Shown here one piece after another: positions 1 to 64,000 of a stretch of DNA of 64,000 nt. Source of the DNA: Eledone cirrhosa (lineage: Eukaryota); contig OZ024757.1 of assembly GCA_964016885.1 (NCBI GenBank), positions 32,674,001 through 32,738,000 on the forward strand. The letters are read 5' to 3'. The translations under genes and the position numbers were made by a program. The notes beneath the pieces were generated by a model. The model saw nothing but the letters and a program-made list of their open reading frames with translations. It ran no database searches and was not told where the DNA came from. Within the stretch, counting starts at the first letter, position 1; each line of letters starts with the position of its first letter.

Positions 1-1444
1 CAAATTGGCAGAGTCGTTACGTGCTCTGAGTTTAAATCTCGCTGTGGTCAACTTTGCCTTTCAACCTTTTGAGGTCGATAAAAAAAAAAAAGTTCCAGTC
101 CAGTACTGGGGTCGATTCTTCCTCTATAGAAAAATTGGTTGTGTTCAGACCTGGAGAGGGTTGGGCTTTGCCAGGTTTAAAACTGCCTTGGACACACCGT
201 ATGACAGTGCCTCTACGACTCCACAAGGTTTTATGGGATCTTTATCCTACATATATATATTAGTAAAAGTAGTGGATCAACCACGAGCTCGACAGTTTCA
301 GCTAGTTACCTCTTCTAGCCCTTGTAATGAAAATTTCTCGAAATTTTTCTGACCAAGGCTAGAGGATGTAACATAAAGCATGTCCGACGCTCTACCAATA
401 CTGTTAATCCACCTCCCTAATAATGATTTCTAGTATAGGCACAAGGCCAGTAATTTGGGGGAGGGAAGAAAAGTCGATTAAATCGACCCCAGTACATTAC
501 TGGTGCTTCATTTTATCGACGCCGTAAGGATGAGAGGCAAAGTTAACCTCGGTTGGATTTGAACTCAGACCGTAAATGGGCGTAACTCTATGCTGCAAAG
601 CAAGGTGTCCAACTCTCTACCGGTACTGCCAATCCACCACCCTAATAATAACAACAACAATTCAGTATTCTGTTGTACTCACACGACTGAGTATTTTTCT
701 GTCTATACTGTTTAACTTGACAGAATAATTCTTCCATTTGGACAATTGCTGTGGAAAAGAAAAGAGAAAATAATGAGAGAGTTAGAAAGAGAGAGGGAAT
801 GAAGATATGGAAAGAAAAGAGAAACAGAGAGAGAGAGGCTGAGAGACGAAAAGAAAAAGAAATAGAGAGAGAGAGAGAGAGAATGGGGATATGTAAAGAA
901 AAATAAGACAAAAAGAGTGACTGTGAGATGGAAAGAAAAAAGTAATAGAGAGAGAGATAGAAAGAGAGAGACTGATAGAGAAAATAGTTTTTTCTAAAAC
1001 ATATAATTAAATCAATAAAAATCATACAATAATCCAGTAAAAGAATAAAAAAATATATACTGTTACAGTTTGGGAGGATCATGCTCAAACTTGTGCATGT
1101 GGGGTTTTTTTGGTAACATTAGTAGCATGACCCTCCCAAAGTATAACAATATCTGTTTCAAAACACCCTTTCATATTAAGAATCTTGCAAAACAAATTAA
1201 AAAAAACAAAGTATATATAAACCCGTTGATATTTAAACTGGCCGTATCCGGCCAGAATTCTCTCACCTCGTTCTGTTCAAACTGGCCATAAATGGCTGCC
1301 CATATTTATGTTAAGGTATTGTTCTCAAAATAAATATCAAAATCTCATAGATTTGATATCATGTGAGATAAAGTATTTACCATGAAAATATAATAGCAAA
1401 TATAGAGTAATGTAAATGCTAAAGGGTTAAAACACAGATCTCAC

Positions 1445-1552
1445 CTGCATGGCGTCCCTGACACATTCGCCATATTGTCGACGATAAAAATGTTCTTCAA
1501 CAGGAGAAAATGACAGCCAATGGACTGTTTCAGTCTGAGTTGGAATTTTTAT
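1445..1552 (-). CDS. SHPRH: SHPRH exon (IKIPTQTETVHWLSFSPVEEHFYRRQYGECVRDAMQ)
   Basis: ctgcag acceptor, CAG|GTGAGA donor, 108 nt. Confidence 0.93.
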
Positions 1553-1558
1553 CTGCAG

Positions 1559-1589
<31 letters not shown>

Positions 1590-1890
1590 ATGATCATAAC
1601 AACTATTATTTCTACATTTGGCCTAAGGCCAGTAATTTGGGGGTAGAGGGACAGTTGATTATAAAAATAAAAATAAATAGCTAGAAGAAATAAATGAATT
1701 TTTTTTTCAATACTCTTTTTTTAAATTTTGAACATTGAAAATAACTTAAAATACTTTCGTTTATATTTTATAATTGTACAATTCATTAACATGTCATACA
1801 GGGAGTCCCAAAAAATGTATATAGACTTTGATTAGCTGTACAGGCAATAATTACTAGAAGCTGTTGAAGTGTGTATCTATTTTTTGGGAC

Positions 1891-1932
<42 letters not shown>

Positions 1933-4900
1933 CATCATCATCATTGTTTAAAGTCCACTTTTCATTCTAGCAAGAATTAGACGTGTTGTCCCATTTGAGG
2001 CAAGTTGGGTCAGGTGACCGTGTCTTGCTCATATAGTATTGTTTCTGGATAGATTTCTACAGCTGAATGCCCTTCCTAACACTAACCACATTTACAATGT
2101 GTGATGGGTGATTTTTCTAGTGACTCCTACATGACCACTTTACAGTGAGGGCTGGCTGGGTGCTTTTTGTTGTGACTCCTACACGAACACTTTACAGTGT
2201 GGGCTGGCTGGATGCTTTTTGTCGAGACATCTACATGACCACCTTTACAGTGTGGTTTGGCAGCTTTTTGTCATGATACCTACACGACCAGTTTACAGCG
2301 TGCACTGGCTAGGTGCTTTTTGTCATGACACCTACATGACCACTTTACAGTGTATATTTATATATATGTATGTGTTCCCATATTCTTCTGAATGCTCAGA
2401 TGGGGCTGGGGGTCTGCATATCACATACATTCCCACACTCTACCAAGCAGGTTTCCTATGTCTGAATGCCCTTCATATCACCAACCACTTTACAGAGTGA
2501 ATTTATCATGTAGATATATTCAATAATAATAATAATCTTTTTTTTTATCCACCACATGATACAATATATTATTCTATGTACTATAAATGCACATTTGATG
2601 AGTTGTAGTGCACCTGAACACTGTACACAATAATTTTCAATATATTATTATCATTATATAATACAGTGTGGGTTTATAGAAAAGAGAAAAAAAGAGTAAC
2701 AATAACTAAACAAATCAAAAGAAGTAACAGGAACATTGAACAAAGAAATTCCTCAACAGTGGGGAGAATTCCAAAGATTGGTTGAGGAAAAACCCACAAA
2801 AATGTGCCCTCTCCCAACTGTCTTCCTCCAATTTACAGGTGTATACTGAAAGTAGGCCCCATTCACTTGAACCAATGCTCGCCATTTTCATCCAGTTTCA
2901 ACAAGTTTACTGGAAGGCAGCACTTAACCTCTTCTCTCAATTTCTTTTACAAGTGAAACTTGAAAAAGTTGATGAAGATGTGAGCTTGGCCCAAAAGGAA
3001 AGTGTCTGTCTTCAGAGCCCTTTCAATCTTGTCCACTATACAACCTTTTTCGTCATGGACTCTGCTGATAGTTGGATCTATGCTACACAAGATAGCAACT
3101 ATTTCACATAAATCCACAAATTCTACAAGTCAGCAATGTCCAAACACTGAACAAGTGCATGAAGAAAGGAGATGGCAACATAATCTGCAATGATAGCTAC
3201 TTTTTCGGTTCTCTTTAGCAGATAAACTCTTTGTCTTTCTCAAAGCAATTTTCAGATTTTAAGGAAGGGAGGTGTATATGGCATTTAAATTCCAAATATT
3301 GCCACAAAGGGCTCAGAATAAAAACTTTCCTTTTCACAATTCAAAGTAAGGCATGTTATGAACAAAAATATAACAAACTTGTAAAAACATGGCTGTTTTA
3401 AACAATAAAAAACAAAGAACTTACAAGAGCTGAAGGCAGACATATCTGAAGCAAACAAGAGGTAAACATAATACTATAACAACAAGAACAAGTGTTTTAA
3501 CCCTTTAGCATTTAAACCGGCCGTATCCGGCCATAATTCTCTCACCTCTTTCTGTTCAAACTGGCTGTAACCAGCCGCTCATACTGATGTTAAGGTATTG
3601 TTCTCAAAATGATATCAAAATCTCATAGATTCGATATGTGAAAATATAATAGTATATATAGAGTAATGTAAATGCTAAAGAGCTACGGGCTCTCCTCTGC
3701 CAGAGCAGCATTTAGCCTTGTGGACAAGCTTCACCATTTTCCCCTATCATCTGCGTTCCAACTTGCCCAACTCCCTGGCTCTCATTTCCACAGCCATAAT
3801 CTTTAATCAAGTCTTTCCTGGTCTTCCCCTTCTCCTACTTCTTTCCATGTTTATTTTCATCCTTCCTCAACATATGACCCAACCACCTCATTCCATTTCC
3901 ATTCATGACATTCATCACTGGCTTTATTCTCATCACTTCTTCACCCAGTCATTTTCATCCTTCCTCAACACACAACCTAACCACTTCATTCCATTTCCCT
4001 TCATCACATTCTTGTATTCCCATAAATCATGGCACTTCTCACACATACAGCATATACATTCCCCTTTTCAGAAGCATGTCACTCAGTTCTCAAAGCTTCA
4101 TCCAAACACATCTTAATCTAGATAACATTGCCAAATCAGATCCATCCTCTCTATTCAACTTGTTTCCAAAGTAACATGTTTCATGTTTTCTCATCATTCC
4201 CAAGATCAAGTTCAACATCATCTCCATACACACTTTATACTTAAATATAGCTGCCAACTTATTTAATAATCCCTTCACACCTCTACCTTTTTGATATACA
4301 TCCCCCCAATGCATATCATACATTTAATGGTGCTCTCTCTCCAATATCCATCCTACATATGGCCACCTTCCTGTTCTTTCCATCTCATCAAATACTTTAC
4401 CACTTGCTATCACCTTCATTTTTCCAAAATATAGACCTTTATACCTTTTGCCTCAGTCCATCCATATTCTCTATTATTGTTTCTGCTTTTGGCACAAGGC
4501 CGGCAATTATATCAGTGCATTACTGGTACTTTATTTTATCGACCCCGTAAGGATGAAAGGCAAAGTTAACCTCAGTGGGATTTGAACTCAGACCGTAAAG
4601 GCACGTAGCTCTATGCTGGAAAGCATGGTGTCTGACCCTCTTCCGATACTGCCAATCCATATTCTCTATTATTAATACCAGGACACCTACATACAGCAAC
4701 TTCAGTGGTAAACACTGTTCTGTAGTTCAGGTCAGTAGCTCCATCAAAACTACAAGTAGTAGTGGGCTTTATACTGATTCCTGATGCACTCCAACCTATA
4801 TTTTTAACTTATCACTGTTCTTATCCTTCATCCTTACAACTCTACATGCTTTCTCATACATTGTCATCACTACTTTAACCAACCATTGCTCTGCTCCTAA

Positions 4901-5592
4901 CTCCCTCAATCTCCAGTTCTATGATAAATATAATTCTTTCAAGCATTGATACAAGGTCAGTCATCAGAGGGAAGGGGAAAGTCCACTATAAACCCCAGTA
5001 CATAACTGATACTTTATTTTATCGACCGTGGAAGGACGAAAGGCAAAGTTGAACTCAGAACATAAAAAGTTATAACTAAATACCACAAAGCATTTTTTCT
5101 GATGCTGCACCGATTCTGCCAATCCACCATCCTCACTGGTAAATACTAATAATGATTTCTACTTTAGGCACAAGGCCATCAATTTAAGGGACAAGGAAAG
5201 TTAATTATACTGACCCCAGTACTTAACTGGTACTTTATTTTATTGACCGCAAAAGGATGAAAGGCAAAGTTGACCTTGGTGGGGTTTGAACTGAGAACAT
5301 AAAGGGCCAGAACAAACACTAAGCAATTGTCCAGAGAAGAAAAAGATTATTAATAATGATAATAGTAGAATAAAGAAAGTCTCCTTACCTCATTAATGAC
5401 ATGTTTCTTTGCCGTTCGCCATAAGACAGTTGCAACAGTTTCATACAAAGGTTGTTTGATGTCGTGTAAATATGGAATATATAGCAGTTTGTTCCACCAC
5501 TGTTGGACCCAGTAAGGATCAACACCCAGGAACAGCAATAGGCCATGTAAATCTACAACATAGACAGTTTAAATTTTAGACAAATCACATAC

Positions 5593-5626
<34 letters not shown>

Positions 5627-8600
5627 ATGTGAGAGAGTATTGAACAATGAGAATAAAACAAAAGCAGGGTGCATTTTATTCTGGCACCAGGACTACCACT
5701 TTACAGAGTGGGCTGGGTGTATTTTATCATGATACCAGCACTACCACTTTACAGAGTCGACCAGATGCATTTTATCATGGCACCAGCACTTGACATATAC
5801 TGGCTTCCACCAACTGGCATTTCCTGGCACTTCTTCACCCATCGGTCATCCTCCATGCGCATCACATGTATATATATTTATATATATGTCATTAATGTTC
5901 CTTTTCCCAAGCATTAAACGCATTGTACTGTTTTCCTTATGTATATATATAGATACAACAAATTTTGATTAGTTTCTGTCTACTAATTTCACTCACAAGG
6001 CCCAAAGCTATACTAGAAAATAGCCAGCCCAAAGCTATACTAGAAAACAGCCAGCCCAAAGCTATACTAGAAAACAGCCAGCCCAAAGCTATACTAGATA
6101 ACACTTATCCAAAATTTTTCACAGTGAGAGAGAACCCCCAGAACATGTTATTGTTCATGTATTAAGAAAAACCTTTGAACATTACCATCGATATTTTTCT
6201 GTATTGGTGTTCCTGTCACACACCATTTATTGATAGCAGTTAGTCGGGAAGCCATTTCTGCTGTCTAAGAATGTAAAAAAGAAGAAAAATAACATTAATA
6301 GCAAAAACTAAAACAATATAATAAAATATGGAGCAACTCTCTGATCTCCGTGTTATGCACTCTATCGAGTAACATTACTCTAAAGTCTCTTCAGAGGAAC
6401 CCCATTTTGGCTGCTTGTATTCGCAACTGTATTCTTTTAGTCATTACCCAAGATTCATGACGATAGGTAAAGGTTGGCACGAATACTAAATTGAAGATAG
6501 CAAGTTTGGTTTTTACACCTATTTTCTTCTGATGACCGAATGCTGAAGTTAGTGCACCACTGCACCAGCTCCTGCAATTTTTGCACTTATGTTAACTACC
6601 TGCCTTCAATCACTCATGAACACAGCCCTGAAATACTTCAATTTCTCCACCTGCTTCAGTGGAACCCCACTCACATGTAGAGTGCACTGCACAGGCTTTC
6701 TTGAGAGGACGAGAGTCTCTGCATTTGCAGCACAGTGCCTCTTCATTAATGAAATAGTAAATAACACTCAGAACACAATCATCCCCATCATCATCATCAT
6801 TTAATGTCTGTTATCTCTGCTAGCAAGAGTTGGATGGTTCGTGACTGAATTTCTCAGATTGGCTGGGGCTTCATCTTGTATATGTTACCATACTCTGTAG
6901 AGTGTGCCATGAAATTCTCAATGCACCAGCACTAGGAAGGTTGTTAAATCCTAGACAAAACTGAAGAATCATCTCACCTCTTTTTTTGGCAAATTTTCCA
7001 CAATTGGATGCCCTTTCTCTCACCAACACTAGAGAGATTGTTGTGCCCTTGACACAACCTAAGAACCCTTAACTCTTTTTGGGCATGGTTTTTACAACTA
7101 GATGTCCTTGCTATCACCAATTAATAAAGCACGCTCAGGTCATGTTGATACAACCTTAGTATTTCCTCTGTATTTACTGCCCACGTCTCACTGCCATACA
7201 AGTATCATACAATCTACCCTTTGCTTGTAGAAAAAATCCTTTTGTTGTGAGCAGAGGTAGTAGCTCCCTAAACATTTCCTAGCCTGTTCTTATTCTAGTT
7301 ACTATACCTTCAGAGCAACTCCTCTCCACTGTTAATTAACCCTTTAGCATTTACATTACTCTATATTTCCTATTGTATTTTCATGGTAAACACTTTATTT
7401 CACATAATTATCTCACAAAATATTGAATCTACGAGATTTTGATATTATTCATTTTGAGAACAATACCTTAACATCAGTATGAGCAGCTGGTTAGAGCCAG
7501 TTTGAAGAGAAAGAGGTGAGAGAATTCTGGCCAGATATAGCTGGTTTAAATGCTAAAGGGTTAAGTGTAAGACAATAAGAGAGAAATTCAAGACAAGCTG
7601 AAGATACTTACTTTAGTAGTTGTGCATTCTACCATTTGAGCTTCATCTAGACATACCTGCAATGAGATGGGACAAGAATATTGATTTATTTCCTAGCTGA
7701 CATTACATAAACCCCAAGGTTTAACTCAGAGATGTGGAACATACGGCCTATATAAATAGTTATTTCTCCAAAGTTACTCAAACACTTAATCATCATCATC
7801 GTTTAACGTCTATCTTCCATGCTAGCATGGGTTTAGGTGGGAATTGTCCCATTTGAGGCAAGATTGGTCGGGTGACCGAGTCTCACTTGTATAGGACTCT
7901 CTGGCAGGATTTTTACGGCTGGATGCCCTTCCTAACACCAACCACATTTACAGTGTGGACTGGGAGCTCTTTACCATGTTACCTACACAGCCACATTACA
8001 GTGTGGACTGTGTTTTTTTGTCGTGACACCTACACAACCTCATTAGTTTGGACTGGATGTTGTGGTACCAACATAACTTTACAGAGAAAGAGTGGTGTTG
8101 GTGGGAGTGGGAGGATGGAATAGGGGTAGTGGGTTGGAGTGTATATTTGGTTAGGAGGTGCCAACTGACTGTAGGTTTCGCTTTGTACATAGGCAAGGTG
8201 GGTCTTCTGTATTACTGTGTGGCGCCAAAGATCACGGTCCAGTCACATTGTCTTAGAGAGGTGCAAATGTGTAACGTTTGAATATATCAAATCGTCCCAG
8301 GTTTTTCTCCGTAACTTCCATCAATTTTGATCACCCTGCACTTTTTTATACAGCTGTCGTCTTTCATGCGCATCATGTGACCATACCAACGTAGTCTTCT
8401 CTCAAGTAAACAGCATCTGATCCCTCTTATTCCTAATTTTTCACTTAGTTCATTTATGTTTTGCCGTTCGTGTATATTACTATTACACATCCAACGAAGC
8501 ATGCATGCTTTGTTCCTTTCCAGTCTGCGCAGATCCTCTGCACACAATGCCCATGTCTCACTGCCATGTAACATTGCTGTTCGTATACAGGCACCATACT

Positions 8601-11600
8601 ATCTGCCTTTCATTTTTAGAGAGAAACCTTTTGTAGCCAACAGCGGTATAAGCTCTCTGAACTTTTTCCATTCCGTTCTGACTCTGCCTCTGTACTTTCA
8701 GAGCACCCTCCACCACTGCTGATTTTGTACATATATGCTGAACATTTTTGTAATTATATCCTAAAAATCTGTCTAGGCGGCGAATTGGCAGAGTCATTAG
8801 AATGTTGGATAGAATGCTTTATGGCATTTGTTTCGGCTCTCTGAGTTCAAATCCCGCTGAGGTCAACTTTGCCTTTCATCCTTTTGAGGTCGATAAAAAA
8901 GTACCAGTCTAGTGCTGGGGTCGATTTTTCCTTACTCTCTGGAAGAAATCTGCTATACTCAGGCCTAGAGAAATATGGGCTCTACCAGACTTAAAAATAC
9001 CCAAGAAACGCTGTATGTCAATACGGCATCCCTATGACTCTATCAGGAGTTACGCGACAATACATACATACTAAAATAATTTATTAATTATATCCTATAA
9101 ATAAATCATGGAAGTATCACTCTTATCCTTAATCACTTCCACGTGTCAGTAATTAACATAAACTATAGGGTTTCTCTTATGATAGCTGTCTACTCATTGA
9201 CAAAGTATAGTCATCACTGACAATTAGAAAATGTCAAATGGCCACAACAACAACGATAATAACTATACACAACTTACCCGCCACCATCTTACAGCAACCA
9301 TAGGACTAGGGATTGTCATATACCGTTTAGGTTTGCGAAATTTTTTTCCTGTAGATGCTGCAACAAAAAGAATTTCAAATTTGATAGAATTAGAAAAAGA
9401 AAAATATTTCAATATAAAGTTTTCAAGTATAACCAAACATATCTATAAATTATATTATATGACATGGAGGCACATGGCTTAGTGGTTAGAGCATTGGCCT
9501 TGCAATTGAAGGGTTGTGAGTTCAATTTTCAGACCGGGTGATGTGTTGTTTCCTTGAGCAAGACACTTTATTTCCCATTGGTCCAGTTTACTCAGCTGTA
9601 GAAATGAGATGATAGGGACTGGGGTCCATATCATTCCACTGCAAAGTGGTCATGCAGGTGCCATGGCAATAAAGCACCCAGCACGCACTGTAAATGAGGT
9701 TGGTGTTAGGAAGGGCATCCAGCTGTAGAAACCAAGCCAAAATCAGTTCCCGTCCCACCCTTGCAAGCAGGAAAAAAGCGGACGTGAAATGAAATGATGA
9801 TGATGATTGGATCTCTCTCTCTCTCTCTCTGGTACATTGATTAAAAAACACCCAGTCCACCGTGTAAGGTGGTAGTGATACCAACCCTGGAGATGTTTTG
9901 TCATATCTCTGATGTGACTGAACTAAAAAAAAGAAAGAGTAGTTGGAAAAATAGCAAAACTCTTGCTTACATATCATGTGAGGAAGGTCTACATAGTTTA
10001 GTTCTTTACATAATGTTTCATATGTAGTCACTACTATATCATAGGAGGCCAGTTTATATGGCGAAATGTAGCGCTGTCGTCCAACACCTTCATATACCTG
10101 TCAATGAGATACATAAGACATTCAATCAATCATATATATATATATATATATATATATGAGACGTGGGTTCAATTGGGGGTAACCACAGTAAGTAAAATAC
10201 TCAATACATGAGAGAAAAGCAGACGTAAAATGATGATGATTATATATATGTATATATAAAAACCATAATCATGATAATTGTTACTATATTTAGCACAAGG
10301 TCAGTAATTAGGTAGGAAGGGGAAAGTCAATTAAATTAAAACCAATATATTTCTGATACTTTATTCTATTGACCCCGTAAGGATGAAAAGCAAAGCTAAT
10401 CTAAATGGGATTTGAAGTTGCAACATAAAGGGCTGTTACTATATGCTGCAAACCATATTGTCCAATGCTCTACCAATACTGTCAATAATATTAACAATAA
10501 TAATAATGGTTTCTGATTTAGGCAGAAGGCCAGCAGTTACTCAGTACATTACTGGTACTTTATTTTATCGACCCCGTAAGGAAGAAAAGTAAAACTAACC
10601 TCAGCAGGATTTGAGCTCAGAATGAAACTATATTGTCCAATGCTCTACTGATACTGCCAATCAATTTATAATAATAATAATAATTGTTTCTACTATAGGC
10701 ACAAGACCAGTAATTTAAAGGGGAGGGGAAAATCGATTAAATCGACACCAGTGTGTTACTGGTACTTTATTTTATCAACCCTGTAAGGATGAAAGGCAAA
10801 GCTAACCTCGGCAGGATTTGAACTCAGAAAGTAAATTAACAATTGTTTCTACTTTTGGCACAAAGCCAGCAATTACTCCAGTGTATTACTGGTACTTTAT
10901 TTTATCAACCCCCGTAAGGATGAAAGACAAAGCTAACCTTGGCGGGATTTGAACTCAGACCGCAAAGGGCCGTAACTCTATGCTGCAAAGTATGGCGTCC
11001 GACTCTCTACTGATACTGCCAAATAATAATAGTAATAATGATTTCGACACCAGTCTGTGACTGGTACTTTATTTTATCGACCCCATAAGGATGAAAGGCA
11101 AAGTTAATCTCGGCAGGATTTGAACTCAGACCGTAAAGGGCCGTAACTCTATGCTGCAAAGCATGGTGTCCAACTCTCTACCGATACTGCCAATCCAAAA
11201 TTATTAATAATAACAATATAGAAACATACAAAGACTTTGAAAGTGTTCTCCTTGACATGTTTTTTGATTTCTTCCAACCACTGATATCTGATGGACATTG
11301 GGGCAACAATGAGAGTGGCACCAGAAAGAATTGGTTCCTAAAATAGAAACAATCAATAAATTATAGTAATAACAATAGATCAATAGATACAAATGATCAA
11401 TAGATAGCTAGATAGTCTAAAGTCTGTCTCGAAACTGGAAGCACATCAGGCTGGTGCTTATCCAGGTTTCTGTGGCATTGAGTACAAGACTTCCCCTGGA
11501 CAGGACAGAAGTCCATTGTAGGGTTAAATCCCCAGCTTTAGCTGGTACTCATTTTCAGCTGAGTATACTGGAGCAACATGAAATTAAATATTTTGTTCAA

Positions 11601-14600
11601 GAATACAACATGCAACTCAGTCCAGGAATCAAACCCACATTATCATTGTAAGTACAACATACTTACCACTAGGCCACGTGCCTCCACTTATAGATTGAAA
11701 GAAACGATCAATAAACTATAGTGATGGTGTTTAACAACAAGTAAATGGAGACTTCTGGTGTCCTTGGTCCTAGGACCACCTCCCTACTCACCACCATCAG
11801 CATGGAGTTGGCTACCGACAAGTGTGAGCCTCACAAGCTGGAATGGCTTTAAAAATTATAAGTAGTCTTTCATTAGAAATATGGTAGTGAAAGGATTAAG
11901 TTATGCCTCAAACACCAACATATATGCTGAGTTGCTGAAGCATGGAACAAAATACCTGCATCAGTTGTTAGCTGTCGGGACACTGCATCCTTCAGAACTT
12001 CCATGCTTCCCGAAATTCGCCAACACTACGCATGATATTCCCCCTCCATATATACGCATGCATGTGTGTGTGTGTATATCATGACTCGTACATTGTTCAC
12101 TTTCCTGACATTTGTACATTATTCTATGTACCATACATACACCTTTAATAAGTTGTAGTGTACCTGAGCACTGTACACAATAATTTTCATTATTTCATTA
12201 TTATTTCATATAATGAGAAAGTATTATTCGTAAAATCCTCCAAATTTTTCAAAGTGATTTGAACATTATAAGAAGTGTCTTTCATTAGGAATATTGTAAC
12301 AAAAAAGGTAACAAATAAAAGTACTAAATAGAAATAAAACAGTGTATTTCATTAGAAATATGGTCAGGAATGGGTTAAATCTCTCTCTGATTGATCAACA
12401 AGATCCCAGACCTCCTTCGCTTGCCGATTGGGGTGGATTTTGTCAAATCGGACCAAGGAAACAATGTTTCCATTGCTGATACTATCTACCAATTGCAATT
12501 CCTGGCAGAAGGAGCAACGTGAAATAAAGTGTCTTGCTCGAGGACATAACACATCACCTGGTTCGATAACTGAACTCGCAACCTCACGATTGCAATCTAA
12601 CTCTCTAACCACTAAGCCATGCGCCTTCACTCAAGGGTTAAATAAACTAAATAAACTACTTACTGAGGCCACTTGACAGTGTGGACATAGAAACGGCCGA
12701 TCATTGATATATTCTTCATAGTCAATACATTCTCCATGTAACCATATTTTACACAAAGCACACTGGATCTCGTAGTCAAAATTGGTGGAGTAAGACTTTC
12801 CACAGATGCACTGGAATATCCGATCTCTTTCTTCTCCATCAGAATCTGATTCCTATAATGTCAGATGTGTAGAAAAATTAATTTCATAGCTGTGAAAATA
12901 ATCATTATTATCATTATTTTACCATCTTACTGTTTTTCCATGCTGGCATGGGTTGTGTGGGTTGTTAGTGACCAAGTCAGTATTAAATTAGAGTTACTGT
13001 CTTCCTAGATGGGTTAGGGGACCACACCTCACATAATATGGTCCATTCTTGGCATGGTTTCTTTGGTTTGGTGCCCTTCCTAATGCCACCCATTTTACAG
13101 AGTGTACTGAGTGCATCATCCTACCAGCATTAAAGAGTTTGTCACATCTTTGACGTAGCTAAAGCATCCTTGATACTCTTTTTGGTAAGATTTCAACAGC
13201 TCAATACCCTTCTTAATGCCAACAACATTACAGAATGTACTGAATGCAGTTTATCATTCCACCAACACTAGAGAGGTTGTCATGTCTTTGACGTGGCTGA
13301 AGAGTCTTCTACCCTCTTTGGTAAGATTTCCACAGCTGGATGCCCTTCCTAATGCCAACTATTATACAAAGGGTAGTGGGTGCATTTTATAGTGTAAAAG
13401 CATGGCCATTTGTTACCAAAAGAGGCCTGTACCATTTACAATCCATCTGACAAGTCTCCAAACCGTTTCCGTCTACCCAATTTCACACACTAGTCATAGG
13501 TCGACCTGAGGCTATGATAAATGACACTTGCCCAAGATGCCATACACTGCGGGATTGAACCTGTAACCTTTTAACTGTGGATCAAACTCTCTAACCGTTC
13601 AGCTATGCTGCGTTCAAAATAAAAGAATATTTAATATTTACCTGAACATTAGGGCGTTTCAAATCTGGACGTGATGACTCTAGTTCTTCTGTACAGGGGT
13701 GAAGTAATAAGCAAGAGAGAACCTCTACTGTTTTACCTAAGCCCATTTCATCAGCCAGTATTCCACCGGCAGCGGAAACCTCCATAATTGGTTTCTTCTC
13801 AACCAATCTAGAATTATACACAAACAACATATATTAGCAACGATAAGCATTATCTTAACAAATGAACAGAAAAAGAGACCCTACTGTGAGACCCACAAGC
13901 CTAACCCCTACATTAGCAGGGAAAATGGCTTTAAAATGCTTGCTGTTAACTGCAAACTATGAAAGTGCTTTTTATGTCATCTTTAAATATTAAAATAGAT
14001 TCAGAAAATGAAATATATATATATATATATATATTTTAGAAATTTCGTATTTCTAATGAAACATGGTATGTTTAAAGCAAACATTTAGGAAGCCGTAGCT
14101 ATGCAAACACCGGGGCTAACGCCCTCTGGTGGTGTCCAGCAGAAGCAAGGGGGACAACCGTCTATGCATTTCAGGCTTGACTGGCCTTCATCAGGATGGG
14201 GACCATCCTGATGAAGGCCAGTCAAGCCTGAAATGCCCACCGCTTGCAACTGCTGGACTTGAGACCAGTCAAGAATATATAGTTTTGTAGTGACCTACAT
14301 TCCGCGGGCTCACATACATTCTCTGTGCGTGATTTGGCTCAGCTCAGCCAATCAGCGCCAGTAGAAGAGGATGTATCCCTACGCGCCCTGAGGAAGAAAT
14401 TCACCGCGAAGATTTGAAGAATCTCGCTCTTGTACCAGAAACTTCGAGCCAGCAACACGCATAATGTAGCGGTGAGATATTGCACCCCTAGCCTCGCCGG
14501 TTTAACGACGCAATGACACATTCCCTTTTGTAACCTCTTTTTATCTGTAACTTCAACCATATAAATAAACAAACATTTCATCTCTAATTACTGCGGTTGA

Positions 14601-17600
14601 ATTCGTTGTTATGTTTCTCGTGTCTCAATAACATCTTTAATCCATGCTGCTGGAATTGGCGACCTGACGAAAGGAATATTGTAAATAGATGGTAAATAGA
14701 TCGAGGGACCTTCCCTCACGTCTATGTCAACAAGATAATCCAACGAGGATACTATCACTTACCACACTGGCAACTAACGACCACTGATTCTACCACCCCG
14801 CTAAAGTGGCGACTACTCTACAACTAATAACTGCTAAAGTTTTCTCGTCTGTGTAAATGAGGTGATTAATCTCATTTGCATATGAAGCTGCATAAGTTGG
14901 CTCAACTTATAATAGAATAGAAATAGGAGTTCGCTTCAAGCATAGCTTTATACAAATATGTTTCCTGTAAATTTAGAAATACGAAATTTCTATACATATT
15001 CGTATAAAGCTATGCTTGAAGCGAAATCCTATTTGGGTAGACTGGGTGCATTTAATCATGGCTCTGTCACTATTACATGAATTATAAAATAGATTAAATA
15101 AACCCCAAAATACTTACAAACCTCCATACTTGTTGTAATAAAGTATTTTTCCATCTAAAGTCTGGAATTCAGTGAAGAGAGGGTGTAGTTTATTGGCTGA
15201 AAAAGAGAAATATATTTTTTTAGAGATACCTCATTTGAAAACAAACCACCCCTTGGTGGTTTATCTAAAATCGTCTATCATAATTTTATGTAAGAACTTT
15301 TGGTATGTTATGTTTTAAACACCAGACAAATAATGAGAAAGTTAATTATATTGCTATATCACTTTGAATATTTAATTATTTTCAAAATTATTTGAAAATC
15401 ATACAGTGTTTGTTTTCTTTTCATTACAAACATGGTTAGGAAACGATTAAAGTGTTTATATTAATCTAAAAACCTTCCATCATAATTTTATGTAAGAACT
15501 TTTAAGTTACATTCAAAACACCTACTTGATAATAAAAAGTTAGTTATTTTAATTATTAAATCCTTTCAAATTCTTGCTTATTTTCAAAATTATTTGAAAA
15601 TTATAGGCAGTGTCTTTCATTGGAAATATGGTAATGAAAGGGTTAAAGAAAAATTTCTGTAGTGATTCTCACCATTTTTTTGAGAGTCGATGGTTTCTTG
15701 TTTCAACATCCAAGCCACAGACTTTTTCTGGTAATTACGAAGAAATGGTTTCAATGCCGCTGGTTGGAGATTGTCTGTGACTTCCACAGGATTCTGTTGA
15801 TGGATCTTACGTACCTCACTAAAAAGTTCCTCAATATCTGGTTTAATCGTGGCAATGCTGTTGTCATAAGCTGCAAATTTAAGCAACAATAAATTAGTTA
15901 TGATAAGCAGTCTGTTGTGGTGGTGGTGGTGGGGGGTTTCACAATGTTTACAGCCATACGCAGGTAGTTGCAAGGCAGCGAATTGGGAGACTCATTAGAA
16001 CGTCAGATGGAATGCTTTGCCATATTGGTTTCGGCTCTCTGCTCTCTGAGTTCAAATCCCGCTGGGGCCAACTTTGCCTTCCTTCCATTCCAGGTCGATA
16101 AAAGAAGTACCAGTCAAGTACAGAGGTCGTTTCTTCCCCTCTATCTCTTTCTCACTTCCATTCTCTCACTCTGGAAGAAATCTGCTGTGTTCAGACCAAG
16201 AAAAGTTTTTTAAAATGCCCTAGTAACACAGTACGTCAATACGGCATCCCTATGACTTTTTCAGGCGTTATGGAACCATACATACAGGTAGTCAATTTGG
16301 CAGAGTCATTAGAGCAGTGGATATTTGTTCCAGCGCTCTGCATGTACTCTGAGTTCAAATCCTGCCAATGTCATCTTTGCTTTTCATCATTTCAAAAGGA
16401 TTGATAAAAAAAAGTACCAATCCAGTATTGATGCAGCCCTCTTGGATGTTTTGCTGCATCAAGAAGATGTCAGATATTCCTCATGACTACAGGAGCACCT
16501 AAAACCCTTAACAAAAGCATGATACATACTACCAAACCATACACAATTGCAAATGGCAGCCTTAGCAGTTATTGCTTAAGAAAAAACTATTTTTTTTTGT
16601 TTTAAGACTACTTCATTCAAAATGAAAAGTATTAAAGTGTATTATGACAACTATAGAGGATTGTTCTGTCTTTTAGTCACAGAATTTGTGGACACAGCAT
16701 GACAGAATGGTTCAATCCCAATATATGGCATTGAGTAAATGTCATTTATTACAGCCACAGGTCGACCATTGCCTTATGAGTGAAATTAATTTAATACAAA
16801 AATATAGGGTGTATAAAAAAATCATCGAATTTTATTTACAATTTTTATAAATGCTCAATATGTAAATAACTTTATAAAAATTTATAAAAGTTATAAAAAA
16901 AAAAGAATAAAATTTTATGTTCAGACATATACTGTACAAGTTACCACATGTAAAAGTTACCACATATGTTTAAAAAATATAGCCTTTTGAAATATAACCT
17001 TTTTGATACACCCTGTATAGTGAAAATTATTTAGTGCAAACATGTAAGATATTTTGCTATTCACTTTCAAAAAATAATTAGTGCATACAGGTAAAATAAT
17101 TTTCTACTCACTTTGGGAAAATATTTAGTGATGTATACAAGTAAAATATTTTTCTACTCACTTTGGGAAAATAATTAATAATGTATACAGGTAAAATATT
17201 TTTCTACTCACTTTTGGAAAATAATTAGTGATGTATACAGGTAAAATATTTTTCTACTCACTTTGGAAATATAATTAGTGCAAACAGGTAAAATATTTTG
17301 CTATTCACTTTCAAAAAATAATTAGTGCATACAGGTAAAATAATTTTCTACTTACTTTGGGAAAATATTTAGTGATGTATACAGGTAAAATATTTTTCTA
17401 CTCACTTTGGGAAAATAATTAGTGATGTATACAGGTAAAATATTTTTCTAATCACTTTGGGAAAATAATTAGTGATGTATACAGGTAAAATGTTTTTCTA
17501 CTCACTTTGTTCATGGATGTTGTAAAAATATTTCATGATATTTTTAATAAACACAGCATTTCTTTTAATTTGTGTTGTCTCTGATGCGTAGTTCAATTTA

Positions 17601-18190
17601 GTTAAACTGGTTTCTTTTATTGATGCATATATATCTACAATGCCTGCATCAAAATCTATACCAACACACTGCATTAATACCACGTTGCATTTCAGTGCAG
17701 TGAGTACAATGTCAGGTAAATCAGAGATGACTTGAATAAAGTTTGCTTTAATGGGAGAGCCATTCTTCTTATCTTTTTCATCAACGGTTTCTTCGAAATA
17801 AAACATACTGCAACCAATCTCGTTGCTTACATACCAATAGATCGTTTCAGATGTAGGCAACCCAAATTCTCGTGCAAGTAAATTTTGTTCAGAGTTTAGT
17901 AGCTGCACTTTTAAATGACCTATTGGAAATAATCTCATTCCATTATAATTTGTCTGTAACTCTGAGAAAATTTGAAGCTTCAAGAACAAGTGGCAAGAAC
18001 TCAAGCAAAGATTAAAGAAGGTTTCTGTTCTTTCAGTTGGGAATAAATAGTTCTCAGTAGTTTTCCTACTTTTCTTAGCTTTTGCTTTCACTGTTTGATC
18101 TTCTAAAATCTTACATTTATAAGGCTGTAATAAGTTAATGGTTGATAATTCTGAACGGCGCAGTGGGATAATTTGCTTTCTTTTCCCCAT
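1445..18190 (-). CDS. SHPRH: SHPRH (SNF2-PHD-RING helicase / E3 ubiquitin ligase), 5' part: 12 coding exons, 676 codons in window; 3' exons (RING, helicase C) lie beyond the left edge
   Basis: Hand-spliced GT-AG, phase-consistent exons give LKPFLRNYQKKSVAWML, GGILADEMGLGKTVEVL (motif I), a PHD finger, ATLIVAPMSIRYQW (Ia), WWRVCLDEAQMVE (II), KWCVTGTPIQ (III) and VHWLSFSPVEEHFY, in the same order as vertebrate SHPRH. Confidence 0.95.
1799..1893. mobile_element. Tiny Tc1-type MITE; similar elements at 16805-17016 and 49960-50118
   Basis: TA|CAGGGAGTCCCAAAAAA ... TTTTTTGGGACACCCTA|TA. Confidence 0.75.
2750..3400 (-). mobile_element. Old degenerate copy of the same Tx1/L1 family (3' end)
   Basis: Minus strand reads ATGACGAAAAAGGTTGTATAGTGGACAAGATTGAAAGGGCT...GTGAATGGGGCC, matching 62063-62258 with stops and indels. 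Confidence 0.8.
5389..5552 (-). CDS. SHPRH: SHPRH exon (DLHGLLLFLGVDPYWVQQWW...LWRTAKKHVINE)
   Basis: tgtag acceptor, GAG|GTAAGG donor, 164 nt, phase 1-0. Confidence 0.94.
6001..6098. repeat. 27-bp tandem repeat, about 3.6 copies
   Basis: CCCAAAGCTATACTAGAAAAYAGCCAG. Confidence 0.95.
6186..6264 (-). CDS. SHPRH: SHPRH exon, motif III (TAEMASRLTAINKWCVTGTPIQKNID)
   Basis: cttag acceptor, G|GTAATG donor, 79 nt, phase 0-1. Confidence 0.93.
7340..7560. mobile_element. piggyBac-like ~200-220-bp MITE, representative of about 15 copies: 1222-1426, 3501-3682, 26672-26866, 31231-31438, 36525-36725, 37278-37411, 40233-40695, 41280-41390, 42484-42686, 43030-43250, 44453-44660, 45691-45881, 46220-46442, 54582-54795, 56045-56251
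   Basis: TTAA|CCCTTTAGCATTTA ... TAAATGCTAAAGGG|TTAA. Confidence 0.92.
7612..7656 (-). CDS. SHPRH: SHPRH 45-nt exon with Walker B (VCLDEAQMVECTTTK)
   Basis: ttgcag acceptor, AAA|GTAAGT donor. Confidence 0.93.
7789..8720 (-). mobile_element. RTE-type LINE 3' fragment with tail
   Basis: MLHGSETW...MLRWMC...ERRLRWYGHMMR; same family as 59605-60515; other relics near 3700-4900, 6310-6800, 38020-38400 and 63730-63940. Confidence 0.85.
9278..9357 (-). CDS. SHPRH: SHPRH exon (GKKFRKPKRYMTIPSPMVAVRWWR)
   Basis: ttgcag acceptor, CGG|GTAAGT donor, 80 nt, phase 1-0. Confidence 0.93.
9466..9807 (+). mobile_element. tRNA-headed CORE-like SINE with RTE-type tail (representative); others at 31838-32120(-), 32194-32630(+), 44025-44358(+); variants with different tails at 11420-11690, 12380-12630, 28385-28630, 35517-35850, 48720-48940, 58075-58415
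   Basis: A-box TGGCTTAGTGG, B-box GAGTTCAATT, CORE-like TCCTTGAGCAAGACACTT, (TGA)n tail. Confidence 0.85.
9971..10097 (-). CDS. SHPRH: SHPRH exon (VYEGV...YDIVVTTYETLCKELNYVDLPH)
   Basis: gacag acceptor, T|GTAAGC donor, 127 nt, phase 0-1. Confidence 0.93.
10270..11200 (-). mobile_element. Cluster of about 5 tandem copies of a second tRNA-derived SINE family (many more copies window-wide, e.g. 423-645, 26128-26300, 36280-36465, 47800-48215, 56770-56955)
   Basis: GAGTTCAAATCCCGCCGAGGTTAACTTTGCCTTTCATCCTTACGGGGTCGATAAAATAAAGTACCAG core. Confidence 0.88.
11230..11337 (-). CDS. SHPRH: SHPRH exon (EPILSGATLIVAPMSIRYQWLEEIKKHV), motif Ia
   Basis: tttag acceptor, TTT|GTATGT donor, 108 nt. Confidence 0.93.
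11955..12190 (+). mobile_element. CR1-like LINE 3' fragment
   Basis: PASVVSCRDTASFRTSM C-terminus plus a 3' UTR also found at 2570-2645 (+) and 53760-53890 (-). Confidence 0.6.
12664..12852 (-). CDS. SHPRH: SHPRH PHD-finger exon (CIC...CALC...HGEC...CPHC)
   Basis: tatag acceptor, TCA|GTAAGT donor, 189 nt; C4HC3 spacing. Confidence 0.93.
13642..13807 (-). CDS. SHPRH: SHPRH exon with SNF2 motif I (GGILADEMGLGKT)
   Basis: ctag acceptor, CAG|GTAAAT donor, 166 nt, phase 2-0. Confidence 0.95.
14158..14199 (-). ncRNA. Minimal type I hammerhead ribozyme motif (Penelope-like-element type)
   Basis: CCAUC-CUGAUGA-AGGC-cagucaa-GCCU-GAAA-UGCA-UA/GACGG: complete core, 4-bp stem II, palindromic stem III loop, stem I 4 of 5 pairs. 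Confidence 0.7.
14286..14822 (+). mobile_element. Candidate solo LTR
   Basis: TGTAG...CTACA termini, CpG-rich interior, CCAAT and AATAAA; no TSD visible. Confidence 0.4.
15118..15196 (-). CDS. SHPRH: SHPRH exon (NKLHPLFTEFQTLDGKILYYNKYGG)
   Basis: tttcag acceptor, TT|GTAAGT donor, 79 nt, phase 1-2; matches the LYYN.Y.G motif of SHPRH. Confidence 0.9.
15673..15870 (-). CDS. SHPRH: SHPRH exon (PDIEELFSEV...LKPFLRNYQKKSVAWMLKQE)
   Basis: ttgcag acceptor, G|GTGAG donor, 198 nt, phase 1-1; Q-motif-like LRNYQ. Confidence 0.93.
17020..17509. repeat. Minisatellite, about 10 x ~50 bp, overlapping the SHPRH exon-1 donor
   Basis: Unit GTAAAATATTTTTCTACTCACTTTGGGAAAATAATTAGTGATGTATACAG. Confidence 0.95.
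17506..18190 (-). CDS. SHPRH: SHPRH coding exon 1 (MGKRKQIIPLRRS...IHEQ)
   Basis: Acceptor tttacag then AG ATG; open for 685 nt; donor AAA|GTGAGT, phase 1. Confidence 0.85.
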
Positions 18191-19012
18191 CTCTGTAAAA
18201 AACACAAAGAAAAATAAAATCATCATCATCATTTTACATCTACTTTTCCCTGCTTGCAAGGGTGGCACAAGTCCTATTCAGCAGAGCATCTCTCCACTTA
18301 TCACGGACCTTCGTCATCTCCTCCGTGAGCTTCAGCAATCAGAGGTCTGCTCTCACCACCTCCGCCCATGTTTTTCATGGTCTTCCTCTACTGCGTCTTC
18401 ACATCTACATATAATCAACATATAAATTTGAGCGACTTCCATCCGTCCATCACACAATGTGTGTTTGTGTGAATGTATGCGTGTGTGTGTGTGTGTGTGT
18501 AAAAGGAAGGAAGGGGATGATGAAAAAAACTATAGCAAAACAGCAGTTGGCGTTTCATTTGCTACGCTGTGTGTGTGTGTGTGTTTGTATAAATGCATGT
18601 GTATTTGTGTGAATGCATGTCTGTGAGTGTGTATTTTTGTGTGTCTGCTTATTTATATTTATATACTCATGCATATAAATGTATGCATATGCACATACAC
18701 AAATGTACACACACATACGCATACACATCAGTATGTGGAAAAAAATCCTAGTAAATCATCATCATCATTTAATGTCTATCTTCCACACTAGCATGGGTTA
18801 GATGGAAATTGTCCCACTTGAGGCAAGATTGATCAGCTCGTATCTGGCAGGTTCTCTACAGCTGGATGCCCTTCTTAACACCAACCACTTTTACAGTGTG
18901 GACTGGGAGCTTTTTACCGTGTCTCCTAAACAATCACTTTACAGCGTGGACATAAAATAAAATAGAAATATTGATTAAGCACAAGGCCAGCAAATTTGGT
19001 GGGAGGGGAAAT

Positions 19013-19384
19013 ATACAAGGGCTGGCTGAAAAATTGATAGGCTGACCAAGATACTCTCATGGAATACTCAAATGAGGTTTATTTTTCAACATAGTCTCTA
19101 AAAAGAAACAATTATCCACGCTAGCATGGGTAGGACAGACAGAGCCTTTGTGAGAGATCAGGGCAGAGGAACTGATTTTGGCTTGCTTTCTACAGCTGGA
19201 TGCCCTTCCTAACATCAACCACATTTACAGTGTGTGTGCTGGGTGCTTATAGTTGTGACACCTACACGGCCACTTTACAATGCAGTTATTAATAAGAAGA
19301 GTTGAAATTAAGACCTGCAAGATTTCACAGCTCTAGCATCAATCCTTCATAGTCAGCTTATGAGCTTTTCTACCAATCCTTGTA
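19013..19384. mobile_element. Mariner-type MITE with a nested SINE-tail insertion; other copies at 43559-43742, 46830-47036 and 63293-63492
   Basis: TIR-like GGGCTGGCTGAAAAGTTCATAGGCTGA with TA flanks. Confidence 0.8.
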
Positions 19385-19863
19385 TTATGAATTTGTGCGT
19401 GGATACAGCATAACTGAATGATTAAGAAGTTCACTTCACCATCCTCGGCGAGATTTGAACTCAGACCGTAAAGGGTCGTAACTCTATGCCGCAAAGCATG
19501 GCGTCTGACCCTGTACCGATACTGCCAATCCAGCGCCAGAAAAATATAGTAAAACACACTCTTCTCTTTGTTGTTATATAACAGGAAAATTATTAAAGCC
19601 AGTAATAATTATCTCCCTTACACAGTTAACACTATGCAACTGAGAGCGAATTGTAATTTAAGAGTAACAATTTATATCTGATAGAAATATATATCTGTTG
19701 GAGACGCAGGACATGGCAGCGATAATGAAGGACAGGGACCGCTGGAGAGAACTCGTCCATGGATCTCGGGAATTTTACCCGCCTTAGATAGATAGATATA
19801 TATAATCAATTAATTATTGCTAAGAACCGTATAAATAAAAACATCAATTCGACACAAAGTACA

Positions 19864-20140
19864 TCAATCGGTCTCACACCACAAGAGACATCGGAAATTT
19901 TTGAGGCAAGCTAACACGCTCGCAGCATTACCGCGGGTGATGGCGAGACTAAGGTGCTGAAACAACGAAGCACCTTCACCGGCATCACCTGACAGCTCGG
20001 GAAGGTGAGCCGCCAACGATAACAAGAACTTCGCTGTCAACGGCCCACCCCCAAACGTCTCGAAAGCCATATGCTGGAAGAAATGGTTTACCGATAAGTA
20101 CCGGTACTTTAGAATTTTATTCCGTTCGGCTACGGAAACG
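19864..20140 (-). mobile_element. 3' fragment of a CRE-like (restriction-like endonuclease) non-LTR retrotransposon
   Basis: AERNKILKYRYL...MAFETFGG...LFQHLSLAITRGNAASVLA, the typical KxxKY / ETxG / QRLSxAIxRGNA end; GC-rich. Confidence 0.75.
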
Positions 20141-20176
20141 GTTAGAATTTATCAAATGTTTGTTTATGCCCCAACC

Positions 20177-20241
<65 letters not shown>

Positions 20242-20501
20242 CGAAATATAAACATATTTGAAATATTTTATTTTGCATTATCTGCTGTCTTTTGCTCTGG
20301 TATTGGCTCGGTTGTTCACCCCTTCCTTTACATTTTCTTTAATATTGCAATATTAAAAGAATATATCTTTCTGAATGAATCGCGAGCAATTTATAATGTT
20401 ATCTAAGCATTTGTAATGTTATTTATGTATATATTTAAAACATATTTGTTATGTTATTCTACTGTAAATTTATTTATATGCTCTGTTTATATTTTCATTC
20501 T

Positions 20502-21691
20502 GAAACTACAACGGAATTGGCTGTCAGAAGTGAAAGTAGAAGAATGTGACGTCAACCTTCGTTTATTTCCGTATCACCACCACCACCATGTGTGAATAAA
20601 TAAACTTTGAAATCACCACGTTGATCCAAAACTTGGTTTTTCACTTTGGGATAATACACGTGTTTGCAACTTGAAAAATATGAATTCTACATTATACCCC
20701 CTACCGCTACTATGTGGTGAACGCATGATGGAAGTAGCGAAAAAAAATGTGTCAGATGGAATTATCTGGTCATGTGGAAGGCCATGTAAAAATATGGTGT
20801 CGATTAGAAAAGGCATATTTCTAGAAAATAGTAAATTGAAGTGTGAACAAATAGTTGACATATTGTATTTTGGGGCAAAAGATTTAGCAAAGGGGATTTC
20901 AAAGGAATCTCGTATCGCTAATGTAGCTGTAGCAGATTGGTGAAAGTTTTGCCGTGATATTTAAGTTAACTCCACTTACATCGATATGCTTTATTGTTAT
21001 TTCCTTGGGTAAGTTAATATCTAAGCTTTTGCTTACACGTTAATTGCAATTGTAACAGCTAGTCTAGTTTTTAATGCACATGTTAAATCAGATTGTATAT
21101 TATCGTTTTGTTTTAATTGTACCATAACTCTGGAAAATTACGTGGTTATTTGGTACCAAATGGACATCAATACGAGAAGCAGTTATAATTATTAAACTAC
21201 GGATGTTGAATTAATTTTCTTAATCCTGTATGTTATTAAAAGGTTCCCGAGTAGTACAGTAAATTAAAGCCTTTACGAACTGAACTATGCAATGAAAGTA
21301 TTTTTAATAAGTGTATCTCATCGTAAACGTATCTCTTAGAAATTCATAAATGGCTGTGTAATACCCTTACACTTTAAAACAAAATTACAAACCAATTATG
21401 TGGTCATTGAAGTTGCTAGAAATAGCAGGCAAATCTTATACCCTCTACCACATTAAAAAAAGAAGGAACGAAAACGGGAGTAACTCGTTAATATTTATTG
21501 AAATATTCGAAGCGTTACTGCTTCGGAATGGAAACAAATCGATTACGCTAAACATAAATAAGTTGCAAACTTTATTTATTTGCACATGGTGGTGGTGGTG
21601 ATACGGAAATAAACGAAGGTTGACGAATGACGTTAGATTGACGTCACATTCTTCTACTTTCACTTCTGACAGCCAATTCCGTTGTAGTGCC
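20502..21691 (+). mobile_element. Merlin/IS1016-like DNA transposon relic
   Basis: ~105-bp inverted repeats (20505-20611 and 21564-21691); right end reads GGCACTACAACGG on the minus strand; internal remnant CGERM...DGIIWSC...C...SIRKGIFLENSKL...VADW*KFCRDI; no TSD found. Confidence 0.75.
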
Positions 21692-21764
21692 GAATTACAA
21701 ACGATTTGTAATGTTATTTATACAACTGTGAATAAAACTTTCTAAAAGAACCTAAATGTATGTA

Positions 21765-21928
21765 CCGTATTTCCCGGCGTCGAAGACGCTACTTATTTTC
21801 CTAAAATAAGTTTCAAAAATCTACCATGCGTCCTGGAGGCCGAAGTTTTTGTTTTTTTTTCAAATTTTTGGTTGTCAAATTAGGGTGCGTCCTCGAGGAC
21901 GAAGCGTTTTCGGCACCGGGAAATACGG
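21765..21928. mobile_element. Tc1/mariner-superfamily MITE
   Basis: TA|CCGTATTTCCCGG ... CCGGGAAATACGG|TA. Confidence 0.85.
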
Positions 21929-22113
21929 TATATATATGTACCCGTAACTTCTCAGGGAGTCGTGTATGTGCCGTAAAGGAGTCCTTCTCTCTCCAGGCAT
22001 GAACATTTCTTCCAGAGAACGTAATAGAGGAAGTATCGATCTTCAGTACGGACCCGGTACTTTTTTTATCGACCTCGAACCGGCACAAATACCGCAAAGC
22101 ATTCTATCTAGAA

Positions 22114-22565
22114 CAGCGGTTCCCAACCTTTTATAATAAATTCCACCTTAAAGTATGGCTCCCCCCCAAAAAATTAAAATTTTTGATATAATTTTTTTAT
22201 GTAGAAATAATTTCGGCGTGTCTTTTTATTCCAATCAAATCATTTTAAATTTATTATAAACTTTACTAAAATAAATAATATATATCCTGTTATAAAAATA
22301 AGTTTCTTTACTAAGTTTAGTTACTAAAACATAAATTGTTATATCCAGATTTAAATAGTGAAGTGAAATCATAATTAGAAAAGGTAGAAAGTTGATAAAA
22401 AGTTGAATATAAAAATTTGAAGCAAGAAAAATAAAAAATTATGTTAGGAAACTACTCTTCTTTTTTATGTATGAAATTTTGTGATTTTTAGTTAATTCCC
22501 GTGGCTACCCCAGTAACTAGCTATGGCCCACTGGTGGACCATGGCCCCCTGGTTGGGAACCAATG
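22114..22565. mobile_element. hAT (Charlie-like) MITE
   Basis: CAGCGGTTCCCAACC ... GGTTGGGAACCAATG with a perfect 8-bp TSD ATCTAGAA (22106-22113 and 22566-22573). Confidence 0.92.
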
Positions 22566-23125
22566 ATCTAGAACGTAAATAAAGTTATGTTAAAGCCCGC
22601 CGAGGTTCACTTTGCCTTTCATCCTTACGGGGTCGATAAAGTAATGCACTGGGATAATTGCTGTCCTTGTGCCAAAAGTAGAAACAATTATTATTAATTC
22701 TATAACTGTCTTAGGAGAGTTCTTTTCTTGTATGCTGTGATTTCCAAAATTACACGAAAGAAAACTTATCTCTCTCTCTCTCATACACATACGCGCACGC
22801 AATACTCGTGATTCCTAAGATAGAAAAAAAAAACATTTCTTGGCTATTGAAATATTTATATAAATACTTCATTTTTCTATTATTTGCAACTACATTTTTT
22901 AGTAGATCGTATATAAAAATAAAGTTATATCAAAGCAAATTTATTCGATCTTATATTGTCTTGACGATGTCTGAATGTAATTTGTCCAGATATTAAAACC
23001 TTAGATCACACTGAAATAACAAGGAAGTGGGATATTTAAAATAAATGTAATATTATAAATGTGATATTGCAACATAGATGCCGGGGTTAAATCCAGCTTT
23101 CTAACATTATTTAATAATAATAATA

Positions 23126-23156
<31 letters not shown>

Positions 23157-23243
23157 CAGAAAAAAGTCGGTTCTGTAATTTAAAAACAAAATCCTTCTAA
23201 TTTAAATTCACTTTTAAAAGTAACGTAGATGAAATGGATTTAC

Positions 23244-25476
23244 CTGAAGTTATTAGTGACAATTATCAAAATTGATTGATTAAAATGACTCAATAACCGA
23301 AAATAATCAAAAGTAAGTTGATGGATACGAAGCGTTTTCATAAAATCCTGCCATCTTTGTTATGAAATCTATTGTTTACGGAATCAAAACAGCTTATGTA
23401 TTTTCAAAACTTTCGTATTTTATATTGCATTTAATAAATACTTCTAAATCATTTTTTGTTATTATTAATAAAGCAATCCTTTGTCATTGGTACGCGGAAA
23501 ATAAAAATAGGGATTTTCGATGATGGAGTGTTTATTTAGTTTCGTATGCACAAATTACGAAATGCATATCTTAACCATTAAGATGGATCTTCTTCTTGAG
23601 TCATCCCTCTTTCGAAGGTGAAGCATTCATTTTGCTTTTTCTAATGGCTAGAATATATGCAGCTCGTCACACCTGCATAGTCATAGATTTATCTGGTCGC
23701 TCATGGAGCAGTTGTGCCGACCCATTGTCGAATTAATGGATCATTTGCGAAGCCACTGGTGTTCACAACGCCAAGGCCATCTAATTGAACTAATGATCGA
23801 TAACTTAACGTAATAAATTAGATTGACTTTGCCTTTCATCCTTACGGGGTCGATAAAATAAAGTACCAGTAATGAACTAGGTTATTGCTGGCCTTGTGCC
23901 TAAAGTAGAAACAAATAAATTAGATAAGATATTTTCGTTATTTTATTTTCAAGTATTGATATCTATTTGTGAATTCTCTCTCGGTGCACCAATAACAAAC
24001 ATCAATGAACGTTTTCGCATTTATAATTATAATTAGCATAATGAAGATAAACACACAGAAATAAATGCTTCTTCTTCTTAGCCCACTTATTCCTGGGAAT
24101 ATATCTATATAATAACATTTAAATGGTCTCTGATATCTGTTGTATAATAAATAGGTTTTATTTATAATTAGCGTAATTAAGATGAACAAACACAGAAATA
24201 AATGCTACTTCTTCGCCCACTTATTCCTGAGAGGGTCGTTGGGGCAGAGTCCAGAAACACCCCTTCCAGCGGGTCTTGTCAGTTGGAGACGGTGGCTTCT
24301 GTAAGGACCCGCTGAAAGCAGTGTTTCAGGACTCTGCCCCAACGACCCTCTCAGGAATAAGTGGGCGAAGAAGTAGCATTTATTTCTGTGTGTTTGTTCA
24401 TCTTCATTACGCTAATTATAAATAAAACGTATTTATTATACAACAAATATGAGTGCCGATTTAAATATTACTATATAAATATATACAGAATTTGTTTGAT
24501 ACATTTCCAGTATTCGAAAAATAAACGAGAGAAAACGACGATTGTCAAATGTAAAGAAAAAAAGGTGGGGTGAGAAAATCACACACCTCAACAAAGGGCA
24601 ATGCTACAAATGTGTTTGACTTGCCTCAAAAATTATTAGACTGGGGATCTAGCGCTACTTATTGTAACGAGTGCTTGAGCTAATTTAACATGGGGATGAA
24701 TTTTATTCAGTTATTTGTCACCCTAAGGCGATGGATTGGCAGAATCGTTAGAGTGGGAAATAAAATGCCTTGCATCATTTGTTCCTGCTTCTGGAGATAA
24801 GACTTGGAAGTTCTTCACACATCCACAGATGCAAAACCTTAGACACGTCATCATTGTTGTATGCCGAAGTCATTGTATTTCTGAGTTCAAATAGCATCGA
24901 GGTCAACTTTGCCTTTCTACCTTTCGTAGTCGATATAATAAAGTACCAGTCATTCTCCTCTCCACTAATTACAGGCAGTGTACCTCAATTAGATATCTTT
25001 ATTTTGTCAGCCTTCTCCTATCTGCACCATTAAGCTCTGTGACACGATGTTTATCAGTTCAATACATAATATATAGATGCGGGTAAAATACGATGGAATG
25101 TGAGGTCAAAGGTGTCTTTAATTGTTTTAACTTTAATCAGAGGACATTTTAAATAGTACACCGGTTGTGAGAAAGGCGACTTACTACTTTGTACATATCA
25201 AATTCTCGCGCAAAAAGAAAATGTTTTGTAGTTTCGTATCTACTGAATAGTTAAATTATAATTATTAGTTCAATAATAATATATAGGTTTTTTTTTTATT
25301 CGAACTTATATTAATGGAATTTGGTTGTTGTTTTAACTTTTCTTAATATTTTGGTTAACAAAAACTGGTTAGTTCTTGAAAGTTTCGTACAGGTTGCTTC
25401 AGTTTGATGACGACTTGGTTGAATTCTGGCGCCAAACCTAATAATATATATATTTATATAGTTGTGGTGTTTCTTG
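23244..25476. promoter_or_regulatory. Putative shared divergent promoter region of SHPRH and ATAD5, including candidate non-coding first exons
   Basis: Minus-strand donor CAG|GTAAAT at 23244 with a YY1-like AAGATGGC near 23350; plus-strand donor TTG|GTAAGT at 25476; E2F consensus TTTGGCGC on the minus strand at 25429-25436; both first coding exons start with acceptors, so upstream exons are required. Confidence 0.45.
23935..24535. repeat. Long palindromic (foldback/MITE-like) element
   Basis: Arms ~24100-24281 and ~24298-24485 are near-perfect reverse complements; partial extra arm copy at 24030-24095. Confidence 0.9.
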
Positions 25477-25706
25477 GTAAGTGGCTCTGTGTTTATATCA
25501 TTGTATAATGCTATCTCTCTCTGTTGGATCTAACTTGACCTTATCCTCAATATATTTGTTTAATTAATCAGACAACTAAATAAAAAATAGAATACTCATT
25601 AACTCTGTCGTGAACTTTTACTGACGCCTACCATCGAATGTATATATATATACACACTCTAACGTTTGGTTTTATTTATAAATGGAAGAACACTTTATAG
25701 AGAGTA

Positions 25707-25752
<46 letters not shown>

Positions 25753-26981
25753 CGTATGTCAGTTTCAGCTAACAAAAGACATACACACGTATGTACATAT
25801 AAGTTCCTCCTATTGAAATATTTTATCATTCTAATAAGGTCTGTGTTAGATATTTTAGTTTAAGGATTGGTAGAGCATCAGATAAAGAGGCATTGCGTTA
25901 TTTGTTCTGGCTCTTAACTTACTATGATCAAATTCCGCCGATGTCAATTTCACTTTTTATTCTCCCGTAGTCGATAAAATATAGTACCAGTCAAACTAGT
26001 TTTATTTAATCAACTTTGCCCTTCCCCTAAGTTTGCTCAATATATCATTAAATTAGAAATCGATATTATTTTGATTTAACCGCGTCCTCTTGAGAATTAT
26101 GTCTTTTATTTGCCTGAAAAGCATCGGACGCGGTGGATTGGCAGTATCGGTAGAGAGTCGGACGCCATGTTTTGACGCATATTCTGAGTTCAAATCCCGC
26201 CGAGGTTAGCTTTGCTTTTCATCCTTACGGGGTCGATAAAATAAAGCACCAGTAATACACTGGGAGTAATTGCTGGCCTTGTGCTAAAAGTAGAAATAAT
26301 CTAGCAGATGTTCTGTTATCAATATTATTCCAGCCGCAAACCTCTCTTTGAGAGCAATATCCATTATACCATTACTCTTTTACCTGTTCCCATCATCCGA
26401 CTGAGGCCATGCTGTAATACCGATTACATGTTTTAAAATAGTCTATAGGGTGTGATTTGAGGAAGATATGACTATTATTTCCGTCCAGTGTACAGGCACC
26501 CGCGGTGTCTTATAGTCTTTGTTTACGATGAGGCTATTTTTGCTTAACGGGATATATAACTACTTTATCTACTAATATGCTCTTTATTTATTTAAGTTCA
26601 AACGACCACGTTCCGGCTCTCAGCACTCTGAGTTCAAATCCTGTCGTGGTCAACTTTGTCTTTTATCCTTCTTTTAGCATTTAATCCAGCCAGAGTTCTT
26701 TCACCTCTTTCTGTTCAAACTGGCTGTAACTTATCATTCATGCTTGCTTTGAGGTATTCTTCTCAAAATAAATAATATCAAAATCTCATAGATTCGATAT
26801 AATGTCAGATAAAGCCTTTACCCTGAAAATATAATAGTAAATATAGAGTAATGTGAGTGCTAAAGGATTAAGGGGATTTTAATTATTTTGAGCCCAGTTA
26901 CTTTTTCAAGCCTCGTACTCATTTTTATCAAACTCTTTTTGTCAGAGTGCTGCGCTACAGAACATAAATGCTGACCCAAAT

Positions 26982-27019
<38 letters not shown>

Positions 27020-27230
27020 CATGCATACACACAAGCGTCTATAGTTTCCATTTACTAAATTCCATTCAGTAGAAGAAACTTGCTCAATGGGATTGAACCC
27101 CGAACCAGATGGTTGTTCTGGGACTTCCTTAATCATATAGCCATGCCTGCATCTATAATGTATTCTTTTTTAGCTTTTGTATTTGTGTTTTGCCTTTATT
27201 CTCAGATGCCTGAATTCATGATAACCTAAA

Positions 27231-27284
27231 ATGCTTGGGTCTTGTGTAGTCAACAGTCCTAATGGCCCATTAGGCTGTCAAAAG
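27231..27284 (+). CDS. ATAD5: ATAD5 probable first coding exon (MLGSCVVNSPNGPLGCQK); exon begins at 27206
   Basis: ttctcag acceptor at 27205, AAG|GTAAGA donor, phase 0 matches the next exon. Confidence 0.65.
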
Positions 27285-30200
27285 GTAAGACTGTCTTACA
27301 ATTAAATATATTATTACTATTTCATGTATACGTCAAATCTTTCTATTCTTTAACAAACCTATGTAATGTAGACCAACAATTGTTTTAACTTGAACATAAA
27401 TATATTCAGATTAAATGAAAACTAATATTGAACCCAAGCAAATGTAAAACATACACCTATACTCAACACCCAACCACTTAAAGATAAGCTAAATCACACA
27501 CGTCTTTCTAACTATCTCCCATTAAACCAACCACTGACCCACACTAATCACTGCTATGAGGAAGCTGGACGTCATCAGGCTGCAGCTGTCATGTTATATA
27601 GTTTCTATATATGATCTAGTATTTAAGGTGTTGCACTAACGATCATAATGTCATGGGTTTGATTCTTGGACCAGATAGTGCATTGTGTTCTTGAGAAAAA
27701 CACTTACTGTATACAGTAAGTGTCCACCTTACAAACTTCTGCAGATACAAACAGTCTCACGCAGAAAAAAAAACATTTTTCTTCTGGGGCGTGTTATTTA
27801 GGGCCCAACACAATCGATTTTTTTTTTTTTTGTTACATACTCCTCGGTTTATATTTCAGTATATACAGTAATTTCACATTGCCCCAGTACATTCAGCTAA
27901 AACTGAGTACCATCAGTAGCTGGAGGTTAAACCCTGCTATGGACTGGTGACCTGTCCAGAGAGGTGTCTTGTATTTTGTCACTGAACACCGATGAAACTG
28001 AGATGACCACTGACCTGATGACCCTCTGGACTTGGAGGGAAAAAACAAAAAATGTATGCATGGACTCCTGATGGAGCCATAGGGGTACCATAGAAATATA
28101 GAGTGTATCTTGGGTATTTAAAACCTGACAGAGCCATCCCCTCTCAAGGTCTGAATCCAGCTGATTTCCTCCAGAGAAGAAGAGAAAGAATCAACCCTAA
28201 TACTAGACTAGTGTTTTTCTTATCAAGTGCTAATGTATGAAAGTTGATCTAGGCAGGATTTGAACTCAGAATGCAGAAAGCCTCAACAATGCCACAAAAT
28301 ATTCTATACGATATTCAATCTAATTCATCACCTTTGTTATTTATCTAGCCATCACAATGATTTTGGTGGTTTGATATCTAATGTCTAAAGTCTGTCTCAA
28401 GCAGGAGGCTTGTCAGACTGGTACTTATCTTGGTTTTGTGGCGTGAAGCGACTGAGAGTACAAGACCTCACCTTGGACAGGGCGCCAGTCCATCACAGGG
28501 TTAAACACCCAGCTATTGCTGGTACTCATTTTCAGCTTAGTATACTGGAACAACATGAAATGAAGTATTTTGCTCAAGAAGACAACCCATCCAATGGCAT
28601 TATGATCATAAGTCCAACACCCTTACCTCTAGTTAAATCTGTCAAATTATCTTAATATCAGTCTTTTCTTTTCCTTCATTAGGATGTGAATACTACAAAG
28701 AAGACCATAGCAGATTTCTTTGGCAAACCATCTCAGAATAATCTTAGTTCTGTTAAAAAACCAAAGAATATTCTTGGATATTTTTCTAAAAACATAAATA
28801 ATTCACACGGGACTGATGACAGAACAAAGACATCAGTAGGTTCAGAGATCTCGGAAGAACTTCCTCAAGTTCCTACTAAGAACAATGTGGTTAAAAAGAA
28901 CTCTTTGAAGAAGAATCCTCCGACAACCAGTTCTTCGGATAAAAACGGTTCCAATGCCAGTTCTTTGGATAAAAAACGGAAACGTGTTAACAAGAAGGTA
29001 GTGAATGGCGATGAAGATTTTGTTGAAGATGTTCAACCGAAACGTTTTAAATCTACAGATGGTCAAGAACTAAGTACTAACAGAAACATATCTACTCATT
29101 CAAATGTGCCTCTGTCATCAGAGAAAACACCTCAAAATATTTCTAATGTAAAACTAAAATCTCAGGTTGGTAAAATAGTTGGCGAAAATGTCAATCTTTG
29201 CAATAACGACGACAATGATTTTATTTCTAAAAAGGATGCAAAGCCTCGTAAGGAAGAAGTTGTTGGGGGTAAAAAGGAGAAAAAATTACCAAAACGGAAA
29301 TACACTAAGAAAAATACCCAAAACCACGTATCTTCTTCTGGTAAAAATAAAATTCTGAAGAGAAAATCAAAAGTGAATTTTTCAAAAAACCAACAATCCA
29401 ATATTGGTGAAGGAAATGAATTAAGCAAGTTTGAGTGTGAAAAAGAAAGAAAGCAGCCATCAAAAAATGACAATAAAAAAGAAGAAAAGCCAGATTCCAA
29501 GGAAATTTTTCAAAGTGACACCTGTAACAGCAGTGCTGACAGAGAATCAGCTCAACCTGGAGTGATAGACTCTGACACTAAGTCAGATTTAACCAACACT
29601 AAGTTGGGTTTAACCAACACTAAGTCAGATTTAACTGACACTAAGTCAGATTTGACTGGCACCAAGTCAGATTTGACTGACACTAAGTCAGATTTAACTG
29701 ACACTAAGTCAGATTTGACTGGCACCAAGTCAGATTTGACTGACACTAAGTCAGATTTGACTGACACTAAGTCAGATTTGACTGACACTAAGTCAGATTT
29801 GACTGACACTAAGTCAGATTTGACTGACACTAAGTCAGATTTGACTGACACTAAGTCAGATTTGACTGACACTAAGTCAGATTTGACTGACACTAAGTCA
29901 GATTTGACTGACACTAAGTCAGATTTGACTGACACTAAGTCAGATTTGACTGGCACTAAGTCAGATTTGACTGGCACTAAGTCAGATTTGACTGGCACTA
30001 AGTCAGATTTGACTGGCACTAAGTCAGATTTGACTGACACTAAGTCAGATTTGACTGACACTAAGTCAGATTTGACTGACACTAAGTCAGATTTGACTGG
30101 CACTAAGTCAGATTTGACTGGCACTAAGTCAGATTTGACTGGCACTAAGTCAGATTTGACTGGCACTAAGTCAGATTTGACTGGCACTAAGTCAGATTTG

Positions 30201-33200
30201 ACTGGCACTAAGTCAGATTTGACTGGCACTAAGTCAGATTTGACCGACACCAAGTCGGGTTTAGCCGACACCAAGTCGGATTTAACCAAAAGTTGTCAGT
30301 CTCATAAGATCGAATCTGATGAAAAGGATGAACTAAATGCTATGGAACTCTCGTACGAAGAATTCTTACTTTCTGAGACTGTCACAGAAGAGGAGGAGGA
30401 GGAGTCCTCGGATGTGAATTCTGCTGAAATTAGTCCAGAAAAGGCATCTTCTACATGTGTGTCTGTTACTATGCAAATAAAAGAGATACCTGATTTGCAA
30501 CGAGTTAGTGTTGTGGCAGACATACATCCAGAACCATCTGTAAACAACTTGACAACTGCTAATTCTATTAAGAAGGCCAGTAAATCTATGATAGCTGTTT
30601 TGAAAGATGTCCCCTCCTCAGAAGTGATTAAAGCTAAACAAGGAGACATCAATGACATCATTGTTCTAGGCGTGGAACCATTAGATAAAACTGACGAGGT
30701 TGTTATTGTTGTTGATGAGGCTCCACATAAGGATGAGCAGAAGGAAACTTCATCAATTAATACCAGCACCAAGAAAGTCACCTCTAACCGTAAGTCTAAG
30801 CCTAAACCCATCTCTAAAGGTAAAAACAAAAAGTCTGCAGTAATATCTAATTCTCCAGGTGTAAAATGTTCACAGTCAACACTGAATTTTGAGCAAGGTC
30901 ATTTAGATCTGAATTCGAAATCATCTAATGAAAGCAGTCCAGTTGAAAAATCTAAAAGAACCCTGAAAACTGATTCAAAGCAACCAAATGTTGCTGCTGA
31001 GATTACTGAGAAGCCGCAACAGAACAAACGTATTTACAAAAAGAATAAACAAAAAGATTTGGTATTGAATAAATACAAAGATAAAAATTTTTCTCAAAAT
31101 TCTACCAAGCGAGTTAAATCCCCCGAAATACCAGCTGTTTCACACCAGCCTAAGAAAAGGAAAAATAAATTAGGCAAGAGGAAATATGAAAAAAGTTCTT
31201 CAAAATCGTGAGTTGACATTCTATTTATAACCCTTTAACATTTAAACCTGCCATATCTGCCCAGAATTCTCTCACCTCTTTCTGTTCAAACCGGCCATAA
31301 CCGGCTGCTCATACCAACGCCAAGGTATTGTTCTCAAAATAAATAACATCAAAATCTCGTAGATTCGATATTATGTTAGATAAGGCCTTTACCACAAAAA
31401 TACAATAGTAAATATAGAGTAATGTAAATGCTAAAGGGTTAATCAAGTTTTTTTTTTTGTATTTAACTTTGAAGTTGTGTCGTTCATACAGCTTTCACAT
31501 TGTGGTTTTAGTTGACCACTTAGGAGATTTAAGAGGGCCCCAATTTTATCACACATATCATCATCATTGTCACTGTTTAATGCCCTTTTTTCCATGTTAG
31601 CATGGGTTAGACAAGTCCCGTTGTGAGACAAGTCGGATCAGGTGATCTAGTCTTGCTTATACTGAACTATTTCTGGTTTGGTTTGTACAGCAGGATGCCC
31701 TTCCTAACACCAACCACATTTACATTGTAGACTGGGTGCTTTTTATCATGGCACCAAAACGACTTTACAGTGTGGACTGGGCACTTTTTGCCGTGACACC
31801 AATATGACCACTTTACAGTATATATATTTATATATCATCATCATCATTTTACGTCCGCTTTTCCCTTCTTGCAAGGGTGGGACGGGAACTGATTCTGGCT
31901 TGATTTCTACAGCTGGATGCCCTTCCTAACACCAACCTCATTTACAGTGAGTGCTGGGTGCTTTTTTGCAGTGGAATGATAGGGACCCCTGTCCCTATCA
32001 TCTCATTTCTACAGCTGAGTAAACTGGAGCAATGTGAAATAAAGTGTCTTGCTCAAGGAAACAACACATCACCCGGTCTGAGAATTGAACTCACAACCTT
32101 TCGATTGCAAGGCCATATGCCTGTGTATATATATAAAATCATACATCCGTTTTCCTTGCTTGCAAGGGTTGGACGTGTGTGTGTATATATATAGGCGCAT
32201 GGCTTAGTGGTTAGAGCATTGGGCTTGCAATCGAAAGGTTGTGAGTTCTATTCTCAGACCGGGTGATGTGTTGTTTCCTTGAGCAAGACACTTTATTTCA
32301 CATTGCTCCAGTTTACTCAGCTGTAGAAATGAGATGATAGGACTGCGGTCCTTATCATTCCACTGCAAAGTAGTCGTGGAGGTGCCACTGAAAAAAAGCA
32401 CCCTACCCACACTGTAAAGTGGACATGTAGGTATCACGGGGGAAAAAGCACCCAGCACTCACTGTAAATCAGGTTGGTGTTAGGAAAGGCATACAGCTGT
32501 AGAAATCAAGCCAGAATCAGTTCCCGTATGAGCAAGACAAGGTCAGCCGACCGGACACTGCCCACAACAAGACAACCCGTCTAACCCATGCTAGCGTGGA
32601 AGAACGGACATAAAACGGTGATGATGATGATAAGCGTCTCTGTTTTACATCTATTTTCTGTGTTTGCATGGGTTAGACAGGTCAAATGACCGTGTCTTAC
32701 TCATATGCTCCATTCTGGTATGGTTTCTAAGGTTGAGGACCCTTCTTAATGCCAACTACTTCATGTGTACTGGGTGCATTTTATCATGGCGCCAACACTG
32801 CCCCTTTGTTGTTAGGGCTCTCTCTTCATAGGTTTTGCCAGACTCCTATGTAGGGTGCATCTCTTAGAAAGTGTCATGGATATCTTCATAAGGAGGCCAC
32901 AGCCCTATCATGTTAGCATTTTTCTATCAACAAAAGTTAGGATTTGAACCCAAAACCAAAACATATCCCATCCAACAATCTAAGACTGTGGTTACCAAAC
33001 TGTGTGCCATGGCACATTAATGTGCTGTGTGATATAACTAGATGTGCCACAAAAGACTAAGATTTAAGATGTGAAAAATACAAACTGAAATTCATATGAA
33101 TAAATATAAATATTATTGTATGGGACAAATTTGTAGTCAAAGGGTTAAATCAAATATGTAATGATAAAATAACAAAAGTGAACATCTGTATTTTCTCTTT

Positions 33201-36200
33201 GCAGCTCTGTAGAAAAGAATGTAAAGAAAGCCAAGGTGACTCTCCATGAAGATAAGACAGCTGAAGTAAGAACAGAATAACTCTTAACATCCTTAAACTA
33301 TTCAGCAGAAAATGTCTTAAAAGAGGTTTAATTTAAATGTTTATAGTACCTTTACAAGTGAATAGATTGTGGAAATTTGCAGTGTTATCTTTTAACACCC
33401 TATAATACGGTCCCATTGTCTACTGAGTGTATTTTGTCAGGCCACAAGCACTGGGGAGGCTGTCATGCTTTGACACAACTGATGGGGCCTCCCAATGCTT
33501 TGTTTGGCAAGTTTTCTACAGCTGGATGCCCTTCCTATCAACAAACACTTTACAACATGTACTGGGTACATTTATCATATAGGGAGATTGTCGTGTTCTT
33601 CACACAACTGAAGGGTCTTCTCAACCCTTTTCTTTGGCAAGCTTTTTATGACTGGATGCACTTTCTATCTACAACCACTTTACAATATGTACTAGATGCA
33701 TTTATCATGTAGATCACCAACACTAGGGAGATTGTCATGTCCTTGACACAACTAAAGGGTCTTCCCAACCCTTTTCTATGGCTGGATGCCAACAATTAAT
33801 TCCTGGTTACATTGTGGAAGCCTTCTAACAAAACACTATTTTTAAATTGAATATATCATTTATTTGATTGTAAATTTTTCACTTTTCTATTATTGTTTTG
33901 TTAGGTTACTGAAGTGAAGCATACCTCCACAACAGTAGCAGATGGAAACGTTAAGGAAAACTTAGATGTGTTAAAGAAATCATCAAAATCAAAGCTTGAT
34001 GTTGTTGCGAAATCAGAGTCTACGGAAACAGCCTTAGCAATAACTCGTAAAAGTCTGCGATTGCGGGAACGGAAAGTCGTATTTGTACCATCAGATGATC
34101 TTGAGATACTGGATGATCTGGAGATTATACCCCCTAAAGAGAAGGAAAATAAAGTGAGCCCTAAGACAACTTTAGCCACAAAAGAGAAGCGTTTAAACAA
34201 CGAAAAAATTCCTCAAAAAGGTAATGGAAAAATATATCACCATCATCACCATCATCACTATCACCGTTTTACATCCATTTTCCACACTATCATAGGTTAG
34301 ATGAGTTTTTCTGTTGTGGGCAATGCTAGGTCAGGTGACCATGCCTTGTTCATACAGAACTGATCCTGGCTTGGTTTCTATGGCTTGATGCCTTTCCTAA
34401 CGCCAACCTCATTTACAGTGAGTACTAGGTGCTTTTTGTTGTGATGCTTACACGACGACTACAATGTAGCATGGGTGCTTTTTGTTGTGATGCTTACACG
34501 ACCACTACAATGTAGCATGGGTGCTTTTTGTTGTGATGCTTACATGACCACTACAATGTAGCATGGGTGCTTTTTGTTGTGATGCTTACACGACCACTAC
34601 AATGTAGCATGGGTGCTTTTTGTTGTGATGCTTACACGACCACTACAATGTAGCATGGGTGCTTTTTGTTGTGATGCTTACACGACCACTACAATGTAGC
34701 ATGGGTGCTTTTTGTTGTGATGCTTACACGACCACTACAATGTAGCATGGGTGCTTTTTGTTGTGATGCTTACACGACCACTACAATGTAGCATGGGTGC
34801 TTTTTGTTGTGATGCTTACACGACCACTACAATGTAGCATGGGTGCTTTTTGTTGTGATGCTTACACGACCACTACAATGTAGCATGGGTGCTTTTTGTT
34901 GTGATGCTTACACGACCACTACAATGTAGCATGGGTGCTTTTTGTTGTGATGCTTACACGACGACTACAATGTAGCATGGGTGCTTTTTGTTGTGATGCT
35001 TACACGACCACTACAATGTAGCATGGGTGCTTTTTGTTGTGATGCTTACATGGCCACTACAATGTAGCATGGGTGCTTTTTGTTGTGATGCTTACACGGC
35101 CACTACAATGTAGCATGGGTGCTTTTTGTTGTGATGCTTACATGGCCACTACAATGTAGCATGGGTGCTTTTTGTTGTGATGCTTACATGGCCACTACAA
35201 TGTAGCATGGGTGCTTTTTGTTGTGATGCTTACACGGCCACTACAATGTAGCATGGGTGCTTTTTGTTGTGATGCTTACACGACCACTACAATGTAGCAT
35301 GGGTGCTTTTTGTTGTGATGCTTACACGGCCACTACAATGTAGCATGGGTGCTTTTTGTTGTGATGCTTACACGACCACTACAATGTAGCATGGGTGCTT
35401 TTTGTTGTGATGCTTACATGGCCACTACAATGTAGCATGGGTGCTTTTTGTCATGACACTACACGATCACTTTACAGAGGTCGTGTAGGTGTATATATAT
35501 ATATATTATAATTAATGAAGGTGCATGGCTTAGTGATTAGAGCATTGGGCTTGCAATCGTGAAGTTATGAGTTCAATTCCCAGACCATGTAATACATTAA
35601 GTCCTTGAGCAAGACACTTTATTTCATGTTGCTCCAGTTTGCTCAGCTGCAGGAATGAGTTGCGAGGTGTCTGGTGCCAAGCAGTATCAGCCTTTGCCTT
35701 TCACTTGGACAACATCGATGGCATGGAGAGGGGAGACTTGTATGCATGGTCTTCCTCAAACAACTTTGCCCAAACTTGAGCCTTGGAGGGGGACTTTCTA
35801 GGTACAAATCCCATGGTCATTTGTGACCGAAGGACATCTTGCCCCTTTATAATTATAAATTATATATCTATATATTATCATCATCTCTATTTAACGTCTA
35901 TTTTCCATGCTTGCATGGGTTGGATAGACTCATGTACTATGGTTAGATTAGTCAAGTGACTATGTCTTGCTCATACACTCTATTTTTGGCATGAATTTAA
36001 AGGGATTTAGTAATATAACTTTCTCATTATTAAGCCAGTGTTTGGAAAATAACTTAACAAAGGCTCTTACATGAAATTATTACGTAAAATTATTTAGTTA
36101 AATATAAACATTTTAAAACTAATATCTGTATCCGGAAATCAAGGGCAGTTGCAGGCAGTTTGGTATCAAAAGGGTTAAACTGGTGTTTGGAACATAACTT

Positions 36201-39200
36201 ACAAAGGTTCTTACATAAAATTATGATTGATTGAAGGTTTTTTGGGGTTTTTTTTTTAGTTAAATATAAACTTTAAAATTAATTGTTTCTACGTTAGGCA
36301 CAAGGCCAGCAAATACCCAGTGTATTACTGGTACTTTATTTTATCGACCCCGTAAGGATGAAAGGCAAATTTAACCTCGGCGGGATTTGAACTCAGAATG
36401 GCAAGGGCCGTAACTCTATGCGTCAAAGCATGGCGTCCAACCCTCTACCAATACTGCCAATCCAAAACTTTAAAATTAATAGTTGTGTATCAGAACCAGG
36501 AGTGGTTTGGTATGAAAAAGCTTAACCCTTTAGCATTTTAACCGGCTTTATCCGGCCAAAATTCTCTCACCTCTTTCTGGTCAAACCGTCCATAACTGGC
36601 CACTGATACTGATGTTAAAGTATTGTTCTCAAAATAAATAATATCAAAATCTCATAGATTCGATATGTGAGATAATGCCTTTTCTACAAAATACAGTAGT
36701 ATATATAATGTAAATGCTAAAGGGCTAATAAATATATTTTTCTATTGTGTGTATATGTAGATGGAAAACTTGCTCCGATTTTCATGAAAAATAACAAGAA
36801 AGGACGTAAAAAATCTAAATCTGAAATAGAAGCAGAGAAACTGAAACGTGCTTTTTTGATGAGTGGCTTACCTGAAGAAGCCAAACGGCAACAGCAGCAG
36901 ACCATTAACCATACAGTGGGAGCAGTTGGATGTGACTATGCACCGTTCCCCACAGACAGTCATGTCCAACAAATTGAACCTCCTGGAGCTGAAATGAACC
37001 CTTGGGATTTACCAGCAGTTGATTTGCTGCTAAATAAGGGAAGAGAACCAGACGCTGAAGGAAACAACACCATTACAACACCACCATGGAATGGTTCTCT
37101 CAATGTAGTCACTGAATCTCATTTATGTAACACAGCGTTGGATCATCTGAAGGTTTGTATTACTTTTGTATTTTTCCCTCCTACCTATCCTTCTGTCTGA
37201 CTCCTTCTTTTCCCACTCCAACCCCTTTCTCTCTCTACCTTATTCGTCTCCACTCTTTCTTTTAACTAAATAAAGAACATTTACATTACTCTATATTTAC
37301 TATCATATGTTCACAGTAAAGGCTTTTCTTCACATAAGTATCAGCAGCTAGTTACGGCCAGTTTGAACAGAAAGATGCGAGAGAATTCTAGCCGGTTTAA
37401 ATGCTAAAGGGTTAAACATCATAATCATCATTTAATATCCGTTCTTCCAGACCAGCATGGGATTAAATAGGTCATCACAGACCAAGTCAGTACTTAATTG
37501 GAGTTACTACCCGATAGCCAGAAACAGCTTTATATAAACAAGGCTCAGTCACCTGACCCAACTTGCCTCAAATGGGACAACCCATCTTACCCATGCTAGC
37601 GTAGAAAGTGGACGTTAAACAATGGTGAGGATGATACATACATAACATATCCAATGGGTTTCCATTCATTTTCCATCTACCAAATTACACTTGCAAGGCA
37701 TTGGTCAACCCAAAGCTATAGTAGAGTAGAAGACACCTTCCCAAAGTACCATGCAGTGGGAATGAACCCAAAATACCACATGGCTGCAAAGTGAACTCCT
37801 TAACCACACAACCGTGTCTGTATACATTAATTCTTCTTAATTTTCTTTCCTTTTGTGTATATATTTTATCAATCAGTTTCTTTTTTCTTTTTTTAAATTG
37901 CGGGATCATGTGTAAATGAGATGTGGGCCTCCAGCTCATCTGAGAGGTCAGTGGCTCTGATTAGGTACTGACTTGTTCTATGACAACTCATCTAACCCTT
38001 TCTAGCAAAGAAAACTGTCATTAAAAGGAAAGCTATGATCCACTGGATTTGCAGTGTGACCACTGAGGATGTCAGCTCAACTGAGCTCCTGTAAAGACTG
38101 CTGATCAGTGATCTTGATAATGTGCTTCACACAAGACACGTGTGCTGGTATGGCCATGTCGAGTGCAGTGAGGGCTGGATCAGCAAAGTGATGAATGTCG
38201 ATCCAGGAGCCAGTAGAGGCCTAGGAAGACCAAAAAGGACTTGGATAGAGGATGTCCGTCGGGATCAAGCTAGGCCTGGCACAAGTGAGACCGGCAGACA
38301 GAAACACATGGGGCGGGGCGCTAAGGTGCGCTTTCAGACAAGACCCACCCTTACTTAGGAATTAATTGTGTCCTGCATAATCAAAAACTGGATGATGATG
38401 ATGATTAAAGCCATGTTTTTAATTGTTATTATTTTATTAATTTTTCAGAAATTCTCAAAACATACTCCCCTGTTAGAATCTGAAATTAAGACAATTCTTC
38501 ATGAAATTTCTGCTGCTAACCCATCTTATCCTGCTCAATATTTTTATGAGATGGCACTGAAACGAAACAAGGTGCCTGACAAGACTGATAAAATCCCTGC
38601 AAAGTCAGGTAGGGTTTGTTTGTTTGTTTTTACTGTTACTGCTTAGTCAGGAGACTGACTGTGTGAATCCAATTTAGAATAGCTATGTAAAAAAGTAAAC
38701 AGAAATAACAAAGCAAATGACTCGGTACAATGAAGAAATATATTAGTTTAACGAAAAGAATCTTAACGTTTCGGACACTAGTCCTTCATCAGAAGATAGA
38801 ATGAGAAATAAAAAATGAAATAGAAAAATAAAGTGTGGGAAGAGGAACGGACAGAGAAAAAAAACATGCATATTCAGTCAGCCATAGCCACACTGAATTC
38901 CTATGTATCGTAAGAGGCGACTAATAGGGCTCACACCAGGAAGAAGGTCTAGCTGTAAAAACCTTGCTTCTGAAAGGACCTTATGACATGGGGTTCGCAA
39001 GGATAAATCCCACTTTAATGGGGGTAGAAAAGACCTTAAAATTTTTTGTTGTTTAGTGAATGTTGGAAAAGGGTGATGACCAATGTAAAAAAAGAGGGAG
39101 CACTTATCCACTTTGCATACTGGTATGGGTTGGAAAGTTGTGGTGATCTTGGATTAAATGGATAGGAGAGACCATATTTTGGCATGGTTCCTACAGCCAG

Positions 39201-42200
39201 ATATCCTTCCTAATGCCAACCACTTTACAGAATGTACATTTTATTGTGATACCAGCATTACCACTTTATAGACTCTGCTGGGAGCATTTTATTGTGATAC
39301 CATCATTACCACTTTATAGACTGTGCTGGGAGCATTTTATTGTGATACCAGCATTACCACTTTATAGACTGTGCTGGGAGCATTTTATTGTGGCACTAAC
39401 ACTACTTTACAGAGTGTACTGGAATTATTTTTATCATAGAACCAGCACTACTTTACAGAATGTACTGGGAACATTTTATCATAGCACCAGCACTATTTTG
39501 CAGAGTGTACTGGGAACATTTTATAGCACCAGCCCTAAAGGTGTTGTTATGTACTGGCTGCATTTTATCAAAGCACCATTTCTACAGAGGTAGTCAAACC
39601 CTCGACAGGGCCAAATTGTCCCTCTAAACTACCTAGGGACTTTCTATAAAATTTTACTGAATTCACCAAACTAATTTGATGTGGGTTCATAAGGGTCCTA
39701 TGTAAATATATCCAAAAAGTGCTGTAATATTTTCATTTCATTCAATTTACTCTGTAAAATATACTGATTGTTATGTCTTTTGCTAGAAATTGATAAAGAA
39801 GTTGTGAATAATCAAGAAGTAGATGGTACAGCAGAAGAAAATCCGAAGGGTAAGAGGAAAAGTAAGCGCAGCCTCGGTCGACGGAAAACTACCAAGAAAG
39901 CCATGGAGACAGATTCAAAAGCTGATTGTCAAAATTCTGAGAAAATTGAGGCCAGTTCTGAAGAAAAAGGTGAGTGAAATCTGATTGGTTGAAATATTGT
40001 CATCATGACCATCATCATTGTTTAGCATCTGTTCTGCTAGCAAGAGGTGGATGTGTCGTCACAGACTAATCAGTACTCAAGCAAATTCGCTAACTTTCAG
40101 ATGAGCCGGGGACCTGACATACAACCTAAATTTCTACTGGGTACTAAATTTCTAGGTTGTTATGTCCTTGACACAGCTGATGGATCCTCCTGGTTCTTTG
40201 TTTGGAAGGTTTTTTACACCTGGATGCCTTAACCCTTTAGCATTTACATTACTCTATCATCATCATCGTCATCATTTAACGTCCATCTTCCATGCTAGCA
40301 TGGGTTGGATGGGTTTGTCCCACTTGAGGTAAGATTGCTCAGGTGACCGTGTCTCGCTTGTAGAGAACTGTTTCTGACAGGTTTTCTATGGCTGGATGCC
40401 CTTCCTAACGCCAACCACATTTACCGTGTGGACTGGGAGCCTTTTTACCGTATCTCTTACACGACCACTTGACAGTGTGGACTGTGTGCTTTTTTTTGTG
40501 TCACCTACACTCTATATGTACTATTGTATTTTCTCAGTGAAGGTTTTATCTCACGTAATATCGAATCTATGAGCTTTTGATATTTATTTTGAGAACAATA
40601 CCTTAACATCAGTGCGAGTGGCCAATTACAGTCAGTTTGAACAGAAAGAGGTGAGAGAATTCTGGCCAGATGTGGTAGGTTTAAATGCTAAAGGGTTAAC
40701 CAACCACAGGGGATTCTTTAGATCTGTCAAAGTGTTGGTTCCACTTGACTTAACCCTTTCATTATCATAGTTTTGATACAAATACACTGTATTTGAATTA
40801 ATAAAGAATTTGGAGGGGCTTACTAAAATTGTTTTATTATTGAAGTGGTTTTTGCAACATATCATATATAAAATGATGTGCGAAGGACAATGCAATATGA
40901 CTGTTTATATGTTGCTAAGGTAATGCATCCTGCTTATATGTTCAAATTTTAGCATTTTCTATAGTTGAATGCCCTTCCTAACACCACCAACTTTACAGAA
41001 TATACTAGGTGCATTTTATTGTGGCACGAGTCTGAATAGCTAACTTTAATCCTTTCGTTACCTTAATTCTAATTAATGTAGTACATTTCATTTCATTTAA
41101 TTCATGAAGAATTTGGGAGGGATTTACTAAAATTACAAATTATTTTGTTACTAAGATAGTAACTTAACTTATTGTTCTTAAAAAAAATATGTTGGAAGAT
41201 CAGGCACCCTTTAAAATGGGTGATTTTCTTTCATAGAACCAGGCACAGTTTTAGGCAGGTTGATATGAAAAGGGTTTAACTCTTTAGCATTTAAACCAGC
41301 CAGAATTCTCTCACCTTTTTCTGTTTAAGCCAGCTGTAACTGGCTACTCATACTGATGTTAAGGTGTTCTCAAAATAAATATCAAAATCTCTTTATAATA
41401 TAACTTAACAAAGGTTCTTACATCTGTTCTCTCCTAATTTGTTTATTACTATTATTATTTCCCAGGCTGTGATATTCTATGGACAGAAAAGTACCAGCCA
41501 CAGCAATCTTCTGAAATAATCGGTAATAGTAACAATGTGAAGAAACTAAAATCTTGGCTTATGGAATGGAAACAAAGAACTGATCGAGAGGCACGTAAAT
41601 TAAAAAAGTTATTGATGAAACAGAAGAAATCTAAGAAGAACAAAGGTAAGAATCATTGTCTCCACTTCACCTCAAATATGATAAACAAACAAGTGTTTTA
41701 AGGCCATTTTCCCTTCTAAAGCAGGAGTTAGCTTTACAGGGGGCCCTATGATAAGCATAACAAACAAGCATTTTAAGGCCATTTTCCCTTCTAAAGCAGA
41801 GGTTGGGTTTACAGTGACCCCCATGATAAACAAGTTTTTTATGGCTTTTTCCCTTCTAAAGCTTGGGTGAGCTTTTCAGGGGGGCCCCCCATGATAAGCA
41901 TGACAAACAAACAATTGTTTTAAGGCCATTTTCACTTCTAAAGCAGGGTTTAGCTTTACAAGGACCCCCATGACAAGCTTTTTGCCCTATAATCTGCATC
42001 CCCCCTCACCAACATTCTGGCTTTCATTTCCTCCTCCATCATCTTTAGATATGTTTTTCTTAGACTTCCCCTTCCTCTACTTCCTTCCATATTTATTTCT
42101 ATCATCCTTCTCGGAGTCACTTTCATCTTTCCTCAACATAAGACCCAATCATCTCATTCCATTTCTCTTCACAACATTCATCACTGGCTCTATTCCCATC

Positions 42201-45200
42201 AACTTCAATGATGAAAAATGCATAAATTAATTGAAAAGATTTGATCTAGCTGTAACTTCATATTTACCTCTTAACAACCTGTACCACATAAAACCACAGT
42301 AGCAAGTCAGTCTTGAAAAGTACAAAACGGGACTGTGACTGCATCACATTTAAAATTATAATCTTTATTCTAATGCTGTAAAAACCTCTTCACAATGATC
42401 TATCCACTAATAAAGATATTATAAACGTTTGAATTAACAACCCTCTTTGTAGACATTTGTTCTGCTAAATCATTAAGAGCTAACCCTTTAGCATTTAGAT
42501 TACTCTATATATACTATTATATTTTCACAGTAAAGGCTTTACTTCACATAATGATCACACATAATATCGAATCTATGAGATTTTGATAATGTTTATTTTG
42601 AGAACAATACCTTAACATCAGTGTAACCGGCCGGTTTGAACAGAGAGAGAGGTGAGAGAATCCTGGCTGGTTTAAGTGCTAAGGGGTTAAATTCATATTT
42701 TTTTCATTCTTTTCTGAGTGGTTAAGACATGACACTTAACATATTTTAGCCTGTTTCTATAATTCAGTTTCTTGTTTCATTTATTTTGATAGAGGAGGAC
42801 AGCAGCTCTAGCGTATCATGGAATGAAGATGAGAGTGACTTTGTTTTATCAACAAGTGATAGTGAAGAGGATTCTATGTGTAATACTAAACTCCTCACCG
42901 GACCTCAAGGAATTGGAAAAACTGCTTCTGTTTATGCTTTGGCCATGGAACTTGGTTATCAGGTTGGTTTCACTTAGTATTGACATTTATGGCAATACTT
43001 GCAACAAAATTGTCTTTGTGTATGCGTAAGCCTTTAGCATTTACATTACTCTATATTTACTATTGTATTTTCACACTAAACACTTTATTTCATATAATTA
43101 TCTCACATAAGGTTGAATCTAGGAGATTTTGATATTATTTATTTTGAGAACAATACCTTAACATAAGTTTGAGCAGCTGGTTATGGCCAGTTTGAACAGA
43201 AAGAGGTGAGATAATTCTGGCCGGATACGGCTGGTTTAAATGCTAAAGGGTTAAGATGAAAAGCCTGCACTGAGAGCAGAGAGCAAACCCTCAGCAAGGC
43301 AAAAACATAATGCTTGAATTCCTATGTTAATGATATAGATAATGAAGAATCAGGCTATAGATTGAACCATAAAATCCAGATGTTCCTTAATAGCATCGAT
43401 GCTACTTGGCACTGGTGGAGGGAACGATACTGTCAAAAAATGCAGAAATTGTTGAGATCTCTCGTCAATAGCTGATGAATGTAATAGCCTGCTGTGCAAG
43501 CTGTATGTAGAATATATATATATATATATATATACATACACAGATAGACATGTATATATATGAATGTTGACTAAAAGGTTCATAGGCTGGGCCGACCAAG
43601 ATACTCTCACGGAATGACCAAATAAGGTTTATTTTTCAACATAGTCACTAGAAAGAAACAATGTAGTTATTAATAAGAAGAGTTGAAATTAAAGCATGCA
43701 GGATTTCACAGTCAGCCTATGAATTTTTCAGCCAGCCACCGTGTGTGTGTGTATATATATATATATATATCATGTAATTGACCAGCGAGAGAAAAGAGTA
43801 CTCAATACCAAAGTAGAGTTTATTCATTTATGGCTAAGTAGTGCGTCTTGTTAATCTGGAGTTTCACCTGCAAACAGAATCATCCTGTGTATAGCAGGTG
43901 AAACTCCAGAGTAACAAGACACACTACTTAGCCATAATAAATGAAGATATATAAATATCATAAGGGTTTAGATTGATATCCAATGATTTTGATCTTGTTG
44001 CTTACAATTAACATATCCATAACATGGCTTAGTGGTTAGATCATTGGCCTTGCCAAGGTTGTGAGTTCAATTCTCAGACCGGGTGATGTGTTGTTTCCTT
44101 GAGCAAGACACTTTATTTCACATTGCTCCAGTTTACTCAGCTGTAGAAATGGGATGATAGGGACTGGGTTCCTTATCATTCCACTACAAAGTGGACATGT
44201 AGGCTCCACAAAAAAAAAAAAGCACCCAGCACTCACTGTAAAATGAGGTTGGTGTTAGGAAGGGCATCCAGCTGTAGAAATGAAGCCAGAATCAGTTCCC
44301 GTCCCACCCTTGCAAGCAGGGAAAAGCGGACGTAAAATGAAATGCTGATGATGATGATTTGGAGCACACACACATAGGATGAGATGTAAGTTAACATCCT
44401 CAACCTGAAGCCTTAGCCATGAAATCAAAATGTAATTATTTTAACAGCTTAACCCTTTAGCATTTAAACCGGCCATATCTGGCCAGAATTTTCTCACCTC
44501 TTTCTGTTGAAACTGGCCCCTCATACCAATGTTATGGTATTGTTCTCAAAATAAATATCAACATCTCGAAGATTCGATATTAAGTGAGATAATTATGTGA
44601 AATAAACCTTTTACTGGGAAAATACAATAGTAAATATAGAGTAATGTAAATGCTAAAGGATTAACATATGAAAACTTTAAAGTACTCACAATTTCATCAA
44701 TCGAAATGACCAGTATCCTCCTAGTTTAGCTCACAAAAAGCTGCAGGAATACAAAAATCCACGTGTAGGTTTGTACAGTACTGTTTCGAGTTCAGGAGGG
44801 AATCCGTTGGTCATCGATTAATCGCTCGCTCTGATCGATCAACAAGATCGTAGACCTCATTCACTTGCCGAGTGGGGTGGACCTTGTCAAATTAAACCAA
44901 GGAAACAATGTTTCCACTGGTCTTTCCATTGCTGATACTATCTTCCAGTCACAATTCCTGGCAGAAAATCATTGATTAATAATAAATCAATAATCCTGAA
45001 TATATATATATATATATCATCATCATCGTTTAACGTCCATCTTCCACGCTAGCATGGGTTAGACGGTTTTGTTCCATGTGATGCGGGAATGGTCGGGAGA
45101 CTGTGTCTCACTTGCACGGAAGTGTCTCTAACAGCTTTTATTTTACAGCTGGATGCCCTTCTTAACACAAACCCCATTTACAGTGTGGACTGGGAGCCTT

Positions 45201-48200
45201 TTCAACGTGTCTCCTACATGGCCACCTTACAGTGTGGACTGTTGTGTCATTGACACAGTAGACGGAACGAGAGAGGGGGGATGGGGTGGGGTGTACATTG
45301 GGTTAAGAGATGCCTACTGACTGTAAGTTTGAATGCAATGGCAGTTGGGTCTTCTTTACAACTGCATGGCACCAAAGGTCTCGATCCAGTGTCATTGTCT
45401 TGGAGAGGTGTAGGTGAGCAAAGTCAGTTTTTATCACCTCATCCCATATATATATATATTTTTTTTTTATAGGTATTTGAAATGAATGCTTCATCGATTC
45501 GCAGTGGGAAGAAAATATTAACCCGGCTACAAGAGGCCACCCAATCCCATCAAGTGAATAAAGACAAATATGACTTAACGGTGTCTTCTCAATCATCAAC
45601 AGGTAAAATATTCAATAGGCCCTGCCTGGTTCTTTTCTTCTCAAAGTTTTCTTTGAGAAAACACTCTTACATAAAATGTTGATGTTTTAACCCTTTAGCA
45701 TTTACATTACTCTATATTTACTATTGTATTTTCACGGCAAAGGCTTTATCTCACATAATATCGAAGCTACGAGATTTTGTTATTTATTTTGAAACTAATA
45801 CATTAACTTATGAGCAGCCAGTTTGAACAGAAAGAAGTGAGAGAATTCTGGCAAGATACAGCCAGTTTAAATGTTAAAGGGTTAAAAAATTCAGGCTCCA
45901 AATATTTGTATTTTGTCTGTCTGTATGCAGATGTGGTGAGACCCACATTAGAAAAAGCAAAATGAATGTTTCACTTCGGAAGAGAGATGACTCAAAAAGC
46001 AGCAGAAGTAACAATACTACAGCATGTCCAAATGTTAAGAAGTTCGCTCCACAATTTATTGGTCCTAAGTTCAATGCATGGCATTTTGAGTGAATGTGAT
46101 TTACCATATCCTTGCATCGACCCAGAAACAGTTCTGTATGAACAAGACACGATCACCTGATATGACTTGTCTCATAACGCAACTCATCTAACCCATGCTA
46201 GTATGGAAAATGGACAATAATCCTTTAGCATTTACATTATTCTATATTTACTATTGTATTTTCACAGTAAAGACTTTATCTTAAATAATTAATCTCACAT
46301 AACATCAAATCTATGAGATTCTGATGTTATTTATTTCGAGAACAATACCTTAACGCACATATGAGCGGCCAGATACGGCCGGTTTGAACAGAAAAAGGTG
46401 ACAGAGCTCTGGCTGGATATGGCCGGTTTAAATGTTAAAGGGTTAATCGGTGATGATGTGTACTAAATGTTAGCTACATCACCATACACACATACTCAGA
46501 AGTTTCTACAAAATTATATAATTAAATTTAAAAAATAAATTTTCTCTTTCAGATGGTTCCCAGAAGAATCCTGATATTCCATCATTTTCTAACTTCTTCA
46601 AGACTTCTTCAAACTGTTCTGTGTCTAATAAGAATTCAAAATCTGTAAAGAACTCACTTAGTGCTTCTAGTGTGGCGAAAAAGGTGGGACCATCTAATAA
46701 ATGGCAGAAGATAGAGAAAGGTTCCTGTGAGTTATTTCAGTTGATTTAGTGTGTGCAGTTGTATGCATAGGAACATTTATGTGTGTATTTACATGGATGT
46801 ACAAGTATGTGTATATGTTTGCATGTACATGTGAGGGCTGGCTGAAGTGTTCATAGGCTGATTATGAAGGAAAGATGCTAGAACTGTGAAATCTTGCATG
46901 CATGAATTTCAACTCTTCTTGTTAATAACTGCATTGTTTCTTTTCCAGGGACTATGTTGAAAAATAAACCTCATTTGGTCATTCCATGAGAGTATTTTTG
47001 TCAGCCCAGCCTATGAACTTTTTAGCCAACTCTTGTATATGTGCAATTTCCATAGTTCAGTGTTATTGTTGGTCAACCCAAAATCAAATCGGTCTATTTA
47101 TTATTTCATCAACCATTCTTCACTCCCCGCCCCCATCTCATAGAACTTTGTGCCTTTGTGAAAAACTTTTATTGTGCCAAAAGTAGAATCGAATATTGTT
47201 TTTATTAACCCTTTTGTTATCAACCCGGCTGAAACTGGCTCTGGTTCCATAAAATAAAATCACCCATTTTAAGGGTTTCCAATTTAAATTAAAATCTTCC
47301 AACATAATTTCATATGAAAACCTTACATTAAGTTACTATCTTGGTAATGAAATAATTAATAATTTAAGTAAATCCTTCCCAAATTCTTTATAAATTAAAT
47401 TAAATAAAATGTATTACATTAGAATTAAGGTAATGAAAGGATTAAAGTTAGCTATTCAGACTCGTGCCTACAACAAAATGCATCTAGTACACTCTGTAGA
47501 GTTGCTGATGTTAGGAAGGGCATTCAACTGTAGAAAATGCAAAATTTGAACATATAAGCAGGATGTATTGTCTTGACAACATTGGAAGAGTCAACGCACT
47601 GTCCTTCAACCATAATTTTATATGTGAACCATATGTTATGTTGCAAAAACCATCTTAATATTAAACAATTTTAGTAAATTCCCCAAAATTCATTATTAAT
47701 CAATTGAAGTAGAGTGTATTTCGTTTGAAATATAGTCATGAAAGGATTAATGAGGGCATTAGGTTGGCAGAATTGTTGTTGTGTCAGATGAAATGCATTG
47801 CATCAGTATCGGTAGAGCGTTGGACAACATGCTTTCTGGCATGTAGTTACATCCCTTTGCGTTCTGAGTTCTAATCCCGCAAAGGTTAGCTTTGCCTTTT
47901 GTCCTTACTGAGTCGATAAAATAAAACACCAGTAATGCACTGGGGTTGATTCAATCAACTTACCCTCCCCCAAAATTGATGGCCTTGTGCCTAAATCAGA
48001 AACCATTATTATTATTAAGGGCAGTGGATTGGCAGTATCTGTAGAGGGTTGGACGCCATGCTTTCCAGCATAGTTACGTCCCTTTACGATCTGAGTTCAA
48101 ATCCCGCCGAGGTTGACTTTGCCTTTCATCCTTACGAGGTCGATAAAATAAAGTACCAGTAATGCACTGGGTAATTGCTGGCCTTGTGCCTTGTGCCTAA

Positions 48201-48942
48201 AGTAGAAACAATTATTATTATTATTATTATTTTATTTTTATAACTAGTGCCTGCTGCAAAAAAATCAATACCTCGATGTATTTTCCGTAAATCACCTGGG
48301 ACAGGTTCTTGGAAGAAGATTGATATTGTTGAGAACAGTAACCTGGATTTGAACCACAAAACTCCTGTATTGAATTCTACTGAGAAGGTTTCAAATAGAC
48401 TCAACATTGTCAGTACATCTCTCATTCTTTTTGATGAAGTAAGTAATCATCATCGTTTTATGTCCAATTTTCCATGCTCGCATTGGTTGCTTTACAACCA
48501 AATACCCTTCCTGAAGCCAACCCATTTAGTCACTCCTTACAACATGCTGGGATAAAGTCTACCTATTCTAAAACCTGGGATACACATGGCAATATATGTG
48601 GCACTAACATAGCATGGTTCATCATTGGAGTGTATATGGAAGTATATACGATATGTTTATGTAAAATAAACATATCTTGTATACTTTCATATACACCCCT
48701 ATGATATATATAACAGTCGATCGACAAGATCCCAGACCTCATCAAATCGGACCAAGGAAACAATGTTTCCATTGGTCTTTCCAATTGCTAATACTATCTA
48801 CTGGTCACAAATCCAAGCAGAAGAAGCAACGTGAAATAAAGTGTCTTGATCAAAGACGTAACGCATCACCCGGTCTGGGAATTGAACTCAGAACCCCACA
48901 ATTGCAAATCCAATTCTCCAACTATTCAACCACACGCCTTCA

Positions 48943-48977
<35 letters not shown>

Positions 48978-51900
48978 GAAAAATTTGAACAGGGACAGAA
49001 CAGAGAGGCAGTACAATAAATGTTTATTAAATTCACGCTCAGGAGAGTGGGGGGTAGGTGGGGGACGACATTTCGGGCATAAGCCCTTCCTCAGGTGAGA
49101 AGTGTGTGGGAACAGAGTTCAAAAGGTGTGTAGGGGAGTGGTGGAGAGACATATAGCGAAAGGAAACGGTGCGAATGAAAAATTAACAAATAAAGACATA
49201 AAAAATAAAAATAATAAAAATAAAAATAATAAAAAATTAAAATTAAAATTAAAAATAAAATATATATATATATATATCCAGTCAGAACGTGAAATAAAAT
49301 ATTTTGCTCAAGAATACAGTACACCACTTGTGAGTCTGTCAGCCTAACCACTAGGCCACGCACCTTCACGTGTGTGTGTGTGTGTATATATATATACACA
49401 CACACACACACAACCATTACATATATCATCATCATCATTTTTATGAACACTGTTTTATGGCAATGTTTTTCAGTCGGATGACCTTCCTGACATCAACCCT
49501 TTTAATCACCTCTTACAATACACAGTGATGATGGTAGTGGTTGTGGTGGAGGGGGTTTTGTCAGCAATGGTGGGATTGGTGGCTGCAACAATACAGAGCA
49601 ATGACACAATAAAATACCTTTTAGTATTTACTTACACCCTTTTCCATTTTGATTTTTGTGTCCTTCACTGGCTGTAGGGGTTGGTTTCACTGTCATATAT
49701 ATTTCTATTTATTAATTTGCAGGTTGATGTTGTCTTTGAAGAAGACAAAGGATTTTGGGCAGCTATTCTTCAATTTATGTCTTCTACCAAACGACCAATT
49801 ATTTTGACTGCTACATCGGCAGACTTTAGTGAACAATTTATTGGGTCTTGTGAACCCCTACATTTTCACACCCCATCTACAGTAAGTTTCCTTCATTTTG
49901 ACCCTTTTGATACAAAACTGCCTAAAATTTCGCTTTGTTCTGTTAAATGAAACTGTTTACAGGTAAAATTTTGTTATAATGAATGCCATTATAACGAATC
50001 TTTCATTTTTCAATCCCAAAGGTAATAAACAAACAAACGCTTGATTTGTTTGTCAAATTTTTTGCTACAACAAATTTTTTTTATACCCCGTGAATTTTGT
50101 TATAACAGAATTTCACTGTATTTTAAAATGTTTATCATCATCATCGTTTTAACATCAACTTTACCATGCTAGCATGGGTTGGACAGGTCTTTTTTAGGCA
50201 GTTTTTTTAGTGGTATGCAGAGTGGAACTGCATACGTTCATGCCCGTGCATGGTTTATTGGCAAACTCGCTGGATGCATCAGTCGCTGTCATGCAGCTAG
50301 GATGCAACATGCTGTACTTCTTACTCATCGCTTTTTCATTTCAACCATGATGATAGAATGTGTGAAGCAATGATCTTGCATCAAGTTTTTCTGAAAGCTT
50401 GGAAATACCCAAACAGAAACAATTCATAAAATTCAACAGGCTTTTGTTTACAATGAAAAAAGAGTACTATAAGGAAGTGATCTGACATCATTGTGATGCT
50501 ATTCGGTGCAAGAGATCTGATCTGTGGGCCTCACAAAACTGGCAGTTGCATCATAGCAATGCCCTGGTTCATTCATCACAGCTTATCCAAGGTTTCTTGG
50601 CAAAGAAAGGTACTTCATTTATTCACTAGGCTCCCTATAGAGCTCCTGACTTTTGGTTGTTCCCAGAAATGAAGATGCCACTAAACGGCTTCTGTTTTGA
50701 GAGCTGAGGGGACACCATGCACACTGCTATGACAGCCAAGAGCCTTTCTGGAAGAAGCATTTCAGATGTGCCTTAAACAGTGGTAGAATCACATGAAGGT
50801 ACATGGAGCCTGCTTTGAAGGGAATTAACAATTGAACACTACATTAATAATTTTTCTTTTGAAATAGACCTCATATATATTTTTAGCATTTATCATCATC
50901 ATCTAGTTTTTGATTATGCAGGACACAATTAATCCCTAAGTAGGGGTGTGTCGTGCCTGACTGCACTCCTTAGCGTCCCACTTCATGTGTTTCTGACCAC
51001 CGGTCTCACTTGGGCCAGGCCTAGCTTGATTCCAATGGTCTTCCTGGGTCTCTACTGCCTCATGGATCGACATTCATCACTTATTATATATTTATATTAT
51101 TTTTTATTTCATATTTATTTATATATGGTTTTTGTGTTTATATATTGGAACATGTGTGAATTCCTTGGTATATTTAAAAAAAGGAAAAGTGTGACTTTAC
51201 TTGTAGTTCTAAACAATTTAATTTTATAATATATATATACACACACATATACATATGATGTAAATTTTAGCTATTTTCTCTTTTTTTATTTCTTTTTTAG
51301 AAAACATTAACAAGTCATTTTCAAACGTTGTGTTTGGCTGAAAATGTTGTGACAAAAGCTTCTGAAATATCTGACATGGTTACTCATTACAGCGGTGATA
51401 TCAGGTCCTGTCTGTTAGCTCTACAGTTCTGGGTAGACTCTGGTGCTTCTGGTGCACAAGTCAACATCCCTCTATCACAAGTCAGTCGTAATAACCACTC
51501 TAACAACAACAAGTCTGACCCTGACCTCCTCTACATTGAAACTACTGAGCAAGTTACTGCTGTCAAGCAAGAGAAACAGTTGGAATTAAAAGACACTGAT
51601 GTCACTAAACAGGAATTTGCTGCACACCAATATTCTTTGGAGAGTTATTTGGCCATAGATGCACATCAGTTCCAGTTGCTGCAGCTTGAAAATGTTTCGT
51701 CAAAGGTATTTAAAATCTTCAACCTTTTTAATTACAGAAAAGACATTGTTCTGATTGTGATGTAATTGAGCAGATCTGAGAAAGGATAATGTTGTGGTGT
51801 GACTAAATAGATTTCAGAAACGTGGTCGTTGTGGTGTGACTAAATAGATTTCAGAAATGTGGTTGTTGTGGTGTGACTAAATAGATTTCAGAAACGTGGT

Positions 51901-54900
51901 CGTTGTGGTGTGACTGAGTAGATCTGAGAATGGTGTTTCTTGTGATGTAATTGAGCAGATCTGAGAAAGGATAATGTTGTGGTGTGACTAAATAGATTTC
52001 AGAAACATGGTTGTTGTGGTGTGACTGAGTAGATCTGAGAAAGGATAATGTTGTGGTGTGATTAAATAGATTTTAGAAATGTGGTTGTTGTGAGTTTGAA
52101 TAGAAATGGGGGGAGGGGAGGGGGGCATTAAATAGATCTGAGAAAGGATGTTGTGAGATGGGGTAGATATGAGATAAGAAAGGTGATTGTTGTTGTAATC
52201 TGAGAAAAGAGGTTGTTGTTAGATTAAGTAGATCTGAGAATGGTGGTTGTTGTGTGATTGAGTAGATTTAAAAGAGGGAGTTCTGAGACTGAGTAGATTT
52301 AAAAAAGATAGTTGTTGTGAGATTGGGTAGATCTGAGAAAGGAGGTTGTTGCCTGTTGTGACTGAGTTGAGTAGAGAAGAGCTAAAAGCATTCCATTTGT
52401 GACCATCTCCCTTTATTTGTTATGGTCTGGAGAACTATAATGAATAGCCGGGAACTGCAGACTTTCTGAACTTGTAGTTAAGATAGTATTGTGTTGTTGT
52501 TTAGGATGGTGGATTGGTAATGTCAGAGCATTTGACAAAATACCATCTGGTTATTTTCATTCTTTCAAATCCCACTGAGGTCAGCTTTGCCTTTCATTAT
52601 TCCAGGGTCGGTAAAATAAAGTGCCAGTCAAATACTGGAGTCAATTTAATCAACTTTACTCTCTCCACCAAAATTGCAAGCCTTTTACCTAAATTAAAGC
52701 CATTATGATTGTTATTACTATTACTACTATTATTAGGCCTTGTGCCTAAATCAGAAACCATTATTATTATTTATTCTTTTGTTGTTTTTTTTTTGTTTTT
52801 AAGACTTCCATTGTGGCAGACCAGTTGGACAGTTTGGCACGAATATGTCGACATTACTATCAACAGAACTTTTATTTATGTCACCAAATATTTCTCTCCA
52901 GGCTCTGCTTGCCTCAAGCTGCATTTCCTTCATTCGACCTCAGTCTACAAGCTTTGAAAAAGAAAGCTACGAAGCCAAATGACAACATGCAAAGGTTAAA
53001 AAGAGATTTCTATGATAGTGATACATCCTGTGACGAAACCATCTCTCAGCAAACTCCAGACCAAACAGATGATCATGAAGTTAAACTAGTTAAAAACTGT
53101 TCTGAAGAACCAGCCAGTGTTAGTAAGACTGACAAAGAGAATGATCTGGTAGCTGACCAGAAAACATCTCCTAGTAACCTGGAGGAGGAGAAAACACTTC
53201 CATCAGGGGAGACATCTGGCTGGAAAACTCTGAGAGGTGTTGCCAAATTCTATGAGTGTTGCTCTGACATAGATATATTTTTAACTACTTCTTGTTGTTT
53301 GTCAGAACATTCTGCCAATCTTGATGCTTCAAGGTCTGCCATCAACTCCCACAGTTCTCTGACCGCTGGATTATGGGATGAATTTCCTATAGTAAGCAAT
53401 GAACTCCGCTACTGTCAGACATTTACAGAGCAGACGCTGGAAATAGCTACCAACTGGGAAGTGAGGTCCTACTTGGGATGTCGGCAAGATATCTCTTCTC
53501 CCTCCATCAGTGTAGACAGTTCAGGGCAGCTACTGCTACATGATAATACCTCAATGTCTCCTCACCAACACTTCTCAGGCATTATCAAATCACAGCCAAA
53601 AGACAGAAGGTTTGTATCGAAGAATTTTATTTATGAATTATCATTATTGTCATTGTTTTTATGTCCCTTTTTCTATGCTGGCATGGGTTGGACGGTATGT
53701 TTTGAGACAATGTTTTATAGCTGGATGCCCTTCCTGGTGCCAACCGTCTGCTATATATAATAATGAAAATTATTGTGTACAGAGCTCAGGTGCACTACAA
53801 TTCATCAAAGGCGCATGTATAGTACATAGAATAATGTCAGGAAAGTGAACAGTGTACGAGTCATGATATACACAAATACCTGTGTGCATATTAAAAGGAT
53901 TAAAATTAAAAGGTCATATCAACCTTACTTTACAGAGTGTACTGTGTGTGTATTATTAAATGGAGGCTGTTTTTTTATTTCCCCCTCTTGATATTTATTT
54001 TTAAAATCTCCCTCATAATTTTTTGTAGGAACCTTTCTTAAGTTATGTTCTAAACACCAGATAGAAATCATCTTCATTTAACGTCTACTTTTCACGCTAG
54101 CATGGGTTAAATTGGTTGTCCCATTTGAGGCAAGTTGGGTCAGGTGACCGTGCCCTATTCAAATTGAACTGTTTCTGGCTAGATTTCTACAGCTGGGTGC
54201 CCTTCTTAATGCCAACCACATTTACAGTATGGGCTGGGTGCTTTTTGTCATAACTTCTAAATGTGGCTACGAAAGGGTATGCTTACACTGTGTAATTATT
54301 TTTTTTTCTTTATTCAGTCTTTCTCTAGCTCGGCAAAAAGCTGTTGAAAATGTCATCCACAATCTTCCATTAACCCATTCACTACAAGCGAATCTGCTCT
54401 TCTTAGACTACTTTCCTGAACTTCGAAAGATCTGCCGTACAGAGAAAGTACGACAGTTGGCAAAACTGAAACGAAGGTATTTTATTTGTTTATTCTTCCA
54501 AATTCATAATTTTTTTTTTTTTTTAATTAATTGAACCATTGGCAGTGTATTTCATTAAAAATATGGTAATATAAAGATTAACTCTTTAGATTACTCTATA
54601 TATACTATTGTATTTTTGTGGTAAAGGCTTTATCTTACATAATTATCTCACATAATATCGAGTCTACGAGATTTTGATGTTATTTATTTTGAGAACAATA
54701 CCTTAACATTAGTTTGAGCAGCCAGTTATGGCCTGATTCAACAGAAAGAAGTAAGAGAATCCTGGCTGTATACGGCCGGTTTAAATGCTAAAGGGTTAAA
54801 GAAAAAAAACATACTTAATTTTTATGTATCAATACCAGAAATTCTTACAAATACCTTCTGTAAATGAGAAGTTAGTTATTTTACTAAATCACCTCAAATT

Positions 54901-55250
54901 CTTGATTATTTTCAAAATTATTTAAAAATTAAAGGCAGTGTCATTCATTAGAAATATAATGGCAGAGTTAAAGAGTATATTTAAAAAAGAAAAACTTTAA
55001 TTATAATTTCATGTAATAACCTTTAAGTTACACTACAAATACCAACTTATAGGCAATGTCTTCCATTAGAAATAAGGTAATAAAAGAGTTATGATTTTAT
55101 TTCAATACCAGTAATTCCTATATATATTGACTCATTATTTATTTATTTATCTGTCTTTTTTTTTATTGCAGATTCTTTCACTATTTTGACAACATCAACT
55201 TACCTTTGAAAGAATCAACACTAAATATTTTATCATCTGATTTTATGTGA
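27231..55250 (+). CDS. ATAD5: ATAD5/ELG1 (large subunit of the PCNA-unloading RFC-like complex), complete: 17 coding exons, 6144 nt including stop
   Basis: Motifs NILGYF, SYEEFL, KLAPIF, RAFLMSGLPE, LWTEKYQP, Walker A GPQGIGKT, VFEMNASS.RSGK...LQEATQSHQV, Walker B LILFDEVD, TKRPIILT, GDIRSCLLALQFW, LDYFPELRKICRTE and C-terminal RRFFHYF are all characteristic of ATAD5; exon lengths sum to a multiple of 3. Confidence 0.95.
28683..31207 (+). CDS. ATAD5: ATAD5 giant exon (2525 nt): N-terminal low-complexity region with PIP-like motifs and a 21-bp coding repeat
   Basis: 841-aa ORF; attag acceptor, TC|GTGAGT donor; KKTIADFF, PKNILGYF, SYEEFL, VSVVADIHP. Confidence 0.92.
29577..30290 (+). repeat. 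Coding minisatellite, 34 x 21 bp (ACTAAGTCAGATTTGACTGRC = TKSDLT[D/G])
   Basis: Directly visible; 714 bp, in frame. Confidence 0.98.
33205..33265 (+). CDS. ATAD5: ATAD5 exon (SVEKNVKKAKVTLHEDKTAE)
   Basis: tttgcag acceptor, GAA|GTAAGA donor; bridges phase 2 to phase 0. Confidence 0.8.
33905..34220 (+). CDS. ATAD5: ATAD5 exon (VTEVKHTS...EKIPQK)
   Basis: gttag acceptor, AAG|GTAATG donor, phase 0-1. Confidence 0.85.
34428..35452. repeat. Intronic minisatellite, about 22 x 46 bp (GGGTGCTTTTTGTTGTGATGCTTACACGACCACTACAATGTAGCAT)
   Basis: Near-identical head-to-tail units with no spacers; grows out of the internal repeat of a SINE/RTE-type tail starting near 34240. Confidence 0.97.
36761..37152 (+). 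CDS. ATAD5: ATAD5 exon (DGKLAPIF...KRAFLMSGLPEEAKRQ...HVQQ...PWDLP)
   Basis: gtag acceptor, AAG|GTTTGT donor; conserved ATAD5 motifs. Confidence 0.92.
38449..38608 (+). CDS. ATAD5: ATAD5 exon (KFSKHTPLLESEIKTILHEISAANPSYP...)
   Basis: tttcag acceptor, CAG|GTAGG donor, phase 0-1. Confidence 0.88.
38759..38797 (-). ncRNA. Minimal hammerhead ribozyme motif (Penelope-type)
   Basis: AUCUU-CUGAUGA-A-GGAC-uagu-GUCC-GAAAC-GUU/AAGAU; palindromic AACGUU; 5-bp stem I. Confidence 0.6.
39787..39969 (+). CDS. ATAD5: ATAD5 exon (IDKEVVNNQ...SSEEK)
   Basis: gctag acceptor, AAG|GTGAGT donor, phase 1-1. Confidence 0.85.
40754..41274. mobile_element. Composite TTAA-bounded element (MITE + SINE fragment + MITE); inverted copy at 47209-47746
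   Basis: Shared junction GTGGCACGAGTCTGAATAGCTAACTTTAATCCTTTC occurs as its reverse complement at 47435-47470. Confidence 0.8.
41466..41645 (+). CDS. ATAD5: ATAD5 exon, RFC box II (DILWTEKYQP...KLKSWLMEWK)
   Basis: cccag acceptor, AAG|GTAAG donor. Confidence 0.95.
41680..42200 (-). repeat. About 4 tandem ~70-bp copies of a LINE-tail motif, followed by a degenerate RTE-like fragment
   Basis: Repeated AAGGCCATTTTCCCTTCTAAAGC...CCCCATGATAA; related motif near 62990. Confidence 0.7.
42793..42962 (+). CDS. ATAD5: ATAD5 Walker A exon (LLTGPQGIGKTASVYALAMELGYQ)
   Basis: gatag acceptor, CAG|GTTGGT donor. Confidence 0.95.
43824..43945. repeat. ~45-bp-arm inverted repeat (hairpin) in ATAD5 intron
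   Basis: TATGGCTAAGTAGTGCGTCTTGTTAATCTGGAGTTTCACCTGC / GCAGGTGAAACTCCAGAGTAACAAGACACACTACTTAGCCATA. Confidence 0.9.
45473..45602 (+). CDS. ATAD5: ATAD5 exon (VFEMNASSIRSGKKILTRLQEATQSHQV)
   Basis: tatag acceptor, CAG|GTAAAA donor. Confidence 0.95.
46553..46726 (+). CDS. ATAD5: ATAD5 exon (GSQKNPDIPSFSNFFKT...)
   Basis: tttcag acceptor, CT|GTGAGT donor, phase 1-1, open frame. Confidence 0.82.
48248..48438 (+). CDS. ATAD5: ATAD5 exon ending in Walker B (STSLILFDE)
   Basis: actag acceptor, GAA|GTAAGT donor. Confidence 0.9.
49064..49097 (-). ncRNA. Degenerate hammerhead-like motif
   Basis: CUGAGGA-A-GGGC-uuau-GCCC-GAAA-UGUC; weak stem I. Confidence 0.4.
49723..49881 (+). CDS. ATAD5: ATAD5 exon (VDVVFEEDKGFWAAILQFMSSTKRPIILT)
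   Basis: ttgcag acceptor, ACA|GTAAGT donor. Confidence 0.95.
50195..50875 (+). mobile_element. Degenerate mariner transposase relic
   Basis: Remnants of CIKF..KLG..ETI.KIQQAF, LHH.NA..HSSQLIQGFLAK and PDFWLFPEMKMPL; ends GACCTCATA. Confidence 0.75.
51301..51705 (+). CDS. ATAD5: ATAD5 exon (LCLAEN...GDIRSCLLALQFW...)
   Basis: ttttag acceptor, AAG|GTATTT donor. Confidence 0.92.
51755..52370. repeat. Degenerate ~38-bp tandem repeat
   Basis: GTTGTGGTGTGACTAAATAGATTTCAGAAA and GAGTAGATCTGAGAAAGG variants. Confidence 0.85.
52804..53609 (+). CDS. ATAD5: ATAD5 806-nt exon (TSIVADQLDSLARIC...QPKDR)
   Basis: 315-aa ORF; ttaag acceptor, AG|GTTTGT donor, phase 0-2. Confidence 0.85.
54318..54476 (+). 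CDS. ATAD5: ATAD5 exon (LFLDYFPELRKICRTEKVRQLAKLKR)
   Basis: ttcag acceptor, AAG|GTATTT donor, phase 2-2. Confidence 0.93.
55172..55250 (+). CDS. ATAD5: ATAD5 last coding exon (FFHYFDNINLPLKESTLNILSSDFM*)
   Basis: ttgcag acceptor; TGA at 55248-55250; typical ATAD5 C-terminus. Confidence 0.93.
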
Positions 55251-55451
55251 TATGAACCACCAACGTTTTATTCCAAATTCCTGCTCTGGAACATGAGAGA
55301 ATATAGAGGAGCAGAAACTGCCAAAATCATTTCATTGAGACTATAATTACTGTATTATATTTTAATGATAATTTTCACTCCATTTTTGAACATTTGTTCT
55401 GTGTTGAGTTTGTATTTAAAATCATTCCCTGTGTCTTAAAAAAAATATATA

Positions 55452-56420
55452 TATGAGGTCTGTCGTAAAAGTATCTGACTTTAGGATGGGGGGGGGGGGG
55501 GACAAATTATATAATTGTTAATTCCCTTTGAAGTGAGCCTTTTGTGCCTCCTGACACTTAGCCCAGCAACCCTTCTACTATTTTAAGCTTGTCTGGAATA
55601 CTTCTTTCAGAATGGGTCTCAGCTCCACTGTCACATTCCACGTGGTGTCCTCACAACTTTCAAAGTGGGATCTTTTCAAGCATCTTCGTTTTTAGAAACA
55701 ACTAGAAGTCAGAAAACCCCATGTCTGGAGAGTAAAGAGCCTGGCAGATGAATGGAATGCTTTCCTTTGACAAGAAACCTTGAATCAGCAGCAATGAACA
55801 ATCCAAAGTCCAATGATCTGGTCTCTTGTGCCAAATTACATCACAAAAATGTCACAGGACTTCTTGATAGTAGTCATCAGTAACTGTTTGTCCTTCTGGT
55901 GCGTATTCGTGATAATCAATGCCTTGATTAATCAAAGAAAACAGTCAATATCACTTTGATTTTGCTCTGCATCTGACATGCTTTTCTGGTCCCTGATTAT
56001 ATTAAATGCTTCCATTGAGGAAACAGCTTTCATCTCCAGGTTAACCCTTTAGCATATAAATCGGCTGTATCAAGCCAGAATTCTCTCACCTCTTTCTGTT
56101 CAAACCAGCTGTAACCAGCCACTCATACTGATGTTAAGGTATTGTTTTCAACATAAATAATATCAAAATCTCATAGATTCGATATTATGTGACGTAAAGC
56201 CTTAACCTTAAAATACAATAGTAAATATAGAGTAATGTAAATGCTAAAGGGTTCTACCCTTCTACCTACATCTCATTTCCTATAACCATTGGATTCAGGA
56301 ACTCAAGATCCTTGTTGGTAGTATCAGGTGACATGAAAATGCAACAAATAAGTAGTACAGCACCTCACACACTGGCACATCCAGTGAGCTTGCCAAAAAC
56401 AAATAAGTAGTACAGCACCT
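55452..56420 (-). mobile_element. Second mariner relic of the same family, opposite orientation, interrupted by a TTAA MITE
   Basis: Starts TATGAGGTCTGT; AATTCCCTTTGAAG resembles the reverse complement of the end of the 50195 relic. Confidence 0.65.
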
Positions 56421-59209
56421 CACACACTGGCACATCCAGTGGGCTTGCCAAAAACAATGCATGTGGTTCTACTCTGCAGACTTTTGTCTCCCTAACATCA
56501 TTACTTCCCACCAGAAAAAATAAAGTCAGATACCTTTCCAACAGACCTCATATGCCATTCTCATCCCTCCCAGTCCTAGTTCCCCTTCCCTTTCGCCAGT
56601 CTCGCATGCTTTCTCTGACCAATTATCCTCCTATTTACATCGCAAGTATTTCTTTCCTCTATCTTTCTTTCTTTTCATCGTCATCTAGTCACAAGGCCTT
56701 GTATATTTTCCTTCCTTTCAGCATTATCTCTCTGCACAAATATGTTTGTTATACTTATATCTTATTATTTATGGATTGGCAGTATCGGTAGAGGGTCGGA
56801 CGCCATGCTTTCCAGCATAGTTACGTCCCTTTATGATCTGAGTTCAAATCCCGCCGAGGTTGACTTTGCCTTTCATCCTTACGGGGTCGATAAAATAAAG
56901 TACCAGTAATGCACTGGGTAATTTGCTGGCCTTGTGCCTAAAGTAGAAACAATTATTTATATTCGAAAGAATTTTTTTATTCATATTTCCATATCCCAAC
57001 TCATTCTTTTGTCTTTTTCTCAACTTTGCTTTTTTGCTTTTCTTTCCAGCTTCTGTGTTGTCCAAAATAGTCGAAAGACACTATTATTTTGTATATTTGT
57101 GTCTCGTGTTGTATATTTGTCTGTCACTAGATCTTTATAAGCCACTGAATACGTTATAAGTTTCAGGATGTTTTAAATGGTTATCCTGTGTAGATGAATG
57201 GTTTGTGATAGCAGTGTAAACTTTATACTGAAATGCTGTCAGTGAAGTGTGAACAGATAATGAGTTTAGTGAAGAATTTAATGTGCAGATAGGTATGTGT
57301 CCATCTGTCATTTTATAGGTGTGTGGACATTCATTGTCTCTATATAAGTATATGTACTTGCTAGCAGTGTTTGTGTACTTGGATGTCTGCTATCACTCTC
57401 TCTCTCTCTATCTGTTTTTTTTTGGCGGGGGGGGGGGGGGGGTCTCAATTTTGAGATTTATATCTAGAAATGGAGTTGTTGTTGTACTTTTCCGAATGGA
57501 AAATTTTGGAACAGTATGAGGAGGGTGTCAGTTTCACGAAACCATTTGCTACATTGGCTATACAATTACAACACTCTCTCAAAGACTTACCGTGTATTTA
57601 CGAGAAGCAATAGGAGCATATCACACCACAAAACAAAACAAAGCTAAATAGGAAAACATTAATAGAAAATATGTTCATATTGTACAGAATTTCAAACAAA
57701 AAATAGACATTTAACCATGGAAGTGATACTTGTATCATAATACAGTACCAAGATTAACCCTCTTGATACTAAGACATCTATAAGAAAAAAATCACCCATT
57801 TTAAAGGGTTTGTATTTACATTAAAATCTAACATGATTTTATATTATAAGAACCATATGTTTAGTTACTATCTTAATAATGAAATAATAATTTTAGTAAA
57901 TCCTCAAATTTCTTCATTAATCCTTTTAATACCAACTCACCCCCTAAACCAGCTCTGGTTCTATGAAACAAAACCCCTACAGGGTTCTTATTTAAATTAA
58001 AATCTTCCAACAATTTTATATAAGAATTATATGTTAAGTTACTAATCTTAGCAATGAAATAATAATTTTAGTAAAAGGGTAAAGACCCCCTTGGGTCACG
58101 AATGACCATGGGATTTGAACCGAGAAAGTTCCCCTCTGAGGCACAAGTCCGGGCAAGGTTGTTTGTGGAAGACCAACAGTCACCCATGCATACCAGCCTC
58201 CCCTCTCCACGCCACCAATGTTTTCCAAGGGAACGGTAATGGCTGATGCAGCTTGGCACCAAAGATGTCAACAAATTTCTATAGCTGTATAAACTGAAAC
58301 AATGTGAAATAAAGTATCTTACTCAAGGACGCAACACATCACCCGGTCCGAGAATCAAACTCACAACCTCCCAATTGCAAGCCTAATGTTCTAACCACTA
58401 AGCCATGTGCCTTTACATTAAGAATTTTAATAAATCCCTCGAAATTCATCATTAATTTATTTGAAATGAATTTCATCAGAAATATGGTCATGGTTAATTC
58501 ACAATCCATAGTACAATGCTAACCATCTAAACAGCACACATGTAAACATGTGACTTATGTATAAGTCTAACAGTCAAGATTCAAGGTTCAAATTCCAATA
58601 AGAAAGCCATTACAATGCTGATAAAGAAGTAAAAATAAGCCAACAACATTCCATATCCTGATGATAAAGCTGTGAAAGTCTGGATACATTGATTAAATTA
58701 TGGATTTAGGAACTTTGTTGTAAAGGACTTATATAAGAAAATATGAGGAACATCTTATAAAAAAACAAGTTAAAACTGGAACATTACCATGTCTAAAAGC
58801 TGACCAAACATTTACATTTGTGCCCACATTAAAAAAAAAAGAGCAGTAACTCAGTACTCTATACTTATGGAAAGTATAGAGATGCTTTACCCGATAGCTA
58901 AGCTGTTGGGCAAAGAACCCCTATAATAATAATATATGTGTGAGAGTATATAACCTATCCTATAAGATAGGTTCCCAATGGGTGCCAGTTACATGGTAGT
59001 AGATTCGAACTCTAAACCTAACTGTTACAAAGCGAACAACTGAACCATACAGCCATTCCTGCACCAATGAATAAAAAGAATTTCCGCTAAAATCTTGCTA
59101 TGATCATCCAACTTTGTCATGGTCTATATATATTCTTGTGATGCCATCATGATGAGGACAACAGCTCAAATCCCTCCTCAATCACCTTGTAAGTGACTTT
59201 TTTACTTAG

Positions 59210-59605
59210 TTTATGCCCCCTAACACGACTACTCTAATCCAGCCCATGGATCAACAGGTGATTTCAAACATTAAGAAGCTCTACACCAAAACACTTTTTC
59301 AAAGGTGTTTTGAAGGAACCCCTGACACAGAATTAACACTCATTTAATATCCTCCATTGCTTAACTCTCATTGACAAAGCCTGGAGGAAATTGTGCTACA
59401 GGCAGAGACTTCGAAGGCTGAAGATTTTGTTGTTGATGATATTGTGTCTCTAGGCAAAAGCATGGGGAGTTACTTGACTTCAAAATTGAGCTCTCAACAG
59501 AACTTCAGGAGTTGCAGGAAATGTCTTCAGAGCAAGAAGATATTCCTACTTTGATCTGTGAAATTTGTGCAAAATATGGTGAAGTGCAAAGCTTCGTAAA
59601 ACGAT
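59210..59605 (+). mobile_element. Tigger/pogo transposase relic
   Basis: PPNTTTLIQPMDQQVISNIKKLYTK, FNILHCLTLIDKAW and DDIVSLGKSMG, with frameshifts. Confidence 0.8.
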
Positions 59606-60515
59606 ATAAGACTGGCTGCCCATGGGAACTTCTCTATGCTGTCAAACTGGTACTTTAGCAGAATCAGTAGAGGAGCTAGAGAATAAAATCTGGCTATGGA
59701 AACAGCAGTTGGAATCAAGAGGACTGAGAGTGAACCTAGCTAAGACAAAGCTGTTGATAAGTAGGAAAGAGGACAAAACTCTGATTCCATCAGAGAAATG
59801 GCCATGTTCGATATGTAGGAAAGGAGTTGGCATAAATTTTATAAAATGTACTCAATGCAGATCTTGGGTACACAAGAGATGTAGTGGGATAGCAGGCAAA
59901 CTAACAGGTAGGGAAAACTACGTATGCAGTAGATGTACAAGGAATTTGACAGTAGAAGTTGCAGTGATAGACGCATTTTTCAAATGCAGGTAGGATCTAT
60001 AGAGGTGGTTCATAGCTTCCGATAGTGAGGGTGCTCCGAGGCCATAGTATCTAGAATAAGGATGGGTTGGAAGAAGTTTAGGGAGTTGCTTCCTCTGTTG
60101 ACAAAGAAGGGTTTTTCCCTATGTACGAAACGACGGTTATATGATGCATGGTAGGGAGTCATGGGCAGCAACTGTGGAGGGAAATGAAGTAAGCATGCTC
60201 TGTTGGATGTGAAATGTCAATGTGCGTGAACAACCCAGCATAGACGAGTTGAGAGAGAAACTGTGTATAAGAGGGATAGGCTGTAGTGTGCAGGAGAGAA
60301 GACTGCATTGGTATGGATGTGATGCACAGAGGATAACTGCTGGGTAAAGAAGTGTCAAGAAATTCCAGTAGAAAGAAGACCATGAAAAACATGGGCAGGG
60401 GTGGTGAGAGCAGACCTCAGATTGCTGAAGCTCACAGAGGAGATGCCGTGCTGAATAGGAGCTGTCCCACCCTTGCAAGCAGGGAAAAGCGGACGTAAAA
60501 TGATGGGGATGATGA
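59605..60515 (+). mobile_element. Degenerate RTE-type LINE 3' fragment with a PHD-like Cys cluster and (TGA)n tail
   Basis: LESRGLRVNLAKTK, WPCSICRKGVG...CTQCRSWVHKRCSGI...CSRC, then disrupted RLHWYG. Confidence 0.85.
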
Positions 60516-60649
60516 TATCACCCTGATAAAACAGTAGCAAGCTACGTCATAATCCTTTTCAATGACAATGCCATGTCTCACTTTAGAAACATTTAAAAAT
60601 GTAGACAAAAACAAATCACATCGGACAAGTTTTTAGTGAGATAGAGGCC

Positions 60650-62775
60650 CATACCTACCTATATGTCTGTCTGTCTATCTAACGATCTACCTACATATCT
60701 GTCTGTCTACCTATCCATATGCCCCTCTGTCCATCTCTACATACCTACCTATATATCTATCTATCTCTGTCTATTCGACAGGGATGCCCTCTCTCCTCCC
60801 TTCTGTACGTACTGACTCTCGAGCCACTACTGCGGAAGCTGGAGCTATTGCAGGGCATCCCTCTGGAACCGGGACTGCGGAAAGCGGCGTCGGCCTACGC
60901 CGACGACGTGCCAGTAATGGTGTCGAGCGCCTCGCAAATCGAGGAAGTCGGCACCTTACTAAAGGAATACGAAAGTCTCACAGGAGCGAAGCTGAACCGG
61001 GACAAGTCCATCGGTTTGCAACTCGGATCGTGGAGAGGCAGACCGATGCCTTCCGATGGCGTCGTCGGACGCTGGACGGAAGGACCGGTAAAGCTGCTCG
61101 GGGTCTGGTTTGGTCCGGACCTCCAGGTGGAGAAGAACTGGAACGAAGTGACGGCCAAGGTGTTTGCACTCACCCAGAAGTGGGCCGAGTGCAAACTATC
61201 CTTGAAAGGTCGAGCGGAGGTGGCGAACACTTTTATAGCGTCCGCCATCTACTACCGCTTGACCGTCGTGCCTTGTCCAGCCAAAACGCTCGCCAAAATG
61301 GAGCGCGCCCTCTTCCGATTCCTTTGGAAGAGGCGGGCTCCTTTGGTAAGAAGATCCATCTGCTGCCAACACCCTTCTAACGGAGGGCTGGGGATGCCGT
61401 GGTTGACGATGCGCAAACACGCGCTCAGGCTGCGGCATCTCTACGTATTCCTCACCGGACAACCGGTGTGGGCCCCGTTCGTGAGGCGAGCCTTCCCACG
61501 ACTCGTCTCGCTGACCGAGCTGCAGTCCTGGGTCAAGCAGAGACCGAGGAAAATGGGCGACTGGCACATCGAATGTGCTCAGGCGCTCACAGCCCTCTGG
61601 CAGGCGGACCCAGCGATCAGTGGAGACTCCACTTCGTCATTCTATAGAGGGTTGGTCCGCAGCAAGTGCGACGACGCGCTCGGTGAAACTCTAGGCGTGG
61701 AGGAAGATGAACTGGCCAGTCTGTTCGGTAGGACCTTCCGCCCGGGACCGATGGACAACTTCCAAAAGTCCCTGGCCTGGCAGTGCTACCGAGGAGCTCT
61801 ACCAGTTCGAGACAAGCTCTACAGACATGGGCGCCCGGGCAGGGACCCTGCAAAAAAGATCTGTCCGAGGTGCGTGCGAGACGAAGAAACCGTCGCGCAC
61901 GCATTCATACACTGCCCGGGCGTCACTGACCTGTGGGGCTATGTAGAACGACTATTGTCGCGGGTGGGACCAATCCAGTTGACCACCGAGTCCATTGTCA
62001 TGATCAAACCGCCACCCTCCTTCAAAAACGAAGGAGAGGCGGTTTTCCTTTGTGTGATAGCTATGGCGAAAGAGGTTGTATGGTGGACAAGGTTGAAAGG
62101 GCTGAGGTCAGACACCTTTCTCTCCGGCCAACAACTGATTCTTTTTTTCAAATACCACTTTGGAAGAAGAATCAGGATGGAGAGAGAGGTGCTGTACCCC
62201 AGCAAGTTTTATGAAAGGTGGGTGAAAGTGGCGAGAATGGCCCGAGTGAATGGGCCTTCTCTCTATATCAGCCTGTAGGTTGAGGAAAAGGAGGAGGAGA
62301 GGAAAGGAGTACAAGCTCTTCGTACTCCTGGAGATGAGGGTTGCACATTTTTTTCGGGGGTCTGTGTTACCCATATAAACTGTCTCCCTCTATTGGGGAA
62401 AATCGACTAACTTTTAAATTCCATCTGTGATAACATTTTACACGTTTTTATTGTATGTAAACTTCCCCCTTTGTATTTGTCCCCTTCTTTTGTGCCCCTG
62501 TGGCTAATAAAGAAATATATCTATCTCTGTCTATCTACTTACCTACAAATCGCTATCTATCTACATACCCACACATCTATTTGACCATCTGTCTACATAC
62601 CTACCTGTATGTCTATCTATATATCTAACTACCTACATACCTGTCTATCTATATATCTATCTGCCTCTCTGTATCTCTCTCTCTATCTACTTACCTACCT
62701 ATATATGTATCTGTCTAACTACCTAAATATCTGTCTGTCTATCTATCTGCCTATATATCTATATGTATCTATTCA
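60650..62775. repeat. Degenerate (TCTA/CCTA/TCTG)n microsatellite field split by the Tx1-like insertion
   Basis: Visible at 60650-60774 and 62516-62775. Confidence 0.9.
60775..62517 (+). mobile_element. 5'-truncated L1-superfamily (Tx1-like) LINE with intact RT C-terminal half and CCHC zinc knuckle
   Basis: IRQGCPLSSLLY, SAYADDV, LSLKGRAEVAN, GGLGMP, CPRC...ETVAHAFIHC; GC-rich against the AT-rich host; AATAAA at the 3' end; 17-bp duplicate TATCTATCTCTGTCTAT at 60758-60774 and 62518-62534. Confidence 0.93.
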
Positions 62776-63182
62776 AATGTTCTAATTGTTTACCCTTCAA
62801 TTACCAACCAACCAGCATAAGCCGTCAACTAGTAATAACCAAACATCTATTGTGAGTTAAAAAATTATATTTTAAATAACATCTTGTTATTTTGTTAAAT
62901 ATCTTTTGATACTAACCTAACCAAGACCACCTCTGGTATTATGAAATCAAACCACCCTTTTTAAAAAGTTCCCATTTAAATTAAAATAAAACAAGGGTTT
63001 TAAGGTCATTTTCCCTGCCAAAGCCGATGACAAGCTTTGTACCCATCTTCGTTCCTTTTTAAGGCAATGTTGTCTTTTACAGCAGAGTGCCTTTCCTGGT
63101 ATCAACTCTTTTAGTCACCTTTTATCTAGCTCTCATTTTCCTTACACATCACGTGTCCATACCAGCACAATTGGCTGTGCTG

Positions 63183-63230
<48 letters not shown>

Positions 63231-64000
63231 TATGTATATTTATATATATATATGTCTGTGTGTATGTATGTAAAGTAGAGGTGTGACTTACATATGAGTG
63301 TTGGCTGAAAAGTTCATAGTTTGACCAAGACACTCATGGAATGACCAAATGAGGTTTATTTTTCAACATAAGTCCTGAAAAAAAACAATGCAGTTATTAA
63401 TTAGAAAAGTTGAAATCGATGCATACAAGATTTCACAGCTCTAGCATCACTGCTTCATCGTCAACCTATGAACTTTTCATCTGTCCCTTGTATGTATTGT
63501 TATTTGTTTAAATTAACATTTTGAAATTAAAAGTAAAAGAAAAAAGATGGCATTTACATAAACAACAAAAAGATGACATTTATATAAACAACAAAAAGAT
63601 GACATATAAACAACAAAAAGATGACATTTATAAGCAATAAAAAGATAACATTTATATATTTTATTTTAAAATTATTTTTTGGTGAAATGTTTCATTAATA
63701 CAGAGAGCCGGTAGATTTTTAGATCGTTTTAATTATTGCTGATTAATATATCTGTTTTTTGTTTGCTTGTATTGGTTGGTGGGTCTTCTCTACTACAACA
63801 ATACTCCACCAGTCTTCTTTGGTCTTCCTCTTCCACACCTTCCTTCCACTTGTCTCTTACTTTTGTCAATTCCTTTGTGAAGTCAGCTTTCATCACATCT
63901 GTCAGAGTCAACCCTGGCTTCCTTCTATCACCAACTTCTTTACAGAGTGTACTAAGTGTATTTTATCATGACACCTGCACCTGTTCTTGACACAACTGAA

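What the first reader, a model, noticed from the sequence alone, without database searches (positions are those of the whole stretch)
18190..27231. Head-to-head SHPRH and ATAD5: PCNA ubiquitin writer and PCNA unloader sharing an upstream region
Seen: the two genes diverge with no other host gene between them. The ATGs are ~9 kb apart, the candidate first-exon donors are ~2.2 kb apart, and an E2F consensus site is present. Established: SHPRH is a Rad5-like E3 that K63-polyubiquitinates PCNA. ATAD5-RLC unloads PCNA and recruits USP1-UAF1 to deubiquitinate it. The human genes are on different chromosomes (6q and 17q). Inference: a possibly unreported co-regulated PCNA-cycling module under a bidirectional S-phase promoter.
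Basis: partly seen in the sequence, partly recalled or inferred. Interest (0 to 1): 0.72.

Follow-up and report, generated by a model that had tools for sequence, protein, structure and literature searches.

The report
Octopod back-to-back SHPRH–ATAD5 gene pair
Two genes whose human counterparts tag and remove the DNA-copying clamp PCNA sit back to back in this octopod genome and are linked in four other octopods but in none of the other animals checked, likely a by-product of octopod chromosome reshuffling in which each gene likely keeps its own promoter about 2 kb from the other.

Summary
SHPRH (minus, ATG 18190) and ATAD5 (plus, ATG 27231) diverge with no protein-coding host gene found between them. 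A spliced contig confirms the SHPRH leader exon (23244 to at least 23346). The ATAD5 leader donor at 25476 is only inferred. Accession order links the pair in 4 of 4 named octopods, but in 0 of 18 non-cephalopod animals; squid and cuttlefish could not be tested. So the pair is derived, not ancient. The shared-promoter reading is weak. The SHPRH transcript end and the E2F site lie 2.08 kb apart, and 45% of that gap is repeats. The one strict E2F site sits 40 nt from the ATAD5 candidate donor, in the same orientation as the conserved site at human ATAD5, so it likely is ATAD5's own G1/S element. Window-wide the motif occurs at chance level (2 seen, 1.97 expected). PCNA and UAF1 lie on other chromosomes. 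Published data show that novel cephalopod microsyntenies tend not to be co-expressed. Most likely: two separate promoters in one unmethylated stretch, made neighbours by chromosome mixing. A selected co-regulated PCNA module is not excluded (about 0.2).

The parts
680..18192 (-). SHPRH coding exons inside the window (ATG at 18190); the gene continues about 20 kb left of the window
   Evidence: SHPRH helical domain and RING with its Cys/His ligands in the neighbouring stretches L002-L003
18193..23243 (-). SHPRH intron 1 (5051 nt, GT-AG on the minus strand), repeat-rich; its 4 kb nearest the leader exon are not CpG-depleted
   Evidence: spliced X3 contig; CpG o/e 1.14 over 19250-23243
23244..23346 (-). 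SHPRH non-coding leader exon; 23346 is only where the contig stops, so the start site lies here or further right
   Evidence: record 2, depth 5.9; DNA-like runs read straight through 23167-23617
23350..23357 (-). AAGATGGC motif just beyond the contig end (YY1-like; name recalled; weak)
   Evidence: AANATGGC 14 seen against 11.0 expected window-wide, so not enriched
23584..25005 (.). Repeat-filled spacer: dispersed repeats at 23584-23800, 23818-23949 and 24873-25005, and an inverted-repeat element within 24021-24484
   Evidence: 946 of 2082 nt between 23347 and 25428 are repeat
25204..25215 (.). Weak E2F-like near-palindrome (one mismatch on each strand)
25429..25436 (-). Strict E2F consensus TTTGGCGC in single-copy DNA, 40 nt before the candidate ATAD5 leader donor
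   Evidence: same orientation as the conserved human ATAD5 site at -26
25469..25482 (+). Candidate splice donor of the ATAD5 leader exon (last exon base 25476); inferred; rival donor at 25367
   Evidence: compatible with the unplaced end of the X3 contig, not shown directly
27206..27284 (+). ATAD5 first coding exon: 7-codon upstream ORF 27206-27229, main ATG 27231
28681..55247 (+). Remaining ATAD5 coding exons, with the P-loop in 42750-42974 and an in-frame 21-nt tandem repeat at 29572-30283
19250..26500 (.). CpG-undepleted (likely unmethylated) domain spanning both 5' ends, between two CpG-depleted gene bodies
   Evidence: o/e 0.95-1.14 against 0.41 and 0.37

Best explanation
SHPRH and ATAD5 are divergent neighbours in this octopod genome, likely brought together by cephalopod chromosome fusion and mixing, and each likely uses its own promoter, about 2 kb apart, within one CpG-undepleted stretch. 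The E2F site is likely ATAD5's ancestral G1/S element, and SHPRH likely starts near 23.35 kb without a strict E2F site. The pair likely persists across octopods because the two 5' ends leave a small breakpoint target and local gene order has had limited time to decay. Any co-expression would be the incidental kind that neighbouring housekeeping genes show. Shown: identities, orientation, SHPRH leader exon, motif positions, repeat content, octopod-only linkage by accession order. Inferred: ATAD5 leader position, both start sites, methylation state, E2F binding, origin by reshuffling, neutrality.
For: Unlinked outside cephalopods: 17 of 18 species have the two genes on different records (12 bivalves and abalones, 1 annelid, 2 hemichordates, 2 fishes). 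The 18th, Macrotis, has them on one 274-Mb record but 1,196 accessions apart. In Lottia the rows beside ATAD5 are SEC24C and NDNF. Octopod chromosomes were shaped by fusion-with-mixing (PMC12682272). [quoted passage not shown] Spacer of 2082 nt with 946 nt of repeats. The E2F site is 40 nt from the ATAD5 candidate donor and 2083 nt from the SHPRH contig end; there are 0 strict sites in 23244-23800. Mammalian ATAD5 has its own functional E2F site with no SHPRH beside it; SHPRH does not appear in that paper's supplements, whose table lists S-phase DREAM targets with conserved E2F sites (PMC5716687). PCNA is on C5 and the UAF1/WDR48 domain on C7. Octopus intergenic DNA is poorly methylated by default (PMC9476566), and the flank L004-L010 is also largely undepleted, so one continuous CpG domain does not imply one promoter.
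Against: Linkage is kept in 4 of 4 named octopods, including Argonauta. Both proteins act on the same PCNA ubiquitin cycle in human cells. Under random gene order a 25-gene pathway would give only about 0.006-0.008 head-to-head pairs; a 400-gene replication/repair set gives about 2 (toy model with assumed gene numbers). In human, none of 35 DNA-repair genes with bidirectional promoters has a repair partner (PMC3403606), so same-pathway pairs are uncommon. Without the repeats only about 1.1 kb separates the SHPRH contig end from the E2F site. No start-site or expression data. No control for how often arbitrary neighbours stay adjacent across these octopods.
Confidence: 0.62

Rival explanations
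1. A once-compact bidirectional promoter, since inflated by repeat insertions in this 3-Gb genome, drives both genes through E2F. Selection keeps the pair because matched S-phase supply of a PCNA ubiquitin ligase and of the PCNA unloader and deubiquitination scaffold is useful.
For: Adjacent in three Octopus species and nearly so in Argonauta. About 1.1 kb of unique DNA in the spacer. One strict and one weak E2F-like site in single-copy DNA. This genome's PCNA gene has two E2F-like sites about 125-150 nt before its ATG, so the grammar is in use here. One CpG-undepleted domain covers both 5' ends.
Against: Both sites cluster at the ATAD5 end. Four repeat segments sit between the starts. Unlinked in 18 of 18 outgroups. 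SHPRH has other substrates (nucleosome E3 ligase, abstract of PMC6702750). The vertebrate UAF1-binding segment (human 368-384) is not cleanly conserved in octopod ATAD5, so the eraser role is inferred. Other pathway genes are unlinked.
Confidence: 0.2
2. Two promoters, but with enhancer sharing of the bystander type: the ATAD5-proximal E2F region, or elements in the 4 kb of undepleted SHPRH intron 1, act on the neighbour and so discourage breakage without tight co-expression.
For: PMC9023564 describes novel cephalopod microsyntenies as closer to the bystander model. The undepleted domain is asymmetric: about 4 kb into SHPRH intron 1 and about 1 kb into ATAD5 intron 1.
Against: No conserved non-coding element could be tested, since no relative's DNA was available. 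At least 38% of the intron is repeats, including an element of about 1.2 kb with inverted ends, which can account for the CpG content.
Confidence: 0.13
3. The ATAD5 leader exon lies elsewhere, or one leader is much longer than seen, so the real start-site distance differs a lot from 2 kb.
For: Only 7-8 letters of the ATAD5 leader were seen and could not be placed. Contigs cannot show starts. One sample of one study.
Against: The two best compatible donors (25476, 25367) fall in the single-copy stretch that holds the E2F sites; the other 25 score 4.5 bits or less. CpG depletion resumes about 1 kb to the right.
Confidence: 0.05

Closest known systems
Cephalopod-specific microsyntenies (Schmidbaur et al. 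2022, PMC9023564; passages and supplements seen)
   Same: Old metazoan genes newly brought together in cephalopods, with short intergenic distance and kept across species.
   Different: Their blocks need three or more genes and presence in Euprymna plus an octopus. Here a pair is shown for octopods only. Neither gene name occurs in the 7 supplementary files searched.
Bidirectional promoters of DNA-repair genes (PMC3403606 passages; PMC1853124 listing only)
   Same: Divergent housekeeping repair genes in CpG-rich DNA.
   Different: Defined by starts under 1 kb apart; here about 2 kb with repeats between. In human the partner of a repair gene is not itself a repair gene (0 of 35).
Mammalian ATAD5 promoter with a single E2F element (Mueller et al., PMC5716687; passages and supplement row seen)
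   Same: One E2F consensus on the antisense strand close to the ATAD5 5' end (human TTCGCGC at -26; here TTTGGCGC 40 nt before the candidate donor).
   Different: Binding by E2F, RB and DREAM was shown for the mouse promoter; here only the motif is seen, and the neighbour differs.
Human PCNA ubiquitin cycle: SHPRH/HLTF with UBC13-MMS2; ATAD5-RLC with UAF1-USP1 (PMC11348035 and PMC8080817 passages; PMC13086300 abstract)
   Same: Both octopod genes are clear orthologues with the catalytic motifs in place.
   Different: Human ATAD5 is on chr17 and SHPRH on 6q (recalled). No activity has been tested in a cephalopod here.

Membership tests
SHPRH subfamily | SNF2 ATPase with PHD, SHPRH helical region and C3HC4 RING; best hits are SHPRH | tested here: met
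SHPRH subfamily | Linker-histone H15 domain as in vertebrates | not tested
   PF00538 is missing from the precomputed domain lists of the invertebrate hits; not scanned on this gene as a whole
SHPRH subfamily | K63 polyubiquitination of PCNA | not testable with these tools
   human data only
ATAD5/Elg1 | RFC1-like AAA+ domain with P-loop; best hits are ATAD5 | tested here: met
ATAD5/Elg1 | UAF1-binding region (human 282-400, with a motif overlapping 368-384) | tested here: inconclusive
   two conserved N-terminal blocks are shared with mouse, one of them inside this region, but the segment matching 368-384 is diverged in cephalopods; the motif sequences of PMC11348035 were not seen
Bidirectional promoter | Divergent adjacent genes on opposite strands | tested here: met
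Bidirectional promoter | Start sites under 1 kb apart | tested here: inconclusive
   about 2.0-2.1 kb on present placement, leaning not met; the starts are not mapped and the ATAD5 leader is inferred
Bidirectional promoter | Shared elements drive both directions; co-expression | not testable with these tools
   only contigs of one sample; depth cannot rank expression
Ancient (pan-bilaterian) conserved gene pair | Adjacent in non-cephalopod animals | tested here: not met
   0 of 18 species; Lottia neighbours differ
Coleoid-specific microsynteny | Linked in a decapodiform as well as an octopus, three or more genes | not testable with these tools
   Sepia pharaonis SHPRH accession found, but no named decapodiform ATAD5

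The most novel reading that the evidence does not exclude
Cephalopod genome reshuffling put a PCNA ubiquitin ligase and the PCNA unloader under one E2F-controlled divergent promoter, creating a lineage-specific two-gene unit that co-times the writing and removal of PCNA ubiquitin. It would be a newly evolved same-pathway regulatory unit, a type not found among human repair-gene bidirectional pairs, and it has been kept from Octopus to Argonauta.
Probability: 0.2. Interest if true: 0.6.

Novelty: new member of a known kind. Interest (0 to 1): 0.3.

Why it matters
If neutral, it is one more product of cephalopod chromosome mixing, plus a useful annotation: the SHPRH leader exon, and a likely ancestral E2F element at ATAD5 shared with mammals. 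If co-regulated, it would be a datable case of a rearrangement creating functional coupling between opposing enzymes of one pathway, and a clean test of whether new cephalopod gene neighbourhoods gain function. The pair was not found in print in three searches; most subscription journals are not covered.

Tried and rejected
No RNA holder listed: none of the 4 runs is on record as RNA. X3 is treated as RNA-like only because its contigs join exons at GT-AG ends while X1, X2 and X4 read through those places. The lack of X3 cover at 25.1-25.5 kb is no evidence against the ATAD5 leader. The joint and loose-end tables were swamped by repeats. The CpG domain as proof of a shared promoter was rejected, because intergenic DNA is undepleted by default here. 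The similar domain at L014, with two E2F matches, is a retroelement rather than a promoter. The donor-like motifs at about 20978 and at 21008 were rejected: both lie inside the inverted-repeat element 20505-21688. The AANATGGC motif is not enriched. Decapodiform synteny: 10 further proteins looked up gave no named squid or cuttlefish ATAD5. Supplements of PMC9023564, PMC13218726, PMC12407938 and PMC4994865 gave no gene-name hits; file 1 of PMC4994865 was not searched and may hold the cell-cycle status of SHPRH. The part of Data S1 of PMC12682272 that was read (part 1 of 400) has no gene ids. File 4 of PMC8851819 is cut, so the absence of SHPRH there is weak. Rows dropped before the 18-species count: four fishes with only the atad5b paralogue listed (Esox, Umbra, Mugil, Myxocyprinus; all on different records) and Chelonoidis (no contig lengths). 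The HIRAN search of the genome found no match, inconclusive for HLTF. No complex or structure prediction was run, as no binding claim is made. Earlier-finding look-ups near this place and by sequence were empty.
Full report
Setting. The window is G000:C18:32,674,001-32,738,000 of a 3.0-Gb genome. Its proteins are closest to those of Octopus and Argonauta, so I call it an octopod.

Genes. The left gene is SHPRH. Its first coding exon is 77% identical to the O. bimaculoides protein. SNF2 and PHD matches lie in the window, and the SHPRH helical domain and a C3HC4 RING lie just left of it. The right gene is ATAD5, with hits over the whole protein and a P-loop exon. The ATGs are at 18190 (minus) and 27231 (plus), 9041 nt apart. 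The three intergenic ORFs scanned had no Pfam match.

Leader exons. None of the four runs found is on record as RNA, but X3 behaves as RNA. One contig joins 18192 to 23244 across a canonical intron and stops at 23346. Another joins 27282 to 28681 and has 7 letters left over beyond 27205. The DNA-like runs read straight through these places. The SHPRH leader exon is therefore shown, from one sample of one study. An upstream ATAD5 exon exists but is not placed. Of 27 donors compatible with the contig end, 25476 (9.5 bits) and 25367 (9.3) stand far above the rest (4.5 or less), scored with a small matrix built from this window's own donors. Contigs cannot show start sites.

Spacer. From the SHPRH contig end to the E2F site there are 2082 nt, of which 946 fall in four repeat segments. 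The stretch 24960-25700 is single-copy in the genome search. CpG observed/expected is 0.95-1.14 from 19250 to 26500, against 0.41 and 0.37 in the gene bodies. This fits octopus gene-body methylation with unmethylated intergenic DNA (passages of PMC9476566). The gene-poor flank to the left is also largely undepleted, so the domain does not prove one promoter.

E2F. One strict site lies at 25429-25436. Window-wide the count is at chance (2 against 1.97). In the donor-to-donor stretch P is 0.10; in the 477 nt before the ATAD5 candidate donor it is 0.01, a post hoc window; there is no strict site in 23244-23800. Mouse Atad5 is controlled through a single E2F element (passages of PMC5716687). The human site lies on the antisense strand at -26, and SHPRH does not occur in that paper's three supplementary files. 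The octopod site has the same orientation and sits 40 nt before the candidate donor. The PCNA gene of this genome has two E2F-like sites about 125-150 nt before its ATG. The simplest reading is that this is ATAD5's own inherited G1/S element; binding is inferred.

Conservation. No other animal genome could be read, so record lengths and accession order served as a proxy; they show neither strand nor distance. O. vulgaris: ATAD5 CAI9738377, SHPRH CAI9738378-79, same record. O. bimaculoides: XP_014771804 and XP_014771805, same record. O. sinensis: XP_036367888-889 and XP_036367890, same record, though the older pair XP_029649198 and XP_029649247 is 49 apart, so RefSeq order is an imperfect guide. 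Argonauta hians: GAB1606975 and GAB1606977, same record, with one unidentified entry between. Outside cephalopods, 17 of 18 species with both genes listed have them on different records. These are two Haliotis, three Mytilus, Dreissena, Mactra, Mercenaria, Saccostrea, Ylistrum, Mizuhopecten, Potamilus, Owenia, Glandiceps, Ptychodera, Chanos and Acnodon; three of them are scaffold-level assemblies and so weaker. Macrotis has both on one 274-Mb record, 1,196 accessions apart. In Lottia the rows beside ATAD5 are SEC24C and NDNF (supplement of PMC8851819). Squid and cuttlefish were not testable. PCNA is on C5 and the UAF1/WDR48 domain on C7 of this genome.

Is the pairing more than chance? For a narrow 25-gene pathway, random order gives under 0.01 head-to-head pairs; for 400 replication and repair genes it gives about 2 (toy model). 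A scan that reads 1757 windows of this genome and picks a pathway story afterwards will meet such pairs. Against chance: same-pathway pairs are absent among 35 human repair genes with bidirectional promoters (passages of PMC3403606), and the pair is kept from Octopus to Argonauta. I had no control for how often arbitrary neighbours survive over that span. Octopod chromosomes arose through fusion-with-mixing (passages of PMC12682272), and new cephalopod gene blocks tend not to be co-expressed (passages of PMC9023564).

Biochemistry. In human cells SHPRH or HLTF build K63 chains on PCNA, and ATAD5 unloads PCNA and bridges UAF1-USP1, also for polyubiquitinated PCNA (passages of PMC11348035 and PMC8080817). 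SHPRH also ubiquitinates nucleosomes (abstract of PMC6702750) and, in vitro, unmodified PCNA (abstract of PMC13086300). Octopod ATAD5 keeps two N-terminal blocks shared with mouse, but the segment matching the vertebrate UAF1-binding residues 368-384 is diverged. The writer-eraser story is thus transferred from human, not shown here.

Verdict. Best reading (0.62): a derived neighbour pair with two promoters about 2 kb apart and an ATAD5-specific E2F site. Rivals: a shared E2F promoter under selection (0.20), enhancer sharing (0.13), misplaced leaders (0.05). The pair was not found in print in searches. It is a new member of a known kind; interest 0.3, or 0.6 if co-regulation were shown.

Noticed in passing
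L001:5701-6600 (G000:C3, about 290,183.7-290,184.6 kb): Young processed copy of SHPRH mRNA: seven exons joined, 97-100% identical to the parent, frameshifted, covering about residues 682-967. It implies germline expression of SHPRH.
   Followed up: partly
window 23341 (minus) and 27206-27229 (plus): Both leaders carry upstream ORFs. In SHPRH a 51-codon out-of-frame ORF overlaps the main ATG; in ATAD5 a 7-codon ORF stops 1 nt before it. Possible translational damping; conservation untested.
   Followed up: partly
window 29572-30283: In-frame 21-nt tandem repeat, 33.9 copies at 95%, in the ATAD5 N-terminal region; the O. sinensis protein shows no matching stretch.
   Followed up: no
L020:4150-4180 (G000:C5): Two E2F-like sites just upstream of the PCNA start codon.
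   Followed up: partly
whole genome G000: No HIRAN-domain match. HLTF may be missing or merely split across exons; unresolved.
   Followed up: no
window 20505-21688: Multi-copy element of about 1.2 kb with 94-98% inverted ends in SHPRH intron 1. Its 110-codon ORF recalls a Merlin/IS1016 transposase fragment (from memory; no Pfam match).
   Followed up: no
L012:5995-6180 (+): HIT-domain (HINT-like) exon about 25 kb beyond the ATAD5 stop, the next host gene found on that side.
   Followed up: no
window 60683-62275 and L014:761-3886: Non-LTR retroelement reading frames with reverse transcriptase matches; they account for local CpG peaks.
   Followed up: no
window 17040-17509: 50-nt minisatellite, 9.6 copies, starting right at the donor of the first SHPRH coding exon.
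   Followed up: no
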